64,000 nt of DNA from Acidimicrobiaceae bacterium. GTDB taxonomy: Bacteria; Actinomycetota; Acidimicrobiia; Acidimicrobiales; RAAP-2. The stretch covers positions 317 through 64,316 of the forward strand of contig DAHUZE010000045.1 of NCBI GenBank assembly GCA_027306755.1. The letters run 5' to 3'. Position numbers and translations under genes: made by a program. The first letter of the stretch is position 1. Each line of letters opens with the position of its first letter. Under the pieces are notes generated by a model, which saw nothing but the letters and a program-made list of their open reading frames with translations, made no database searches and had not been told where the DNA came from. Below are positions 1-64,000 of this stretch, one piece after another.

Positions 1-70
1 TGCCAGCGCGGGTTCTGCAATACTCCGCGCAGTCGCGCTGCCGTCCGCCGCGCGGGAAGGGGAAGCATCG

Positions 71-1186
71 ATGCGAAGGGTTCTCGTCGCACTGCTGGCC
101 TGCGCCGGACTGACGCTCGGATTCGCGGTGCCGGCCGGGGCATCCGGCACAAAGTGGGCGACCGCCTCGTCGGCCAATGCCGGCGGCGGCATGCACGCCC
201 TCATCAAGGCGGCCCAGAAGGAAGGGCAGCTCAACGTCATTGCGCTGCCCCCAGGATGGGCGAACTACGGGTCCATCCTGAAGGCGTTCTCGAAGAAGTA
301 CCACATCAAGATCACATCGCAGAACCCGACAGGCTCGAGCGCGCAGGAGATCGAGGCGCTCAAGACCTTGAAGGGGCAGTCACGGGCTCCCGATGTCATC
401 GACGTCTCGAACTCCTTTGCCGTCACAGGGGCCAAGACAGGGCTGCTCGCCCCCTACAAGGTGTCAACCTGGAAGACAATCCCGGCGAGCGCCAAGACAG
501 CCAAGGGCAACTGGTACGACGACTACGGCGGCTTCCTCGCCATCGGCTACACAGCCACCAAGGTCAAGCACCCGCCCACGTCGTTCAAGGATCTCTTGAA
601 GTCCACATACCACGGCCAGGTTGGGATCGACGGCACACCCACGCAGACGGGATCCGCGTTCGCGGCGGTGCTCGCAGCGTCCTTGGCCAACGGCGGGTCG
701 TTCACCAACATCGGCCCCGGCGTCCAGTACTTCCAGCGCTTGGCCTCTTCCGGCAACTTCGTGCCGGTTGAAGCCGGCCCGAGCACGGCGGAGAACGGGA
801 CGACGCCCATCGTCTTGTGGTGGGACTACCTGGAGGAGGGCACAATCTCGTCCAAGCTCCCGAGCTGGAAGGTGGTGATACCGACGGACGGTCACTACGC
901 CGCCTTCTACACCCAGGCCATCGCCAAGGCGGCGCCGCATCCGGCGGCCGCCCGCCTGTGGGAGGAGTTCCTGTACTCCAAGGTCGGGCAGAACCTGTGG
1001 CTGAAGGGCAAGGCCCAGCCCATCGAGCTCAACGCCATGGTCAAGAGCGGCGCAGCCACAAAGGCGGCGTTGAAAGCGCTGCCGCCGACCCCGAAGGGCA
1101 CGCTGAAGCTGGCCACTGCGGCCCAGCTGGCCAAGGACTCCACAGTCCTCACCCGCGAGTGGTCCACGAAGGTCACGAGCGGTTGA
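71..1186 (+). CDS. ABC transporter solute-binding protein (family-1 SBP, PotD/AfuA-like; substrate unknown)
   Basis: 371-aa ORF with signal peptide MRRVLVALLACAGLTLGFAVPAGASG. Followed in the same direction by two permeases and an ATPase. Confidence 0.8.
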   Translation: MRRVLVALLACAGLTLGFAVPAGASGTKWATASSANAGGGMHALIKAAQKEGQLNVIALPPGWANYGSILKAFSKKYHIKITSQNPTGSSAQEIEALKTLKGQSRAPDVIDVSNSFAVTGAKTGLLAPYKVSTWKTIPASAKTAKGNWYDDYGGFLAIGYTATKVKHPPTSFKDLLKSTYHGQVGIDGTPTQTGSAFAAVLAASLANGGSFTNIGPGVQYFQRLASSGNFVPVEAGPSTAENGTTPIVLWWDYLEEGTISSKLPSWKVVIPTDGHYAAFYTQAIAKAAPHPAAARLWEEFLYSKVGQNLWLKGKAQPIELNAMVKSGAATKAALKALPPTPKGTLKLATAAQLAKDSTVLTREWSTKVTSG

Positions 1187-2109
1187 CGTCCACGCTCGAC
1201 CGCCCCTTCCCCCCTCGGGGGACGGACGGTCGAGCGCCGGCACGCGGCTCCCCGCGGCCCGGGCGGTTCCGTCCGAGGCTGCGGGGAGCCCTGGGCCTCC
1301 TGCCGTTCACGGCCTACATCGCCGCCTTCCTCGGCGTGCCGATGGTGGCGGTGATCGTGGGCGCGTTCCAGTCGCCGCAGGGCGCTTGGACCCTCAAGAA
1401 CTTCACAGTGGCCGTCCACGCCCCCTACTCCAACGGGTTCGTGCAGAGCCTGGAGCTGGCTCTCGTGACCTCCGTGGTCCCGGGGATCCTGGGAGTGGTC
1501 CTGGCGTACGCCGTGCACACGTCCCGCGGGTCCTTCCTTCGCCGGGCGGTGGCGACCGCATCGGGCGTCTTCGCCAACTTCGGGGGCGTGCCGCTGGCCT
1601 TCCTCTTCATCTCCACGCTCGGGTCCACCGGGGCGGTCACCGTGTGGCTCCGGCAGCTCGGCATCGCCCTGACAGCCAACTGGCTCTACAGCTTCACGGG
1701 CGTGGCGGTCGTCTACATGTACTTCCAGATCCCGCTCATGGTGCTGATCGTCACCCCGGCCCTCAACGGGTTGCGCCCGGCATGGCGTGAGGCGTCGGCA
1801 AATCTGGGCGCCAAGGACTGGCAGTTCTGGCGCTACGTGGGAGGTCCGGTCCTCGCCCCGACGGTGCTCGGCAGCACCCTCCTGCTCTTCGGCTTCGGCC
1901 TCTCGGCCTACGCCACCGCCCGGGCCCTGACCAACGGCACCATCCCCCTCACCCCGATCCAGATCGGTGCCGTCATGAACGGCAACGTCATCGCCGGCCA
2001 GCAGAACGTCGGCCGGGCGCTCGGCGTCGGGCTGATGGTCGTCATCCTCCTCGCGCTCGCCGTGTACGCCGTGCTCCAGCGAAGGGCATCGCGGTGGCTG
2101 TCGCGGTAG
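1183..2109 (+). CDS. ABC transporter permease (1 of 2)
   Basis: Multi-TM body of tracked ORF 817..2109 (FTAYIAAFLGVPMVAVIV..., EAA-like loop LRPAWREASANLGAKDWQFWRYV). The first ~120 aa of the tracked ORF overlap the SBP gene and look off-frame. Start moved to in-frame TTG 1183, which overlaps the SBP stop (TTGA). ATG 1342 is an alternative start. Confidence 0.7.
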   Translation: MTSTLDRPFPPRGTDGRAPARGSPRPGRFRPRLRGALGLLPFTAYIAAFLGVPMVAVIVGAFQSPQGAWTLKNFTVAVHAPYSNGFVQSLELALVTSVVPGILGVVLAYAVHTSRGSFLRRAVATASGVFANFGGVPLAFLFISTLGSTGAVTVWLRQLGIALTANWLYSFTGVAVVYMYFQIPLMVLIVTPALNGLRPAWREASANLGAKDWQFWRYVGGPVLAPTVLGSTLLLFGFGLSAYATARALTNGTIPLTPIQIGAVMNGNVIAGQQNVGRALGVGLMVVILLALAVYAVLQRRASRWLSR

Positions 2110-2945
2110 CGGCGGGCGCCCTTGCCGAGGAGCTCGTCACCCCGCCCGGACGCCGCCGTGCCGGCGGACGTCGCCGCTTGCGGCTGTGGCGCGGGGTGGT
2201 GCTGGTGCTTGCCGCCATCTACTTCTTCGTCCCGATCTACGCTGCGCTTCGCTTCGCGCTCGAGGACAACCTGGGGCACTTCTCGCTGGCGGCGCTCAGC
2301 GCCATCCCGCACGCCACAGGCTTCATGTCGGCGTTCCTGCTGTCACTGCGCCTGGCCGCTGTCACCATGGCCATCACCCTGGTGCTCGTGGTCCCCACGA
2401 CCATCTTCGTGCACCTCCGCCATCCGCGCCTGCTGGTCGCCTTCGACGGCATCTCCCTCCTCCCGATCGGCATCCCGCCCATCGTGCTGATCGTGGGGGT
2501 CCTCCAGGTGGCTCCCTCCATCCTGAAGGGCACCCCGTACCTGCTCAGCCTGGAGTACGTCGTCCTGGCCATGCCCTTCGCCTACCGGTCACTGGACGCC
2601 GGGCTGCGGGCGATCGACCTCAAGACCCTGGTGGAGGCGTCGCGGTCGCTGGGCGGGAACCTGCGGTCCACGCTCTGGCGCGTCATCCTGCCCAACCTCC
2701 GCTCGGCCCTGCTGTCGGCGGTGATCCTGACGGCGGCCCTGGTCCTGGGCGAGTTCACCATGGCGTCACTCGACCTGTACTCCACCCTTCCAGTCTGGGT
2801 CGTCAACACGGAGCTGCTGACAGCCCACATCTCCGTGGCCGTGTCGATCCTGTCCCTCCTGCTGACGTGGGTGCTCCTGCTGGGGCTCTCGGCGTTCGAC
2901 CGGCGCCAGTACAAGAGGTTCGTCGCCGTCGCCGAGGAGACATGA
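2094..2945 (+). CDS. ABC transporter permease (2 of 2)
   Basis: 283-aa ORF with a GTG start 16 nt before the upstream stop. Several hydrophobic segments and an EAA-like loop LVEASRSLGGNLRSTLWRVILPN. Confidence 0.8.
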   Translation: MAVAVAAGALAEELVTPPGRRRAGGRRRLRLWRGVVLVLAAIYFFVPIYAALRFALEDNLGHFSLAALSAIPHATGFMSAFLLSLRLAAVTMAITLVLVVPTTIFVHLRHPRLLVAFDGISLLPIGIPPIVLIVGVLQVAPSILKGTPYLLSLEYVVLAMPFAYRSLDAGLRAIDLKTLVEASRSLGGNLRSTLWRVILPNLRSALLSAVILTAALVLGEFTMASLDLYSTLPVWVVNTELLTAHISVAVSILSLLLTWVLLLGLSAFDRRQYKRFVAVAEET

Positions 2946-4072
2946 TGGACGTGGTGGCCAAGCCCGACGTGACGAAGGACGGCCAGGGGGCCACCGCGGG
3001 GGACGGGCACTCCGGCGGGCGCGGCGGCGCCACTGTCCACCTTGCAGATCTGCACCGCCGGTTCGGTGAGACCCGGGCGCTCGACGGGCTCGACCTGGCG
3101 ATCGGTGCAGGCGAGCTGGTCTCGTTGCTCGGGCCCTCCGGATGCGGAAAGACCACGGCACTGCGGGTGCTCGCCGGGTTCGAGACCCCCGACAAGGGCC
3201 GGGTCGTGGTGGACGGGGCGGACATCACGGACCTTCCGGCTCAGCGCCGGGACATGGGCATGGTGTTCCAGAGCTACAGCCTCTTCCCGAACATGAACGC
3301 CATGGACAACGTGGCGTTCGGACTGCGGATGCGGCGGATGGGCGCGTCGGCGCGCCGTCGCCGGGCTGGCGAGCTGCTGGAGCTGGTCGGACTGTCCAAG
3401 CAGGCGAGGCAGTACGCCCACCAGCTGTCGGGTGGCCAGCAGCAGCGGGTTGCCCTGGCTCGGGCCCTGGCCATCGAGCCACGCGTCCTGCTGCTGGACG
3501 AACCGCTTTCGGCCCTGGACGCCAAGGTGCGGGTCCAGCTGCGTGAGCAGATCCGGGCCCTGCAGACCCGCCTGCAGACCACGACGGTGTTCGTCACCCA
3601 CGATCAGGAGGAGGCCCTGTCCATCTCCGACCGCGTGTGCGTCATGCGGGAGGGGCGGATCGAGCAGGTTGACGTCCCGGCCCAGCTCTACGCCAACCCC
3701 GCGACGGCCTTCGTCGCCGAATTCGTGGGGACCATGAACCGGGTGCCCGGCGTGGCCAGCGAGCGCGGCGTGGCCGTCTTCGGCCGGGAAGTGGCCGTCC
3801 GCGGGGGCACCAGCCGGTCCGCGGGGGCACGCGTGGACGTCCTGGTGCGTCCCGAGGAGCTGTCGGTGGCGCCAAGTGAAGAGGGTTCCAGCGTGGTGGT
3901 CGGCAAGACGTTCTTCGGCGCGGTGACGAGGGTCTCGGTGCTGCTGGAGGAGGGCGCCACGGTCCAGGTCGACCGCAGCAGCACGGATGCCGCCGCCCTG
4001 GACCCCGGCATGATCGTGACGGTGACGGTGACGGCCACCGAGGTGATGTTGGCCGACGCCCCGGCCGAGTAA
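2942..4072 (+). CDS. ABC transporter ATP-binding protein (PotA/FbpC-like with C-terminal TOBE-like extension)
   Basis: Walker A GPSGCGKTT, signature LSGGQQQRVALARAL, Walker B LLLDEPLSALD, H-loop VTHDQ. ATG 2942 overlaps the permease stop (ATGA). The upstream part of tracked ORF 2186..4072 is off-frame overlap. Confidence 0.9.
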   Translation: MMDVVAKPDVTKDGQGATAGDGHSGGRGGATVHLADLHRRFGETRALDGLDLAIGAGELVSLLGPSGCGKTTALRVLAGFETPDKGRVVVDGADITDLPAQRRDMGMVFQSYSLFPNMNAMDNVAFGLRMRRMGASARRRRAGELLELVGLSKQARQYAHQLSGGQQQRVALARALAIEPRVLLLDEPLSALDAKVRVQLREQIRALQTRLQTTTVFVTHDQEEALSISDRVCVMREGRIEQVDVPAQLYANPATAFVAEFVGTMNRVPGVASERGVAVFGREVAVRGGTSRSAGARVDVLVRPEELSVAPSEEGSSVVVGKTFFGAVTRVSVLLEEGATVQVDRSSTDAAALDPGMIVTVTVTATEVMLADAPAE

Positions 4073-4081
4073 GGAGAGCCC

Positions 4082-4330
4082 GTGTGCCGCAACATCACGA
4101 CCCTGCGGGGCCTGGAGCCGGAAGCCACGCCCGAGGAGATCGAAGCGGCGGCCCGGCAGTACGTCCGGAAGGTGAGTGGCGTGGCCAGCCGATCGTCGCG
4201 GACCGATCCCGCTCTCGAGCAGGCCGTCACGGCAGTGGCGGCCGCCACGGCCGGCCTGCTCTCCGCACTGCCGCCGCGCCGCCAGCCTCCGCCTACCCTG
4301 CCTCCGCTCCGGAGGCTGGCCGCTCGCTGA
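4082..4330 (+). CDS. DUF2277-family small protein
   Basis: 82-aa ORF beginning MCRNITTLRGLEPEATPEEIEAAARQYVRKVSG, which I recognise as the conserved N-terminus of DUF2277 proteins. GTG start. Confidence 0.6.
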   Translation: MCRNITTLRGLEPEATPEEIEAAARQYVRKVSGVASRSSRTDPALEQAVTAVAAATAGLLSALPPRRQPPPTLPPLRRLAAR

Positions 4331-4466
4331 CGCGAGGTACCGGCACCGCGGGGCGCCGATCAGTCGCACATCGAGGAGCTACCGTGAACAGGTGCGATCC
4401 CCGGAATCCCCCGACGCGGGCGCGCCGAATCCCGGGGCCCGCGCCGGAATCCGGGCTTCGACGCCG

Positions 4467-5768
4467 GTGCTGGTGGCGCTCCTCGGATGCGGGAACGTGG
4501 GCGCGGCCCTGGCCAGCCTGTTGGTGGAGCGCTCGCACGAGATCGAGACGCGGACCGGGCTCCGCTTCGAGCTGGCGGGGATCGCCGTGCTCGACCTCAC
4601 CCGCCCGCGCCCGGCGGCCTTGGACCCGGCGCTGTTCACGGGTGACGCCAAGGGACTGGTCGAGCGGCCGGACGTGGACGTCGTGGTCGAGCTGATCGGC
4701 GGGTTGGACCCGGCCCGGACCCTGGTCGAGTCGGCCCTCCGGGCCGGCAAGCCGGTGGTGACCGGTAACAAGGTGCTCGTGGCCCAGTCCGGCGCCGAGC
4801 TCGCAGAGGTGGCCACGGCCAACGGGGTCGACCTCCTCTACGAGGCGGCGGTCGCCGGCGCCGTCCCGGTGATCCGGCCCCTGCGCGAATCGCTGGCCGG
4901 CGAGCGCGTGCTGCGGGTGATGGGGATCGTCAACGGCACCACCAACTACATCCTCAGCCGCATGGCCGACGATGGCATGGACTACGCGGAGGCCCTGGCC
5001 GAGGCTCAGGCGCTGGGGTTGGCAGAACGGGACCCGAGCGCGGACGTCTCGGGAGACGACGCTGCCGCGAAGGCGGCCATCCTGGCAGCGCTGGCCTTCG
5101 GGAGCGACGTGCTCGGCACCACGGTGGAGCGGGAGGGCATCACCGCCATCCGAGCCGTGGACGTGGCCTACGCCACCCGCCTCGGGTACGTGATCAAGCT
5201 GCTGGCCGTTGCCGAGCTGGTGGACGGGGGCCCTGACGTGTCCGTGCGGGTCCACCCGGCGATGCTCCCGGCTACGCACCCTCTGGCTGCGGTGCGGGGA
5301 CCGTTCAACGCCATCTTCTTGGAGGGCGAGGCGGCGGGCGAGCTCATGCTCTATGGGCGGGGGGCCGGCGGCCCGCCGACGGCGAGCGCGGTGCTGGGCG
5401 ACCTGATCGACGCCGCGCGCAACCTGCGGTCCGGTGCCCACGCTCCGGCGCCGCACCGCGCCGCTACCGTCGTGCGTCCCAGCGCCGATCTCCGCTCGGC
5501 CTTCTACATCAGCCTGGACGTCGTGGACCGCTCGGGCGTGCTGGCCGCGGTGGCCACTGCCTTTGGGGCGCACGATGTGTCGATCCGGGTGATGGAGCAG
5601 GACGGTCTGGGCGGGGAGGCGCGGCTGGTCTTCCTCACCCACACGGCGCGCGAGGGTGATGTGCGGGCCACCCTGGACGAGCTCCGGGGCATCGACACCG
5701 TCGAGCGGGTGGGGACGGTGCTTCGCGTGGTCGAAGCGGACGACTCTACGGGAGAGCCTGCGACGTGA
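4467..5768 (+). CDS. hom: homoserine dehydrogenase
   Basis: NAD-binding LLGCGNVG near the N-terminus, a catalytic core ([40 protein letters not shown]) and a C-terminal ACT-like domain. In-frame GTG 4467 chosen; the tracked ORF extends upstream to 4176 through R/P-rich sequence. Confidence 0.9.
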
Positions 5769-6808
5769 CGAAGGTCCGCTGGCAGGGTGTGATCGAAGAG
5801 TACCGGGAGTTCCTCCCCATCGGCGACGGGCCGGTGGTGACGCTGCTCGAGGGAGGCACCCCGCTGGTGCCGGCGCCCCGGCTCTCCGCTCGGGTGGGCG
5901 CGTCGGTCTGGCTCAAGGTGGAGGGCGCCAACCCGACCGGCTCCTTCAAGGACCGGGGCATGACCATGGCCATCTCCAAAGCCGTGGCCGACGGCGCCAA
6001 GGCGGTCGTGTGCGCTTCGACCGGCAACACCTCCGCGTCGGCCGCGGCGTACGCGGCCCGGGCTGGACTCTCCTGTGCGGTGCTGATCCCCGAGGGGGCC
6101 ATCGCGCTCGGCAAGCTGGCCCAGGCATTGGTGCACGGAGCCCGCGTGCTGCAGGTGCGCGGCAACTTCGACCAGGCCCTGGAGATCGTGCGGGCCCTCC
6201 CGCGGCGGGCTCCGGTCACCGTGGTCAACTCCGTCAACCAGCACCGCATCGAGGGGCAGAAGACCGGTGCCTTCGAGATCGTGGACGCGCTCGGTCGCGC
6301 CCCCGATGTCCACTGCATCCCGGTCGGGAACGCCGGGAACATCACTGCCTACTGGCGCGGGTACCTCGAGTACAAGGCGGCGGGCCGCTGCGGCAGCCTG
6401 CCCCGCATGCTCGGCTTCCAGGCTGCAGGTGCTGCGCCCATCGTGCGTGGGCATCCTGTCGAGCGCCCGGAAACGATCGCCACGGCCATCCGGATCGGGA
6501 ACCCGGCGAGCTGGTACCCGGCCACTGCCGCGGCCAGCGAGTCCGGGGGAGCCATCGAGGCCGTCACGGACGAGGAGATCCTGGCCGCATACCGGCTGCT
6601 GGCCGAGGAGGAGTCGGTGTTCTGTGAAGCGGCATCGGCCGCGTCGGTGGCCGGGCTCCTGCGAACGCAGGTGCCTTCCGGCGCCACCGTCGTGTGCGTG
6701 CTCACCGGTCACGGGCTGAAGGATCCGGACCTCGCTATCAGCCAGATCTCCGTCCCGGCAGTGGTCGAGCCTGATCTGGACGCCGTGATGGGGGCGCTGG
6801 ACCTGTAG
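5765..6808 (+). CDS. thrC: threonine synthase
   Basis: PLP-lysine motif [20 protein letters not shown] overlap with the hom stop. Confidence 0.9.
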
Positions 6809-6925
6809 CCGGGGACGCCGGCCCCCGGCCAACGCCGGGTGTCGCCGATGCCCGGGCGGGGAATGCGCGGAGGCGGTTCGGGGTTCTCTCCTGTAGCGGT
6901 GATCGGGAAGAGCTCAGGGGTGTGG

Positions 6926-6954
6926 TTGCCGCCACGAGGGACAACCGCTAGGAT
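6926..6954 (+). promoter_or_regulatory. candidate sigma-A type promoter for rho (TTGCCG-17 nt-TAGGAT)
   Basis: Hexamers read directly at 6926..6931 and 6949..6954. The -10 fits the actinobacterial TANNNT pattern. It would give rho a leader of ~170 nt. Confidence 0.35.
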
Positions 6955-7132
6955 ACTGCCATCCCACCGGGCAACGGCGCTACGGCCGTCCGGCCCGACA
7001 GGTCCTGAACGGATTCGCCACCGGTGGTACGCGGGAGCAGGCCTGCGACGCCCGTCCTTCGACCGCGTTCCGTTCTCGCGCAGTGCGTGGACCCTCCACG
7101 ACTGCAGCGACCCGTCATGAGATAGGAGACCG

Positions 7133-8986
7133 ATGACTGCGGAACAGCAGCTCGAGCGGTCAGTGCTCGAGGGCAAGGAGCGAGACGAGCTCCAGGCGAT
7201 CGCACAGGCGATGGCGCTCAAGTCGACGACCCGTACCAAGAAGGCGGACCTCATCGACCGCATTCTCGAGGCGACCGGCGTGACCGTCGACGGAGCCAAT
7301 GGCGCCGGCCCGTCCGCGCCGGCCGAAAAGCCGGCTCGGCGGTCCCGGGCTACCCAGTCCGCCGGCGTCACCGCGGCCACGAACGGCAACGGTGACCGCG
7401 CCGCCGTCGACGCGGCCGCGGACCATGTCCAGGCGCGCACCAGGGCCGACGGCACCGACGGCATCGGCACCGACGGCAACGGCACCGACGGCAACGGCAC
7501 CGGCGACCACGCCGAGACCCACGCCGACCACACCGACACCGGCGCCGGCAGTGATGGCAGCCGGGCCGTAGCGACGAACGGGTCCACGCCGTCAGCCGAC
7601 GCCGGTGCCCGCGCCGCCGCCGGCTCGGCCCAGGACACCTTCACCGAGACGACCACCGCCCGCAGCGGAGGACCGGGGCAGGGCGGTGCCCGGCAGCCGC
7701 AAGGGCCGCAGGGGCGCCACCAGGCGGCCGGGAGCAACGCCGAGCCCGGCAACCGGCGCGGCCGCCGCCGCCGGGGCCGTGACCGCCAGACCGGCGGCGA
7801 GCGGGACCTGCAGGGCGCGGGCGGCACGGATGCGCCGTACCAGGGCGAGCTGGTGGAGATCCGGGGCCTGCTGGACCTGCGCGACGAGGGGTACGGCTTC
7901 CTGCGCTGCGACGGGTACCTTCCGTCGCAGCGCGACGTGTACATCTCCATCAGCCAGGCGAGGCGGTTCGCGCTGCGCAAGGGCGACTACATCGAGGGGG
8001 CGTCCCGTCCCGCGTCGAGCAACGAGAAGTACCCGGCGCTGCTGCGGATCGACAAGGTGTCGGGGCTGGACCCCGAGGCTGCGCGCCTCCGGCCGAGGTT
8101 CGAGGACCTTACGCCCCTGTTCCCGGACTCGAAGCTGACGCTGGAGATGCCCGGGGCCAAGGAGAACGTGACGGCCCGGATCGTGGACCTGCTGGCACCG
8201 ATCGGCAAGGGCCAGCGCGGCCTGATCGTGTCTCCGCCCAAGGCGGGCAAGACCACGGTCATGAAGCAGATCGCCCATTCCATCGAGGCCAACAACCCCC
8301 AGGTCCACTTGATGGTGCTCCTGGTGGACGAGCGGCCCGAGGAAGTCACGGACATGCGGCGCTCGGTGCGGGGCGAAGTGGTGGCGTCCACGTTCGACCG
8401 TCCCTCCGACGAGCACACCGCCGTGGCCGAACTGGCCATCGAGCGGGCCAAGCGCCTTGTGGAGCAGGGGCGCGACGTCGTCATCATCCTGGACGGCATC
8501 ACCCGGCTCGCCCGTGCGTACAACCTGGCTCAGCCGGCCACCGGCCGCATCATGTCCGGTGGGGTTGACTCCGGTGCGCTGTACCCCCCCAAGAAGTTTT
8601 TTGGTGCCGCCCGCAACATCGAGGAGGGCGGGTCGCTCACCATCCTGGCCACCGCGCTGGTCGAGACCGGCTCCAAGATGGACGAGGTCATCTTCGAGGA
8701 GTTCAAGGGGACCGGCAACATGGAGCTCCGGCTCGACCGTCGCCTGGCCGAGCGCCGGCTCTACCCGTCGATCGACGTGAACGCCAGCTCCACCCGGCGA
8801 GAAGAGCTGCTCTTTGACCGGGGCCAGCTGCAGCAGGTGTGGAAGTTGCGCAGGGTCCTGAACGCCCTGGCGAACGAGGGCAACGCGGCCGCCGGCCTCG
8901 AGCTTCTCATGGACAAGCTGCGCACCACCAAGAGCAACGACGAGTTCCTGGCCGAGATCGCCAAGGGCCCGAACCCGGGCAACTGA
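7133..8986 (+). CDS. rho: transcription termination factor Rho with a large N-terminal insertion domain
   Basis: CSD-like RNA-binding segment [13 protein letters not shown], Walker [10 protein letters not shown], and conserved C-terminus [34 protein letters not shown] lies 5 nt upstream of the ATG. An insertion of ~190 aa rich in G/D/N/T/R spans aa ~49-235. Confidence 0.95.
7451..7510 (+). repeat. 15-bp tandem repeat x4 (ggcaccgacggcaac-like) inside the rho insertion domain
   Basis: Read directly; encodes [20 protein letters not shown]. Confidence 0.9.
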
Positions 8987-9054
8987 ACGACCGGTCCGCC
9001 GGGACGGCCGCGCCGGACGCGGCCCATGCCGGCGTCGAGTAGAAAGCAACCGAT

Positions 9055-9288
9055 ATGAAGGCTGACATCCACCCCACCTACGTCGATGCCACGGTCCACT
9101 GCTCCTGTGGCAGCACGTTCACGACGCGGTCCACCAAGGCGGACCTGCACGTCGAGCTCTGCAACGAGTGCCACCCCTTCTTCACGGGCAAGCAGAAGCT
9201 GGTCGACTCCGGAGGCCGCGTAGAGCGGTTCCAGCGCCGCTACGGGCGCCGGCCCGCCAAGCGCACCTCCGGCAGCACCAAGGGCTGA
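9055..9288 (+). CDS. rpmE: 50S ribosomal protein L31 (Zn-binding type A)
   Basis: [22 protein letters not shown]...[13 protein letters not shown]; both CxxC pairs are present. Confidence 0.95.
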
Positions 9289-9323
9289 GGCTCCGGCGCC
9301 ACGACGGCGCCCCCCGAACGGCC

Positions 9324-10421
9324 GTGCCCCCCTCCTCCGCTCACAGCTCGCCCCTCGACGCCCGCCTCCAGGCGCTCGAGGTCGAATTCGGCGAGGTCGA
9401 GCGGGCTCTGGCGGACCCGGACGCCGCGTCGGACCCGGCGCGCCTGCGTGCACTGGCCCAGCGCCACAAGGAGCTGAGCGATGTGGTGGCCACGTGGCGC
9501 CAGCTCTGCGCGGCCCGCTCCGACCTGGAGACGGCCCGGCTGATGCTGGAGGAGGCGACGGGCGAGGACCGGGAGACGATGCACGCCGAGGTGGAGGCGG
9601 CCGTGGCGTCCATCGAGGCGCTCGGTGCCCAGCTGAGCATCCTCCTGCTGCCGCGCGATCCCAACGACGGCCGTAACGTCATCGTGGAGATACGGGGCGC
9701 CGAGGGGGGTGAGGAGGCCAATCTCTTCGCCCGCGACCTCTACGACATGTACACCCGTTACGCCGGGCGCCGCGGGTGGAGGACCGAGGTGCTCACCGAG
9801 AGCGGGTCCGAGCGCGACGGGCTGAACGAGGTGGTCGTCGTGGTCAAAGGCGCCGACGCGTGGACCCGCCTGGAGCACGAGGCCGGCCCGCACCGGGTGC
9901 AGCGGGTTCCGGTGACGGAGTCCAAGGGCCGGGTGCACACGTCGTCGGCGACGGTGACCGTCCTCCCTGAGGCGGACGAGGTGGACGTCACGATCGATCC
10001 GGGAGATCTCAAGGTCGACGTGTACCGCTCGACGGGACCGGGGGGCCAGTCAGTCAACACGACCGATTCCGCTGTCCGCATCACCCACTTGCCCACCGGC
10101 ATCGTGGTGGCCATGCAGGACGAGAAGAGCCAGATCCAGAACCGGGCCAAGGCCATGACCGTGCTCCGGGCCCGCTTGCTGAAGGCCGAGCAGGATCGCA
10201 GGGCGGAGGAGCTGGCTGTGCAGCGCCGCAGCCAGGTAGGGGGCGGCGGACGGTCGGAGAAGATCCGCACGTACAACTTCCGGGAGAACCGGGTCACCGA
10301 CCACCGGGTAAATCTCACCTTGTACAAGTTGGACCAGGTGCTGGGGGGCGACCTGGACGAGCTGACCGACGCCCTGATGGCCGACAAGCGGTCCCGCCAG
10401 CTCGCAGGGGAGGAGGGGTGA
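9324..10421 (+). CDS. prfA: peptide chain release factor 1
   Basis: GGQ motif STGPGGQSVNTTDSAVRITH and RF1-type PxT tripeptide in RVQRVPVTES. In-frame GTG 9324 chosen; the tracked ORF starts inside rpmE. Confidence 0.95.
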   Translation: MPPSSAHSSPLDARLQALEVEFGEVERALADPDAASDPARLRALAQRHKELSDVVATWRQLCAARSDLETARLMLEEATGEDRETMHAEVEAAVASIEALGAQLSILLLPRDPNDGRNVIVEIRGAEGGEEANLFARDLYDMYTRYAGRRGWRTEVLTESGSERDGLNEVVVVVKGADAWTRLEHEAGPHRVQRVPVTESKGRVHTSSATVTVLPEADEVDVTIDPGDLKVDVYRSTGPGGQSVNTTDSAVRITHLPTGIVVAMQDEKSQIQNRAKAMTVLRARLLKAEQDRRAEELAVQRRSQVGGGGRSEKIRTYNFRENRVTDHRVNLTLYKLDQVLGGDLDELTDALMADKRSRQLAGEEG

Positions 10422-11290
10422 CCACCCGCCGCGAGGCCCAGGAGGCCCTGGCCCTCCGCCTGGGGTCGACGCAGGAAGCACGCTGGATGGTGGCCGAGGT
10501 CCTCGGCCCCTCGGGGCCAGGGGGAGCGCCGCTTGAAGGTCACGCCGCCGAGCGCCTGTCGGCCATGGCGGCCCGGCGCTGCGCGGGTGAGCCTCTCCAG
10601 TACGTCCTGGGCAGCTGGGCGTTCCGGACCCTCGAGCTGGCGGTGGACCGCCGGGCGCTGATCCCGCGACCCGAGACCGAGGAGGTGGCCGGGGCCGCAA
10701 TAACGGAGGCGCGGCGCGCTGGTGCGGGCGTCGAGCACCCGGTTCTGGTGGACCTCGGCACGGGGACGGGAGCCATCGCGCTCTCGTTGGCCGTGGAGCT
10801 GGAAGGGGTGCTCCCGGGCCTCCAGGTATGGGCGACGGACGCCGATGCGGGGGCGCTCGCCCTGGCGGCGGAGAACCGGGCACGCGTTGCTGCTCGCCAT
10901 CGGGGCGCGGCCGAGCGGGTCAGGCTCCGGCTGGGATCGTGGTTCGGCGCGCTTCCCGGGGAGCTGGCCGGGCGGGTCCAGGTGGTGGTGGCCAACCCGC
11001 CGCACGTGAGCGAGGAGGAGTGGGGCCACCTGGACCCTGCGGTCCGTTCGGAGCCGCGCCAGGCGCTCGTCGCCGCGGCGTCCGGTGACGGGACGCCCGG
11101 CATGGCCGCCGTGGAGGCGGTGCTCGCCGGGGCCCGGGGCTGGCTCGCCCGGGACGGCGCGGTCGTGGTCGAGCTGTCGCCGGCGCAGGCGCCGGCCGCG
11201 GAAGCCCTGGCCGTGTCGCTGGGCTACGCCGACGTCCGGGTGCGGCGCGACCTCGCCGGTCGTGACCGAGCCGTCGTAGCGCGGTCGTGA
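10418..11290 (+). CDS. prmC: release-factor glutamine N5-methyltransferase (HemK/PrmC family)
   Basis: SAM-binding LVDLGTGTGAIAL, catalytic-loop position reads VVANPPHV, and the gene sits directly after prfA. GTGA overlap with the prfA stop. Confidence 0.85.
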   Translation: MTTRREAQEALALRLGSTQEARWMVAEVLGPSGPGGAPLEGHAAERLSAMAARRCAGEPLQYVLGSWAFRTLELAVDRRALIPRPETEEVAGAAITEARRAGAGVEHPVLVDLGTGTGAIALSLAVELEGVLPGLQVWATDADAGALALAAENRARVAARHRGAAERVRLRLGSWFGALPGELAGRVQVVVANPPHVSEEEWGHLDPAVRSEPRQALVAAASGDGTPGMAAVEAVLAGARGWLARDGAVVVELSPAQAPAAEALAVSLGYADVRVRRDLAGRDRAVVARS

Positions 11291-11925
11291 CAGGCCCGGA
11301 GCACGCGCTGCCGGCGGTGGTGGGGGCCGGGGATCCCGCGACGCTCGAGCTGGCAGCGGCTGCGCTCGAGGCGGGGAGCGTCGTCGCCATCCCTACCGAC
11401 ACGGTGTACGGCCTGGGGGCGAGCATCGGGCATCCTGGTGCCATGGAGGCGGTGTTCCGCGCCAAGGGCCGGCCGGAGGGACTGGCCCTTCCCGTGGTGG
11501 TCGGGCGCTGGCGCCAGGCGCGGGACGTGGCGGCCCAGTGGCCGAAGACGGCATCCCAGCTGGCCGCCAGGTTCTGGCCGGGCGCCCTGACCGTGGTCGT
11601 CCCGGTGGACCCGGAGCTGGGGCGCCTCCTGGGCGGCGGTGGGACCACCGTGGGCCTGCGGGAGCCCGATCACCGGTTCGTGCGGGCGCTGTGCCGGCTG
11701 GCCGGCCCGATCGCCCTCACCAGCGCAAACCGCCACGGGGAGCCGCCCTGCGCAACCGCGGAGGAGGTCCGGCGGGCGTTCCGGGGCGAGGACATCGCCC
11801 TGGTTGTGGACGGGGGCCGATGCGAGGGCGCGCCGTCCACGGTGGCCGACTGCACGGTGACGCCGCCCGCCTGCCTGAGGGACGGCGCCATCGACTGGTC
11901 CTGGATCGAGGCGTCGCTCCGCTGA
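11287..11925 (+). CDS. tsaC: L-threonylcarbamoyladenylate synthase (YrdC/TsaC-type, no Sua5 C-domain)
   Basis: YrdC-domain motifs VVAIPTDTVYGLGA and GPIALTSANRHGEP. GTGA overlap with the prmC stop. Confidence 0.8.
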   Translation: MTGPEHALPAVVGAGDPATLELAAAALEAGSVVAIPTDTVYGLGASIGHPGAMEAVFRAKGRPEGLALPVVVGRWRQARDVAAQWPKTASQLAARFWPGALTVVVPVDPELGRLLGGGGTTVGLREPDHRFVRALCRLAGPIALTSANRHGEPPCATAEEVRRAFRGEDIALVVDGGRCEGAPSTVADCTVTPPACLRDGAIDWSWIEASLR

Positions 11926-11954
11926 CGCGCCGCACCGGGCGGCCGCCGCGGCCG

Positions 11955-12024
11955 GACGCCCAGCTCGCACGACGCCCAGCTCGCACGACCCGAGCCGGCC
12001 CGCACGCCCCGAGCCGGCCCGCAG
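11955..12024. repeat. two adjacent tandem duplications in the tsaC-glyA spacer (16 bp x2, then 19 bp x2)
   Basis: gacgcccagctcgcac at 11955..11970 and 11971..11986. gacccgagccggcccgcac at 11987..12005 and gccccgagccggcccgcag at 12006..12024. Confidence 0.9.
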
Positions 12025-12106
12025 GCGCCGGTAGAGTGGGCAGCATGGCACCCCCAGCGGGCTCCGGCTCATCTTGCCGTTCGGCGGCCGAGGGGGGTGC
12101 CCGGCG

Positions 12107-13429
12107 ATGACGGTCTCGGCCACGCCGTTTGCTCCGTGGCTGGGGGCCGACCCCGCCGTCGCCCGGCTCCTCGCCGCAGAGGCCGAGCGCCAGTCGACCA
12201 CGCTGCAGCTGATCGCCTCTGAGAACTTCACCTCCCCGGCGGTGCTCGCCGCCACCGGCTCGGTCCTCACCAACAAGTACGCCGAGGGCTATCCCCACCG
12301 CCGCTACTACGGCGGAAACCGCGTGATCGACGAGGTGGAGGATCTGGCGCGGTCCCGTGCGACGGCGCTGTTCGGAGCCGACCACGCCAACGTGCAGCCG
12401 CATGCCGGCGCCAATGCCAATCTGGCCGTCTACCAGGCGTTGCTGCAGCCGGGGGACACCGTGCTGGCGATGCGGCTGGACCACGGAGGCCACTTGACGC
12501 ACGGCTCGCCGGCCTCCATCACCTCCAAGATCTGGCGGTTCGTCTCCTACGGCGTGACCCCGGCCTCCGAGGACGGCACCGGCGAGGTCATCGACTTCGA
12601 CCAGGTTGCCGACGTGGCCAAGCGGGAGCAGCCGAAGCTGATCGTGGCCGGGTCCACGGCGTACAGCCGGGTGATCGACCCGGCACCCTTCCGGGAGATC
12701 GCCCAGGCGGTGGGCGCCATGTTCATGTTCGACGCCGCCCACCCGGCCGGCCTCATCGCGGGCGGCGCCCACCCGTCCCCCGTGGGACTGGCCGACGTCG
12801 TGACGTTCACCACCCACAAGACGCTGCGGGGCCCGCGGGGCGGCGCCATCCTCTGCCGCGCCGACCTGGCCAAGGCCATCGACGGCGCCGTCTTCCCCGG
12901 ATTGCAGGGGGGGCCGCTCGAGCACGTGGTGGCGGCCAAGGCGGTGGCGTTCGGGGAGGCTGGCGCCCCGGAGTTCCCCCGGTACGCGGCCGCTGTCGTC
13001 GCCAATGCGCGGGCCCTGGCCGAATCCATGTCCGCCGAGGGGTTCAGGCTCGTCTCGGGGGGCACCGACAACCACATGATCCTGGTGGACCTGCGCCCGT
13101 TCGACCCCGAGCTGACCGGCAAGGAAGCCCAGGAAGTGCTCGACCGCGCCGGCATCACCTGCAACCGCAACACCATCCCGGACGACCCCCGCTCGCCGTT
13201 CGTCACGTCCGGCCTGCGGTTGGGGACGGCGGCTGAGACGACCGCGGGGATGGGCCCGGCGGAGATGGCCCGGATCGCGTCGTTGATCGGGCGGACGCTA
13301 CGGGCCCGGTCGGACGAGGAGGCGGTCGCGGGGATCCGGGCGGACGTCCGGGACCTGTGCGCCGACTTCCCGCCCTATCCCTCCCTGGTGGGCCTCGACG
13401 GGTCGCAGGGGGCGGCCGGCGCCGGCTAG
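12107..13429 (+). CDS. glyA: serine hydroxymethyltransferase
   Basis: [26 protein letters not shown], and PLP-lysine region [18 protein letters not shown] 12107 preferred over 12074 because a GAGGGGGG run precedes it. Confidence 0.95.
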
Positions 13430-13441
13430 GCCGGCATCGGG

Positions 13442-14878
13442 ATGCCTGAAATCGGCTGGTACGCCGTCGTTCTCGCGGTGGCTGCCGGGGTCACCGCCCT
13501 CGCCTGGTCCCCCGCGGCGTGGCTCGCCCGCAAGGCCGGGTACGTGGCCCTGCCCGGCGACCGCAAGATCCACGCCGCCACCACCCCCTACGGCGGCGGC
13601 CCCGCCATGTTCCTCGGCTTCCTCTTGGCCATGATCGTGGCCTCGGCCCTGCACCCGCTGCACCCGCTGTTCATGAGCTCCTCCGAGCCGCTGGGCATCG
13701 TGCTCGCCGGCGGGGCCATCTTTGCCGTGGGTCTCCTGGACGACGCGCGGGACATGTCGGCACCGGCCAAGGTGGCCGGGCAGGTCCTGGCCGCGTCGAT
13801 CCTCTACTTCCTGGGGGTGACGCTCTACTGGTTCAAGGTGCCTCTCGGGGGGCTGGTCACGCTGACCCCCGGCATCACGCCGCTCATCATGGCCCTATGG
13901 GTGATCGCCATCACGAACGCCGTGAACCTCATCGACGGCCTCGACGGGCTGGCCGCCGGGGTGGTGGCCATCGGTGGGGGGGCGCTCGCCGTGTACGGCC
14001 TCCGGCTCATGGAGATCGGGGTGCTGTCCAAGACAAACATCGGCCCGCTCATCGCCGTGCTGGCGTGCGGCATCTGCCTCGGCTTCCTGCCGTTCAATTT
14101 CCACCCGGCCAAGATGTTCATGGGTGACGCGGGCGCGCTGTTGCTCGGACTGCTCATGTCCGCGTCCACGATGGTCATCGGCGGCCGGATCCCGCCCCTG
14201 TCGTCGACGACGGGCACCTCGCCCACTACCGGGCTCACCTACTTCTTCTTCGCTCCGCTGCTCATCCCCTTCTTCATCCTCGGGGTACCGCTGGTGGACA
14301 TGGCCTTCGCCTTCATCCGGCGGACGGCGCGGGGGACCGGGTTCCACACGCCGGACAAGGACCACATCCACCACCGGCTGCTCCGCCTTGGGCACGGCCA
14401 CCGCCGGAGCGTGGTGATCCTGTGGGCGTGGACGGCGATCCTTTCGGGGTTCATCCTCTTCCCGCTGTTCGTGGGGGCGGTGAACCCGTTCATCCCCCTG
14501 GGCGTCGCCCTGCTCGCGGCGGCCCTGTACACGTGGTTCCACCCGAGCCTCCGGCACCGCGAGGGGGACGTGGTCCCTGCGGCCGACGCCATCGCCGCCC
14601 GGCAGGCGGGGCAGCTCGCCCACCCCGTCGCCCCGGGCCGGTTCGCCCGGCCGGAGCGCCCCAGCGGGCCGGAGCGCCCCACCCGGCCGGAGCGCCCCAA
14701 TGGGCCGGAGCGCCCGGCCAGGGCCCTCGCACCGCACCGGGCGAGCAACGGCGCCACCGCCCGCATTCCGGCCGGGACCGGCGGCCAGGGGTCTGCGCCT
14801 CCATCGGCGCCCGGTGCCCGCGGAGCCTCCCGCTGGTCCAGCGATCGTTTTGCCGACCATCCAGACCAGGCGCGATGA
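13442..14878 (+). CDS. wecA: UDP-GlcNAc:undecaprenyl-phosphate GlcNAc-1-phosphate transferase (MraY/WecA family) with a long Pro/Arg-rich C-terminal tail
   Basis: Polytopic membrane protein with NAVNLIDGLDGLAAG and FMGDAGALLLG motifs. Sits in the conserved actinobacterial position immediately upstream of the atp operon. Confidence 0.85.
   Translation: MPEIGWYAVVLAVAAGVTALAWSPAAWLARKAGYVALPGDRKIHAATTPYGGGPAMFLGFLLAMIVASALHPLHPLFMSSSEPLGIVLAGGAIFAVGLLDDARDMSAPAKVAGQVLAASILYFLGVTLYWFKVPLGGLVTLTPGITPLIMALWVIAITNAVNLIDGLDGLAAGVVAIGGGALAVYGLRLMEIGVLSKTNIGPLIAVLACGICLGFLPFNFHPAKMFMGDAGALLLGLLMSASTMVIGGRIPPLSSTTGTSPTTGLTYFFFAPLLIPFFILGVPLVDMAFAFIRRTARGTGFHTPDKDHIHHRLLRLGHGHRRSVVILWAWTAILSGFILFPLFVGAVNPFIPLGVALLAAALYTWFHPSLRHREGDVVPAADAIAARQAGQLAHPVAPGRFARPERPSGPERPTRPERPNGPERPARALAPHRASNGATARIPAGTGGQGSAPPSAPGARGASRWSSDRFADHPDQAR
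14651..14722 (+). repeat. 18-bp tandem repeat x4 (ccggagcgccccNNNNgg) in the wecA 3' tail
   Basis: Read directly; encodes PERPSG-PERPTR-PERPNG-PERPAR. Confidence 0.9.
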
Positions 14879-15022
14879 TGGCCGCCGTGTCCACATCCCA
14901 GCCAGCCGCCGTTCGCGGCGCAGGCCGCCGGACCGGGCGCGCGGGCAACCGCACGGCCGAGTGAACGCGGGGCATCGGGTTGGTGCAACGCACCTCAGCT
15001 CGGCCTAGCGCGGCCGGACGAC

Positions 15023-15271
15023 ATGACGCCGCAGCAACCCCCCGTGCCGGAGCCGGCCCGCGCTGCCTCATCGCCGAAACGGGCGCCCAGGCTGGGCGAC
15101 CTCTTCTGGGTTGGGACGGCGTGTGCCCTGGCCATCATCCTGGGCGGCGGGATCGGGTACGCCTTGGACGCGGCCTTCCACACGGTGCCATGGCTCACGA
15201 TCGCCGGCCTCGCGTTCGGTGTAATCTCGGCCGTCCTGCTGGCCGTCAACCAATTTCGCAGGTATCTCTGA
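15023..15271 (+). CDS. AtpZ/ATPase_gene1-like small membrane protein
   Basis: 82 aa with two TM segments, GDLFWVGTACALAIILGGGIGYALD...PWLTIAGLAFGVISAVLLAV, resembling the small proteins encoded at the head of atp operons. Confidence 0.55.
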   Translation: MTPQQPPVPEPARAASSPKRAPRLGDLFWVGTACALAIILGGGIGYALDAAFHTVPWLTIAGLAFGVISAVLLAVNQFRRYL

Positions 15272-15362
15272 GGGGCAGGCCCTACACTGCCGCCGGCGAC
15301 GCCCAGGGGCGGCCTCCGGCCGGGGTCGCCACGCGGGGCGGGACCTGAGAGAGAGAAAGCAC

Positions 15363-15917
15363 GTGTTCGAACAGTCCAACCTGCCCGACGTGGCCGCAGT
15401 GGCGCGTCGCACCATGGTCGGCGCGCTCGTCGTGGGCGTCGTCGGCCTGGCGATGCTGCTCTTCTTCAACCAGCCGTGGGCGGCGCTCGGCCTCTGCATC
15501 GGACTTGCCATGGGCATGGGCAACTTCCGGCTGATCGTCCGGTCGGTGGTGAAGGTCGGCAAGCGGTCCCAGTCCAACAAGCGGAGGCCGCTGGCCATCA
15601 ACACGCTGGGACGGTTGATGGCCATGACCGTCATCGCTCTCGTGGTGGTGTGGTTCGTCACCCCGCTGGGCTTCGGCATGGTGGGCGGCATGGCGCTGTT
15701 CCAGTTCATCCTGCTCGCCAACGTCACCCGGTCGATGATCAAGGCCGGTGGCGGTGGCGGCGGCGCCGGCCTCTTGTTCGGGGCCATGGCATCGCGTGGG
15801 CTCGGGTTCGACGGTGCGGAGAGCGACGGGACCGCCGGCGGCGACAGGCCCCAGGCTCTCGACGCTCCTTCCGGACCGGTGAGCGACCTTTCCGAGGACG
15901 GGCGGGGAGCAGCCTGA
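15363..15917 (+). CDS. atpI: ATP synthase protein I (AtpI-like) membrane protein
   Basis: 184 aa with four hydrophobic segments, directly preceding atpB. GTG start. Gly-rich, acidic C-terminal tail. Confidence 0.55.
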   Translation: MFEQSNLPDVAAVARRTMVGALVVGVVGLAMLLFFNQPWAALGLCIGLAMGMGNFRLIVRSVVKVGKRSQSNKRRPLAINTLGRLMAMTVIALVVVWFVTPLGFGMVGGMALFQFILLANVTRSMIKAGGGGGGAGLLFGAMASRGLGFDGAESDGTAGGDRPQALDAPSGPVSDLSEDGRGAA

Positions 15918-15920
15918 TCG

Positions 15921-16712
15921 ATGGCGTTCCCCCTGGGCCCGTCGGCCCTCCACTCGTTCCTGGCGGTCGACATCACGGTGGGCACACACCTCACCACCAA
16001 GATCGCCGGCTTGACCATCAACCTGGACACCGTCTGGGCGACCGGAGTTGCCGTCATCGTGCTGGTCGTCATGGTCCTGCTCCTGCGCCGCAAGTCGGCC
16101 GGCCCCGTGCCCTCCAAGTACAAGCTGGTCTGGGAGATGGGGGTGGACACGGTCACCCGGCAGGTCGAGGGGTCCATCGGACCTGCCGGCCGGTCCGTCA
16201 TCCCGCTGGCCCTGGCCCTTTTCCTGTTCATCTTCGTGGCCAACTTCTTCGAGATCTTCGGCGTCGGCAGCAAGTACGAGATCTTGGGGCCGCCCACCGC
16301 GGACGTGAACCTGCCGCTCGCCATGTCGCTCTTCGTGATCGCCTGGGTCCACATCGCATCGGTGCGCACCCGCGGCATCGGCGGCTACATGCGGCACTAC
16401 TTTGCACAGCCGTTCCCCAAGTACCTCTTTCCGTTCAACGGCTTCATCAACGTGGTGGAGGAGCTCGCCAAGCCGGTCACTCTGGCTCTCCGGCTCTTCG
16501 GGAACCTGTTCTCCGGCGGCCTGATGCTGACCCTGATCGCCGCCCTCGGCGCCTGGAAGCTGGGCGCCGTGCCGATCGGCGACGTAGCCACCCTGATCTT
16601 CGACGTTGTCTGGAAGCTCTTCGATGTCTTCCTCATCGGCCCGATCCAGGCCTTCATCTTTGCTCTCTTGACCATCCTGTACTTCGACACCGCGATGGCG
16701 ACGGACCATTGA
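15921..16712 (+). CDS. atpB: F0F1 ATP synthase subunit a
   Basis: Conserved Arg helix VTLALRLFGNLFSGGLM; polytopic; correct operon position. Confidence 0.95.
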   Translation: MAFPLGPSALHSFLAVDITVGTHLTTKIAGLTINLDTVWATGVAVIVLVVMVLLLRRKSAGPVPSKYKLVWEMGVDTVTRQVEGSIGPAGRSVIPLALALFLFIFVANFFEIFGVGSKYEILGPPTADVNLPLAMSLFVIAWVHIASVRTRGIGGYMRHYFAQPFPKYLFPFNGFINVVEELAKPVTLALRLFGNLFSGGLMLTLIAALGAWKLGAVPIGDVATLIFDVVWKLFDVFLIGPIQAFIFALLTILYFDTAMATDH

Positions 16713-16753
16713 CCCGTCGACAGCAGCTCTCAACTCGAGGAGAAAGGTAAGAA

Positions 16754-17014
16754 ATGGCAGCTTCTTCGCAGTACGCGACGCAGATCGCCGGCGCCATGAT
16801 CGGCGGCGGCCTGGCGCTCGGCGGCGGTGCCATCGGCGCCGCGGTCGGGGACGGCCTCGCCGGCAGCCAGACCATCGCCGGTGTGGCCCGCCAACCCGAG
16901 GCCCAGGGACGCCTGTTCACCATCATGTTCCTGACCGTCGGCCTGGTGGAGGCGATGTACTTCATCAACCTCGCCTTCACCGTGCTCTTCGTCTTCGTCC
17001 TCTACAAGAAGTAG
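16754..17014 (+). CDS. atpE: F0F1 ATP synthase subunit c
   Basis: 86-aa hairpin with loop ARQPE and the ion-binding Glu in VGLVEAMYF. Confidence 0.95.
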
Positions 17015-17043
17015 TCGGGGGGGGAAGCGCAGAGGAGCGCAGC

Positions 17044-17592
17044 GTGATGGTTTCGGGCATCTTCATCGTCCCCAACGGGACGTTCATCGTCGAGGTGGTC
17101 GCCTTCGTCATCGTGCTCGCCGTGGTGGCCAAGTACGCCGTTCCCTTGGTGAACTCGCAGCTGCAGGAGCGCCAGGACGCCATCGCCGCGGAGTTGGCTG
17201 CGGCGGACGAGGCGAAATCCGAGGCGGAGGCCCAGGACGAGGAGCGCCGTGCCGAGCTGGAGCGGGCACGCGCCCGCGCCCGCGAGATCGTCGAACAGGC
17301 GGAGCACACGGCCAGCCGCCTGACCGAAGACGCCAAGGCACGCGGCCAGCGGGAGTACGAGGAGCGGGTCGCCAGCGCGGAGGCGGAGGTCCGCCTGGCC
17401 CGCCAGCGGGCACTGGAGGAGGCGGCCCAGAGCCTGGGCGGCGTGGTCGTGGACGTGGTCGAGCGCATCATCGGGCGCGAGGTCGATTCCGCCGCCCACA
17501 GCGACCTCATCGGCGAGGCCGTGCGGGCGCTCGTCGGGGGACCCGGCTCGCCGGCCGGAGGGGCTGCCTCGGCGACCGACGGGAACCTGTGA
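17044..17592 (+). CDS. atpF: F0F1 ATP synthase subunit b
   Basis: A single N-terminal TM segment followed by a long charged Ala/Glu/Arg helix. Operon position fits. Confidence 0.9.
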   Translation: MMVSGIFIVPNGTFIVEVVAFVIVLAVVAKYAVPLVNSQLQERQDAIAAELAAADEAKSEAEAQDEERRAELERARARAREIVEQAEHTASRLTEDAKARGQREYEERVASAEAEVRLARQRALEEAAQSLGGVVVDVVERIIGREVDSAAHSDLIGEAVRALVGGPGSPAGGAASATDGNL

Positions 17593-18596
17593 ACCCGTCG
17601 ATCCAGGGCTACACGGCCGCCATCCTCGACACGCTCGACGGCCGGGGCCGCGCCGCGCTGGCGGGGGACATGGCCCTGGTCGACCGGCTCTTCGGCCGGG
17701 ATCCCCAGCTCCGGGCGGCGCTGACCGATCCCGCCGTCCCCGGACCGTCCCGGCGCGTGGTGCTGGGCGAGCTGCTCGAGGGGAAGGTCAGCCCGGCCGC
17801 GGTCCGTCTCACGGCCTACGCCGCCGGCGCCGTGCACGGGCCCGAGGTGCCCGGCGCAGTGGCCTGGGTGGCCGCACGCGTCCGCCAGGTGGTCGAGCGG
17901 GGCACATCGGCCGAGGAGCTGCTCGGCCACCGTGGTGCCCGCGCCCGCGTGGGCGGGTACGCCGGCGCGGTGTTCGAGGACATCGCCACCGAGGAGCTCG
18001 AGGAGGTCGAGGACGAGCTGTTCCGGTTCGCCCGGACCGTTGACGCCACGGCGCCGCTGCGCACTGCTCTCGGGGACCGTGACCTGCCTCCCGAGGTGCG
18101 GCGGGCGCTCGTGGACCAGCTCCTGTCGGGCAAGGTCCGACCGGCCACGTTGCGCCTGGTGGACTACGCCGTCGTGGGCGGCCGGCCACGCGACGTGGTG
18201 GGCACGCTGGACTGGCTGGTGGAGGAGACCGCCCGGGCCCGGGGTTGGCGGGTGGCCCGGGTGCGGTCCGGCCAGGAGGTCGACCGTGACGAGCGGGCCA
18301 TGCTGGAGCAGACGCTCACCCGGCTCACGGGTTCGCCGGTCGAGCTGCAGGTGACCGTGGATCCGGCCCTGCTGGCCGGCGTGGACGTGGAGATCGGGGA
18401 CCTCCACCTGGATGCAACCGCACGCGGCCGCCTGGAGCGGCTGCGCGAGCACGTTGTGGTGGGGGGATGGCAGGACCTGGGGTTCGGGCGGTCGGCGCGG
18501 TCCACGGCCGGGGTGGCGGAGCCACCGGATCAGGATGCCACCGCCCAGCCGGACGGCGAAGGCGGCGGCACCGCCGGCGATCGAGCGCGAGATTGA
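17589..18596 (+). CDS. atpH: F0F1 ATP synthase subunit delta (OSCP) with internally duplicated N-domain and C-terminal tail
   Basis: 335 aa. OSCP-like C-terminus [35 protein letters not shown]. The N-terminal helical module occurs twice (see findings). GTGA overlap with atpF. Confidence 0.85.
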
Positions 18597-18612
18597 GAGG
18601 ACGGAGCGGAAC

Positions 18613-20136
<1,524 letters not shown>

Positions 20137-20140
20137 GGCG

Positions 20141-21160
20141 ATGGCCGGTGGCCAGGAGCGCGCGCTGCGGCGACGGATCCGCAGCGTCCAGTCCACGAAG
20201 AAGATCACCAAGGCGATGGAGCTCATCGCCGCCTCCCAGATCGTCCGGTCGCTGAACCGGATGAACGCCAACCGCCCGTACAGGGAGGGCATGGCCCGGC
20301 TGGTGGTGGAGGCGGCCAAGGGCGACCCGGCAGCCGCCCGGTCCCTGCTCGGCGTGCCCGAGGAGCGCAGCCGCGTGGCCGTGCTCGCCATCGTCGGCGA
20401 CCGGGGGCTCTCCGGCGCGTACAACTCGTCCACGCTCCGGGCCACCGAGCGCCTCTTGGGCTCGCTCGAGCGCCAGGGGGCCGAGACGCGGCTGTTCACC
20501 GTGGGGAAGAAAGCCCCCGCGTACTTCCGGTTCCGCAATCTGGAGGTGGAGCGGTCGTTCGTGGGCATGAGCGAGCGCCCCCAGTGGGCCGACGCCCGGC
20601 AGGTGGCCGCCACGGTGGTCGCCCCCTTCGTGGCCCACGGGGTGGACCAGGTCCTCCTGGTCTCCACCCGGCACCGGTCAGCCGGCTCCCAGGCGGTGGA
20701 GATCCGCCAGCTGCTGCCCCTGCCCGAGCCGGGCAGGGGAGCCCTCGACGCCGATGGTCGCAGCCCCGAGGGCGGCGAGCGGGCCGATGGGCAACGTGCT
20801 GGCGCCGCGGCCGCCGACGGCGCGGGCTCTGCGGTGGCGGGAGCGGCCGGCGGGGGATCGAGCGGGCAGCCAGCGCCGGACAGCGGCGGCTACACCGAGT
20901 TCGAGCCCGACGTCGAGACGCTGCTGGCACAGCTGGCCCCCCGGGCCGTGGAGTCGGAGATCTTTGCCGCCATGCTCGAGGGTGCGGCATCGTTCTTCAC
21001 CGCACAGCAGCGGGCGATGGCCGCGGCCAGCGACAATGCCGACGAGCTGGTGAAGACGCTCACCCGCGTCATGAACCGCGCCCGGCAGGATGCCATCACC
21101 ACCGAGATCATGGAGATCGTGGGCGGGGCGGAAGCGCTCCGCCAGTCGAAGGGAGCCTGA
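20141..21160 (+). CDS. atpG: F0F1 ATP synthase subunit gamma with a ~55-aa low-complexity insertion
   Basis: N-terminus RRRIRSVQSTKKITKAMELIAASQI and C-terminus NRARQDAITTEIMEIVGGAEAL. ATG 20141 lies 4 nt after the atpA stop. Confidence 0.95.
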   Translation: MAGGQERALRRRIRSVQSTKKITKAMELIAASQIVRSLNRMNANRPYREGMARLVVEAAKGDPAAARSLLGVPEERSRVAVLAIVGDRGLSGAYNSSTLRATERLLGSLERQGAETRLFTVGKKAPAYFRFRNLEVERSFVGMSERPQWADARQVAATVVAPFVAHGVDQVLLVSTRHRSAGSQAVEIRQLLPLPEPGRGALDADGRSPEGGERADGQRAGAAAADGAGSAVAGAAGGGSSGQPAPDSGGYTEFEPDVETLLAQLAPRAVESEIFAAMLEGAASFFTAQQRAMAAASDNADELVKTLTRVMNRARQDAITTEIMEIVGGAEALRQSKGA

Positions 21161-22614
<1,454 letters not shown>

Positions 22615-22615
<1 letters not shown>

Positions 22616-23169
22616 TGGCCGACGGGGTGTTCGAGGCCCTCGTCCTGACGCCCGAGGCCGAGCTCCTGCACGCCGACGCCCGGTCCGTCGTGCTCCGCAG
22701 CTCGGACGGGGACCTGACGGTGCTGGACGGCCACACCCCGCTCATCACCGACGTAATGCCCGGGGACGTCCGGGTGGACCCGGCGGAGGGCGATGCCGTC
22801 CACCTGGCTGTCCACGGCGGCTACATGCAGGTCGAGTCGGGCGAGGGAGTGGGCGGCGCCGAGGGCCGGGCCACGAGGGTGACGCTGCTGGCCGGCACCG
22901 CCGAGCTGGCCGTGGACATCGACGCAGCCCGCGCCGAGCGTGCCCGCTCGGAGGCCGAGGCCAAGGTGGAGCAGCTGCGGGCGTCCACCGGCCGCAGCGG
23001 TGGTGCCGGCGGCGGCGCCGGACCGGGCGCCCGGGGCGCTGCGGCGGGTGGGGAGCCGGCCACCGGCGAGCCGGCGCCCGTGACGCCCGAGGAGATCGAG
23101 CTGGCCGAAGCCGAGGCCGCCTTGCGGCGGGCGCAGGTGCGCCTGGAGGTCGCAGGAGCAGCCACGTAG
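22615..23169 (+). CDS. atpC: F0F1 ATP synthase subunit epsilon with a Gly/Ala/Pro-rich insertion in the C-terminal helices
   Basis: N-terminal beta-sandwich segment (LTVLDGHTPLITDV...HGGYMQV). 184 aa versus the usual ~120-140. ATGA-type overlap with atpD. Confidence 0.9.
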
Positions 23170-23214
23170 CGCCGGCGGGTCTGCGCGGGCGGCCGGCGGT
23201 GGCAGTTCAGCGAA

Positions 23215-23300
23215 GGGACGCCGCCAGCCGGGACGCCGCCAGCTCGGAAGCCGCCAGCCGGGGAGCAATCAGCCGGGGAGCCATCAGCCGGGACGCCGGA
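23215..23300. repeat. degenerate 15-bp tandem repeat, ~5.5 units, in the atpC/dcd convergent spacer
   Basis: Units gggacgccgccagcc, gggacgccgccagct, cggaagccgccagcc, ggggagcaatcagcc, ggggagccatcagcc and gggacgccggaagta, read directly. The last units cover the dcd stop and its final codons. Confidence 0.9.
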
Positions 23301-24432
23301 AGTAGCGGCTGAGCGTCTCGCCCTGCTGCTGGTAGGAGGAGCCGATCCCCGGCCCGTAGAGGATCTCCGGCGCCTCGAGCATGCGCTCGAAGGTCAGCTT
23401 GCAGACCGCCTGCCCGTGCTCGATCATGAACGGCACGTCGTGCGCCCGCACCTCGAGCGCGGCCCGGGAGCCGCGGAAGGCGCCGGCCGGGTCGAAGCCG
23501 AACCCAGGGTCGAAGAACCCGGCGTAGTGGGTCCGCAGCTCCCCGCTGGTGGGGTCGTAGGCGGTCATCTCGGCCGCCAGTTCCGGCGGAACCGACACGG
23601 CGTCGTTGGACATGAGCAGGTAGAACTTGTTCGGCGAGAGGACGAGCCGATTGCCGTCCTCCCGCACCACCGGGTCCCAGAAGGGCGACGGCTCCAGCGC
23701 GCCGGACCGACCGAGATCCAGCAGCGGGGCGTGCTCTCGGGCTGAGTACCCGACCCGCCCCACGGCGTCGCCCCGAAGGTCCAGGGCCAGGAAGAGGCCG
23801 TTTGTGAGGATCAGGTCGTCGACCGGCACCGGCACGCCGTCGCGGTAGAGGAGCGGCTCCCGGTCGTGGGCCTCCCGGATCTCGCCGTCGGAGAGCGCGG
23901 CCCGCCCGATCGACAGCCGGAGCTGGTTCAGCGTCAGGTCCTCGTGCACCCTGATGGCGAAGGAGAGCGGCACGACCTCGAGGTACAGGGCGCCGTCGTA
24001 GCCGTTGGCGATCTCGTCGAACCGCTCGCTGTGGTCGGTGACAACCCGGGTGAAGACGTCGATGCGACCGGTCGAGCTCTTGGGGTTGGCCTTGCCCCGC
24101 AGCCCCTCGGGCAGATGCAGGCGCTCCTTCAACTCGATGAGGTAGGGGTGGCCCACCTCCAGCATCGCCCCCCGGCGGAGATCGATCTCGTCCAGCGTGT
24201 ACTCCTTCAGCTTCCGCTCCACCGTGTCGTGGCCGGGGAGGACGCTGCAGCGGATCCTCGTGGCCGTCTCCCCCAGGCGGAGGTCCAGGCTGGCCGGCTG
24301 GATGTTCTCCGGCGGGACCTTGAACCGGCCGGCGTCCACGTACCCGGCCTTGACGGCCTGGTCGAGATGCTGGCCCGGAAGCACGCCGTTGCCGCCCCGG
24401 ACGAGGCGGGTGGCGATGGGAGCGCCCGTCAT
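23284..24432 (-). CDS. 2'-deoxycytidine 5'-triphosphate deaminase, long (~380 aa) form
   Basis: MTGAPIATRLVRGGNGVLPGQHLDQAVKAGYV...IQPASLDLRLGE matches my recollection of the long DCD family (PF06559-type). ATG 24432 chosen; the upstream 43 codons of the tracked ORF look off-frame. Confidence 0.75.
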   Translation of the reverse strand: MTGAPIATRLVRGGNGVLPGQHLDQAVKAGYVDAGRFKVPPENIQPASLDLRLGETATRIRCSVLPGHDTVERKLKEYTLDEIDLRRGAMLEVGHPYLIELKERLHLPEGLRGKANPKSSTGRIDVFTRVVTDHSERFDEIANGYDGALYLEVVPLSFAIRVHEDLTLNQLRLSIGRAALSDGEIREAHDREPLLYRDGVPVPVDDLILTNGLFLALDLRGDAVGRVGYSAREHAPLLDLGRSGALEPSPFWDPVVREDGNRLVLSPNKFYLLMSNDAVSVPPELAAEMTAYDPTSGELRTHYAGFFDPGFGFDPAGAFRGSRAALEVRAHDVPFMIEHGQAVCKLTFERMLEAPEILYGPGIGSSYQQQGETLSRYFRRPG

Positions 24433-24603
24433 CCGGCGATGATACGCCGGACCCGGCGCGAGCCCCCGGCGTTCCCGGTGGGTGCGGGCCGGGTAGGCAC
24501 CACGTCGAGTGAGGGGCGCCCGGCCGCCGCTCGCTCCGTGGGCTGCCCCGGCGGGCCACACTGTGGCACCAACTAGCTATCCACCATCCACCCGAGGAGG
24601 ACC

Positions 24604-25089
24604 ATGGCCAGCATCAGCGTTACCAGCGACCAGTTCGAGGACGGGGGCAAGATCCCGCGCCGGGCCGCCCACAGCATGGCGGGGGGCGAGAACCAGAGCC
24701 CTCAGCTGGCATGGGACGGGGTCCCCACGGGCACCCAGAGCATCGCGGTCACGTGCTGGGACCCGGACGCGCCGACCACCGTCGGGTTCAGCCACTGGGT
24801 CCGAAGCGGGATGGCGCCAACGGCGACCGAGCTCCCCGAAGGGGCCGGCACCGGGACCGGCGACTGGGTAGACGGGATCACCGACTGGGGCCAGACGGGC
24901 TACGGGGGCATGGCTCCCCCGGAGGGTGATCCGGCCCACCACTACCAGTTCACCGTGTACGCCCTGGACGCCCGGGCCGAGACACTGGGCCTCGACGGGA
25001 CCGCCACCTACGCCAAGTTCCGGTTCCTCATCCGGGAGCACGTGCTGGCGTCGGGCACCCTGACGGGGCTGTTCGCCGCGGGCGACTGA
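24604..25089 (+). CDS. YbhB/YbcL-family PEBP (Raf kinase inhibitor-like) protein
   Basis: GENQSPQLAW, CWDPDAPT..GFSHWV, and PPEGDPAHHYQFTVYALD. GAGGAGG lies upstream of the ATG. Confidence 0.85.
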   Translation: MASISVTSDQFEDGGKIPRRAAHSMAGGENQSPQLAWDGVPTGTQSIAVTCWDPDAPTTVGFSHWVRSGMAPTATELPEGAGTGTGDWVDGITDWGQTGYGGMAPPEGDPAHHYQFTVYALDARAETLGLDGTATYAKFRFLIREHVLASGTLTGLFAAGD

Positions 25090-25293
25090 CCGCGCCCCGG
25101 GGCGGAATGGCGGCTGGCAACGGCCGGAACCGCCTGCAAAGGATGTCCTTGCCGTAATGCCCATTGCGGCCCTGCTCTCGTTGCAACGCGGGTGCGAACC
25201 GGGGGTTTCGTGCGTTCGCGGCAATGGGTAGGTCGCGCGGGAACGAGTCGGGCAACAGGCGCGGGCTCGCGTGCCCGGTGAGGAGGAATTGCG

Positions 25294-26220
25294 ATGGCAG
25301 CCGCGAGGAATTACACAACATCGGCCCCAGCGGGTACGGGTGCTGGGACGCGGACCCGCCTGGTGCTCGCGGAGGGCGGCGTGGTCTCCGGTCCCACCGT
25401 TCCGTTCAGCGTGGTGCTCTTGGGCCTCGTCACGGTGCTCGTTGCCGCCTGGGGGGCGGCCGCTCCCTTCTTCGGGCCCGATCTGGGCTTCGCCGCCGAC
25501 CGCTTCGGCGCGTGGCAGTGGTCGCGGACCAGCCTCCTTCTGGCCGTGGTCCCGGGTGCGGTGGCGCTGGTGTGCGGGCTGTGGGTGCTGGCCGCGGCCA
25601 CGCACCGCTCCTACGGCCGCCGCCCGGACCTGTGGTTGCTTGGGCTCATCGTGGCCGCCAGCGGCGCCTGGTTCGTGGTCGGCCAGTACGTGTGGCGCGC
25701 GCTGGGGAACCGCCCCTTCATCGCTCCCTCCGGGCCGACCCACTTCATGCTGAAGGAGCTGTGCTTCGCCGTCGGGCCGGGGGTCATCCTCATCCTCTCC
25801 GGGGCCCTGTTCATGGGCTGGGCGATGAGGCGCGAGCTGGCGGTGGTGGCAGAGCGCTTCCCGCGGGGTTCCGAGACCCCGGTGGTCGAGCCCGCGGCAG
25901 CGGTGGCCACCCCCGTGGCCGCCCCAGCCGGTGAGCCGGTCCGCACTGCGGCCCCGGGATCTGTCGCTCCCGGCGCTGTCGCTCCCGGCGCTGTGGCGCC
26001 GGCCGCTCCCGCTCCGGTCAGCACGGTCCAGCAGCCGGTGGCCGGGCACGCAGCCGTCGGGCAGCCGGTGGTGGAGCAGGCTCCAGGGACTGTCCGCGCC
26101 GCCCCGACGACGACGGTGGCCGAGCAGCAAGTCACCCGGCAGGTCCCGATGACGACGCCGACAGCGCCGACAGCGCCGACAGCGCCGACAGCGCCGGCGG
26201 GCGGGCCCCCCCTGGCGTGA
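25294..26220 (+). CDS. four-TM membrane protein of unknown function with Pro/Ala/Thr-repeat C-terminal tail
   Basis: AGGAGG lies 7 nt upstream of the ATG. Hydrophobic segments VVLLGLVTVLVAAWGAA, LLLAVVPGAVALVCGLWVLAAA, LWLLGLIVAASGAWFVVG and FAVGPGVILILSGALFMGWA. The tail is APGSVAPGAVAPGAVAP...TPTAPTAPTAPTAP. Confidence 0.6.
   Translation: MAAARNYTTSAPAGTGAGTRTRLVLAEGGVVSGPTVPFSVVLLGLVTVLVAAWGAAAPFFGPDLGFAADRFGAWQWSRTSLLLAVVPGAVALVCGLWVLAAATHRSYGRRPDLWLLGLIVAASGAWFVVGQYVWRALGNRPFIAPSGPTHFMLKELCFAVGPGVILILSGALFMGWAMRRELAVVAERFPRGSETPVVEPAAAVATPVAAPAGEPVRTAAPGSVAPGAVAPGAVAPAAPAPVSTVQQPVAGHAAVGQPVVEQAPGTVRAAPTTTVAEQQVTRQVPMTTPTAPTAPTAPTAPAGGPPLA
26155..26199 (+). repeat. 9-bp tandem repeat x5 (gcgccgaca) encoding (TAP)n
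   Basis: Read directly in the 3' end of CDS 25294..26220. Confidence 0.9.
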
Positions 26221-26264
26221 CGGCACCCGGGCCCCCCTGGCGTGACGGCACCCGGGCCCCCTGA
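26203..26264. repeat. 25/26-bp tandem duplication (2 full copies plus 1 partial) spanning the stop codon of CDS 25294..26220
   Basis: gggcccccctggcgtgacggcaccc at 26203..26228, gggccccctggcgtgacggcaccc at 26229..26253, and partial gggccccctga at 26254..26264. Confidence 0.9.
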
Positions 26265-26267
26265 GCG

Positions 26268-27608
26268 TCAGGAGTCGAAGCCGAGCCCCAGGGCGTCCAG
26301 GAGCCGGAGCCACCCGTTGCGCCTGCCGTCGCGGGCGTCGGCCCGTGCGATCGACCATCTCGTGGCCTGGACGACGGCCCAGGCCAGTGGCTCGGGGGGG
26401 AAGGGGACCGGCTTGGACCGCACGAGGTCCAGCTCGGTGCGAGCCGTGCGGGCGCCGCTCAGCAGGTCCAGCATCACCTGGGCGCCGAAGCGGCTGGCGC
26501 CCACCCCCAGGCCGGTGTACCCGGCGGCGTAGGCCACCCGCCCGCGGTGGGCGGTGCCGAAGAAGGCGCAGAACCGCCCGCAAGTGTCGATGGCCCCGCC
26601 CCAGCGATGCGTGAAGCGAAGGTCTTCCAGCTGGGGGAACGTCTCGTAGAAATGGCGGGCCAGCAGGCGGAAGGTGGCGGGCCGCTGGTCGTACTCCGGC
26701 TTGACCTTGCGCCCGTAGTGGTAGACGGCGTCGAACCCTCCCCACAGGATCCGGTCGTCCGCAGTCAGCCGGTAGTAGTGGAACTGGTTGCCGGCATCCG
26801 ATACGCCCTGGCGGTGCTCCCAGCCGACCGACGCCAGCTGCCGGGAAGTCAGCGGCTCGGTCACCAGCACGTAGTCGTAGACGGGCACGATCCGGTAGCG
26901 GACGCGGCGGACGAACGGCTCGAAGGCATTGGTGGCAAGGGCCACCCGCTCGGCGAGCAGCGTGCCCGCCGGCGTGCGCAGCTCCACCCCGGACCTGTTG
27001 TCCGCGAGGCCGAGCACGGGGGAGTGCTCGGCGATCCGGACGCCCGCCTCCAGGCACGCCTCCCGTATGGCCCAGGCCAGCCGGGCCGGGTTGACCATGG
27101 CACAGCCCTCGCGTTCCCACAGGCCGCCCAGGTAGGTGGGTGAGCGGACTTCGGCCTTGACGGCCTCTGCGCCCAGCCACCCGGTGGGAGCCGCTCCCTG
27201 GCCCCGCATTTCCGCCAGCTGCCACGGCTGGGTGGCGACGGAGAGCGCGCCGGTCCGTTCCCAGCCGCAGTCGACCGAGCGGTCGGCGACGAACCGCTCG
27301 ATGGCGTCCAGGTTGTCCATGCCCAGCTGGTGCAGCTGGGGATAGCTCGCAGGGAACCGGGCCCGGCCGTTGGCCTCTCCGTGGGTGAGGCTCGCTTCGC
27401 AGAAGCCTCCGTTCCGTCCGCTGGCCGCCCAGGAGGCGGTCTCGGCCTCGAGCACGGTCACCTTCCGGCCCGGGTCGGCCTTCTTGGCCAGGAGGGCGGT
27501 CCACAGGCCCGTGAACCCTGCGCCCACCACGGCCAGATCGGCACGCTCGGAGCCCACGAGTGCCGGCATCGGCGCAGGCGCGGCGGGGTCGTCGAGCCAG
27601 AAGCTCAT
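26268..27608 (-). CDS. FAD-dependent oxidoreductase (DAO family, gamma-glutamylputrescine-oxidase-like)
   Basis: Dinucleotide-binding motif ADLAVVGAGFTGLWTALLAKK and DAO-like body. ATG 27608 (MSFWLDDP) chosen. Confidence 0.8.
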   Translation of the reverse strand: MSFWLDDPAAPAPMPALVGSERADLAVVGAGFTGLWTALLAKKADPGRKVTVLEAETASWAASGRNGGFCEASLTHGEANGRARFPASYPQLHQLGMDNLDAIERFVADRSVDCGWERTGALSVATQPWQLAEMRGQGAAPTGWLGAEAVKAEVRSPTYLGGLWEREGCAMVNPARLAWAIREACLEAGVRIAEHSPVLGLADNRSGVELRTPAGTLLAERVALATNAFEPFVRRVRYRIVPVYDYVLVTEPLTSRQLASVGWEHRQGVSDAGNQFHYYRLTADDRILWGGFDAVYHYGRKVKPEYDQRPATFRLLARHFYETFPQLEDLRFTHRWGGAIDTCGRFCAFFGTAHRGRVAYAAGYTGLGVGASRFGAQVMLDLLSGARTARTELDLVRSKPVPFPPEPLAWAVVQATRWSIARADARDGRRNGWLRLLDALGLGFDS

Positions 27609-27774
27609 GGGGCGGGCGTCGGAGAACCGGGCGTCGAGGCTGGAGCCCGATCGGGACCGGGGAGGTGAGTCGCCCACGGTCGCAGAGGCGAGGCCGCCGG
27701 CCGCCGCCGGTGCCCGCCCGGTTCCTCCAACAGTCAGGCGCCGGCCGGAGCCGATCACCTACGCTCGCCGCATC

Positions 27775-28923
27775 ATGACGCTGGCGACGCCCACCCTCAC
27801 CAACACCCACCCCGCCCTCCGGCGCTGCTGGCATCCGGTCGCCCGATCCGCCGACGTGGCCGGCGGGCCCGTCCGCACGCTGCTGCTGGGCGAGCCGTGG
27901 GTGCTCGTCCGGCTCGGGCCCGGTGGCGCCGTCCAGGCCTTTCCCGACCGGTGCCCGCACCGCCTGGCGCCCCTTTCCATCGGCTCGCTCGACGTGGTGG
28001 GGGATGCCGTCGCCGTGCTCCGGTGCGCCTACCACGGCTGGTGCTTCGACGCCTCCGGCCGTTGCGTCGAGCTCCCGGCGCTCGGCCCCGGCGCCACGAT
28101 CCCGCCCCGGGCGCGCCTGCGCCCCGGGCACGCGGTGACCGAGCGCCACGGGATGGTCTTCCTGGCGCCCACAGCTCCGGCACCGGGATGCGCCGAGCTT
28201 CCCTCCGTTCCGGAGGCCGAGGACCCCTCGTACATGGCCGGGGACCTGCCGCCGATGCGGACCCGGGCGGCGGCAGGGTTCCTGGCCGACAACTTCTTGG
28301 ACATGGCCCATTTCCCCTTCGTCCACGCTGCAACGTTCGGCGCAGCGGACCCGGTCGTCCCGCCATTGCACGTGGTCCGGGACGGGCTCTCCTTCGTTGC
28401 CGAGAACGAGCACGACTTCGTCAACCGTGAGGACCCGGGCGTGGCGGCTGGCATTCGACCGCTGGTCCAGCGGCGGCGCGTCACCTACCGGGTGCACGCT
28501 CCCTTCCACCTCGTGCTCCGGCTGGACTTCCTGGGCTCCGGCGGTACCAATGTCATCGGGTTCTTCCTCCAGCCCGAGACGGAGGACTCGACCCGCGTGT
28601 ACTCCACGATCTGGCGCAACGACCTTGACCACGACCCGGCCCGCCTGGCCGATGCCGTTGCGTTCGAGGTGAAGGTAGTGCAGGAGGACCTGGCGCTCCA
28701 GGACACGTTCGACGTCCGGGGCTTCCCCCTCGACCCTACGGCGGAGGTGCACACCCGCGCCGACCGGTCGACCCTCGAGCTCCGCCGGATGCTGGCCGAG
28801 CTCGTCAACTCCCCAGCCGACCGGGCTCCCGGGGAGCACGCGGTGCTGCCGGGGCGCGGAGCCGGGGAGCCCTCGACCGGTTCCGGTCCGGCCGTGCTCC
28901 ACGCGACACCCGCCCATGGCTAG
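27775..28923 (+). CDS. Rieske [2Fe-2S] non-heme iron oxygenase, alpha-subunit-only type
   Basis: Rieske motif CPHRLAPLS...LRCAYHGWCF and mononuclear-iron motif DNFLDMAHFPFVH. ATG 27775. Confidence 0.85.
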   Translation: MTLATPTLTNTHPALRRCWHPVARSADVAGGPVRTLLLGEPWVLVRLGPGGAVQAFPDRCPHRLAPLSIGSLDVVGDAVAVLRCAYHGWCFDASGRCVELPALGPGATIPPRARLRPGHAVTERHGMVFLAPTAPAPGCAELPSVPEAEDPSYMAGDLPPMRTRAAAGFLADNFLDMAHFPFVHAATFGAADPVVPPLHVVRDGLSFVAENEHDFVNREDPGVAAGIRPLVQRRRVTYRVHAPFHLVLRLDFLGSGGTNVIGFFLQPETEDSTRVYSTIWRNDLDHDPARLADAVAFEVKVVQEDLALQDTFDVRGFPLDPTAEVHTRADRSTLELRRMLAELVNSPADRAPGEHAVLPGRGAGEPSTGSGPAVLHATPAHG

Positions 28924-29548
28924 CCCCGTGGTCGTGGTGGACCATCCTGCAGTGGCCCACCGGCTGGGGCGCCTGCGGGACATCGTCACCTCGGCAAACG
29001 AGGTGGTGCGGCTGGTCCACGAGGTGTCCACGTTCGTCGCCTACGAGGCGTTGCGGGACCTGGCGACGGAGCACGTGCCGGTGGAGACGCCGGTGGCGCC
29101 GGCCGCAGCCGTGCGGGTGACCGAGACGGTGCTCGTGGTGCCGGTCCTGCGAGCCGGCCTCGGCATGGTCCCGGCCGTCCAGGCGCTGCTGCCGTCGATC
29201 GAGGTGGCCTGCGTGGGCCTGCGCCGCAACGATTCCACCCTCAAGGCCGAGGTCTACCTGGACCAGCTGCCGGCAGACCTGTCGGGGCGCCGAGTGGTCG
29301 TCTGCGACCCGATGCTGGCCACCGGAGGGTCCCTGGCGTCGGTATGCGCCATGGCCGCGGCGCGGGGGGCATCGCAGCTCCAGGCGCTCTGCCTCATCGC
29401 CTCCACGCCGGGCCTGCAGCGCTTCCACCGGGAACAGCCGGGCGTGGCGGTGGCATGTGCTGCGGTGGACCCGTCGCTCGACGAGCGGGGCTACATCGTC
29501 CCCGGACTGGGTGACGCGGGCGACCGGCTCTTCGGCCCGCTGCCCTGA
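28916..29548 (+). CDS. upp: uracil phosphoribosyltransferase
   Basis: PRPP loop VVVCDPMLATGGS and C-terminal GYIVPGLGDAGDRLFG. Overlaps the Rieske gene 3' end by 8 nt. Confidence 0.95.
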   Translation: MASPVVVVDHPAVAHRLGRLRDIVTSANEVVRLVHEVSTFVAYEALRDLATEHVPVETPVAPAAAVRVTETVLVVPVLRAGLGMVPAVQALLPSIEVACVGLRRNDSTLKAEVYLDQLPADLSGRRVVVCDPMLATGGSLASVCAMAAARGASQLQALCLIASTPGLQRFHREQPGVAVACAAVDPSLDERGYIVPGLGDAGDRLFGPLP

Positions 29549-29556
29549 CGGGTCCC

Positions 29557-30759
29557 TCAGCCCCCACCCCTGCTCCCGCCGGCGCCCCTCCCGCCGGTCC
29601 GGCTCCCCCCGGCGAGCGCTGCCAGCCGTCGCAGCGCCGTGAGCGCCGCCAGAGCCCTCTGCGCGGCGCGCCACGTGGTGGAGGACCGCATGGCATCGAG
29701 CTGGGCCTCGGCGTCGGCCAGGGCCGCCCGCAGCGCGGACACGTCCACGTCCACCGCTTCGAGCCGCCGCCCGGCGTCCCCGAGGCTCTCGGACAGCTGG
29801 CGGGCGTCGCTGCGGAGCCGCTGCACCTCGCCGGCGAGTCGGTCCCGCTCGCGCCGGGTCAGCTCCTCTCGCAGGGCCCGCGCCCGCAGTCCGGCCGCCG
29901 AACCCGCGGGCAGGAGCACCGGCGCCTGTGTATGGCGCTCTTCGATCGTGCGGTGCGTCTGCTTCCACACCTCCGCGCCGTGGTCCGTCTTGGAGCTGAG
30001 ACCCTCGCTCCATGAGCGCAGGAGGGCGCTGACCGTGGGCGCGCTCTCGACGCCCAAGGCCGCGGCCGCCCGCATGAGGTGGTCCCAGTCCTCCAGCACC
30101 GGCAGCGACTCGTCCCAGGTGAGGCCCAGGTCCGTCACCGCCTGGCGGGGGACTGCGTAGCCGTTGTTGGGCGTGCGGTTGTCGACCAGGTGGTCCAGGT
30201 AGTCGAACTCGATGGGGTAGTCCACGTGGGGCCGGCTCACGACCTCGTACCCGTCGTCCCCGCCCCACGCCCCCGGCAGGGAACGCACCGTCTGGGTGGC
30301 CACGCACGCCCGAACGACGCGGCCCGGAGCGCGCCCGGCCGCCTCCTCGAAGCATGCCACCCAGTTGGCGAAGGCGACGTCGTCATCGTCGAGCGCGGCC
30401 ACGTAGCGCCCCCGGGCCATCCGGGCGCCCACGTTGAGGGGGTGCGCGCGGCCGCCGCCCTCCACGGGCACCACCCGGACCCGCCCGGCGAACCTGGGGT
30501 GGAACGTCGCCACGGTCGCCTCGACGGCGGCGACGGCGCCCTCCTCGGGGTCGTGGACGAGGACCAGCACCTCAAAGCGGTCGCAGGTCTGCGCGGCCAG
30601 GCTCAAGAGGGCGTCCTCCAGCGTTGCCGGGCGCCGCCCCCGGGTCCGGAGCAAGACAGTGAGGAACGGCGCGCCGTGCTGGTCCCGCGCCGACCCGGCC
30701 CCGGCGACGGCCGGGTGCTCGACGGGAGGGGTGGCCGGGGTCCCGGGCAGCTGGGTCAC
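29557..30759 (-). CDS. family-2 glycosyltransferase with C-terminal coiled-coil
   Basis: GT-A N-domain FLTVLLRTRGRRPATLEDALLSLAAQT...YVAALDDDDV. A ~110-aa heptad-like Arg/Glu/Leu/Ala tail (RERDRLAGEVQRLRSDARQLSESL...). GTG 30759 overlaps the upstream stop (GTGA). Confidence 0.75.
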   Translation of the reverse strand: MTQLPGTPATPPVEHPAVAGAGSARDQHGAPFLTVLLRTRGRRPATLEDALLSLAAQTCDRFEVLVLVHDPEEGAVAAVEATVATFHPRFAGRVRVVPVEGGGRAHPLNVGARMARGRYVAALDDDDVAFANWVACFEEAAGRAPGRVVRACVATQTVRSLPGAWGGDDGYEVVSRPHVDYPIEFDYLDHLVDNRTPNNGYAVPRQAVTDLGLTWDESLPVLEDWDHLMRAAAALGVESAPTVSALLRSWSEGLSSKTDHGAEVWKQTHRTIEERHTQAPVLLPAGSAAGLRARALREELTRRERDRLAGEVQRLRSDARQLSESLGDAGRRLEAVDVDVSALRAALADAEAQLDAMRSSTTWRAAQRALAALTALRRLAALAGGSRTGGRGAGGSRGGG

Positions 30760-31697
30760 ACGTCCGCGTAGGAGAACCGGTGGTCGGCGTAGTCCTGGTC
30801 TACGAACTGCGCCACGGCGTGGTCGTGGTCGATCGCCTCGGGCATGTCGCCCGCGTCGACCCGGGCCCGCAGCTCGGCGCCCACCCGCCGCGACAGTGCG
30901 TCCGGGCTCGCCTCCAGCGCGGCCAGGGCGGCCAGGGCAAGGTCGCGCCGGTCGTAGCGCCAGGGAAGCAGGACGCGAACCCGCGCGGAATGCTCGAGCT
31001 CGCCCTCGCCGGCCAGGATCATCCCGTCTTCTGAGAGGCGCTTGTCGTGCAGCACCCGGGCGGTGGGGCGGTGGACCACCCGCCACCCGGCCAGCCGGGC
31101 GCGCCAGGAGAAGTCCACGTCGTCCCCGTGGAGGAAGAAGAGGTCGGTGTCGAACCCCCCGATGGCCCGGACCACGCTGGCGCGGGCCAGGAAGCAGGAT
31201 CCCGAGGCCCAGCTGGTGTCGCCGGTGCGGGGGTCATGGGCCTTGGGGTGCTCGAGCGGCAGCTGCCGGCCTTCGACGACCCCCACCGTCGGGTCGGCCA
31301 TCCCGGCAACCAGCTCGGTCACCATGCGGGGCGCGGCGTAGGTGTCGGGGTTGACCACGAGGACCAGGTCCTCGGTCATCGTCCGGAAGAGCCGGTTGTG
31401 GCCGCCGGCCGAGCCCAGGTTCGCCCCGAAGTGCAGGTAGCGCGACTCGTCGATCCCTCCGGGCACCAGGTCGTCTGCGGGCAGCGGCGTCGCCCCGCCG
31501 CCAGGGGCTCCCAGGACCGGCTCGGGCGAGCAGTCCCCGATCCACAGCGACGCCGAGCGGATGGCGCCGGCTCGACGCGCACCGGCGCACGCCGCAGCCA
31601 CCGCCTCGGCAAACCGGGTCATGGCGCCGGCCGGCGTCCGGTACAGCACGGTCTGGACCCGCAGGGAAGGGGGTGCCGCGTCGCCCGGCCCGGTCAC
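30756..31697 (-). CDS. family-2 glycosyltransferase (rhamnosyltransferase-like)
   Basis: NLGSAGGHNRL, LVVNPDTY, SGSCFLARASVVRAIGGFD, and FFLHGDDVDFSWRARLAGW. GTG 31697 overlaps the upstream stop (GTGA). Confidence 0.75.
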   Translation of the reverse strand: MTGPGDAAPPSLRVQTVLYRTPAGAMTRFAEAVAAACAGARRAGAIRSASLWIGDCSPEPVLGAPGGGATPLPADDLVPGGIDESRYLHFGANLGSAGGHNRLFRTMTEDLVLVVNPDTYAAPRMVTELVAGMADPTVGVVEGRQLPLEHPKAHDPRTGDTSWASGSCFLARASVVRAIGGFDTDLFFLHGDDVDFSWRARLAGWRVVHRPTARVLHDKRLSEDGMILAGEGELEHSARVRVLLPWRYDRRDLALAALAALEASPDALSRRVGAELRARVDAGDMPEAIDHDHAVAQFVDQDYADHRFSYADV

Positions 31698-32167
31698 CCG
31701 GGCTCGCCGATGTCCTCGTGCCACGTCTCGGGGTTGGCGGCAACGAACGACCCGAGCAGGGCGGCGCACTCCTCGTCGTCCACGACCGCCACCTCGACGC
31801 CGTGGTCGGCCAGCCACTCGTGGGCGCCGACGAACGTCCGCTGCTCGCCCACCACGAGGCCCCCGATCTCGAACTGCCGGATGAGCCCGCTGCAGTACCA
31901 GCACGGCGAGAGCGTGGACACCATCACGGTGTCCCGGTAGTCCCTCCGCCGTCCGGCGTTCCGGAAGGCGGCCGTCTCGGCGTGCAGCGACGGGTCGCCG
32001 TCTTGGACCCGCCGGTTGTGCCCACGCCCGAGCAGGGTTCCGTCACGGTGGAAGAGCGCGGCGCCGATGGGGATGCCGCCCTCCCCCAGCCCCGCGCGCG
32101 CCTCTTCCACCGCCACCCGCAGGTAGCGGCGCGCCTGCTCGTCGGTGATGCCCCTCGCCATGGTCAT
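31694..32167 (-). CDS. cytosine deaminase, yeast Fcy1-type (CMP/dCMP-deaminase zinc-binding superfamily)
   Basis: 157 aa. Zinc motifs HAETAAF and LSPCWYCSG. GGIPIGAAL..DGTLLGRGHN and the C-terminal WHEDIGE closely parallel S. cerevisiae Fcy1 as I remember it. Confidence 0.7.
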   Translation of the reverse strand: MTMARGITDEQARRYLRVAVEEARAGLGEGGIPIGAALFHRDGTLLGRGHNRRVQDGDPSLHAETAAFRNAGRRRDYRDTVMVSTLSPCWYCSGLIRQFEIGGLVVGEQRTFVGAHEWLADHGVEVAVVDDEECAALLGSFVAANPETWHEDIGEPG

Positions 32168-32170
32168 CGC

Positions 32171-33454
32171 TCAGCCTCCCAGAGCCTCGCCCGCAAACGG
32201 ATTGGCCGGCAAGCCGGCGCCGGTCAGCCGCTCGATCAGCAACCGCTCGTCGAGCGCCGGGAGCGAGTCGAAGCGGTGCAGGTGGTCGGGCCGCCAGAGG
32301 AATTCTGACGCATCGCTGAACCCGTCGTAGTGGACGTGCCATCCCCGCTCACGTTCGGCGGCGCTCCAGCGCCCCTGGCGCTCCCGTAGGACCTTGCGCC
32401 GGCCGTGCGCCGACGAGCGGATGGGGTAGTGGCGGTTCAAGAACTTGTAGGGGAAGATGCGGCGGCCGGCGAACGACGTGTCGTGCCCCCCGGTTGCGGC
32501 GAAGCGCACCGGGATCGGCTGGGGCTTCCACGCCTTGCGCTGGACGAAGTCGGCTTGGACTCCGGCGCCGAACTCGAACCACGAGAAGCTCTCGGCGAGG
32601 GAACGGCTGCCGTCCCACGTATCGGCCACGGGGCGGAAGTTCATGACCGTGAAGTCCGCGCAGTTGAAGCCGAAGCGGTCCAGGGCGAAGAGGGCCCGGC
32701 GGAGCGATACCCCGGGCCAGGGAGATTGGCGGATCTCGTCCGCATCCTGGTTCACCACCCAGTCCGCCCCCGAGGAGTGCGCCACCTGTTCCACCCGGGA
32801 CAGGATCGCCTCGAGCTCGAAGGTCCCCGAGGACCCCCCCGCCGGGAACCGCTCGACGGTCAGGCCGGGGTCTGCGGCCGCCCGGCGCACGAGAGCCTCG
32901 TGCGTGCCGTCGGTCGACCAGTTGTCGATGACGTGCACGCGGACCTGGTCCTCCCGCAGCGTGTCCAGGACGTCCTCCACGATGTCCGACTCGTTGAACG
33001 TGGCCATCACGGCCAGCACGTCGAACTCTGCCGGCGTCGCCTCGAGCGTGCTCGGGTCCCAACGGTCGAGCAGGGTGACTGCCACGCTGGCCGCCGGGCC
33101 GCGCCCCGCCCGGCCGCGCAGCGACGGGCGCAGCCCCGTACGCCGGGCGACGCGCTCGAGCCAGCGGGGCGACGGCTCCCCGGCGCACACCGCCACCCCC
33201 GCCTCGGCCGGAGGGATGCGGGGCCGTCGGACGATGACGCTGGCGCTCCCCGCGCCCGCCGCGCCAAGCGTCCGGTCCAGGTACGCACCGAGGGCCGCCA
33301 CGAGCGCGCCGGGGTCCGCCGGGCCGATGGGCGTCCCCTGGCGGCCGCTCGGCTTGGGTCCGCCCGAGCCGTCGGGTGCAACCCCAAGGTCGCCGGGCCG
33401 CCGGACCGCGAAGGCCGGTCGTTGCGACTGCGCAGGGGTCCCGGTGGGGCGCAT
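32171..33454 (-). CDS. family-2 glycosyltransferase with ~140-aa N-terminal extension
   Basis: VLAVMATFNESDIVEDVL, VIDNWSTDGT, and NQDADE (a DxD-like motif). C-terminal FLNRHYPIRS...GWHVHY as seen in polysaccharide-cluster GT2s. ATG 33454. Confidence 0.7.
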   Translation of the reverse strand: MRPTGTPAQSQRPAFAVRRPGDLGVAPDGSGGPKPSGRQGTPIGPADPGALVAALGAYLDRTLGAAGAGSASVIVRRPRIPPAEAGVAVCAGEPSPRWLERVARRTGLRPSLRGRAGRGPAASVAVTLLDRWDPSTLEATPAEFDVLAVMATFNESDIVEDVLDTLREDQVRVHVIDNWSTDGTHEALVRRAAADPGLTVERFPAGGSSGTFELEAILSRVEQVAHSSGADWVVNQDADEIRQSPWPGVSLRRALFALDRFGFNCADFTVMNFRPVADTWDGSRSLAESFSWFEFGAGVQADFVQRKAWKPQPIPVRFAATGGHDTSFAGRRIFPYKFLNRHYPIRSSAHGRRKVLRERQGRWSAAERERGWHVHYDGFSDASEFLWRPDHLHRFDSLPALDERLLIERLTGAGLPANPFAGEALGG

Positions 33455-33513
33455 GCCCCGATCGTACGGCGGCCGCCGGGGTACCCGGCGTGACCGCGGC
33501 CCGCGAGCCGGCG

Positions 33514-35094
33514 TCAGCTGGTGCCGTCCTCCTTCACGATGCGCCGCGCCACATGCTCGCCGATATGGTCCAGCTCTTTGTTCCATGACCACTGGTCGGC
33601 GCCGGCCGGCGGATCGAGCGCCGCGTCCGGGCCGAGCAGCCGCCGCACGGCGGCCTCCAGTGCCTGCGGCGTGGAGGCGCCCACGCACGTGACGGTGCCG
33701 TCGGTGTCCACCAGGATGTTGGTGGGCACCCCGCGGATCCCCAACTGCCTGGCGAAGGAGCCGTCGGGGTCCACCAGGACGGGGCCGCCGACACCCCAGA
33801 GCTCACAGAATTGCCGCGCCTCGGTGAAGGGGTCGACCCCTTCCCAGACGTTCACCAGGATCACTTCCAGACCAGACCGGCCTGCACGTTTGCGCAGATC
33901 TTCGATGATCGGCGCCTCCGCGTTGCAGGGGCCTCACCAGCTGGCGAAGACGTTCACCACGTACTTGCGCCCGGCCCACTCGCCGAGGTCGCGCAGCTCC
34001 TCGGTCCACAGGTCGACCAGCGGGATCGCCGGGAGAGGTCGCCCGACGAGGGGGTGCTCCACCTCCTCGAGCACGGTGGGGGGAGGCCCCTCCAGCAGGT
34101 CGTCCACCACCGTCACCGACCCCGACCCGGCATTGGCGACGAGGAGCCGCCCGCGCCGGGTCGGATGCTCGGTCACGCCCCCCGGCGCCGCGCCCACCGG
34201 GATGCGCGACCACTCGGCGCCGTCCAAGCCGAGCACGCTGACGCTGCCGTCGCCCCGGTTGGCCACGTAGAGCCGGTCGCCGTCCTGGCCCATGGTGAGC
34301 CCCACGGGGGCGTTCGGGACCACCAGCTCGGCCCGCACGGCCTGGGCCTCGGGGTCCAGGCGGCTGACCGTGCTGGCGAGAGAGTCGGCGATGAAGGCGT
34401 CCCCGCTGGCGTTGTCGACCCCGATGGCGCAGGGCCCCTGGCGCAGCGGGACCTGGCCGAGCACCTCGAGCCGCTCGGCGTCCACGATGGTCACCGAGGA
34501 GGCGACGAAGTTGACGCAGAAGACGCGGTCCCGTTGCCCGTCCACGGCGATGGCGCCCGCGCCCAGCTCGGCGGGCACGGCGGCGATGCGCTCCAACCGG
34601 TCCAGGTCGATCACGCTCATGGTGCAGCCGACGGCGTCCCCGCAGTAGAGCCGGCGCCGGTCCTCGTCGATCTCCAGCCCCGCCGGGTAGGACCCGACGG
34701 GAATCGTGGTGACCACCTCGTTGGTGGCGGTGTCGATCACCGACACCTGGTCCGATCGGGCGTCAGCAGTGAAGACCCGGCCGGTGCGGGTGTCCAGCGA
34801 GATGTCGATGGGCTCGGCGCCCACCTCCCCCGTGGCCACCACCGCGGCCCGCTCGACGTCCACCACGGAAACGGAGTTGGACCGCGAGCAGGCGACGTAG
34901 GCCAATCCGGTGCGGCGGTCGACGATCACGCCCTCGGGATCGAGCCCCACCACCACCTCTCCGTGGTAGGCGTAGGGCACCGGGCCGCTGCCGGTGATGC
35001 GGCAGCTCGGGCCGCTGGCCACGACGGGCACGCCGCCCCCCCGGGCATCTGTCTGGCCGTCCGCCTCCGTGGGGCCGGCTGGCACCGCCTGCAT
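33514..35094 (-). CDS. predicted selenoprotein: YVTN beta-propeller fused to a TlpA/ResA-like thioredoxin-fold domain with a U-x-x-C redox motif (in-frame UGA at 33936..33934)
   Basis: Tracked ORFs 33934..35445 and 33514..33864 share a frame. The 23 intervening codons were hand-translated and contain no stop. The joined sequence reads ...KYVVNVFASW-U-GPCNAEAPIIEDLRKRAGRSGLEVILVNVWEG... There are 7-8 YVTN-type blades. ATG 35094 has AAAGGAG 5 nt upstream. The gene is divergent from selA by 120 bp, and a SECIS-like hairpin follows the UGA. Confidence 0.75.
33881..33929 (-). promoter_or_regulatory. candidate bacterial SECIS hairpin, +5 to +53 nt after the UGA
   Basis: Lower helix: CCUGCA(+5..+10) pairs with UGCAGG(+48..+53), plus CG/CG. 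Apical helix: GCGCCGAUC(+19..+27) pairs with GAUCUGCGC(+34..+42), 8 of 9 pairs. Loop AUCGAA(+28..+33) contains G and U. Folded by eye only. Confidence 0.45.
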
Positions 35095-35214
35095 CGAGTC
35101 TCCTTTCGCGCCCTGGTCGCTGCCCGCCCCGTCGTGGCCGACCACGCACGGGCACCCGCCACCCGGCCTGCCTGGCTGGGCATTCGGGGCGCAGGCGGAG
35201 CATGCTAGGGCACG

Positions 35215-36510
35215 ATGACCGACGACGCGCCGCCGCCCTCCGTCGACGCGCTGGCGCGGTCCATCGCCGACGTGGCCCTGCCGCACCCGCTGCTCGTGGC
35301 GGCGGCGCGCGAGGCGGTGGCCGCGGGGGACCCCGGGTCCGCCCGTGCCCGGGCCGAGCGGCGCGCCCGCGGCCTGCTCCGCCCGGTGGTCAACGCCACC
35401 GGGGTGCTCCTCCACACCAATTTGGGTCGGGCGGCGCTCGGCCACAGCCAGGAGCCCGGCGCCTGGAACCTGGAGCTGGACCTGGAGACGGGGGCCCGCG
35501 GGTCACGGCGGAGCCACGCGGCAGCCCTGGTGGCGCTGGCAGCCGGGGCGGAGGACGCCCTGGTCGTGAACAACGGCGCCGGCGCCGTCCTGCTGGCGCT
35601 CTCGGTGGTGGCGGGGGGGCTCCCGGTGCTCGTGAGCCGCGGGGAGCTGGTGGAGATCGGCGGCGGGTTCCGTGTCCCCGACGTGTGCGCCGTTTCCGGA
35701 GCGCTCATGGTGGAGGTCGGGACGACCAACCGGACCCGCCGCACCGACTACGAGCGCGCGCTGGCCGCACACCCCGGCGCCGGGGCGATCCTGAAGGTGC
35801 ACCCCTCTAATTTCCGGGTCCAGGGCTTCACCGAATCCGTTGCGGTCTCCGAGTTGGCGCCGCTCGGGCCGCCCGTCGTGTGCGACCTGGGCTCGGGACT
35901 GCTGGACGAGCGGACGCCGTGGCTGGACGGCCCGCCGCCCTCCTGGCTCGCCGGCGAGCCCGCTGCCCGCCAGACGCTGTCCGCCGGCGCCGCGCTGGTG
36001 ACGTTCTCGGGCGACAAGCTGCTGGGCGGCCCGCAGGCGGGCGTCATCGCCGGGCGCGCGGACCTTGTGGCGGCCTGCGCCCGCCACCCGCTGGCGCGGG
36101 CCCTGCGCCCGGGCGGGCTGGTGCTGGCGGCCCTGCAGGCCACCCTGCTCTCCTACCTTCGCCGGGATGGCCAGGCCATCCCCTTCTGGCGGATGGCCAC
36201 GGCCCCCGAGGCGGCAGTCGAAGCCCGGGCCGAGGCGGTGGCGGGGGCCCTGGGCCGCGCCGGGGTGCGGGCCGACGCCGTCCGCTGCACGGCCGTGGCC
36301 GGGGGAGGATCGGTGCCCGGGCTCGGGATCCCCTCCGCCGGCGTGGCGGTCGACGGCGATCACCGGGCGTCGCTGCGGCGGCACGACCCTCCCGTGATGG
36401 CGCGGATGGAAGCGGGCCGTACGCTGTGCGACTTGCGCAGCGTGGACCCGTCCTTGGACCAGGTGCTCGTGGAGGCGGTGGGCGCCGCGGTCGCCGGCGG
36501 GAAGCGCTGA
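35215..36510 (+). CDS. selA: L-seryl-tRNA(Sec) selenium transferase
   Basis: SRGELVEIGGGFRVPDV and the PLP-lysine motif FSGDKLLGGPQAG. Followed by selB. Confidence 0.9.
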   Translation: MTDDAPPPSVDALARSIADVALPHPLLVAAAREAVAAGDPGSARARAERRARGLLRPVVNATGVLLHTNLGRAALGHSQEPGAWNLELDLETGARGSRRSHAAALVALAAGAEDALVVNNGAGAVLLALSVVAGGLPVLVSRGELVEIGGGFRVPDVCAVSGALMVEVGTTNRTRRTDYERALAAHPGAGAILKVHPSNFRVQGFTESVAVSELAPLGPPVVCDLGSGLLDERTPWLDGPPPSWLAGEPAARQTLSAGAALVTFSGDKLLGGPQAGVIAGRADLVAACARHPLARALRPGGLVLAALQATLLSYLRRDGQAIPFWRMATAPEAAVEARAEAVAGALGRAGVRADAVRCTAVAGGGSVPGLGIPSAGVAVDGDHRASLRRHDPPVMARMEAGRTLCDLRSVDPSLDQVLVEAVGAAVAGGKR

Positions 36511-36514
36511 GCCG

Positions 36515-38350
36515 GTGCACGTCGTCGCCACCGCCGGGCACGTGGACCACGGGAAGTCGACCCTGGTCCGGGCCCTCACGGGCACGGACCCGGACCGCCT
36601 GGCCGAGGAGAAGGCCCGCGGGCTCACGATCGACCTCGGCTTCGCCTGGACGGCGCTCCCTTCGGGACGCGAGCTGGCGTTCGTGGACGTGCCCGGCCAT
36701 GTGCGGTTCCTCAAGAACATGCTGGCCGGCGTGGGCGGTGTGGACGCCTGCCTCTTCGTCGTGGACGCCACGGAAGGGTGGAAGCCCCAGTCCGAGGAGC
36801 ACCTGCGGATCCTGGACCTCCTGGGGGTAGCCCACGGGGTAGTTGCCCTGACCCGGGCCGGCGCGCCGGGCGGCGTGGATGGGGACGACCGGGCCGAGCT
36901 GGTGGAGCTGGCCCGGCTGGAGGTTGAGGAGCGCATGGCCGGAACCGCGCTGGCCGGCGCCCCCATCGTGGCCGTCGACGCTCCCGCCGGCCGGGGCCTT
37001 GCGGAGCTGGCCGGGGCCTTGGACCAGATGCTGGCGGCCACGCCCGAAGCGGCGGACCGCGACCGGCCCCGGCTGTGGATCGACCGCAGCTTCGTGCTTC
37101 GGGGCACCGGGACCGTCGTCACCGGCACGCTGACCGGTGGCCGCCTGACCGTCGGGGACCGGCGCGAGGTGGTGCCCGGGCCCGGGCCGTCCTTGGAGGC
37201 CCGCCCGCTCCGGGTGCGGGGGCTCCAGAGCATGGAGCAGAGCGTGGAGGTGGTGGGCCCCGGTCGGCGGGTAGCCGTCAACGTGACCGGCGTGGCCCAG
37301 GGAGACCGGGGGACCGTCCACCGCGGGGACCTGGTCCGGGGGGCGGCCCTCGTGCGGCCCCTCCAGTGGGAGGCGGCGCTGGTGTTCGACGCCACGCTCA
37401 CCCTCCTTCCGTCGGCCCCGTCGCCCATCGGGCGCAACGGCCGCGGCGCCTTCCACGCCTACGTGGGCTCGGGCGAGCATCCCGTGCGGCTCCGCCTCCT
37501 CGGGAGCGAGGCGCTGGAGCCGGGACAGCACGGCTGCGTGCGGCTCCGGTTCCCGGTGCCGCTCGCGCTCATGCCGGGAGACCGCTACATCCTGCGGGAC
37601 GCCGGCAGGGCGGCCACCATCGGCGGGGGGACCGTCCTGGACGTGGCGCCCGTGCTGCGCCCGTCCCGGGCGCGCCCGGACCGCTCGGTGGACCGGGTGG
37701 TGGCCGAGCGCGGCTGGGTGGACGCAGCGCTGCTCGAGCGGCTGACGGGGGAGCGGCGGGCGCCCACGGCGGGCGACCGGTGGGTTGTCGACCCCGCGGC
37801 GATGGCCGCGGCGACCGGCTCGGTCCGGGCCAAGGTGCGAGACGCCGGTCCTCTCGGGCTGGACCTGGGCGAGCTGGACGAGCGCGGCCGGGTGGCGCTG
37901 GGCGAGCTGGTGCGCACCGGCGACGTGGCGATGGACCGGGGCCGGGCCGTGGCGGCGACCGACGCAGCCGCCGGGACTGCGGGCGCCACGCTGGCCCGGC
38001 ACCCGTTCCTGCGGTTGCTGGACGAGTCGCCGTTCGCGCCTCCGGACCCGGCGGCGGCCGGTGTGGACCGCTCGGAGCTCGGCCACCTCGTGCGCTCGGG
38101 TCTGGTGGTCGAACGGGACGGCCACTACTTCTCGCAGCAGGCGGTCGACCGGGCGGCCGGCGTGGTCGCCGCCCTGCTGGCTGACCACCCTCAAGGGGTG
38201 ACGGTCTCGGTCGTGCGTACCGCGCTCGGGAGCACCCGCAAGCATGTCGTCCCGCTCCTGGCCCTCCTGGACGCCCTCGGCGTCACCCGCCGCCGCGGTG
38301 ACCTCCGGATCGGCGGTCCGCGTCTCCCGGCCCCGGTGGGCGGCCCATGA
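36515..38350 (+). CDS. selB: selenocysteine-specific translation elongation factor
   Basis: G-domain motifs ATAGHVDHGKSTL and FVDVPGH. An EF-Tu-like domain II/III is followed by a long winged-helix-like C-terminal extension. GTG lies 4 nt after the selA stop. Confidence 0.9.
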   Translation: MHVVATAGHVDHGKSTLVRALTGTDPDRLAEEKARGLTIDLGFAWTALPSGRELAFVDVPGHVRFLKNMLAGVGGVDACLFVVDATEGWKPQSEEHLRILDLLGVAHGVVALTRAGAPGGVDGDDRAELVELARLEVEERMAGTALAGAPIVAVDAPAGRGLAELAGALDQMLAATPEAADRDRPRLWIDRSFVLRGTGTVVTGTLTGGRLTVGDRREVVPGPGPSLEARPLRVRGLQSMEQSVEVVGPGRRVAVNVTGVAQGDRGTVHRGDLVRGAALVRPLQWEAALVFDATLTLLPSAPSPIGRNGRGAFHAYVGSGEHPVRLRLLGSEALEPGQHGCVRLRFPVPLALMPGDRYILRDAGRAATIGGGTVLDVAPVLRPSRARPDRSVDRVVAERGWVDAALLERLTGERRAPTAGDRWVVDPAAMAAATGSVRAKVRDAGPLGLDLGELDERGRVALGELVRTGDVAMDRGRAVAATDAAAGTAGATLARHPFLRLLDESPFAPPDPAAAGVDRSELGHLVRSGLVVERDGHYFSQQAVDRAAGVVAALLADHPQGVTVSVVRTALGSTRKHVVPLLALLDALGVTRRRGDLRIGGPRLPAPVGGP

Positions 38351-39345
38351 TCCGCCTGACCCAGACCGCGCCGGGCGGGGGGTGCTCGTGCAAGATCGCC
38401 CCGGGAATGCTGGAGCGCCTGCTGGCGGCGGCGGGATCGGGCATCGGCGCCGTCCCGGCGCCGGGGGGGGATCTCGTGTGCGGCACGGAGCACGGGGACG
38501 ACGCGGCCGTCGTCCGCCTGGACGGGTCCACCAGGGGCATCGTGTCCACGACGGACTTCTTCCCCCCGGTGGTGGACGACGCCTTCGACTGGGGCCGGAT
38601 CGCAGCGGCCAACGCGCTCTCCGACGTGTACGCGATGGGCGGCGAGCCGCTGGTTGCCCTCAGCCTGCTGGCGTGGCCGGTGGGCGAGCTGCCCGACGAG
38701 CTGGCCGTGGAGGTGCTGCGCGGCGGGCTGGCCGTGGCGGCGGAAGCGGCGTGCCCGATCGCCGGCGGCCATTCGATCACGGACACCACGCCCAAGTACG
38801 GCCTGGCCGTCACCGGCACGGTGGATCTCGACCACCTCCTGCGAAACGACCGCGCCCGGCCGGGCGACCCCCTGTCGCTGACCAAGCCGATCGGCGTGGG
38901 CGTGCTCAACGCCCGGCACAAGGCGACGGGTGAGCGGTTCGATCAGGCCGTGCGCCTGATGACCACCCTCAACCGCGACGCCGCCCGGGCGGCCGTCGCC
39001 GCCGGCGCGATCGCGGCTACCGACGTCACCGGGTTCGGCCTCCTCGGGCACCTCTTCAAGATGGTCCGGGCCAGCGGGGTGGCGGCCGTGGTGGACGCCG
39101 CCGCGGTGCCGGTGCTGGACGGCGCCCGGGAGTCGCTGGCCGAGGGGTACGTGCCCGGCGGTTCGCGCCGCAACCTGGAGTGGGTGCGGCCGCACCTCGC
39201 CTCCGGGCTGACCGAGGAGGAGCTTGTGCTGCTGGCGGACGCCCAGACGTCCGGCGGCCTGCTCGTGGCAGCCGAGATCCCCGGCTCGCCGGTGATCGGA
39301 GAGGTGGTGGCCGCGGGGGACGGCCCGGCTCTCCGGATCCGCTGA
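38347..39345 (+). CDS. selD: selenide, water dikinase (selenophosphate synthetase), Cys-type
   Basis: N-terminal MIRLTQTAPGGGCSCKIAPG (Cys rather than Sec at the catalytic position). AIR-synthase-like body DDAAVVRL...TTDFFPPVVDD. ATGA overlap with selB. Confidence 0.9.
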   Translation: MIRLTQTAPGGGCSCKIAPGMLERLLAAAGSGIGAVPAPGGDLVCGTEHGDDAAVVRLDGSTRGIVSTTDFFPPVVDDAFDWGRIAAANALSDVYAMGGEPLVALSLLAWPVGELPDELAVEVLRGGLAVAAEAACPIAGGHSITDTTPKYGLAVTGTVDLDHLLRNDRARPGDPLSLTKPIGVGVLNARHKATGERFDQAVRLMTTLNRDAARAAVAAGAIAATDVTGFGLLGHLFKMVRASGVAAVVDAAAVPVLDGARESLAEGYVPGGSRRNLEWVRPHLASGLTEEELVLLADAQTSGGLLVAAEIPGSPVIGEVVAAGDGPALRIR

Positions 39346-39354
39346 CGGGCCGGA

Positions 39355-39383
39355 TTGCCACCGGCGGCCATCGCCCGTAGTGT
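39355..39383 (+). promoter_or_regulatory. candidate promoter for tRNA(Sec): TTGCCA-17 nt-TAGTGT
   Basis: Hexamers at 39355..39360 and 39378..39383. The -10 ends 8 nt before the tRNA 5' end. Confidence 0.4.
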
Positions 39384-39391
39384 CCGTCGGC

Positions 39392-39487
39392 GGAGGTGTC
39401 CAGGCGCCTGGTGGGCCTCCCCGCCTTCAAAGCGGGTGGGACGGGTAGACCCCGTCCGGCGGGTTCGATTCCCGTCCACCTCCGCCA
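39392..39487 (+). tRNA. selC: tRNA-Sec (anticodon UCA)
   Basis: 96 nt. Acceptor GGAGGUG pairs with CACCUCC, followed by discriminator G and an encoded CCA. Anticodon loop CUUCAAA with TCA at 39427..39429. 7-bp variable arm GGACGGG/CCCGUCC with loop UAGAC. T arm GGCGGG-UUCGAUU-CCCGUC. Acceptor plus T stems total 13 bp, as expected for tRNA(Sec). Lies immediately 3' of selD. Confidence 0.85.
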
Positions 39488-39521
39488 ATCTCCGGGTGGC
39501 CCGCCGCCGCATTTGCGCCCG

Positions 39522-40169
39522 ATGGCCCCTGCCCGGCAGCATCTTGCCATCGAGCACGAGCGGACCTATCGAGCCACCGTCGGATCCCAGGCGGTCGACC
39601 TGCCCCTCGTGCAGGTGGCGGACGACGTCACCATCGCGCTGCTCATCTGCGTGGACCACGGCGTCGCCTTCTCCGAGACCGCCGGGCGGGAGCTGGCCGA
39701 CCTGCTGCGGGACGCCGAGCCCGATGTGGTCGTGTCGGTGGCGACCATGGGCATCCCCCTGGCCATCGAGGTGACGCGGGCCCTCGGCCACGACGACTAC
39801 GTCATCTTGCACAAGACCCCCAAGATCCACCTCGGCAACACATGGGCCGAGCCCGTGCGCTCGATCACCACCGGAGCCGACCAGACGCTGCGCCTGGACC
39901 CCGCCCGGGTGGACGCGGTGCGGGGGCGGCGCGTCGCGGTGGTGGACGACGTGGTTTCCACCGGCGCCTCGCTCCGGGCTGCGCTGAACCTGCTCCGCAG
40001 GGCCGGCGCCAATCCGGTGGTGGTCGGCTCCTTCCTGATCGAGGGGCAGCAGTGGCGCGGGGCCCTCGGGCCGGACGCAGCCCTCGTGCGCTCGCTCGGC
40101 GCCATCCCCCTCTTCCATGCCGGGGCAGACGGGCACCTGGTGGAGGACTGGTCGGGTGACCCGAGCTGA
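39522..40169 (+). CDS. phosphoribosyltransferase-domain protein (APRT-like, function unknown)
   Basis: PRPP-binding loop RVAVVDDVVSTGAS. ATG 39522 chosen because the tracked start 39396 lies inside the tRNA(Sec) gene. Confidence 0.7.
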   Translation: MAPARQHLAIEHERTYRATVGSQAVDLPLVQVADDVTIALLICVDHGVAFSETAGRELADLLRDAEPDVVVSVATMGIPLAIEVTRALGHDDYVILHKTPKIHLGNTWAEPVRSITTGADQTLRLDPARVDAVRGRRVAVVDDVVSTGASLRAALNLLRRAGANPVVVGSFLIEGQQWRGALGPDAALVRSLGAIPLFHAGADGHLVEDWSGDPS

Positions 40170-40188
40170 GGCGCCGGGCGGAGAGGGG

Positions 40189-41277
40189 ATGCAGGTGGAC
40201 TGGCTGCTGCCCGAGAGCGTGAGCACGCCGGCCCTCGTCGTGGACCACGGCGCGCTGGTCGCCAACGTGGCCACCATGGCGAGCCGGATGCGCGAACGCG
40301 GCATCGCCCTGCGTCCCCACGCCAAGACCCACAAGTCGCTCGACGTGGCCGCCCTCCAGCGCGCCCACGGCGCGGCGGGGCTGACCGTGGCTACCGTGGG
40401 CGAGGCGGAGGTGTTCGCAGCCGGCGGTCACGACGACCTCTTCATCGCCTATCCGGTCGCCGCCCAACGTGACAAGGCCGAACGGCTGGTCCGCCTCTCC
40501 GGCGAGACGCGGCTGAGCCTCGGGGTCGACTCCGTGCAGGGTGCCGAGCTGCTGGTGGCCGGCGGCCTCGGCGGGCGGATCTCGGTCCTGGTGGAGGTGG
40601 ACACCGGGGGCCATCGGACCGGCGTGCCGCCCGGGGACGCCGGGCGCCTGGCGGAGGCGGTCTCCGACCTCGGGCTCGAGGTGGGCGGCATCTTCACCCA
40701 CGGCGGCCACGGCTACTGGTCGGTGGACGCCCCGGGCGGGGCGGCCCGCGACGAGGTGGAGCGGCTGGCCGTCGCCGCAGAGTCACTGGCAGTCCGTGGG
40801 ATGAGCGCAGGGCGGGTGAGCGCCGGGTCCACCCCCACGGCGCTCGGCTCGGCGTCCGCCCCGGTCAACGAGGAGCGGCCCGGCACGTACGTGTTCAACG
40901 ACCGCCAGCAGCTGCAACTGGGGGCCGCCGAGCCGGCGCAGGTCGCCTTGGCGGTGGCGGCCACGGTGGTCAGCACCGCCGTGGCCGGCCAAATGGTCAT
41001 CGACGCCGGCAGCAAGTCCCTCGGCAGCGACCGCCCGCCGTGGCTCGAAGGGTTCGGCATCATCCCCGAACTGGGCGGCGCCGTCGTGACCTCGATGTCC
41101 GAGTGCCACGGGATCGTCGCCATCGGGGACCGCACGCCGCCGGCGGTCGGGACGATGCTGCGCGTGGTGCCCAACCACGTGTGCCCGGTCGTCAATCTCT
41201 TCGACGAGATCGTCCTCGTGGACGGGGGGCGGTTGGTCGACCGGTGGCCGGTGTCGGCCCGCGGCCACCTGTCCTGA
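40189..41277 (+). CDS. D-serine dehydratase-like / D-threonine aldolase family PLP enzyme (alanine-racemase-N fold, DSD1 type)
   Basis: PALVVDHGALVANV, PLP-lysine context LRPHAKTHKS, and C-terminal SECHGIV...RVVPNHVCPVVNL. GGAGAGGGG precedes ATG 40189. Confidence 0.75.
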   Translation: MQVDWLLPESVSTPALVVDHGALVANVATMASRMRERGIALRPHAKTHKSLDVAALQRAHGAAGLTVATVGEAEVFAAGGHDDLFIAYPVAAQRDKAERLVRLSGETRLSLGVDSVQGAELLVAGGLGGRISVLVEVDTGGHRTGVPPGDAGRLAEAVSDLGLEVGGIFTHGGHGYWSVDAPGGAARDEVERLAVAAESLAVRGMSAGRVSAGSTPTALGSASAPVNEERPGTYVFNDRQQLQLGAAEPAQVALAVAATVVSTAVAGQMVIDAGSKSLGSDRPPWLEGFGIIPELGGAVVTSMSECHGIVAIGDRTPPAVGTMLRVVPNHVCPVVNLFDEIVLVDGGRLVDRWPVSARGHLS

Positions 41278-41341
41278 ACGGGGCGAGCCCGGGGCCAGAA
41301 CGCCGGGGACCGCGCCCGCGACCGGGGCATCGCACCGCGGC

Positions 41342-42601
41342 TCAGCGCAGGGGGTCGAGCGGCGCCAGGGGCGCCGGGGTGGCACCGGTGGCGATCTGGA
41401 CGGCCAGGAGCGACCCGGTGAGCGGACCCAGCGTCACGCCCCACATCCCATGCCCGCCGGCCACGTAGAGCCCCGGGGTGGCCGTCGCACCCACCAGGGG
41501 GACGCCGTCGGCGGCCACCGGCCGCGCCCCCATCCACTGGTCGGCCATCGTGGACCAGTCCAGGTCCACCAGGAGATGGCGGACGGCCCGCACCATGTGG
41601 TGGAAGCGGGCTCGCTGCGGGGGGGCGTCGGGGGAGCCGAACTCCATGATCCCGGCAAATCGGGCCCGGTCGCCCTGCGGGGTCACCGCCACCCGGGCCA
41701 CCGGGAAGTAGACCGGCTCCCGGAACGGCTCGGGCGTGGCCACCGTGAAGCTGTAGCCCCGGCCGCCGTAGACGGGGACCCGCACCCCGTGGCCGGCGAG
41801 AAGGCCCCCAGCCCAGGCGCCCGCGGCCACCACCACCGCGTCGGCCTCCAGCTCGCCCTGCGGCCCGGTGGCCACCAGCACGTCGCGGCGGCGCTCGACC
41901 TTGGTGACCACCGTGTCCTCCACGATCTTGCCCCCCCGGTCCCGGACGCTCTTGGCGAGGGCGGGAACGTACTGCTGCGGGGTGAGGTACTGCTGGCCCC
42001 GCACCGCCACGCCGATCGCCACCTTGCCCGAGAGGTGCGGTTCTGCGGCGAGGGTCTCCGCAGCGGTGAGCAGCGCGACCTCGGTGGCCTGGCCGGCCGC
42101 CACCACCGCCTCGATCTCGTGCAGGAAGGCACCGGTCTCCGCCGGGTGCTCGAAGCACGCCACGACGTCCCCGCGGGTGAGCTCCACCTCTACACCGCCG
42201 GCGCGCTGGTGCTCGTAGGACTCGACAGCCATCTCGTTGAGCACCCGGTAGGCGTCCATGCCGCGGCGCCACGCCCTGGTGGTGCACGAGCGGACCATGG
42301 CGGCCATGAAGCGCACCAACCGGGGGTCCGCGGACCGGACGAAGGCGACGGGGGAGCGGGGGCTCAACGCGGCGCGGACGCCGTAGCGCAGGATGCCGGG
42401 CTCTGGGAGGGGCACGGACATGGCCGGCGACACCAGGCCGGCGTTCTGCCAGGACGCGCCGGCGCCGGGGCGGCCGCGGTCCACCACGCACACCTCGACC
42501 CCGTGCTCCTGGAGGCTCCATGCGCACGACATGCCGACGAGGCCCGAGCCGATGACCAGGACCCGGGACGGGGCACGGTAGCCGCCTGCCGTCTGGCGCA
42601 C
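41342..42601 (-). CDS. FAD-dependent oxidoreductase, D-amino-acid-dehydrogenase-like
   Basis: RVLVIGSGLVGMSCAWSL...VVDRG...ASWQNAGLV. GTG start with GGAGG 5 nt upstream. Confidence 0.75.
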   Translation of the reverse strand: MRQTAGGYRAPSRVLVIGSGLVGMSCAWSLQEHGVEVCVVDRGRPGAGASWQNAGLVSPAMSVPLPEPGILRYGVRAALSPRSPVAFVRSADPRLVRFMAAMVRSCTTRAWRRGMDAYRVLNEMAVESYEHQRAGGVEVELTRGDVVACFEHPAETGAFLHEIEAVVAAGQATEVALLTAAETLAAEPHLSGKVAIGVAVRGQQYLTPQQYVPALAKSVRDRGGKIVEDTVVTKVERRRDVLVATGPQGELEADAVVVAAGAWAGGLLAGHGVRVPVYGGRGYSFTVATPEPFREPVYFPVARVAVTPQGDRARFAGIMEFGSPDAPPQRARFHHMVRAVRHLLVDLDWSTMADQWMGARPVAADGVPLVGATATPGLYVAGGHGMWGVTLGPLTGSLLAVQIATGATPAPLAPLDPLR

Positions 42602-42792
42602 ACGAACCTCCTCTCGCTCCGCCCCGCCCGTGGCGAACCCTTGCTCTCACGGCCGGCGGTGCCGCCGGCCAGCGGCCCACGATGGACCGCCCGGTGGCAC
42701 GCTATGACGGAATGGCTCGGCTCACGAGGGATCCGACGACGAACTTCCGTGCGCCCCGTGGTCGGACCGCACAATGCCCCTTTTTCTGCGGG

Positions 42793-44475
42793 TCAGGAGG
42801 AGAGGCGCGGCGCGAAGGCGAACCGGGCGTCGCCGTGCTGGCCCAGCTCCCACAGCCGCAGGCGCAGCATGGCCCCGAACCGTGTGTCGGGGCTCTCGAG
42901 GTCGATGCCGCTGATGGCGCTCAACCGCCGGAGCCGGTACCGGAAGGTGTTGGCGTGCACGTGGACGGACTTTGCCGCCAGCGTCACGTCCCCGAAGGAG
43001 TCCAGGAACGCCACCAGGGTCTCGAGCAGGTTGGCGTGGTGGCGCTGATCGTAGGCGGCAAGCGCGGCGAGGGGTCCCAGGGCCATGTCCTCGTCCTCCA
43101 CCACCAGGTCGACCAGGCGCAGCAGGAGGGAGTCGACCTGCACGTCTACGAAGCGGGCGACGTGGCGGTCCCGGGCGTCCATGCGGAGCACCCGGAGCGT
43201 CTTGTCGGCGTCCTGGCGGGACCGGGCGATCTCGGTGAACGAGCGCGTGGGCCGGCCGACACCCACGAAGTAGGTCCGCGACGGGTCGGTGTAGTCGATG
43301 AAGTCCTGCATGAGGGCAGCGGGGCCCCGCCCGGTGGTGTCGAACTCGTCCACGGGGGACAGGACGGCGTACACGACGTCCTGCACCCTGGCCACCGCCG
43401 AGCGGGGACGGACGGCCTTCAGGTGGACGGACAGGGAGGTCTCCAGGCGCTGGAGCTCGGCCTCGGCCAGCACCGTGTCCGTCCGCCGGGTGGTGGCTGC
43501 CACCACGCAGGAGGGCCCGACGCCGATCCCGAGCCGCCCGGCCATCTCCAGCGCCGCCTGGCCCCCTTCCAGCAGGGTCGCCAGGTGGTCCGACCAGGTG
43601 CGCTGCCGGACGTCGGTCTCGGAGCGCAGGCGCAGCAGATGGAGGGCGACGAGGCGGGCCGCGTCCAGCAGCCACTGCTCGCGCTCGACGGACAGGCGGT
43701 CCTCGGTGGCCACCCAGATGGAGCCCAGCACCTCCTGACCCGCCCGGACGCTCACCGCGGTGCGGGGCTTCATCCCGTCGTAGAGGCCGTCGATGAACAC
43801 GGGCGCGGTGTCGTGCGACATCCGGCGGAGGACCCCGCGCTCGCTCAGCACCTGGATGAAGCGGTCCGGGACCTGGCGTCCGAGGATCGTCTCGGCCCGC
43901 GCCTCGTCCACCCCGCTCTGGTCCTCGGAGAAGGCCAGCACCCGGGAGGAGCGGTCCTCGATGGTCACCGGACCACCCAGGACGGCGCTGATGACTTCGG
44001 CCAGCGTGAACAGGTCGGTGGCAGTGCCGGTGGCCGGCCCGTCGCCGGCCTGTGTGCCCGACACGATCAGCGAGCGGATCAGCACCACGATCTGCTCCCA
44101 GGACGCGCCGTTGGTCAGCTGCACGAGCGGCACACCGGCCCGTTCGGCTGCCGCCACCACGGGGGGGTCCAGCGGCTCGAGCCGCCCCCCGGCGCCCTTG
44201 ACGACCAGCCCGGCGCAGCGGGAGCCGGCCAACCGGCCCACGAGGGACCGCTGGTCCTCGGAGTCGCGCATGCCCACGCCCAGCACGAGGTCCCCCGGCG
44301 CCACCGCCGGCTCGTCCACGGCGTCCCAGATGACGATGTCCAGGACGTCCCTTCCCCCGCCGGCAGGGAGCCATCGGGCGTCCAGCAGGCTCGGGCCCAG
44401 CGCGGTCATCACCCGGGCCAGGGACACCCGCGAGCGCAGGGGGTCGTTCATGGGTCGCGTCGTGCGGTCCGCCAC
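42793..44475 (-). CDS. PucR-family transcriptional regulator
   Basis: C-terminal HTH TLAAKSVHVHANTFRYRLRRLSAISGIDL. N-terminal PucR-like and GGDEF-like middle region. Alternative start at ATG 44451. Confidence 0.8.
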   Translation of the reverse strand: MADRTTRPMNDPLRSRVSLARVMTALGPSLLDARWLPAGGGRDVLDIVIWDAVDEPAVAPGDLVLGVGMRDSEDQRSLVGRLAGSRCAGLVVKGAGGRLEPLDPPVVAAAERAGVPLVQLTNGASWEQIVVLIRSLIVSGTQAGDGPATGTATDLFTLAEVISAVLGGPVTIEDRSSRVLAFSEDQSGVDEARAETILGRQVPDRFIQVLSERGVLRRMSHDTAPVFIDGLYDGMKPRTAVSVRAGQEVLGSIWVATEDRLSVEREQWLLDAARLVALHLLRLRSETDVRQRTWSDHLATLLEGGQAALEMAGRLGIGVGPSCVVAATTRRTDTVLAEAELQRLETSLSVHLKAVRPRSAVARVQDVVYAVLSPVDEFDTTGRGPAALMQDFIDYTDPSRTYFVGVGRPTRSFTEIARSRQDADKTLRVLRMDARDRHVARFVDVQVDSLLLRLVDLVVEDEDMALGPLAALAAYDQRHHANLLETLVAFLDSFGDVTLAAKSVHVHANTFRYRLRRLSAISGIDLESPDTRFGAMLRLRLWELGQHGDARFAFAPRLSS

Positions 44476-44527
44476 CGGCAGGACATGCTAGTTGCCCAGG
44501 CGGTGATCACATCTCGGGCCCCCGGGT

Positions 44528-46252
44528 TCACGAGCCGGCCCCGCTGTCCACGGGCAGGCGCAGGCGTGACGGGACCGCGCCCCCGAAGCGGACCGTGTTG
44601 CGGGCCACCCGGGGCTCGGACAGCTCCGCCACGTGCCCGAACCGGTTGAGCGAGCGGGCGAACCACGGGAAGTCGCTGCTCGTCACCGTGACCCGCACCC
44701 GGTGCCCGGGGAGGAAGACGTGGTGGGTCGGCCACAGCTCCACGTCGAACCGGTACGTCTCCCCGGGGACGATCGGCTCGGGGTCCTCCAGCGAGCTCCG
44801 GCACGCGGCCCGCAGGCAGCCCTGCGTCACCCGGAAGGACCGCCCGTCGGGGTGGACGTCGGTGAGCTTCACGTGCCAGTCCGTGTCGTCGCCGTCGGAG
44901 GAGCCGAACAGCTCCAGCGTGGGCCAGCCCGAGACCGTGAGCTCCCCGGCCAGGGGCTCGCCGGTGAAGCAGACGACGTCGTCCCGGGCCTCGGTCTCCG
45001 TCTGCTCCATGGTCACGTCCTCCAGGGGGTACCTGCGGATGTCCATGGGCGTGGTGGCCGGGTCCTCGGGGTCGTAGCGGAAGTCCAGGGCGCCGGCCTG
45101 CACCGGGGCCGTGGGCGCCAGGGTGCACGGGCCGAGGTACAGCGAGCGCTCGCCGTCGGACAGCGGCCAGCTCGGCGCCCCCCGCCATGCGTTGCGGCCG
45201 GGCTCGAACACGCGGACCCGCTCCACCGACGCGAGACCCGTGTCCCTGCCCTTGAGCCAGTGGTCGAACCAGCGGAGGTGCTCGGCGTCCATGTCCCACG
45301 CCGCCGCGGGGCCGAAGTCCAGCCCGCCGCACTCGCGGTCGGGGTACCGGGACTTCACGTGGCTCCAGGGCCCCACGAGCAGGTACTGGTGGTCCCGGGC
45401 CGGCGACGCCTGCATGCCCTCGTAGTGGTGGAAGGCGCCGAGCAGGTCCTCGAGGTCGTACCACCCCGTGACGTGGAGGCAGGGCACGTCGATCTGGCCG
45501 TACCGCTCGTCGTACCGCAGCGACCGCCAGAAGTCGTCCAGCGTGTCGTGGGTGGTGAGCAGCGCCCAGTTGTCCCCGCTGGCGTCGATCACCGAGCCCA
45601 GGGCGCCGACCGGCAGGGTGCGCAGGACGGTGTCCCAGTCGGTGGCCTCCACGCCGTGGGCCTCCTCGATGCGCCGGCGGGTGGCGTAGGCCCACCAGGC
45701 GAAGTACAGCTGGAAGACGCCGTTGGTGAACGGGATCTCCTGCTGCCAGCGCCCGGCGGCGGACGTGGAGATCATGGCCTTCAGGTGGGCCGGCCGCTGC
45801 GACGCCCCCGCCCACTGGACCCATCCCATGTAGCTGAGGCCGGTGGTGCCCACGTTGCCGTCGCACCACGTCTGGGCCGCCACCCACTCGATCACGTCGT
45901 GGGTGTCCGCGGGGTCGTTGGCGAACGCCACCCACTCACCCTCGGACTTTCCCCGTCCGCGCACGTCCACGGCAACGAACACGTAGCCGTTGGACCGCCA
46001 CAGGTTGGCGTCGTCGGCCATCAGCGCCTCGCCGTCCTTGTTGTACGGGGTGAGCTCGACCACCGCGGGCACCGCACCCAGCGTTTCGTCGGTGGGCAGG
46101 TAGACGTCGGCCGCCAGCTCGGCGCCGTCCCGCATGGGGATCCCCACCTCGAGGATGCGACGGGCGGCCAGCGCCTCCACGCGGGCCGCCCAGCGGCGGA
46201 AGGGCGTCCGCTCCCCGCCGGCCGTGGCCGCTCCCTCAGTCACAGGGCCCAC
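44528..46252 (-). CDS. CocE/NonD-family (S15 X-Pro dipeptidyl-peptidase-like) hydrolase
   Basis: IPMRDGAELAADVYLP...ELTPYNK, DVRGRGKSEGEW, and a large C-terminal beta-sandwich domain. Confidence 0.8.
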   Translation of the reverse strand: MGPVTEGAATAGGERTPFRRWAARVEALAARRILEVGIPMRDGAELAADVYLPTDETLGAVPAVVELTPYNKDGEALMADDANLWRSNGYVFVAVDVRGRGKSEGEWVAFANDPADTHDVIEWVAAQTWCDGNVGTTGLSYMGWVQWAGASQRPAHLKAMISTSAAGRWQQEIPFTNGVFQLYFAWWAYATRRRIEEAHGVEATDWDTVLRTLPVGALGSVIDASGDNWALLTTHDTLDDFWRSLRYDERYGQIDVPCLHVTGWYDLEDLLGAFHHYEGMQASPARDHQYLLVGPWSHVKSRYPDRECGGLDFGPAAAWDMDAEHLRWFDHWLKGRDTGLASVERVRVFEPGRNAWRGAPSWPLSDGERSLYLGPCTLAPTAPVQAGALDFRYDPEDPATTPMDIRRYPLEDVTMEQTETEARDDVVCFTGEPLAGELTVSGWPTLELFGSSDGDDTDWHVKLTDVHPDGRSFRVTQGCLRAACRSSLEDPEPIVPGETYRFDVELWPTHHVFLPGHRVRVTVTSSDFPWFARSLNRFGHVAELSEPRVARNTVRFGGAVPSRLRLPVDSGAGS

Positions 46253-46264
46253 GGGGCCGCTCCA

Positions 46265-47110
46265 TCAGTCATAGGTGTAGGGGTTGGCCGCCAGCGCCGC
46301 TCCGCCCAGCGCCAGGAGCACCCGCAGGAACCGGTAGAGGACCACGACGTCGTCGCCGGTGGCGGCGATCTCGCGCGGGGCCACCCGGGTGACGCCGGGG
46401 ATGTTGGCGCACAGGGCGGCGGTGGAGGTGGAATTCCAGCTCACCCGGAGGGTGGTGGGCGTCTCCACCCGGTAGGGGGCGAAGTCGCCCAGGCGCCCGA
46501 GGGCCCGGGCCGCGCCCTCCCGGATGCGCTGGCGGGCCACGCTCGGATGGACCGACAGCGCCGTGTACTTGTCGATGGCCGTCTTGACCTCGACCGCCTC
46601 CACGTCGCCCAGGACCTCCCTGGCCTCGGCGCAGACCACGTCGTCCCCGGTCACCAGGGCCACCGGCACCCCGAGCGCGCCTGCGACGCCGGCGTTCAAA
46701 CGGAGCTCGCCCGCCGGCTCTGTGTTCAAGAAGACGCCCAGCAGGTCGTGCCCCCGCATCGTGTGGTTGAGCACCCCGTCCGCCCCCCCGGCACGGCCGT
46801 GGTAGCCGACGAACATGGTTGCGTCCACACCGGTGTCGATGCCCTGGACCATGCCCAGGGACTTCGTCCGCCCCCGCACCACCGACGCCCGGTGGTCGAG
46901 CTCCTCCTGGAGCAGGTTGAGCATCGTGCCGTGGGAGTCGTTCACGACCACCTCGGTGGCGCCGGCATCGAAGCAGCCCTCGATGGCCGCGTTGCACTCG
47001 GCGGTCATGAGCCGCCGGCAGTACTCGTAGTGGGGGGCGCCCACCGTGGTGTCGGCGCCGTCGGCCACGCCGCCGATGCCTTCCATGTCGACCGAGATGT
47101 GGACCTTCAT
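46265..47110 (-). CDS. M55-family D-aminopeptidase (DppA-like)
   Basis: MKVHISVDMEGIGGV...EVVVNDSHGTMLNL and FVGYHGRAG. Confidence 0.85.
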   Translation of the reverse strand: MKVHISVDMEGIGGVADGADTTVGAPHYEYCRRLMTAECNAAIEGCFDAGATEVVVNDSHGTMLNLLQEELDHRASVVRGRTKSLGMVQGIDTGVDATMFVGYHGRAGGADGVLNHTMRGHDLLGVFLNTEPAGELRLNAGVAGALGVPVALVTGDDVVCAEAREVLGDVEAVEVKTAIDKYTALSVHPSVARQRIREGAARALGRLGDFAPYRVETPTTLRVSWNSTSTAALCANIPGVTRVAPREIAATGDDVVVLYRFLRVLLALGGAALAANPYTYD

Positions 47111-47204
47111 GCTTGCTCCCTTCTGGCCGGCTCAGCCGCCGGGGCCGGCTCAGCCGGCTCAGCCGCCGGACCGCCACGTCGCCGTCCGCTCCGGTGACCC
47201 ACCG

Positions 47205-48134
47205 TCAGCGCTGCCGCAGCCGGACGTCCAAGGCGTCCCGGGTGGCGTCCCCGAGCAGGTTGAAGGCCACCACGGTCAGCACGATGCACAAGCCCGCCGG
47301 GTAGATCTGCCACCAGTAGCCGTCGAAGATGTAGTTCAGCCCTGTGGTGAGCATCCCGCCCCAGTTGACCGCCGGCGGCGGGGGACCCAGCCCGAGGAAG
47401 CTCAAGGTGGCCAGCAGAAGGATGGCGTTGGCCACCTCGAACGTGGCCTGCACCGCCACGATCCCGATGACGTTGCGGACCACGTGGCGCAGGACGATGC
47501 GCACCGGGCGCTCGCCGGCCAGCCGGGAGGCGCTCACGTAGTCCAAGGTGCGCAGGACAAGCACCTCGCCCCGCACCAGGCGGGCGGTGATGATCCACGA
47601 GACGAAGCCCAGGACGTAGATCATCGTGAGCACGCTGGGGGTGACGATCGTAGCCAGCAGGAGGACGAGCAGCACCGTGGGGATGGCGATCAGCGCGTCC
47701 ACCACCCGCATCATCACCGAGTCGACCCAGCCGCCGACGAAGGCCGACACCGCGCCCCACACCGTCCCGATGCCGACGGCGATGACCGCCGCCGCCAGGC
47801 CCACCTCGAGGGACGACTGGCCGGCCACCATCAGGCGCCCCAGCACGTCGTAGCCGACCTGGTCGGTTCCCAGGGGGAACTTGCCGCCCGGCGCCAGGTT
47901 CACCTGGGTCAGGTTCGTGTTGACCTGCTGGGTGTGGTACACGAGGGGGCCCACAAAGCTGAAGAGGGCCATGAGGACGATGATGCCCAGGCCCGCCACG
48001 CCCAGGTAGTTGCCCAGCAGCTCGCCCGCCGCGGTGCGCCACGCGCTCCTGGCCTCGCCCGCGGCCGGCTGCTCCGGCTCCCCGCCCAGCACCACCGCGC
48101 CGGGGCTGAGGATGTTGTCGCCCACGTCGAGCAT
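47205..48134 (-). CDS. peptide ABC transporter permease (DppC/OppC-like)
   Basis: Polytopic membrane protein with EAA loop DYVSASRLAGERPVRIVLRHVVRN. ATG 48134 lies 11 nt after the upstream stop. Confidence 0.85.
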   Translation of the reverse strand: MLDVGDNILSPGAVVLGGEPEQPAAGEARSAWRTAAGELLGNYLGVAGLGIIVLMALFSFVGPLVYHTQQVNTNLTQVNLAPGGKFPLGTDQVGYDVLGRLMVAGQSSLEVGLAAAVIAVGIGTVWGAVSAFVGGWVDSVMMRVVDALIAIPTVLLVLLLATIVTPSVLTMIYVLGFVSWIITARLVRGEVLVLRTLDYVSASRLAGERPVRIVLRHVVRNVIGIVAVQATFEVANAILLLATLSFLGLGPPPPAVNWGGMLTTGLNYIFDGYWWQIYPAGLCIVLTVVAFNLLGDATRDALDVRLRQR

Positions 48135-48145
48135 GTTGCGGAAGG

Positions 48146-49099
48146 TCAACTTGCCGAGTACCTGATCCGAGGGTCCATCAGGGCATAGGCGATGTCGGCC
48201 AGGAGGTTGCCGACCACGGTGGCCACCGCCACCACGATGGTGAAGCCCATGAGGACCGGGAAGTCGTGGGCGCCGGCGGCCTGCCAGAAGAGCCACCCCA
48301 TACCCGGGTAGTTGAAGAGCGCTTCGACGACGATGGCCCCCGACAGAACGAACGGGAGGCTGAGTCCGACCAGGGTGACGATCGGCAGGAGGCTGTTTCG
48401 CAGCAGGTGCCGGAGGACCAGCTGGCGCTGGGAGACGCCCTTGGCCCTGGCCGTGCGGATGTAGTCCTGGAGGAGGTTGTCGATGGCGGACGTGCGCATG
48501 AACCGGCTGAACTGGGCGACGGTCACGATGGTGAGGGTGGCGACCGGGAGGACCATCGCCTGGGGGTCCGAGAAGGCGTTGCTGACGCTTGCCCCCTGGG
48601 GCGCCTCGGCCGGGAACAGGTGGAACTGCACCGAGAAGACCACGATCAGGAGCATCCCCAGCCAGAACATCGGCATGGAGTAGCCGACGAGGGAGAACAC
48701 GGTGAAGGCGTGGTCCAGCGGCTTGTTGCGCCGCAGCGCCTGGGCCAGGCCCACCGGGATGGCGATGATGAGGGCCAGGGCGTACGAGGTTCCCACCAGG
48801 AGAGCGGTCTTGGGGACGTCCAGCGCCAGCAGCGACCTGACGGACTGGTCGCGGATGTAGGAGAAGCCCAGGTTCCCGTGCACCAGGTGGTCCAGGTAGA
48901 GCAGGTACTGCATCGGCAGGGCCCGTGTGTAGCCGTTGGCCTTGTTGAAGGCCTTGATGGCGCCGGGGGTGGCCCGCACACCCAGCATGGCCCGGGCCGG
49001 GCTGCCGGGCAGGAAGTGCAGGATGCCGAAGACGATCATGGACACGAGGATGACGACCACGATCGCCTGGGCGATCCGGCGGGCGAGGTAGCGCGTCAC
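48146..49099 (-). CDS. peptide ABC transporter permease (DppB/OppB-like)
   Basis: MTRYLARRIAQAIVVVILVSMIVFGILH... and EAA loop DYIRTARAKGVSQRQLVLRHLLRN. Confidence 0.9.
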   Translation of the reverse strand: MTRYLARRIAQAIVVVILVSMIVFGILHFLPGSPARAMLGVRATPGAIKAFNKANGYTRALPMQYLLYLDHLVHGNLGFSYIRDQSVRSLLALDVPKTALLVGTSYALALIIAIPVGLAQALRRNKPLDHAFTVFSLVGYSMPMFWLGMLLIVVFSVQFHLFPAEAPQGASVSNAFSDPQAMVLPVATLTIVTVAQFSRFMRTSAIDNLLQDYIRTARAKGVSQRQLVLRHLLRNSLLPIVTLVGLSLPFVLSGAIVVEALFNYPGMGWLFWQAAGAHDFPVLMGFTIVVAVATVVGNLLADIAYALMDPRIRYSAS

Positions 49100-49199
49100 G
49101 GGGCCGACGGAATCCGCGTAACTCGTTCGCCGCTGCCGCGCCGGAGCGTCCGGGCGGCAGCGGCGACCGGGTCCCGCCCAGAAGGTGTGCTGCCCCGCC

Positions 49200-51056
49200 C
49201 TAGGGCTTGAGGGTCCATGTGGAGGGGTAGATGTGGCCGGTCGAGTCCTGCGCCGTGACGCCCTTCAGCTTGGTCGAGATGGCCGAGATCTGGTAGGCGG
49301 CGTTGGGGAACCACAGGTCCGGCAGCTGCTTGGCCAGGTACACCTGGTAGGTGTGCAGCGTGTTGGTGGAGGCGGCGTTGCCCTGGGACTCGATCTGTGT
49401 CAGGTACTTGTTGACCTGGTGGTTGCAGTAGTTCCCGCCGTTGGTGGCGCCGCCGCACCCGAAGAGGCTTGTGCCGTCCGGGTAGTAGATCGGCACGTAG
49501 GTGTACACCGGCGAGGAGATGATCGAGAGCACGGGCGTGCTGGTCGGGCATGTGGCAGCCGTCTTGCCGATGCAGGCGTAGCCGTCGGCCAGCACGGTGT
49601 TCTCGGGTGCCTCGGAGAGTGTCAGGTGGATGCCGACCTTGGCATATGTCGAGCGCATCACCTGGATCTCGTTGTCGATGTTGGGGAACCCGCTCGGGTA
49701 CATGAACGACAGCGCCAGCTTGGTCCCAGCCGCGATGCCCTTGCCGCATTTGCCCGCTCCTGTCCCCGGCTTGGAGCAGACGTCGGTGCCCCCGGAGTGG
49801 ATGGTCCAGCCGTGGGCGCTGAGCAGCTTCTTGGCCGAGGACACGCTGTAGGGGTAGGGGTTCTTCTTCGCCGCTGGGGCGAGGAAGCTCGTCTTGGGGA
49901 AGGTGGGCACGGGGCCGTAGGTGGGGGTGCCGTAGTTGTCCAGGATCGTCTTGATGTACTCGGGCTGGTTGATCAGGGACTGCATGGCCTGGCGGATGTA
50001 GAGCTGGCTGACCAGGGCTTGGTACTTCGGGTTGTTGAAGAGGATGCCGACGAAGGTCAGCCCCCACTCGTACCACGGGTTGACGTTGTAGCCCGACGCC
50101 TTCAGCGACCCCAGGGCGCCGATGTCTGTGGTGGGCACGTAGCCGTAGTCCACGGTGCCCGAGCGCAGGGCGTCGTACTCGGCCGAGGCGCTGGTGAAGG
50201 GCAGCTCCTGGAACTCGCTGATCTTGGGCTTGTTCGGGCCGGAGTATTTCTTGTTCGGGATCATCGTCACCTGGCCGGTCACCTGGAAGCCGGTTGTGGG
50301 CTTGAGGCGCCAGGGGCCGTCCACGACCTGCCACAGCGGGTTCGTGTCCCAGGTGGACAGGGACAGTGACGCCGAGTTCAGGTAGCTGTAGACGGCCTTG
50401 GCCCCGGCCGCCGTGGTGTCGTATGTGCCGTTGGCACTGGTGGACGAGGTCTTGTCCCACGTCTGCTGGGGCATCGGGGTCAGGGTCGCCAGGCCGTTGT
50501 AGAGCAGGTAGGTCTGGTTGTACGACTTGTTCATGTTCAGGACGAAGGTTGCTGTGCCTGTCGCCTTGTAGCTGGCCACGTGTGTCATCCAGCCGCCCGG
50601 CACGTAGCCGGCGTAGTTTGTCTTCTCGTTCATCACCAGGTTCATCCAGAAGACGACGTCCCGGGCCGTCACGGCCGCCCCTGTCGACCAGGCGAAGTGC
50701 TTGAGCTTCATGGTGATCGTCTCGCCGTTGTTGGTGAACACCGGCGGGTCCGCCATCGACAGCTTGTAGTTGATGGTTGCGGCGCTGCTTGTCGGGTGAC
50801 CGAACCAGTACAGCGGCAGCCACATGAGCGGCTGCAGGTAGGTGATGTCGGCGTTCTCGGAGTTGGCCCCGTTGTAGAGCGGGAAGATGTACGTCGGCGG
50901 CGCGCCGGGCTGCTCGGCGAAGGTCACCACCCCGCCGTTCCCGGCGGCGTGGCGGGCCGGTGCGGCCCCGGCGGCGCCCGCGCCCACGGCGGCCGTCATG
51001 GCGCCGACGGCTGAGACCGCAGCGATCGAAACGAGAACCCTCCGCAGAAGCCGCAT
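49200..51056 (-). CDS. family-5 (peptide/nickel) ABC transporter substrate-binding protein
   Basis: 618 aa with signal peptide MRLLRRVLVSIAAVSAVGAMTAAVGAGAAGA. Heads the permease genes. Confidence 0.9.
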   Translation of the reverse strand: MRLLRRVLVSIAAVSAVGAMTAAVGAGAAGAAPARHAAGNGGVVTFAEQPGAPPTYIFPLYNGANSENADITYLQPLMWLPLYWFGHPTSSAATINYKLSMADPPVFTNNGETITMKLKHFAWSTGAAVTARDVVFWMNLVMNEKTNYAGYVPGGWMTHVASYKATGTATFVLNMNKSYNQTYLLYNGLATLTPMPQQTWDKTSSTSANGTYDTTAAGAKAVYSYLNSASLSLSTWDTNPLWQVVDGPWRLKPTTGFQVTGQVTMIPNKKYSGPNKPKISEFQELPFTSASAEYDALRSGTVDYGYVPTTDIGALGSLKASGYNVNPWYEWGLTFVGILFNNPKYQALVSQLYIRQAMQSLINQPEYIKTILDNYGTPTYGPVPTFPKTSFLAPAAKKNPYPYSVSSAKKLLSAHGWTIHSGGTDVCSKPGTGAGKCGKGIAAGTKLALSFMYPSGFPNIDNEIQVMRSTYAKVGIHLTLSEAPENTVLADGYACIGKTAATCPTSTPVLSIISSPVYTYVPIYYPDGTSLFGCGGATNGGNYCNHQVNKYLTQIESQGNAASTNTLHTYQVYLAKQLPDLWFPNAAYQISAISTKLKGVTAQDSTGHIYPSTWTLKP

Positions 51057-51239
51057 GGCGGGACTACCCCCAAGTCTCCGGATCCCTCGTAGACCATGCC
51101 GAGCCGGACCTGCGCCTCGGCACGAGCCGGAGGGTCCGCTCCGGTGTGTTGGGAGGAAATTACTGTGCGTTAGGCCAAGGAGCGATGTTGCGGGCCACGA
51201 ACGCGCCGGCGGGGGCTTGGAAGATCCGACGAACTTCGG

Positions 51240-52136
51240 TTACGTGACCGTTTCGCCGGTCGCGAGCTCCTCCCACTGCTGCATCCGCTCGCGTGCGGGC
51301 GGCCCGATGGCCTGGAGCGTCGCCAGCACCAGCACCTCGAGGAGGGCCACGGCGGCAACCATCGTGTCCATGGGCGACGGGCTGTCCACCACCACCGGCA
51401 AGACGGCGGCCGCATCCCTGGACACCGGGGAGAGATTGGTGTCCGTCACCACCACCAGGCGGGCGCGGCGCTCCCGCGCCCGGGCCACCAGCTCCACCGT
51501 CGCCGCCTCGTAGCGGGGCAGGTCCACCACCACCGCCACGTCGCGCGGCCCGAGGTCCAGCACGGCACTGAGGCGCCGCAGCCGGTCCCGGGGAAGGACG
51601 GCGGTGCCCGCCCGCACGCGGTTCAGGTGCATGCCCAGCACCTCGGCCAGAGCGTGGCTTGCCCGTCCCCCGGCCAGGACCACTCGCCTGCTGGTGTCGG
51701 CCAGGAGCGCGACCGCGGCGTCGATCTCGGCCGGTGGCACGGTGGCGGCGATGCTGGAGGCCACCGCGCCCAACCGGGTCGCCATCGACCCCAGCGGGTC
51801 CGGACCGGCGGCCACCGCGGCGTCCAGGCGCTCGAGCGGCCCGGGCCTGCGATCCGCCAGCTCCCGGCGGAGCGACTCTTGGAACTCGGAAAAGCCGGCG
51901 TAGCCCAGCTTCTGCACCAGCCGCACGACCGTGGCGGTGCTGGTTGCCGAGTCCGAGGCCAGGCCGGCCACGGTCCCCAGTCCGGCGGCGGGGTAGACGG
52001 CGAGCACCGTCCGGGCTACCCGGCGCTCCGCCGGAGGCAGGGCTCCGAGGGCACTTCGCAGCAGTTCGGCGACCGTCTGGGGCCGCTCGGACGCAGGGGC
52101 CGCCGAGACGAGGCTCGGGAGGCTGGCAGCCCTCAT
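51240..52136 (-). CDS. MurR/RpiR-family transcriptional regulator (HTH + SIS domain)
   Basis: HTH VAGLASDSATSTATVVRLVQKLGYAGFSEF and SIS-like VVLAGGRASHALAE...VVVVTD. ATG 52136 overlaps the upstream stop (ATGA). Confidence 0.8.
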   Translation of the reverse strand: MRAASLPSLVSAAPASERPQTVAELLRSALGALPPAERRVARTVLAVYPAAGLGTVAGLASDSATSTATVVRLVQKLGYAGFSEFQESLRRELADRRPGPLERLDAAVAAGPDPLGSMATRLGAVASSIAATVPPAEIDAAVALLADTSRRVVLAGGRASHALAEVLGMHLNRVRAGTAVLPRDRLRRLSAVLDLGPRDVAVVVDLPRYEAATVELVARARERRARLVVVTDTNLSPVSRDAAAVLPVVVDSPSPMDTMVAAVALLEVLVLATLQAIGPPARERMQQWEELATGETVT

Positions 52137-52981
52137 GGTCCGGGCCAGGCGACGCGCTCGACGGTGGACAACGGGGGGCCGCCGGCCAGGGGCCAGACCG
52201 ACACGGCGCCGGTCGTCCGGTCCGCCACGAGCACCGACTCCTCGGCCAGAGGAGTCCACGAGGCGTCCGGCATGCCGGTGGACGAGACCACGATGCTGTC
52301 CGCGGCGGACCGGACGCGGAGGTCGTAGTACTGGTCCGTGTGCTCCGGGGGCAGCTGAGAGGGGTCCCCCCCCACTGTCTCGAGCAGGATGTCCACCGGC
52401 GGCACCGTTCCGGCGCGGGCGTGGACCACGACCAGAGCCTCCGGGCCGAGCATCATGGCGTTCATCGACCCGAGGCCGCACTCCTGGCGGATGGCGTCGA
52501 CGGCGGACCGGATGCCGTCTACGAGGTCGCCCTCCTTGCCGATGCGTTCGAGCACGCAGAGGAAGTAGCGCTCGCTGTCGGTCGTGCCTGCCCGCCGGGC
52601 CTGCCATTGGCCGCCCAGCAGGCCATCGATGCGCTCAGCCTCGGGGATGGTGCCGTTGTGGGCGAAGGCCCAGTCGCCCACGACGAACGGGTGGGTGTTG
52701 CGCGGGTCCACTGCGTACCCCGCCGTGGCCCGGCGGAGGTGGAGGAGGGCGCCCTGGGCCGGAGCTCGGCGCGCCGCGGCGAGGAGCTCGGGGTCCGCCA
52801 ACGCGCCCTTGGTCGAGCGCGCCACCTCGAACCCCGCCCCGGCCCGCGAGGAGCGTGCCGAGCCCCAGCCGTCCGGGTGGAGCCGCGACACGTCCTCGAC
52901 CAGCGCCTCGATGCGGTCGTCCCCTACCAGCTCGGCCAGGGTCTGGGGACGGGCGCTGACCCATCCGATCAGTCTGCACAT
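52133..52981 (-). CDS. class-II (Ntn) glutamine amidotransferase, YafJ-like
   Basis: Starts MCRLIGW, giving a Cys2 nucleophile. Also LHPDGWG, HLRRAT...NTHPF and FAHNG. Confidence 0.75.
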   Translation of the reverse strand: MCRLIGWVSARPQTLAELVGDDRIEALVEDVSRLHPDGWGSARSSRAGAGFEVARSTKGALADPELLAAARRAPAQGALLHLRRATAGYAVDPRNTHPFVVGDWAFAHNGTIPEAERIDGLLGGQWQARRAGTTDSERYFLCVLERIGKEGDLVDGIRSAVDAIRQECGLGSMNAMMLGPEALVVVHARAGTVPPVDILLETVGGDPSQLPPEHTDQYYDLRVRSAADSIVVSSTGMPDASWTPLAEESVLVADRTTGAVSVWPLAGGPPLSTVERVAWPGP

Positions 52982-53136
52982 GGCGGTCCCTCCGTGCGGC
53001 ATTGCAGTGGCTCCGGTGCCCGGCACGCCCGCCACCCGCGTACCAGGGCCCGGCGCCACGCATCCGGGTACCGTCTCCAACGAGCGTTGCCGACTGGCAC
53101 CCGTGAGAGTAACTTTACCATCTGCATGCACCGACG

Positions 53137-54372
53137 GTGTTCCGTACGATTCGTTACGTCCGCGGCCTGGGGGAGGCGCAGCCCGATCGCTCGCCGGGCC
53201 GGGGCCTGAGCACCGCCGTGGGGGCCACCGCCGCCGGCGAGCTGGCACACCACCTGGCCGATCTGCGCCTGGTCGACCACCATGTGCACGGCGCCACCCG
53301 TGGCGAGCTGTCCGCTGACGCGTTCGAGGACGCCATCACCGAGTCCGACCGCCGGCGCCGGCCTGGCCAATCGTCGTTCGACAGCCAGGTCGGATTCTCC
53401 ATCCTGCGCTGGTGCGCGCCGGTCCTGGACCTCGAGCCGCACTCGCGCGCCTCGAGCTACCTGTCCCGCCGGCGGGACCTCGGGCCCGAAGAGGTGAACC
53501 GCCGCCTTCTGCGGGCGTCGGGCGTGGCGGAACACCTGGTCGATACGGGATTCGCAGCGGCAGACCTCCTGGATGTGGAGGAGATGGGGGCAGCCGCCGG
53601 ATCGCGGACCCGGGAGGTGGTGCGCCTGGAGTCGGTCGCCGAGGAGGTGGCCGCCGGGGCGCCCACCGCCAGCGGGTACGCCGCGGCGTTCGACGATCGC
53701 CTGGCGGCCCGGCTGGCATCCGGAGCGGTAGGCACCAAGAGCATCCTGGCCTACCGCCATGGCCTGGACGTGGACCCGACCCGGCCGGTCCCCTCGGACG
53801 TGACGGCCGCTGCCTCCCGGTGGCTCCGGGCCGTAGAGGCGGCGGGGACGGCCCGGGTCAGCGACCCGGTCTTGCTGCGCCACTGCCTGTGGGCCGGTGT
53901 CGACGCCGGGCTCCCGCTCCAGATCCACACCGGGTTCGGCGACACCGACCTGGACCTGCACCGGAGCAATCCGGTCCTCCTGACGGACTTCCTGCGCCTG
54001 GCCGAGCCGTGGGGGACCCCGGTGGTCCTGCTCCACTGCTATCCCTTCCACCGGGAGGCCGGCTACCTGGCGCAGATGTTCCCCAACGTGTTCTTCGACG
54101 TGGGCGAGGCGGTCAACTACCTCGGGGTGCAGTCCGTCCAACTGGTGGCCGAGTCGCTCGAGCTCGGACCGTTCACGAAACAGCTCTTCTCCTCGGACGC
54201 CTGGGGCCCGGCGGAGCTGCACTACCTGGGCGCCCACCTGTGGCGCCGGGCCATGGCGGCGGTGCTCGGACGCGTGGTGGCCGACGGGGACTGGAGCCTG
54301 GCCGAGGCGATGCGGGTGGCCTCGATGGTGGGCGCCGGCAACGCCACCGCCCTCTATGGCCTCGGGCAGTGA
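53137..54372 (+). CDS. amidohydrolase-family (TIM-barrel metal hydrolase) protein
   Basis: HxH motif LVDHHVHG, LQIHTGFGD, and VVLLHCYPF. Start uncertain (ATG 53137 or a downstream GTG). Confidence 0.65.
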   Translation: MFRTIRYVRGLGEAQPDRSPGRGLSTAVGATAAGELAHHLADLRLVDHHVHGATRGELSADAFEDAITESDRRRRPGQSSFDSQVGFSILRWCAPVLDLEPHSRASSYLSRRRDLGPEEVNRRLLRASGVAEHLVDTGFAAADLLDVEEMGAAAGSRTREVVRLESVAEEVAAGAPTASGYAAAFDDRLAARLASGAVGTKSILAYRHGLDVDPTRPVPSDVTAAASRWLRAVEAAGTARVSDPVLLRHCLWAGVDAGLPLQIHTGFGDTDLDLHRSNPVLLTDFLRLAEPWGTPVVLLHCYPFHREAGYLAQMFPNVFFDVGEAVNYLGVQSVQLVAESLELGPFTKQLFSSDAWGPAELHYLGAHLWRRAMAAVLGRVVADGDWSLAEAMRVASMVGAGNATALYGLGQ

Positions 54373-54774
54373 CAGCCGGCGCGCGACGGCATCCATCCGT
54401 CGATGCTCGGCTGCCGGGTGAAGATGCAGATCTGCACCGCCTGATGCGGGCTTGCACCAGCCCGCCCACGCCGACGCTATCGCTGGGGCCGTGCCGAGAA
54501 CCGTCCAGATCAGAGACGTCGACGACGCCGTCTGCACCGCCCTCGGCCTGGGCGAAGGTGAACCCGAAGGTCATCAGGATGGCGCCGTAGATGGAGTACT
54601 CGATCTGGACGCTGGCGCCGGCCCACATGCCGCCGACGTCCCTGGGGAGGCCCGCGTCCGTGTGAAGCCGTGCTTCCGGCTGCAGCCCGAGGGAATCCCG
54701 GCGACGGTCCACCACTTGGCCGTTGGGCATCGCTACGTTTTGCGAGGAACCCCTTCCCCTGGAGGTGACGCAGC

Positions 54775-54806
54775 GGCCCGCTCCGGATCTCGATTCGGAG
54801 CGGGCC
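54775..54806. other. perfect 11-bp inverted repeat with 10-nt loop
   Basis: GGCCCGCTCCG-gatctcgatt-CGGAGCGGGCC, read directly. No T-tract on either side. Confidence 0.9.
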
Positions 54807-54817
54807 GTGTCGCGTCC

Positions 54818-54863
54818 ACGGGCAGCGGGGACGGGCAGCGGGGACGGGCAGCGGGGTCTGGGG
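54818..54863 (+). repeat. 13-bp tandem repeat x3 (acgggcagcgggg) plus tctgggg, giving seven G3-4 runs (G-quadruplex-capable)
   Basis: Units at 54818..54830, 54831..54843 and 54844..54856, read directly. Confidence 0.9.
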
Positions 54864-55200
54864 CACCTGATCGGGGGCGCCGTCCTCGGACGTCCTCGTT
54901 TTCCACAGTGACGAGACGGATTGCGCGAATCGTCCCGTCGCCACCGGGACCGGGCCCTGGGTAGTCGCTGACCTCGGACAGGGCGGCCACGGACGCGCCC
55001 GATTCCAGCGCCGGTCGCCGTTCCGATGGGCTGCGAGAAAAAAATGTGCGCATCGGCGGCAGATTGCCTCAGGGTTGTGAAAGGCTGGCATTCGGCGACC
55101 AAGTCGTCGTCGGTCCGAGACATGTGGGCCGTCGCGGTGACGGTCGCCGGCGCCGCGGCCCTGCCGTGGCCAGCACCGGGAGACGCCAACACCACCGGCC

Positions 55201-55251
55201 CACAACCCGATCGGCAGCACAACCCGATCGCAGCCATACCCGGATCACCAA
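55201..55251 (+). repeat. three direct repeats phased at exactly 17 bp, 50-100 nt upstream of the S-layer-like gene
   Basis: cacaacccgatcg at 55201, cacaacccgatcg at 55218, and catacccggatca at 55235 (9 of 13 identical). Confidence 0.85.
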
Positions 55252-55298
55252 CTGCACCAAGCAACCCATCAACAGGCCAATGCCAGGAGGAATGTGAC

Positions 55299-57977
55299 TT
55301 GAGCCTTCGAACACATCGACTTCGCACCGTTGCCGTTGCCGCCGCGCTCGGCGTCGGGACGGTGGGGGGTGCCGTCGGCGTGGCAGCCGGGATCGCCGGC
55401 GCCGCCCTGGCACATTCCACGACAACCAATGTGATCACCGCCGCCACCGCTCCGCGCGTTGCGGTCACCGGATCCAACCAGGTGGGCGGAGATCTCCGGC
55501 TTACCTTGCAGACCGCCACAACAGCGCTCACCGGGTCGGTCGTCCACCTCCACGTGACGGCGGCGACACGGGGAACGGTCACATGGCAGAGCGAGACGGT
55601 AACCGGCACCACACTGGTTGCCGCCGCGGCCGCGGGCAACGGGACGGCAACACTTGCGATCTCGGTCACCGAGGCCGCCCACACCACCGGGACCGTCGCC
55701 ATCAGCGCCGTCCGCTACATCACCAAGACAGCGCTCGGCACAGTGCACGTCACGCCCACCTGGCAGACGACAGCCGGCGCCACGGCGGGCACCTTCACTG
55801 CGGCCCACAAGACAGCCGTGAACGCCTATGCCACACAGGTGAGCCCGCCCCCGGCACCGGCTGAGACGCTGGCCGCCGGCACCAACCCTCCGGTGGCCAA
55901 GGGGGCCAGGAACCAGGCTGCCGGCGACTGGACGCTCCGTCTCGCCGGAACGGCCGGCCAGGGATGGGCGGCCACACAGAGGATCCTGGTGACGGTGGCG
56001 CCCCCCACCGGGACGAACTGCAGTGGCGCGAACTTCGCCCTGTTCACAGGGACGCCCGCGGCGTCCGTGACGGCGTCGAGCACGGTCGGCAGCACGCCGG
56101 CGTTCACGGTGCGCACGCTGGACGTGGCGCCATGCGGGACAACACAGGGCAATGAGCTGGTGCTCACCTTCACCAACAGCGGGACGTTCACCGGCACCGG
56201 CTCGGTGACAATCACCATCTCGGGCGTCCGCTACCGGGTGGGCAAGACAACGGCCACCGGAACAATCGCCGCGACCCTCACCAAGACGACAGGCACCACT
56301 GCCACCGCTGGCGCGCAGGACGACGCCCACGTCGCCACGCTCTACGTGACGGGGAACAACCCGGCGGTCACCGTTCCGGTGTCCGCGTTCGATGCCGCCA
56401 TCAGCCCAGTGGACGTGGTGGAGAACACCGCGGGAACGCTGGCGGCCGGGTACGTCTGCGTCAGCCTCACATCGGCCGCCAACGCGTTCAACGCGTCCGC
56501 TGCGGCCACCGCGAGCGCTACCGCCGGTACAGGCAAGGCGACAGCGACGGTCGCCTACGAGGCTGCTACAGGTGGAAAGGTCACGAGCGGCGCGGCTCCG
56601 TACGCGGTGTTCCGGGTGACGCAGGCCTCGGCATCGTCGGCCACCACCTACTCGGTGTCCGGCCTGGCGGTCAACGCTTCGGGAACGCCCGGCCCGGTCA
56701 AGGCCAAGGTGACCGAGGACACCACGTCGGCGGACTGCGCGACCCCTGCGTCGACGCTCGGCACAACCGTCGCCTACACCGTCGGCACAAAGTCGACACA
56801 GGTGTACGGCGCAACAGCGGACGCGACGGCTGCCGCCGAGTTCGAGCGGGCCTTCCCCTCGGGCACAGGCACCTGCCCGGCCAGCCGGGCGGCCGTGGTC
56901 GCCACGACAGCAGTGTTCCAGGACGCGCTGTCCAGCCAGTACCTGGCCGGGCACCTGGATACCGGCACCCTGCTGACGCCGACGACGACCCTGTCGCAGG
57001 CGACGATCACAGCGATCCGGCGGGAGGGCATCTCGTCCGTGTACATCGTCGGCGGCCCCCTGGCGGTGAGCACAGCGGTGTCGAGTGCGATCTCGGCGCT
57101 GCCCGTCTACCAGTGCGGCGGCAGCGCCCGGACAACGGTAATCAGGACAGGCAAGATGACAGTCCGCCGGCTGTACGGCCAGACCCAGTACGGGACGGCA
57201 CTCCAAGTGGCGGACTTCGTCGGCGCCGGTTCGGCCCTCGCCTTCCCCGGCGCCTACTCGACATCGGCTGCCAGCGCCACAGGAGGTTCGGGTCGGTACA
57301 ACGACACGGCCGGCACCGCCTCCAGGGCTCCCGTGCTGTCCGGGTCGCTGCCGACCGCCATCCTGGCGAGCGGCCTGGAGTTCCAGGATGCGCAGGCAGC
57401 CAGCGTGATCTCGTACCACGATCATGTGCCGCTGCTGCTCACCCCAGCCACCACGCTGTCTACAACAGCCGTTGCGGCAATAGAGAACCTGGGCATCAAG
57501 CAGGTCGTCCTGATGGGCGGTCCGCTCGCCGTGACCAACACAGTGGAGGCCACCCTGGTGGCCAAGACCGGCGTCTCCGTCGTGCGCGTGGCCGGGAAGG
57601 ACTACACGGACACGGCCCGCGAGCTGGCCCGATTTGAGGCTGCGACAGCCTCGAACGGACTTGGATGGACACCCAACGGGCGCATCCTCGTTGCCCGCGG
57701 CAACGGCTTCACCGACGGTCTGGCCGGCGCGGTGCTCGAGAGCACGACAAACACCCAGACAGGGGCGCCGGCCAGTCCGCACCCCTTGCTGCTCACGGAG
57801 ACACCCACCGTCGTGGGTCCGTACCTGACCACATTCCTGAAGGTCACAGGGCACGACGGGATCGACGGAACAACGGCGAGGGCCGGCCACACCATCACCG
57901 GCATCACCGTGCTCGGCGGTCCGCTCGCCGTCAGCACGTCGGCGGTCACCGCGATGCAGACAGACCTCAAGCACTGA
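55299..57977 (+). CDS. secreted S-layer-like surface protein with three C-terminal CWB2 (cell-wall-binding repeat 2) modules
   Basis: In-frame TTG 55299 lies 8 nt after AGGAGG (55285..55290). Signal peptide LSLRTHRLRTVAVAAALGVGTVGGAVGVAAGIAGAALA. Thr/Ala/Gly/Val-rich beta-type N-region. Three CWB2-like units: VVATTAVFQDALSSQYLAG...VYIVGGPLAVST, ILASGLEFQDAQAASVISY...VVLMGGPLAVTN and LVARGNGFTDGLAGAVLES...ITVLGGPLAVST. Confidence 0.75.
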   Translation: MSLRTHRLRTVAVAAALGVGTVGGAVGVAAGIAGAALAHSTTTNVITAATAPRVAVTGSNQVGGDLRLTLQTATTALTGSVVHLHVTAATRGTVTWQSETVTGTTLVAAAAAGNGTATLAISVTEAAHTTGTVAISAVRYITKTALGTVHVTPTWQTTAGATAGTFTAAHKTAVNAYATQVSPPPAPAETLAAGTNPPVAKGARNQAAGDWTLRLAGTAGQGWAATQRILVTVAPPTGTNCSGANFALFTGTPAASVTASSTVGSTPAFTVRTLDVAPCGTTQGNELVLTFTNSGTFTGTGSVTITISGVRYRVGKTTATGTIAATLTKTTGTTATAGAQDDAHVATLYVTGNNPAVTVPVSAFDAAISPVDVVENTAGTLAAGYVCVSLTSAANAFNASAAATASATAGTGKATATVAYEAATGGKVTSGAAPYAVFRVTQASASSATTYSVSGLAVNASGTPGPVKAKVTEDTTSADCATPASTLGTTVAYTVGTKSTQVYGATADATAAAEFERAFPSGTGTCPASRAAVVATTAVFQDALSSQYLAGHLDTGTLLTPTTTLSQATITAIRREGISSVYIVGGPLAVSTAVSSAISALPVYQCGGSARTTVIRTGKMTVRRLYGQTQYGTALQVADFVGAGSALAFPGAYSTSAASATGGSGRYNDTAGTASRAPVLSGSLPTAILASGLEFQDAQAASVISYHDHVPLLLTPATTLSTTAVAAIENLGIKQVVLMGGPLAVTNTVEATLVAKTGVSVVRVAGKDYTDTARELARFEAATASNGLGWTPNGRILVARGNGFTDGLAGAVLESTTNTQTGAPASPHPLLLTETPTVVGPYLTTFLKVTGHDGIDGTTARAGHTITGITVLGGPLAVSTSAVTAMQTDLKH

Positions 57978-57993
57978 GGTCTCCCGGGTCTGG

Positions 57994-58084
57994 GTCGGCC
58001 ACCGTTCCGAGTGCCGGCGCGGTGGCCGACTCGATCCGGGCAGCGCCACGCGACGAAGGGGTCCTTCGGGGCCCCTTCGTCGCG
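57994..58084 (+). terminator. two strong hairpins after the S-layer-like gene (no U-tract)
   Basis: GTCGGCCACCG (57994..58004) pairs with CGGTGGCCGAC (58020..58030). CGCGACGAAGGGGUCC-UUCG-GGGCCCCUUCGUCGCG (58049..58084) forms a 16-bp stem including one G-U, closed by a UUCG tetraloop. Confidence 0.5.
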
Positions 58085-58155
58085 ACCGCGCTCAGCGCGC
58101 CCGCACCGCGCGCACCGGCGGGCCTGCACAGCGGGCGCTGTAATGTGCGCGGGTC

Positions 58156-60717
58156 GTGACGCTGGCCCGCATCGGACATCGCCGAGTCCTCCGGGAGGGT
58201 GCCGCAGTCACGTGGCTGCTCGCCTGCGCGTCGGCCTTCCTGGCCCCCGCGCTCAGCCACGGCAGCGCCATCGGGCCCTACGACCTGCTCCACGTGCTTG
58301 GGGTGACGAGCACCGCCCACCCCTCCGTCCACAACGCCGTGGCCTCGGACCAGATCCAGCAGTTCATCCCCTGGCAGGTTCTGACCTGGATGCAGGTACG
58401 GGCTGGCGACGTCCCGCTGTGGCAGCCGGCCAACCTGCTGGGCATGCCGCTGGCCTTCAATTTCCAATCTGCGCCGTTCAGCCTGGCCATCGCCGTCAGC
58501 TACGCGTTCCCGCTGGCGCTGGCCCATACCGCCACGATCGCGACGCAGCTCGCGCTGGCCGGCACCGGCACGTACGTGCTGTGCCGCATGCTGCGCCTCG
58601 GGGTCCTGCCCTCGGTCATGGGGGCCACGATCTTTGAGTTGTGTGGCGGCTTCACGATCTGGCTCGGCTACTACGAGGCCGGCTGCTGCTGCCTCTTGGG
58701 TTGGGTGTTGGCCGCGTCGGTGGCCCTCCTCCGCGGGAAGCGGCGAGCCGTTCCGGTCGCCCTGCTGGCCGTGGGGCTGGCGTTGGCGTTTTCCGCCGGT
58801 GAGCCGCAGATCGACGCCTTCGTCGTGGCGCTCGTGGCCGTCTACGTGCTCGTGGCCCTGGCTCGAGGTTGGGCGGGAACAGCGCCGCTCGCGCCAGACG
58901 GCCCGGACGGCCGCCCGAGTGCTGCCGAGGGCGCGGCTGCTCCGTCCGACGGCCGGCTGATGCTCCGGGCGTGGCGGCGGCGGGCCCTCCTGGACCACGT
59001 GCTGGCGCTCCTGGCCGCGATCGCGCTCGTCGCCCCCGTGTACCTTCCCGCGGTGCAGGTCCTGTTGCGATCCGCCCGAGTGCACGGTCCGTTCGTGACG
59101 GGACTCCCCCCGCACGACGTCGTCAACCTGCTCGTGCCCTGGTACAACGGGGTGCCTACCAACCTCGCGTCGGTCGTCGGCCCCGACAACCTCTACGTCG
59201 CTTCCGTGTCCGTGGGGGCCGTCGCCCTCGCCCTCGCGCTCAGTGGGCTGGCCTCGTGGCGAAGGCGGCCCGAGGTGCTGGCGTTCGGTCTGGCAACCGT
59301 GGCCTTCCTGGTGGTGCTCTACGCCCCCCCGTTCGCGGCCGTCCTGCGTCACATCCCCAAGGTGCAGGTCTTCCGGGCGGAGATCGCCACCACCTTCCTC
59401 GACTTCTCGCTGGTCATGCTGGCCGCCTTCGGAGCCGACGCCCTCGTACGGATGACGTCGGCGCGCCGCCCGGCGCGTCGGGGCGCGCATGCCGCCGTGC
59501 AAGCGGGAGGCGATCGGTGGACGCGCCGCCTGTTTCTGGGCGGCACGGTGGCGCTGGCCGTGGCACTGGGCCTGCTGGGAGCACGGCTCGCCCTGACTGG
59601 GGGGCACCTGACGCCGGCGCAGCGGAGTGTGCGCACGGCCGGGTTCCTCTGGCCTGCGCTCGGAGTGGGGGCGTGCGCGGTGGTGGCCGCGGCGCAGGCG
59701 GCGGTATGGCGGCGCGGCAGGCAGCCCGTCATTTCGGGCAGCAGATGGTCCCGCGCCGCGGCGGCCATCGCCGGCCGATGGGGCATGGCAGCCCTGGTGG
59801 GGGTAGAGGCTGCGGCGCTGGTGGTCAGCGGGGCCTGGTACCTGTCGTCCACACCTGCACCTCTGAAGGTCACCCCTGGCGTGGCGGCGCTCCAGCGGGC
59901 CGTGGGGAAGAAGCTCGTCGCGATGGGGACCTGTCCCACCCTGAACTCATTCCCGCAGCTGGGCATCATGCCCGTCGCCAATGCCGCCTATGGCGTGAAC
60001 GAGTTCAGTGACTACGACCCGATCATGACGGTCCAGTACTACGAGTCGCTGGCGGGTGTCATCGGGACGCCACGGGCGGCTCCCCCGACAGGCTCCGTCC
60101 TGTGCCCGGCGCTCGGATCGGCGCGGGCCGCCCGGTACTACGGGGCGTCCTATGTCCTCGAGCCGAGGGGCCGGCCGGGCCCGGCAGGGACCACGCTCGC
60201 GGCGAGGGCCCACGGCGAGGAGGTCTACGCCGTGCCCGATTCGGGGCGGGCGACCCTGATCCCGCTGGATTCCGGCCGGAGCGGGGCTGAGCGGGCCGAC
60301 CAGCTCGTACAGCGGGCCACGGAATCGATCGGCGGGACATGGCGCGTGGACGTGCGCGCCCCCCGCCGGTCGCTCCTGCTCCTGCGGGTCACCTCGCTCC
60401 CGGGCTGGCAGGCGACGATCGACGGGCGGCCGCTGCGGCTGCGGACATTCGGCGCAGTGATGTTGGCGGCTGTGGTGCCGGCCGGGAAGCATGTGGTCGT
60501 CCTGCGCTACTGGCCCCGCCTGTGGAGCGTCGGCCTGGCCGTGGCCGCCGCGTCGGCCGCAGCGCTGGCCGGGGGGCTCGTGGCGGCCGGCTACCGGCGA
60601 AGGCGCGCTCGTCGGATGGGCCGCTGGGGGCCCGTGACGACGGGCGGTGCGGGGGCGCGTGGCACGGGGCCCCGGCACGCCGGCGGAACGCCCAGCGATG
60701 GGGCTGCGGTCGGCTGA
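58156..60717 (+). CDS. YfhO-like polytopic membrane protein (GT-C-type glycosyltransferase candidate)
   Basis: 853 aa with more than 10 hydrophobic segments and a C-terminal extracytoplasmic domain followed by a final TM. The N-terminal SDQIQQFIPWQVLTWMQVRAGDVPLWQPANLLGMPL resembles YfhO-family proteins. Confidence 0.65.
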   Translation: MTLARIGHRRVLREGAAVTWLLACASAFLAPALSHGSAIGPYDLLHVLGVTSTAHPSVHNAVASDQIQQFIPWQVLTWMQVRAGDVPLWQPANLLGMPLAFNFQSAPFSLAIAVSYAFPLALAHTATIATQLALAGTGTYVLCRMLRLGVLPSVMGATIFELCGGFTIWLGYYEAGCCCLLGWVLAASVALLRGKRRAVPVALLAVGLALAFSAGEPQIDAFVVALVAVYVLVALARGWAGTAPLAPDGPDGRPSAAEGAAAPSDGRLMLRAWRRRALLDHVLALLAAIALVAPVYLPAVQVLLRSARVHGPFVTGLPPHDVVNLLVPWYNGVPTNLASVVGPDNLYVASVSVGAVALALALSGLASWRRRPEVLAFGLATVAFLVVLYAPPFAAVLRHIPKVQVFRAEIATTFLDFSLVMLAAFGADALVRMTSARRPARRGAHAAVQAGGDRWTRRLFLGGTVALAVALGLLGARLALTGGHLTPAQRSVRTAGFLWPALGVGACAVVAAAQAAVWRRGRQPVISGSRWSRAAAAIAGRWGMAALVGVEAAALVVSGAWYLSSTPAPLKVTPGVAALQRAVGKKLVAMGTCPTLNSFPQLGIMPVANAAYGVNEFSDYDPIMTVQYYESLAGVIGTPRAAPPTGSVLCPALGSARAARYYGASYVLEPRGRPGPAGTTLAARAHGEEVYAVPDSGRATLIPLDSGRSGAERADQLVQRATESIGGTWRVDVRAPRRSLLLLRVTSLPGWQATIDGRPLRLRTFGAVMLAAVVPAGKHVVVLRYWPRLWSVGLAVAAASAAALAGGLVAAGYRRRRARRMGRWGPVTTGGAGARGTGPRHAGGTPSDGAAVG

Positions 60718-60773
60718 GGGAGCCGGTCCGGCAGTCCAGGAACGGTGTCCTGCGTGCCGATCAGGGGAGGTAT

Positions 60774-62927
60774 TTAGCTTGCGCCCGCTTGGGCCGTCGT
60801 ACCGGAGGCTCCCGCGTGCGCCGCTGTGGCCGCAGGCGGAGCCCCAGACCCTCCCGATGTCCCCGCGGTGGCTGGTGTCCCCAATCGAGCACCTGGGTTT
60901 GTAGCCGAGGTGCCCGAGCCCGAGGTGCCCGAGCCCGGTGTGGTGGACGAGCCCGGTGTGGTGGACGAGCCCGGTGTGGTGGACGTGCCCGGTGTGGTGG
61001 ACGAGCCGGTGCCCTGTGGCGTTGAGGTCGTGCCTGTGGGGGCCGCCGACGCGTGGGCTGTTGCCGTAGCCGGGGCGGCTGTTGGTGTGACCGTTGCGGG
61101 CGCTGTAACCGCTGTGCCGGCCATCGGCTGCATGAAGACGACCTCGAGCGACGCCATGGAATCGGGCTGCACCTGGACCTCGGCCACGAAGCTCGACGAC
61201 AGGTGCCAGGGCAACCGGCCGCCCGCGAGCACGGTCCCGGCGATCTGGGTGACCTGGCCACGGAAGAGGTAGAGCACGGTGCGGCCGCTTGCTGCTGTTG
61301 CCGTGGCCGGCGCTGCGACGAGGGAGCCAACCAGCTGGACCTCTGCCCCTGTGGACCCCGTGATGTCGACGGCCAGGATGGAGCCATTCTCGGCCAGGCA
61401 CGTGCCGACCGCCACGTTGACAGGAGCGGACGCGCTGGAAGAGGTGATCATGGAGGCTGTGGCCTGGAACGCTGGCGCGCCGCCGCCCGGCGCGATGGCG
61501 TGCGGGCCGGTGCTCATCATGGCCTTGAGCGTGTCGGAGCTGAGCGGAGGGACCGAGGTGGGAGCGGTCACGCCCGCGAAGCCAACCACGCCGCCGCAGG
61601 TTCCGATGGGCAGCGCCACGGTCGAACCGGCTGTCTGCGCCGCCGGGGTGCCCGTTGTGGCGGTCGGCGACGAGCTGCCGCCGGACGAGGGGGCGCCGGA
61701 CGAGCTGCCGCCGGACGAGGGGCCGCCGGTGGACGAGCCGCCGCTGGACGACGGGGTCGGCGCGGGCGTCGAGGCCCCGACGGATGGGCTACCCGTTGAC
61801 GGGGCCGGGGCGTCGTCAACCGAAGCGGACGCCGCAACGCTCATCCAGGACGGCGCGGCAGGCTCGGCGGGGGCTACCGACGCCCCAGCGCTCGACGCCG
61901 CGGGTTGTGCTGCGGCGGCGGTCGTGGACGACGTAGCCGTCGAAGCTGCGATAGAGCTCGTGAGCCTTGGCGCCCCCTGCACGATTGCGCTGGGCGTGCT
62001 CGGCGCCGTCACCGCGGCTACGGCCGGGGCTGAGAGCCCGCCGGCCGCTGCCAGGCTGGCGACAACACCGAGGACCATCGGTGCCCGGCCGCCGGAGCCG
62101 GCGGACGCAGACGCCGCCACCAGCGCCACCTGGCCGACGGGAGTGGAGGCGAACTGGCCGAGCAGTTGCACGCTGGTCCCCAACGAGCCGCCGGATGCGG
62201 CCACCTCGGTGGTAGCGGTCGTCACATTGCCGGCGAGGCCGGTGGCCGCCGTGGCATGCGCCGGCTCGCTGGCGGAGAACACCCGGCGCAGTGCCGAACG
62301 GAGCGACCCTGCCAGCAGCAGCGGCGCACCGGCCAGCATCCCGGTGACCGCCTCGCTCCGTTCCAGCGCGCGCTTGAGAGCGTTGCGAGCCCGGGCCACG
62401 CGAGCGCGGGCGTTGTCTGTGGTGATGCCCAACGTGGCGGCCACCTCGTCGTAGGGCCGGCCGTCCACCATCCGCAGGACGAAGGCGTTGCGCTGGGATT
62501 CGGGCAGGGTGGCGATGGCCCTGGCCACCGCCTGGAGCACGAGATGATCGGATACCAGGTCCACGGGATCCGGGCGCTCGTCGGGCCGGCCCTCGGCCCA
62601 CTCCTCGAAAGGGGCGGAGGGACGGCGCCGGACCAGCATGTCCGTGCAGATGTTGCAGACGATGGTGTTCAGCCACGCACCGATCCGCCAGTCGCCCCCG
62701 CTCCCGAATGTCTCGAGCCGCCGATAGGCCCTGAGGAACGCTTCCTGGACGGCGTCCTCTGCGTCCTGGAGGTTTGTCAGGCGGCGCCGGGCGCACACCA
62801 GGAGCGTGGGGTAGTGGGTGCGGACGATCTCGGTGAACGCCGAGGTATCCCCTGAACGGTGGGCGGCAACCAACCGGATGGCGTCGCCGCGTTCGGTACC
62901 CCCCATATCGTCGGGCGCTAGCGCCAT
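60774..62927 (-). CDS. ECF sigma-70 factor fused to hydrophobic (membrane-anchor) segments and a ~450-aa Ser/Thr/Pro/Gly-rich C-terminal region
   Basis: Sigma-2 region (DAEDAVQEAFLRAYRRL) and sigma-4 region (LPESQRNAFVLRMVDGRPYDEVAATLGITTDNARARVARAR) occupy aa 1-190. Then come the hydrophobic stretches GMLAGAPLLLAGSL and APMVLGVVASLAAAGGLSAPAVAAV, low-complexity linkers, and a ~170-aa two-Cys module. A single uninterrupted frame with a TAA stop. Confidence 0.75.
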   Translation of the reverse strand: MALAPDDMGGTERGDAIRLVAAHRSGDTSAFTEIVRTHYPTLLVCARRRLTNLQDAEDAVQEAFLRAYRRLETFGSGGDWRIGAWLNTIVCNICTDMLVRRRPSAPFEEWAEGRPDERPDPVDLVSDHLVLQAVARAIATLPESQRNAFVLRMVDGRPYDEVAATLGITTDNARARVARARNALKRALERSEAVTGMLAGAPLLLAGSLRSALRRVFSASEPAHATAATGLAGNVTTATTEVAASGGSLGTSVQLLGQFASTPVGQVALVAASASAGSGGRAPMVLGVVASLAAAGGLSAPAVAAVTAPSTPSAIVQGAPRLTSSIAASTATSSTTAAAAQPAASSAGASVAPAEPAAPSWMSVAASASVDDAPAPSTGSPSVGASTPAPTPSSSGGSSTGGPSSGGSSSGAPSSGGSSSPTATTGTPAAQTAGSTVALPIGTCGGVVGFAGVTAPTSVPPLSSDTLKAMMSTGPHAIAPGGGAPAFQATASMITSSSASAPVNVAVGTCLAENGSILAVDITGSTGAEVQLVGSLVAAPATATAASGRTVLYLFRGQVTQIAGTVLAGGRLPWHLSSSFVAEVQVQPDSMASLEVVFMQPMAGTAVTAPATVTPTAAPATATAHASAAPTGTTSTPQGTGSSTTPGTSTTPGSSTTPGSSTTPGSGTSGSGTSATNPGARLGTPATAGTSGGSGAPPAATAAHAGASGTTAQAGAS
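60907..61004. repeat. 15-bp x2 then 18-bp x4 tandem repeats in the 3' end of the sigma-fusion gene
   Basis: gaggtgcccgagccc x2 (60907..60936) and gcccggtgtggtggacga x4 (60933..61004). On the minus strand they encode (TPGSST)n. Confidence 0.9.
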
Positions 62928-63216
62928 GCTCGTCTCCCCGACCTCAGCCCGTCCCGACGGGCTGCAGGCGATGATCCTCTTCGCTGGAAGAAAGGTACTC
63001 CGTGCGGAGCCACCTGGCGTTCTTAGTCGACCCCGTGCAGAAGAAGGACACCCGCCCCTCCGCTGAAACCGTACCGAGCCGGGCGGAGGAAATCAACGAA
63101 TGGCGGTACGGGCTCGCGAGCACGTGCGTTGCAGTGGTCCTGCGGGCTCCGGCGAGGGCCGTGGCGGTCGCGACAAGGCCCGGCCCGAATCCCGGCCCGG
63201 CCCCTACGATGGCCCG

Positions 63217-64000
63217 ATGGCGGATGCCCCCCTCACCCTCATGTGCGTTCACGCCCATCCGGACGACGAGGCCATCTCGACCGGCGGGGTCCTGGCCCGC
63301 TACGCGGACGAGGGCGTCCGGACCGTGCTGGTGACCTGTACCAACGGGGAGCTCGGGGACGGTCCGGGCGGGATCAAGCCTGGCGAGCCGGGACACACAC
63401 CCCAGGCCGTGGCCACGGCCCGGCGCACCGAGCTGGAAGCCAGCTGCTCGGCGCTCGAGGTGGGCAGCCTGGAGATGCTCGGCTACCACGACTCGGGGAT
63501 GATGGGCTGGCCACAGAACGACGCCCCCGACGCCTTCTGGCATGCCGACGTGCACGCGGCGTCCACCCGGCTCGCAGCGCTCATCGAGCTCTACCGGCCC
63601 CAGGTGGTGGTCACCTACGACGAGAACGGATTTTACGGGCACCCGGACCACATCCAGGCGCACCGCATCACCGTTGCCGCACTGTCGACCACGAACGTGG
63701 TGGACAAGCTCTATTACCCCGCGGTCCCCCTCTCGGCCATCCCGCGGCTGGCCCAGCTCCTCTCCGACCACGGAATGGAGGTTCCCGCGGAGATCGAGGA
63801 TGCTCCGTTCGGGACCCCGGACGCCCAGATCAGCGCGGTGGTCGACGTGGCCGCGGTGACCGCTCGCAAGTACGACAGCCTTGCCGCCCACGCCAGCCAG
63901 GCTGAGAACATCTTCTTCCTCTCGATGGGGCGCGACGTGTTCGGAGACCTCTTCAAGGAGGAGGCGTTCGTGCGGGCCCAGGACCGCACCGGTGCCCCCC
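63217..64000 (+). CDS. PIG-L/LmbE-family deacetylase (MshB/Mca-like), 3'-truncated by the window end
   Basis: Hand-translated open frame from ATG 63217 to the window end: MADAPLTLMCVHAHPDDEAISTGG...VVTYDENGFYGHPDHIQAH. HPDDE and HPDH zinc motifs present. Absent from the ORF track, presumably because no stop falls inside the window. Confidence 0.8.
   Translation, partial: MADAPLTLMCVHAHPDDEAISTGGVLARYADEGVRTVLVTCTNGELGDGPGGIKPGEPGHTPQAVATARRTELEASCSALEVGSLEMLGYHDSGMMGWPQNDAPDAFWHADVHAASTRLAALIELYRPQVVVTYDENGFYGHPDHIQAHRITVAALSTTNVVDKLYYPAVPLSAIPRLAQLLSDHGMEVPAEIEDAPFGTPDAQISAVVDVAAVTARKYDSLAAHASQAENIFFLSMGRDVFGDLFKEEAFVRAQDRTGAP

What the first reader, a model, noticed from the sequence alone, without database searches (positions are those of the whole stretch)
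29557..35094. Selenoprotein heads a tightly coupled five-gene operon with three GT2 glycosyltransferases and a cytosine deaminase
All five genes lie on the minus strand in this order: selenoprotein (35094..33514), a 59-nt gap, GT2 (33454..32171), a 3-nt gap, Fcy1-type deaminase (32167..31694), a GTGA overlap, GT2 (31697..30756), a GTGA overlap, then GT2 with a coiled-coil tail (30759..29557). This spacing implies co-transcription and translational coupling. I do not recognise a redox-active Sec propeller protein combined with three glycosyltransferases and a pyrimidine deaminase as a known pathway. It could be a glycan or nucleoside-derived product assembly line that needs a low-potential thiol/selenol step. 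The function is open.
Basis: inference. Interest (0 to 1): 0.65.

Follow-up and report, generated by a model that had tools for sequence, protein, structure and literature searches.

The report
Selenoprotein beside separate glycosyltransferase operon
The five genes are real and correctly identified, but comparison with relatives indicates two unrelated units placed side by side: an overlooked, conserved selenocysteine-containing redox protein that belongs with the neighbouring selenocysteine machinery, and a separate sugar-transferase operon that has picked up a pyrimidine-salvage deaminase.

Summary
Five minus-strand genes sit at the stated coordinates, with a 59-nt gap, a 3-nt gap and two GTGA overlaps. 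The domain calls are right: a YVTN/YncE propeller fused to a redoxin with an in-frame TGA (W-U-G-P-C), three GT-A/GT2 enzymes, and a yeast-Fcy1-type cytosine deaminase.

The reading as one five-gene pathway operon is not supported.
- **Selenoprotein side:** of about 10 distinct loci carrying the selenoprotein, only the closest relative also has the GT genes. There a Peptidase_M55 gene on the opposite strand separates them.
- **GT side:** of 85 loci carrying GT2a, 84 lack the selenoprotein and 83 lack the deaminase.
- **GT core:** the recurring partners of GT2a are GT2b, a GT2c-like gene (sometimes fused to GT2a), a Methyltransf_24 gene and YfhO.
- **Own promoter:** the 59-nt gap holds a -10-like TACGAT box 6 nt before the GT2a ATG. 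That leaderless-type layout recurs in GT2a orthologues.

The selenoprotein instead lies head-to-head with selA-selB-selD-tRNA(Sec), as in its two closest relatives. All 55 close homologues are annotated as truncated at "...FASW". No Cys form was found, and NCBIfam has no model for it.

Verdict: a composite locus, containing a new, unannotated variant of the known thioredoxin-fold UxxC selenoproteins. Moderate interest.

The parts
39392..39487 (+). tRNA-Sec (selC), anticodon TCA
   Evidence: ARAGORN; Rfam RF01852, 68.4 bits against a gathering score of 47
38347..39345 (+). selD, selenide water dikinase, Cys form (GGGCSCK); its ATG overlaps the selB stop (ATGA)
   Evidence: NCBIfam TIGR00476, 374 bits; translation
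36515..38350 (+). selB, Sec-specific elongation factor
   Evidence: Pfam GTP_EFTU, SelB-wing_3 and Beta-barrel_SelB
35215..36510 (+). selA, Sec synthase, divergent from the selenoprotein across a 120-nt spacer
   Evidence: Pfam SelA, 311 bits
33514..35094 (-). Selenoprotein of 526 aa: YVTN/YncE-type beta-propeller (about residues 40-340) plus a TlpA/ResA-like redoxin domain (about 346-487) with active site W-U387-G-P-C390. Invariant Cys at 31, 69, 193, 222 and 430. No TM segment or signal peptide.
   Evidence: All 55 close homologues end at FASW. Read-through is conserved in 9 other loci.
35100..35105 (-). Shine-Dalgarno AAGGAG, 5 nt upstream of the selenoprotein ATG
   Evidence: sequence read directly
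33934..33936 (-). UGA selenocysteine codon
   Evidence: same position in every homologue read
33874..33933 (-). SECIS-like stem-loop directly after the UGA. The apical hairpin GGCGC-C-GAUC-AUCGAA-GAUC-U-GCGC is at 33916..33891, starting 20 nt after the U of UGA.
   Evidence: RNAalifold on 9 orthologues: 20 pairs, one compensatory G-C/A-U pair. The single-sequence fold is not better than shuffles.
33474..33490 (-). GC-rich hairpin CGCCGGG-UAC-CCCGGCG in the 59-nt gap. A possible U-tract-less terminator for the selenoprotein; untested.
   Evidence: no better than shuffles
33461..33466 (-). -10-like hexamer TACGAT (TANNNT), 6 nt upstream of the GT2a ATG; inferred promoter of a leaderless GT2a transcript
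   Evidence: The same or a similar box lies 5-9 nt before an in-frame start in 10 of 24 non-redundant GT2a loci. TANNNT rule from PMC3898074.
32171..33454 (-). GT2a: GT-A glycosyltransferase of a distinct conserved family (motifs TFNE, DNWSTD, DADE, HYPIRS, GWHVHYD) with an N-terminal alpha/beta domain
   Evidence: Pfam PF13704 and PF00535; alignments A1 and A3; AF2 pLDDT 92 and GT-A fold matches
31694..32167 (-). Fcy1-type cytosine deaminase, 157 aa
   Evidence: E 1e-34, full length, to yeast cytosine deaminase; H/E/C/C and the pocket residues aligning with yeast I33, N51, F114, W152, D155 conserved
30756..31697 (-). GT2b: GT2-type glycosyltransferase, recurrent partner of GT2a
   Evidence: Pfam PF13632 and PF13641; adjacent to GT2a in 19 of 85 loci
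29557..30759 (-). GT2c: GT2 glycosyltransferase with a C-terminal Ala/Arg/Glu/Leu-rich tail (coiled coil not tested)
   Evidence: Pfam PF00535, 38.6 bits; weak PDB match to PglI-type 9jma; a GT2c-like domain is fused to GT2a in P0177
28916..29548 (+). upp, uracil phosphoribosyltransferase, convergent; stops 8 nt apart
   Evidence: Pfam UPRTase, 201 bits

Best explanation
The locus is a lineage-specific juxtaposition of two independent units in an Acidimicrobiales bacterium from mine-drainage and soil metagenomes.

Unit 1 is a compact selenocysteine island. selA-selB-selD (translationally coupled) and tRNA-Sec sit on the plus strand. A Shine-Dalgarno-led, probably monocistronic gene runs divergently from them. 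It encodes a cytoplasmic selenoprotein: a seven-bladed-type YVTN propeller fused to a TlpA/ResA-fold redoxin whose thioredoxin-like active site is W-U-G-P-C. The UGA is decoded as Sec with the help of the hairpin that starts about 20 nt downstream. I infer that the protein is a selenol/thiol-disulfide oxidoreductase, with the propeller (four invariant Cys) as the partner- or substrate-binding module. Its physiological substrate is unknown.

Unit 2 is a four-gene operon, GT2a-deaminase-GT2b-GT2c. I infer that it starts from its own -10 box in the 59-nt gap as a leaderless mRNA and that internal translation is coupled through the overlapping stops and starts. The three soluble GT-A enzymes are the conserved core. 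In relatives they are accompanied by a Methyltransf_24 methyltransferase and the GT-C enzyme YfhO, so the core most likely builds or decorates a polyprenyl-phosphate-linked envelope glycan. The Fcy1-type cytosine deaminase is a recent insertion into this operon. It most likely does ordinary pyrimidine salvage (cytosine to uracil, then upp makes UMP).

Shown: gene identities, conservation of the Sec codon, and the neighbourhood statistics. Inferred: the promoter, the transcript boundaries and the biochemical roles.
For: Sec gene:
- The TGA and the downstream ORF are conserved in all 9 other loci read through.
- All 55 close homologues are truncated at FASW.
- A hairpin after the UGA carries one compensatory pair.
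- The Sec machinery is adjacent.

Association with sel genes rather than GTs:
- L087: selD-selB-selA head-to-head with the selenoprotein, followed by an aldo-keto reductase and a GST.
- L092: selA head-to-head with the selenoprotein, then an opposite-strand M55 gene, then GT2a-deaminase-GT2b-GT2c. This is a roughly 0.9-kb indel relative to the window.
- Five other lineages: monocistronic between UDG and Peptidase_S8.

GT module:
- Of 85 GT2a loci, GT2b is present in 19, a GT2c-like gene in 13, Methyltransf_24 in 14, YfhO in 6, the selenoprotein in 1 and the deaminase in 2.
- P0177 is a GT2c-like/GT2a fusion.
- The GT2a model has a GT-A fold.

Own promoter:
- TACGAT plus 6 nt plus ATG in the window. 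TANNNT lies 5-9 nt before an in-frame start in 10 of 24 non-redundant GT2a loci, including ones where GT2a is clearly the first gene.
- TANNNT centred 7-12 bp upstream of the transcription start, with abundant leaderless mRNAs, is established for actinobacteria (PMC3898074).

Deaminase:
- Full-length match to yeast Fcy1 with all catalytic and pocket residues conserved.
- Its orthologue in L094 lies 8.7 kb from GT2a.
Against: - No transcript data exist: the metatranscriptomes of the same study hold no contigs of this locus. Read-through from the selenoprotein into GT2a therefore cannot be excluded.
- No canonical terminator is found in the gap, and the gap hairpin is no more stable than shuffles.
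- The -10 box is a 3-base-specified motif. It rests on conservation in a handful of partly related loci, and the scan tried several candidate starts per locus.
- The selenoprotein and the GT cluster are still neighbours in the one close relative. That fits shared descent (about 78% nucleotide identity) but does not rule out a link.
- Covariation support for the SECIS is thin, because the hairpin lies in conserved coding sequence.
- Only three related lineages show the link between the sel genes and the selenoprotein.
Confidence: 0.7

Rival explanations
1. One reading: one five-gene operon. The Sec propeller-redoxin supplies a low-potential selenol/thiol step to a glycan or nucleoside-derived assembly line formed by the three GT2 enzymes and the deaminase.
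For: Same strand and only 59 nt between the selenoprotein and GT2a. No canonical terminator or sigma-70 promoter is found by the consensus scan. The two gene sets are also close together in L092. The best fold matches of GT2a are the Cys-directed S-glycosyltransferases SunS and ThuS, though at TM 0.3-0.4 only.
Against: In L092 an opposite-strand gene splits the two sets. 84 of 85 GT2a loci lack the selenoprotein, and 9 of about 10 distinct selenoprotein loci lack the GTs. A conserved -10-like box lies in front of GT2a. The selenoprotein is necessarily monocistronic in five lineages.
Confidence: 0.08
2. The five genes are co-transcribed by read-through in this organism, but with no functional connection: an accidental operon created when the intervening M55 gene was lost.
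For: Short gap and no U-tract terminator. The indel relative to L092 falls exactly at this junction.
Against: The GT2a -10 box is retained. There is no RNA evidence either way.
Confidence: 0.2
3. The deaminase is a working part of the GT pathway. For example, it could tune pyrimidine or UDP-sugar supply for the GTs, or act on a cytosine-like moiety of the product, rather than being a passenger.
For: It sits between GT2a and GT2b with a 3-nt gap and a 4-nt overlap, and this is conserved in L092. upp lies directly downstream in the window. dcd and another phosphoribosyltransferase are nearby.
Against: It is absent from 83 of 85 GT2a loci, and in L094 the orthologue lies 8.7 kb away. Every residue that shapes the free-cytosine pocket of Fcy1 is conserved.
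Confidence: 0.15
4. The TGA is a true stop: a stand-alone propeller protein followed by a separate small thioredoxin-like gene or a pseudogene remnant.
For: Gene callers and NCBI annotate it this way, as 'YncE family protein'. The single-sequence SECIS fold is not significant.
Against: The stop falls exactly at the first Cys position of a WCGPC motif, inside a Redoxin domain that spans it. The TGA, the frame and the downstream 110-140 codons are conserved from 44% to 83% identity. GC3 stays high after the TGA. The sel genes are adjacent.
Confidence: 0.02

Closest known systems
[quoted passage not shown]
   Same: Redoxin/TlpA-like fold, with Sec in the first position of a CxxC-type motif (UGPC) and a hairpin after the UGA. 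The expected chemistry is thiol/selenol-disulfide exchange.
   Different: It has an N-terminal propeller of about 340 aa with four invariant Cys, and it appears cytoplasmic. No Cys-form orthologue was found among 1.84 billion representatives. No NCBIfam model reaches its cut-off. No propeller fusion is named in the 2026 catalogue or the GOS paper. I could not retrieve the catalogue's example HEU0032618.1 to compare directly.
NF041054 'ResA-like WAxxUGC motif-containing protein' (a Sec-containing ResA-like family)
   Same: A ResA-like redoxin domain that contains Sec.
   Different: It scores 45 bits against a cut-off of 300. The motif is FASW-U-GPC rather than WAxxUGC, and the architecture differs.
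ResA / TlpA / DsbE(CcmG) extracytoplasmic thiol-disulfide oxidoreductases (PDB 4nmu, 1kng, 1st9, 1jfu)
   Same: Best sequence matches for residues 346-487 (E 1e-12 to 1e-7).
   Different: Those are membrane-anchored or secreted Cys enzymes of cytochrome maturation. This protein has no TM segment or signal peptide, carries a classical thioredoxin WxGPC motif with Sec, and fails the ResA and DsbE cut-offs.
YVTN/YncE seven-bladed beta-propellers (Methanosarcina surface-layer protein 1l0q; E. coli YncE 3vgz); eukaryotic and bacterial NHLRC2 (thioredoxin-like domain plus NHL propeller; recalled from memory, not tested)
   Same: YVTN repeat propeller (TIGR02276, 120 bits; 1l0q E 3e-33). NHLRC2 also joins a Trx-like domain to a propeller.
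   Different: It is not a YncE equivalog (57 bits against 400). In NHLRC2 the domain order is reversed, the propeller is NHL-type and there is no Sec.
Yeast Fcy1 cytosine deaminase (PDB 1uaq, 1ox7, 1p6o)
   Same: Full-length alignment at E 1e-34. Zn ligands, the catalytic Glu and the cytosine pocket, including the C-terminal W..EDIGE lid, are conserved.
   Different: It is bacterial and embedded in a GT operon. Its activity is untested.
GT2/GT-A glycosyltransferase clusters with YfhO (GT-C) that decorate envelope polymers via polyprenyl-phosphate sugars, such as CsbB/GtrB-YfhO (general knowledge)
   Same: GT-A fold with a DxD motif (DADE). Weak matches to polyprenyl-phosphate GTs: PpgS, PcManGT 6yv7, GtrB, PglI. 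YfhO and a methyltransferase lie next to GT2a in relatives.
   Different: All three GTs here lack TM segments. The GT2a family has no close solved structure (TM at most 0.4). In the window YfhO lies 25 kb away. Substrates are unknown.

Membership tests
Bacterial selenoprotein gene (Sec-decoded UGA) | In-frame UGA at a position occupied by a redox Cys in homologues, inside a continuous domain | tested here: met
   FASW-U-GPC lies within a Redoxin domain spanning residues 351-471. It aligns with the CxxC of ResA, TlpA and thioredoxins.
Bacterial selenoprotein gene (Sec-decoded UGA) | UGA and downstream reading frame conserved in orthologues | tested here: met
   9 of 9 other loci read through. 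All 55 database homologues stop at FASW.
Bacterial selenoprotein gene (Sec-decoded UGA) | SECIS stem-loop just downstream of the UGA | tested here: inconclusive
   A conserved hairpin lies 20 nt after the UGA, with 20 pairs, of which 1 is compensatory. It overlaps conserved coding sequence, and the single-sequence z-score is -1.09. No loop-nucleotide rule for bacterial SECIS elements was checked.
Bacterial selenoprotein gene (Sec-decoded UGA) | selA, selB, selC and selD present in the genome | tested here: met
   All four lie directly adjacent.
Bacterial selenoprotein gene (Sec-decoded UGA) | Selenium incorporated into the protein | not testable with these tools
   Needs 75Se labelling or mass spectrometry.
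ResA/TlpA/DsbE thiol-disulfide oxidoreductases | Family HMM above the curated cut-off | tested here: not met
   ResA PRK03147: 57 bits against 170. DsbE TIGR00385: 48.5 against 123. TlpA NF047696: 40.7 against 230. Only the generic Pfam Redoxin domain passes.
ResA/TlpA/DsbE thiol-disulfide oxidoreductases | Extracytoplasmic location (signal peptide or membrane anchor) | tested here: not met
   Maximum 19-residue hydropathy is 1.25, and the N-terminus is not hydrophobic.
NF041054 WAxxUGC ResA-like selenoprotein | HMM cut-off and WAxxUGC motif | tested here: not met
   45 bits against 300; the motif here is FASWUGPC.
YncE / YVTN beta-propeller | YVTN repeats / YNCE domain | tested here: met
   TIGR02276: 120.5 bits against 27.85. 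PF21783: 38.7 against 27.1. The YncE equivalog NF052280 is not met (57 against 400).
Fcy1-type cytosine deaminase | CDA fold with H-x-E and PC-x-x-C zinc site | tested here: met
   PF00383, 68 bits; HAE and PCWYC align with the yeast Zn ligands and catalytic Glu (H62/E64/C91/C94 in yeast numbering, from memory).
Fcy1-type cytosine deaminase | Cytosine pocket and C-terminal lid (N51, F114, W152, D155 in yeast numbering, recalled from memory) | tested here: met
   GHN..tF and W-H-EDIGE are conserved in the full-length alignment, E 1e-34.
Fcy1-type cytosine deaminase | Cytosine to uracil activity | not testable with these tools
   Needs an enzyme assay or a 5-fluorocytosine sensitivity test.
GT2 (GT-A fold) glycosyltransferases | GT2 Pfam domain above gathering score, in all three proteins | tested here: met
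   GT2a: PF13704 30.3 bits against 27.5, PF00535 28.5 against 23.3. GT2b: PF13632 32 against 27. GT2c: PF00535 38.6 against 23.3.
GT2 (GT-A fold) glycosyltransferases | GT-A fold and DxD motif | tested here: met
   For GT2a only: AF2 pLDDT 92 and GT-A matches to SunS, SpsA and GtrB. D239 is invariant and D237 nearly invariant (at least 90%) in DADE. GT2b and GT2c were not modelled.
Single five-gene operon | Same strand, short gaps, no opposing genes | tested here: met
Single five-gene operon | Gene order conserved in relatives | tested here: not met
   The selenoprotein-GT2a adjacency is seen in 1 of 85 GT2a loci, and there it is interrupted by an opposite-strand gene. GT2a-GT2b(-GT2c) is conserved.
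Single five-gene operon | No internal promoter or terminator | tested here: inconclusive
   The E. coli-type scan finds none. An actinobacterial -10 TANNNT box is conserved 5-9 nt before the GT2a start, and there is a hairpin at 33490..33474.
Single five-gene operon | One transcript observed | not testable with these tools
   The three metatranscriptomes of the same study carry no contigs of the locus.

The most novel reading that the evidence does not exclude
The propeller-redoxin is a Sec-only selenoprotein family with no Cys orthologues. In one clade of Acidimicrobiales it is inherited together with selA-selB-selD-selC as a minimal selenocysteine island. It would then be the anchor selenoprotein that keeps the Sec trait alive there, a role usually ascribed to FdhA or SelD. 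A copy in Streptomyces coelicoflavus, flanked by a transposase and an integrase, hints at horizontal spread. The propeller with four invariant cysteines would be a new kind of substrate module for a selenothioredoxin.
Probability: 0.25. Interest if true: 0.55.

Novelty: new variant of a known kind. Interest (0 to 1): 0.35.

Why it matters
For genome annotation: at least 55 database clusters of this protein are truncated at the Sec codon and named 'YncE family' or 'hypothetical'. Their C-terminal catalytic halves are lost or called as orphan ORFs, and NCBI has no model for the family. Recognising it adds a selenoprotein family to Acidimicrobiales, a group in which the selenoproteome is only now being explored.

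For biology: a family that appears to exist only in the Sec form, sitting next to the Sec machinery, is a good case for asking what keeps the Sec trait in a lineage. It is also a tractable target, since the active-site Sec/Cys could be used to trap the propeller's partner.

For the original claim: the result warns that same-strand adjacency with a short gap is not evidence of a shared pathway in high-GC actinobacteria, where leaderless promoters fit into a few dozen bases.

Tried and rejected
- **Genome-collection scan with the U-to-C protein.** The seed WCGPCNAE pulled in only distant thioredoxin-domain relatives (25-40% identity) and no orthologue.
- **Full-length structure of the selenoprotein.** The domain arrangement and the geometry of the Cys cluster therefore remain unmodelled.
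- **AF2 of GT2a with 10 sequences.** This gave pLDDT 46 and was discarded. It was redone with 81 sequences.
- **RNA evidence.** Three metatranscriptomes from the same study gave only 18-40 nt spurious matches.
- **Sigma-70 and intrinsic-terminator consensus scan.** It found nothing. This is uninformative for a 73% GC actinobacterium.
- **Search for Cys forms.** Redoxin proteins of about 480-550 aa from the exhaustive search (P0285, P0348, P0374, P0262, P0273) lack the propeller.
- **P0177 as a GT2a-GT2b fusion.** Rejected: there is no similarity to GT2b. It is a GT2c-like/GT2a fusion.
- **Anti-phage defence reading of deaminase plus GTs.** There are no meaningful PADLOC hits.
- **Scan for further in-frame TGA candidates in the window.** It found only the atpG/atpD junction. 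The filter also missed the true case, so it is not sensitive.
- **S-glycosylation of the selenoprotein by GT2a.** This was suggested by the SunS/ThuS fold matches. I rejected it as a working model because the TM-scores are low and 84 of 85 GT2a loci lack the selenoprotein.

Full report
**1. What is in the sequence**

The window is 72-75% GC.

The junctions were read directly:
- The selenoprotein stop is TGA at 33516..33514, and the GT2a ATG is at 33454, leaving a 59-nt gap.
- The GT2a stop is followed by GCG and then the deaminase ATG, with GGGAGG upstream.
- Deaminase/GT2b and GT2b/GT2c overlap as GTGA.
- The GT2c stop lies 8 nt from the stop of a convergent upp gene.

The first gene starts at ATG 35094, behind an AAGGAG box 5 nt upstream. 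It contains one in-frame TGA (33936..33934) in the context FASW-TGA-GGC-CCC-TGC, that is W-U-G-P-C.

Pfam gives the following:
- Selenoprotein: YNCE/NHL propeller repeats plus Redoxin (66.8 bits).
- All three GTs: GT2-type families above their gathering scores.
- Small gene: dCMP_cyt_deam_1.

The small gene aligns end to end with yeast cytosine deaminase Fcy1 (E 1e-34). The zinc ligands, the catalytic Glu, and the pocket and lid residues are all conserved. None of the five proteins has a hydrophobic segment long enough for a membrane span.

**2.

The full Sec-decoding machinery lies directly upstream of the selenoprotein and divergent from it:
- selA, 35215..36510
- selB, 36515..38350
- selD, 38347..39345 (Cys form; its ATG overlaps the selB stop)
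- tRNA-Sec, 39392..39487

This rests. The rest of the window is core chromosome: glyA, a GT4 enzyme, the atp operon, dcd, oxidoreductases and a PucR regulator. The DNA is found in mine-drainage and soil metagenomes. The nearest named relatives are Acidimicrobiales MAGs.

**3. The selenoprotein is real, conserved and unannotated**

A search of 5.8 billion proteins returned 55 close homologues at 44-82% identity. All are 360-434 aa long and cover only about 70% of the query. Each one that I inspected ends in ...FASW.

I read nine other loci through the stop. In every case this gave W-U-G-P-C-N-A-(E/A)-A-P followed by a further 85-140 codons of conserved redoxin domain.

An exhaustive HMMER search with the post-TGA half against 1.84 billion representatives found only short orphan fragments as strong hits. 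No protein of about 520 aa with a Cys in that position turned up. The longer redoxin proteins further down the list have unrelated N-termini. The family therefore appears to be Sec-only.

RNAalifold on nine orthologues predicts a stem-loop directly after the UGA. Its apical hairpin begins 20 nt after the UGA, and one pair shows a G-C/A-U compensatory change. This is weak as covariation evidence, because the hairpin lies in conserved coding sequence and the single-sequence fold is not significant.

Seven Cys/Sec positions are invariant: C31, C69, C193 and C222 in the propeller, U387 and C390 in the active site, and C430.

No NCBIfam selenoprotein model reaches its cut-off. The Sec-containing 'WAxxUGC ResA-like' family scores 45 bits against 300. 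NCBI names the truncated halves 'YncE family protein' or 'hypothetical protein'.

A 2026 catalogue of prokaryotic selenoproteins lists several thioredoxin-fold UxxC families (Redoxin, thiol:disulfide interchange, Prx-like), but I found no propeller fusion in it (PMC13188914). The GOS study describes other fusions of Trx-fold selenoproteins with Cys-bearing domains, but does not mention a propeller (PMC2398784).

**4. Is the selenoprotein part of the GT/deaminase unit?**

The neighbourhoods of about ten distinct selenoprotein loci were as follows.
- **L092** (83% protein identity, about 78% nucleotide identity) shows selA head-to-head with the selenoprotein. A Peptidase_M55 gene on the opposite strand comes next, then GT2a-deaminase-GT2b-GT2c with 4-nt overlaps at all three junctions. 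At nucleotide level the two loci align on both sides of a roughly 0.9-kb indel that falls exactly between the selenoprotein stop and the GT2a start.
- **L087** (72%) keeps selD-selB-selA head-to-head with the selenoprotein. A 131-aa ORF, an aldo-keto reductase and a GST follow.
- **Five further lineages** (about 65%) place the gene between a divergent UDG gene and a convergent Peptidase_S8 gene, so it must be monocistronic there.
- **L080 and the Streptomyces coelicoflavus copy** have yet other neighbours.

From the other side, a metagenome scan with a GT2a alignment gave 80 loci. Together with five loci fetched earlier, the 85 GT2a loci contain:

| Gene near GT2a | Loci (of 85) |
|---|---|
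| GT2b | 19 |
| GT2c-like | 13 |
| Methyltransf_24 | 14 |
| YfhO | 6 |
| Deaminase | 2 (adjacent only in L092) |
| Selenoprotein | 1 (L092) |

Some relatives fuse a GT2c-like domain to GT2a in one polypeptide (P0177). The conserved unit is therefore the GT trio. The deaminase is a late arrival, and the selenoprotein belongs with the sel genes rather than with the GTs.

**5. The 59-nt gap**

The gap contains a GC-rich hairpin (33490..33474), which is no better than shuffled sequence. It also contains TACGAT (33466..33461), 6 nt before the GT2a ATG.

L092 has the same TACGAT box in the intergenic region that must hold its GT2a promoter. More distant orthologues have TAGCCT, TAACGT or TACGAT 5-9 nt before an in-frame GTG. 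In L094 that GTG is the called start. In all, 10 of 24 non-redundant loci show the arrangement. The loci that lack it include those where GT2a follows another GT gene or is fused to one.

In Mycobacterium tuberculosis, TANNNT centred 7-12 bp upstream of the transcription start is the dominant promoter element, and leaderless mRNAs are abundant (PMC3898074). I therefore infer that GT2a has its own leaderless-type promoter.

This is a prediction. The only metatranscriptomes linked to the source samples contain nothing from this locus.

**6. What the parts probably do**

*Selenoprotein.* The redoxin domain is closest to ResA, CycY and TlpA in sequence (E about 1e-12). However, it carries the classical thioredoxin motif with Sec (WUGPC) and has no export signal. 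I infer a cytoplasmic selenol/thiol-disulfide oxidoreductase whose propeller binds the partner. The substrate is open.

*GT module.* With 81 sequences, AlphaFold2 gives a confident GT2a model (pLDDT 92). Foldseek finds only the GT-A core in solved structures: SunS/ThuS, GalS1, RmlT, SpsA and GtrB, all at TM 0.3-0.4. GT2a is thus a distinct GT-A family. Three lines of evidence point to assembly or decoration of a polyprenyl-linked envelope glycan:
- weak sequence matches of the three GTs to polyprenyl-phosphate or lipid-linked GTs;
- the company of YfhO and a methyltransferase in relatives;
- a YfhO homologue 25 kb away in the window.

This role is inferred, not shown.

*Deaminase.* It most likely performs cytosine salvage, with upp next door.

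**7. A positional parallel**

A 2026 preprint on Actinomarina, also in the Acidimicrobiia, reports that selC and selA sit in or at the edge of a tRNA-bounded hypervariable region devoted to envelope sugar decoration (doi 10.64898/2026.04.03.716425). That fits a positional rather than functional link between sel genes and GT clusters. It is a different lineage, so I use it only as context.

**8. Verdict**

The anatomy is confirmed. The 'selenoprotein-headed five-gene pathway operon' reading is not supported by comparative genomics.

What is new is modest but real. It is a conserved, apparently Sec-only propeller-redoxin selenoprotein that current annotation truncates, and in this clade it sits next to the Sec machinery.

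I rate it a new variant of a known kind, with interest 0.35. The most novel reading still open is that it is the anchor selenoprotein of a minimal, co-inherited Sec island (probability about 0.25).

Noticed in passing
window 35215..39487: Complete Sec machinery as one compact cluster: selA, then selB after a 4-nt gap, then selD overlapping as ATGA, then tRNA-Sec 46 nt after selD. SelD is the Cys form (GGGCSCK).
   Followed up: yes
L097 10001..11500 (Streptomyces coelicoflavus, GCA_042734225.1): A 44%-identical copy of the selenoprotein, with intact TGA (FASW*GPCNAEAP) and downstream ORF, lies between a mutator-type transposase and a phage-type integrase. No sel genes occur within 10 kb. This hints at horizontal transfer into a genus where I would not expect the Sec trait (from memory, not checked).
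   Followed up: partly
L092 about 3540..3600: After the same TACGAT box, L092 has a 14-codon upstream ORF (MPDERPLQATRTAR*). Its TGA overlaps the GTG start of GT2a. In the window the corresponding ATG is in frame with GT2a.
   Followed up: partly
window 58156..60717 (+) and 46265..47110 (-): A YfhO homologue (57% identity to the YfhO next to GT2a in L094) lies 25 kb from the GT cluster. A Peptidase_M55 homologue (42% identity to the gene that separates the selenoprotein and GT2a in L092) lies 13 kb away. This points to local rearrangement of an ancestral arrangement.
   Followed up: partly
window 39540..40169 (+): A phosphoribosyltransferase just after tRNA-Sec is the orthologue (78-82% identity) of the gene that lies convergent to GT2b in L093, L094 and L099. 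This is further evidence that the sel island sits inside a rearranged GT neighbourhood.
   Followed up: partly
window 40956..41033 (-): ARAGORN calls a tRNA-Gly(ACC) inside the aldolase-like ORF 40039..41277. Rfam reports nothing there, so it is probably a false positive.
   Followed up: no
window 23284..24561 (-), 28916..29548 (+), 31694..32167 (-), 39540..40169 (+): Four nucleotide-metabolism genes lie within 17 kb: a two-domain dCTP deaminase, upp, the cytosine deaminase and a phosphoribosyltransferase. This may be coincidence or a loose pyrimidine-salvage neighbourhood.
   Followed up: no
window 34005..34008 and 39447..39449: In DNA run X1, one contig carries a 3-nt in-frame deletion in the selenoprotein gene. 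Several contigs carry a 3-base variant in tRNA-Sec, where depth is about 5-fold higher. Related strains or species therefore share the sample.
   Followed up: no
L081, L084, L085, L088, L090: In the roughly 65%-identity clade the selenoprotein has a stable neighbourhood of its own. On one side are UDG, an AhpD-like CMD protein, an FAA hydrolase and NifU. On the other are Peptidase_S8, a MerR regulator and glutamate dehydrogenase. The AhpD-like and NifU genes might hint at a redox context, but they are on the other strand.
   Followed up: no
window 24577..29031 (-): The 1484-aa ORF listed there is a high-GC artefact. It overlaps real genes on both strands (PEBP, DAO, Rieske oxygenase, upp).
   Followed up: partly
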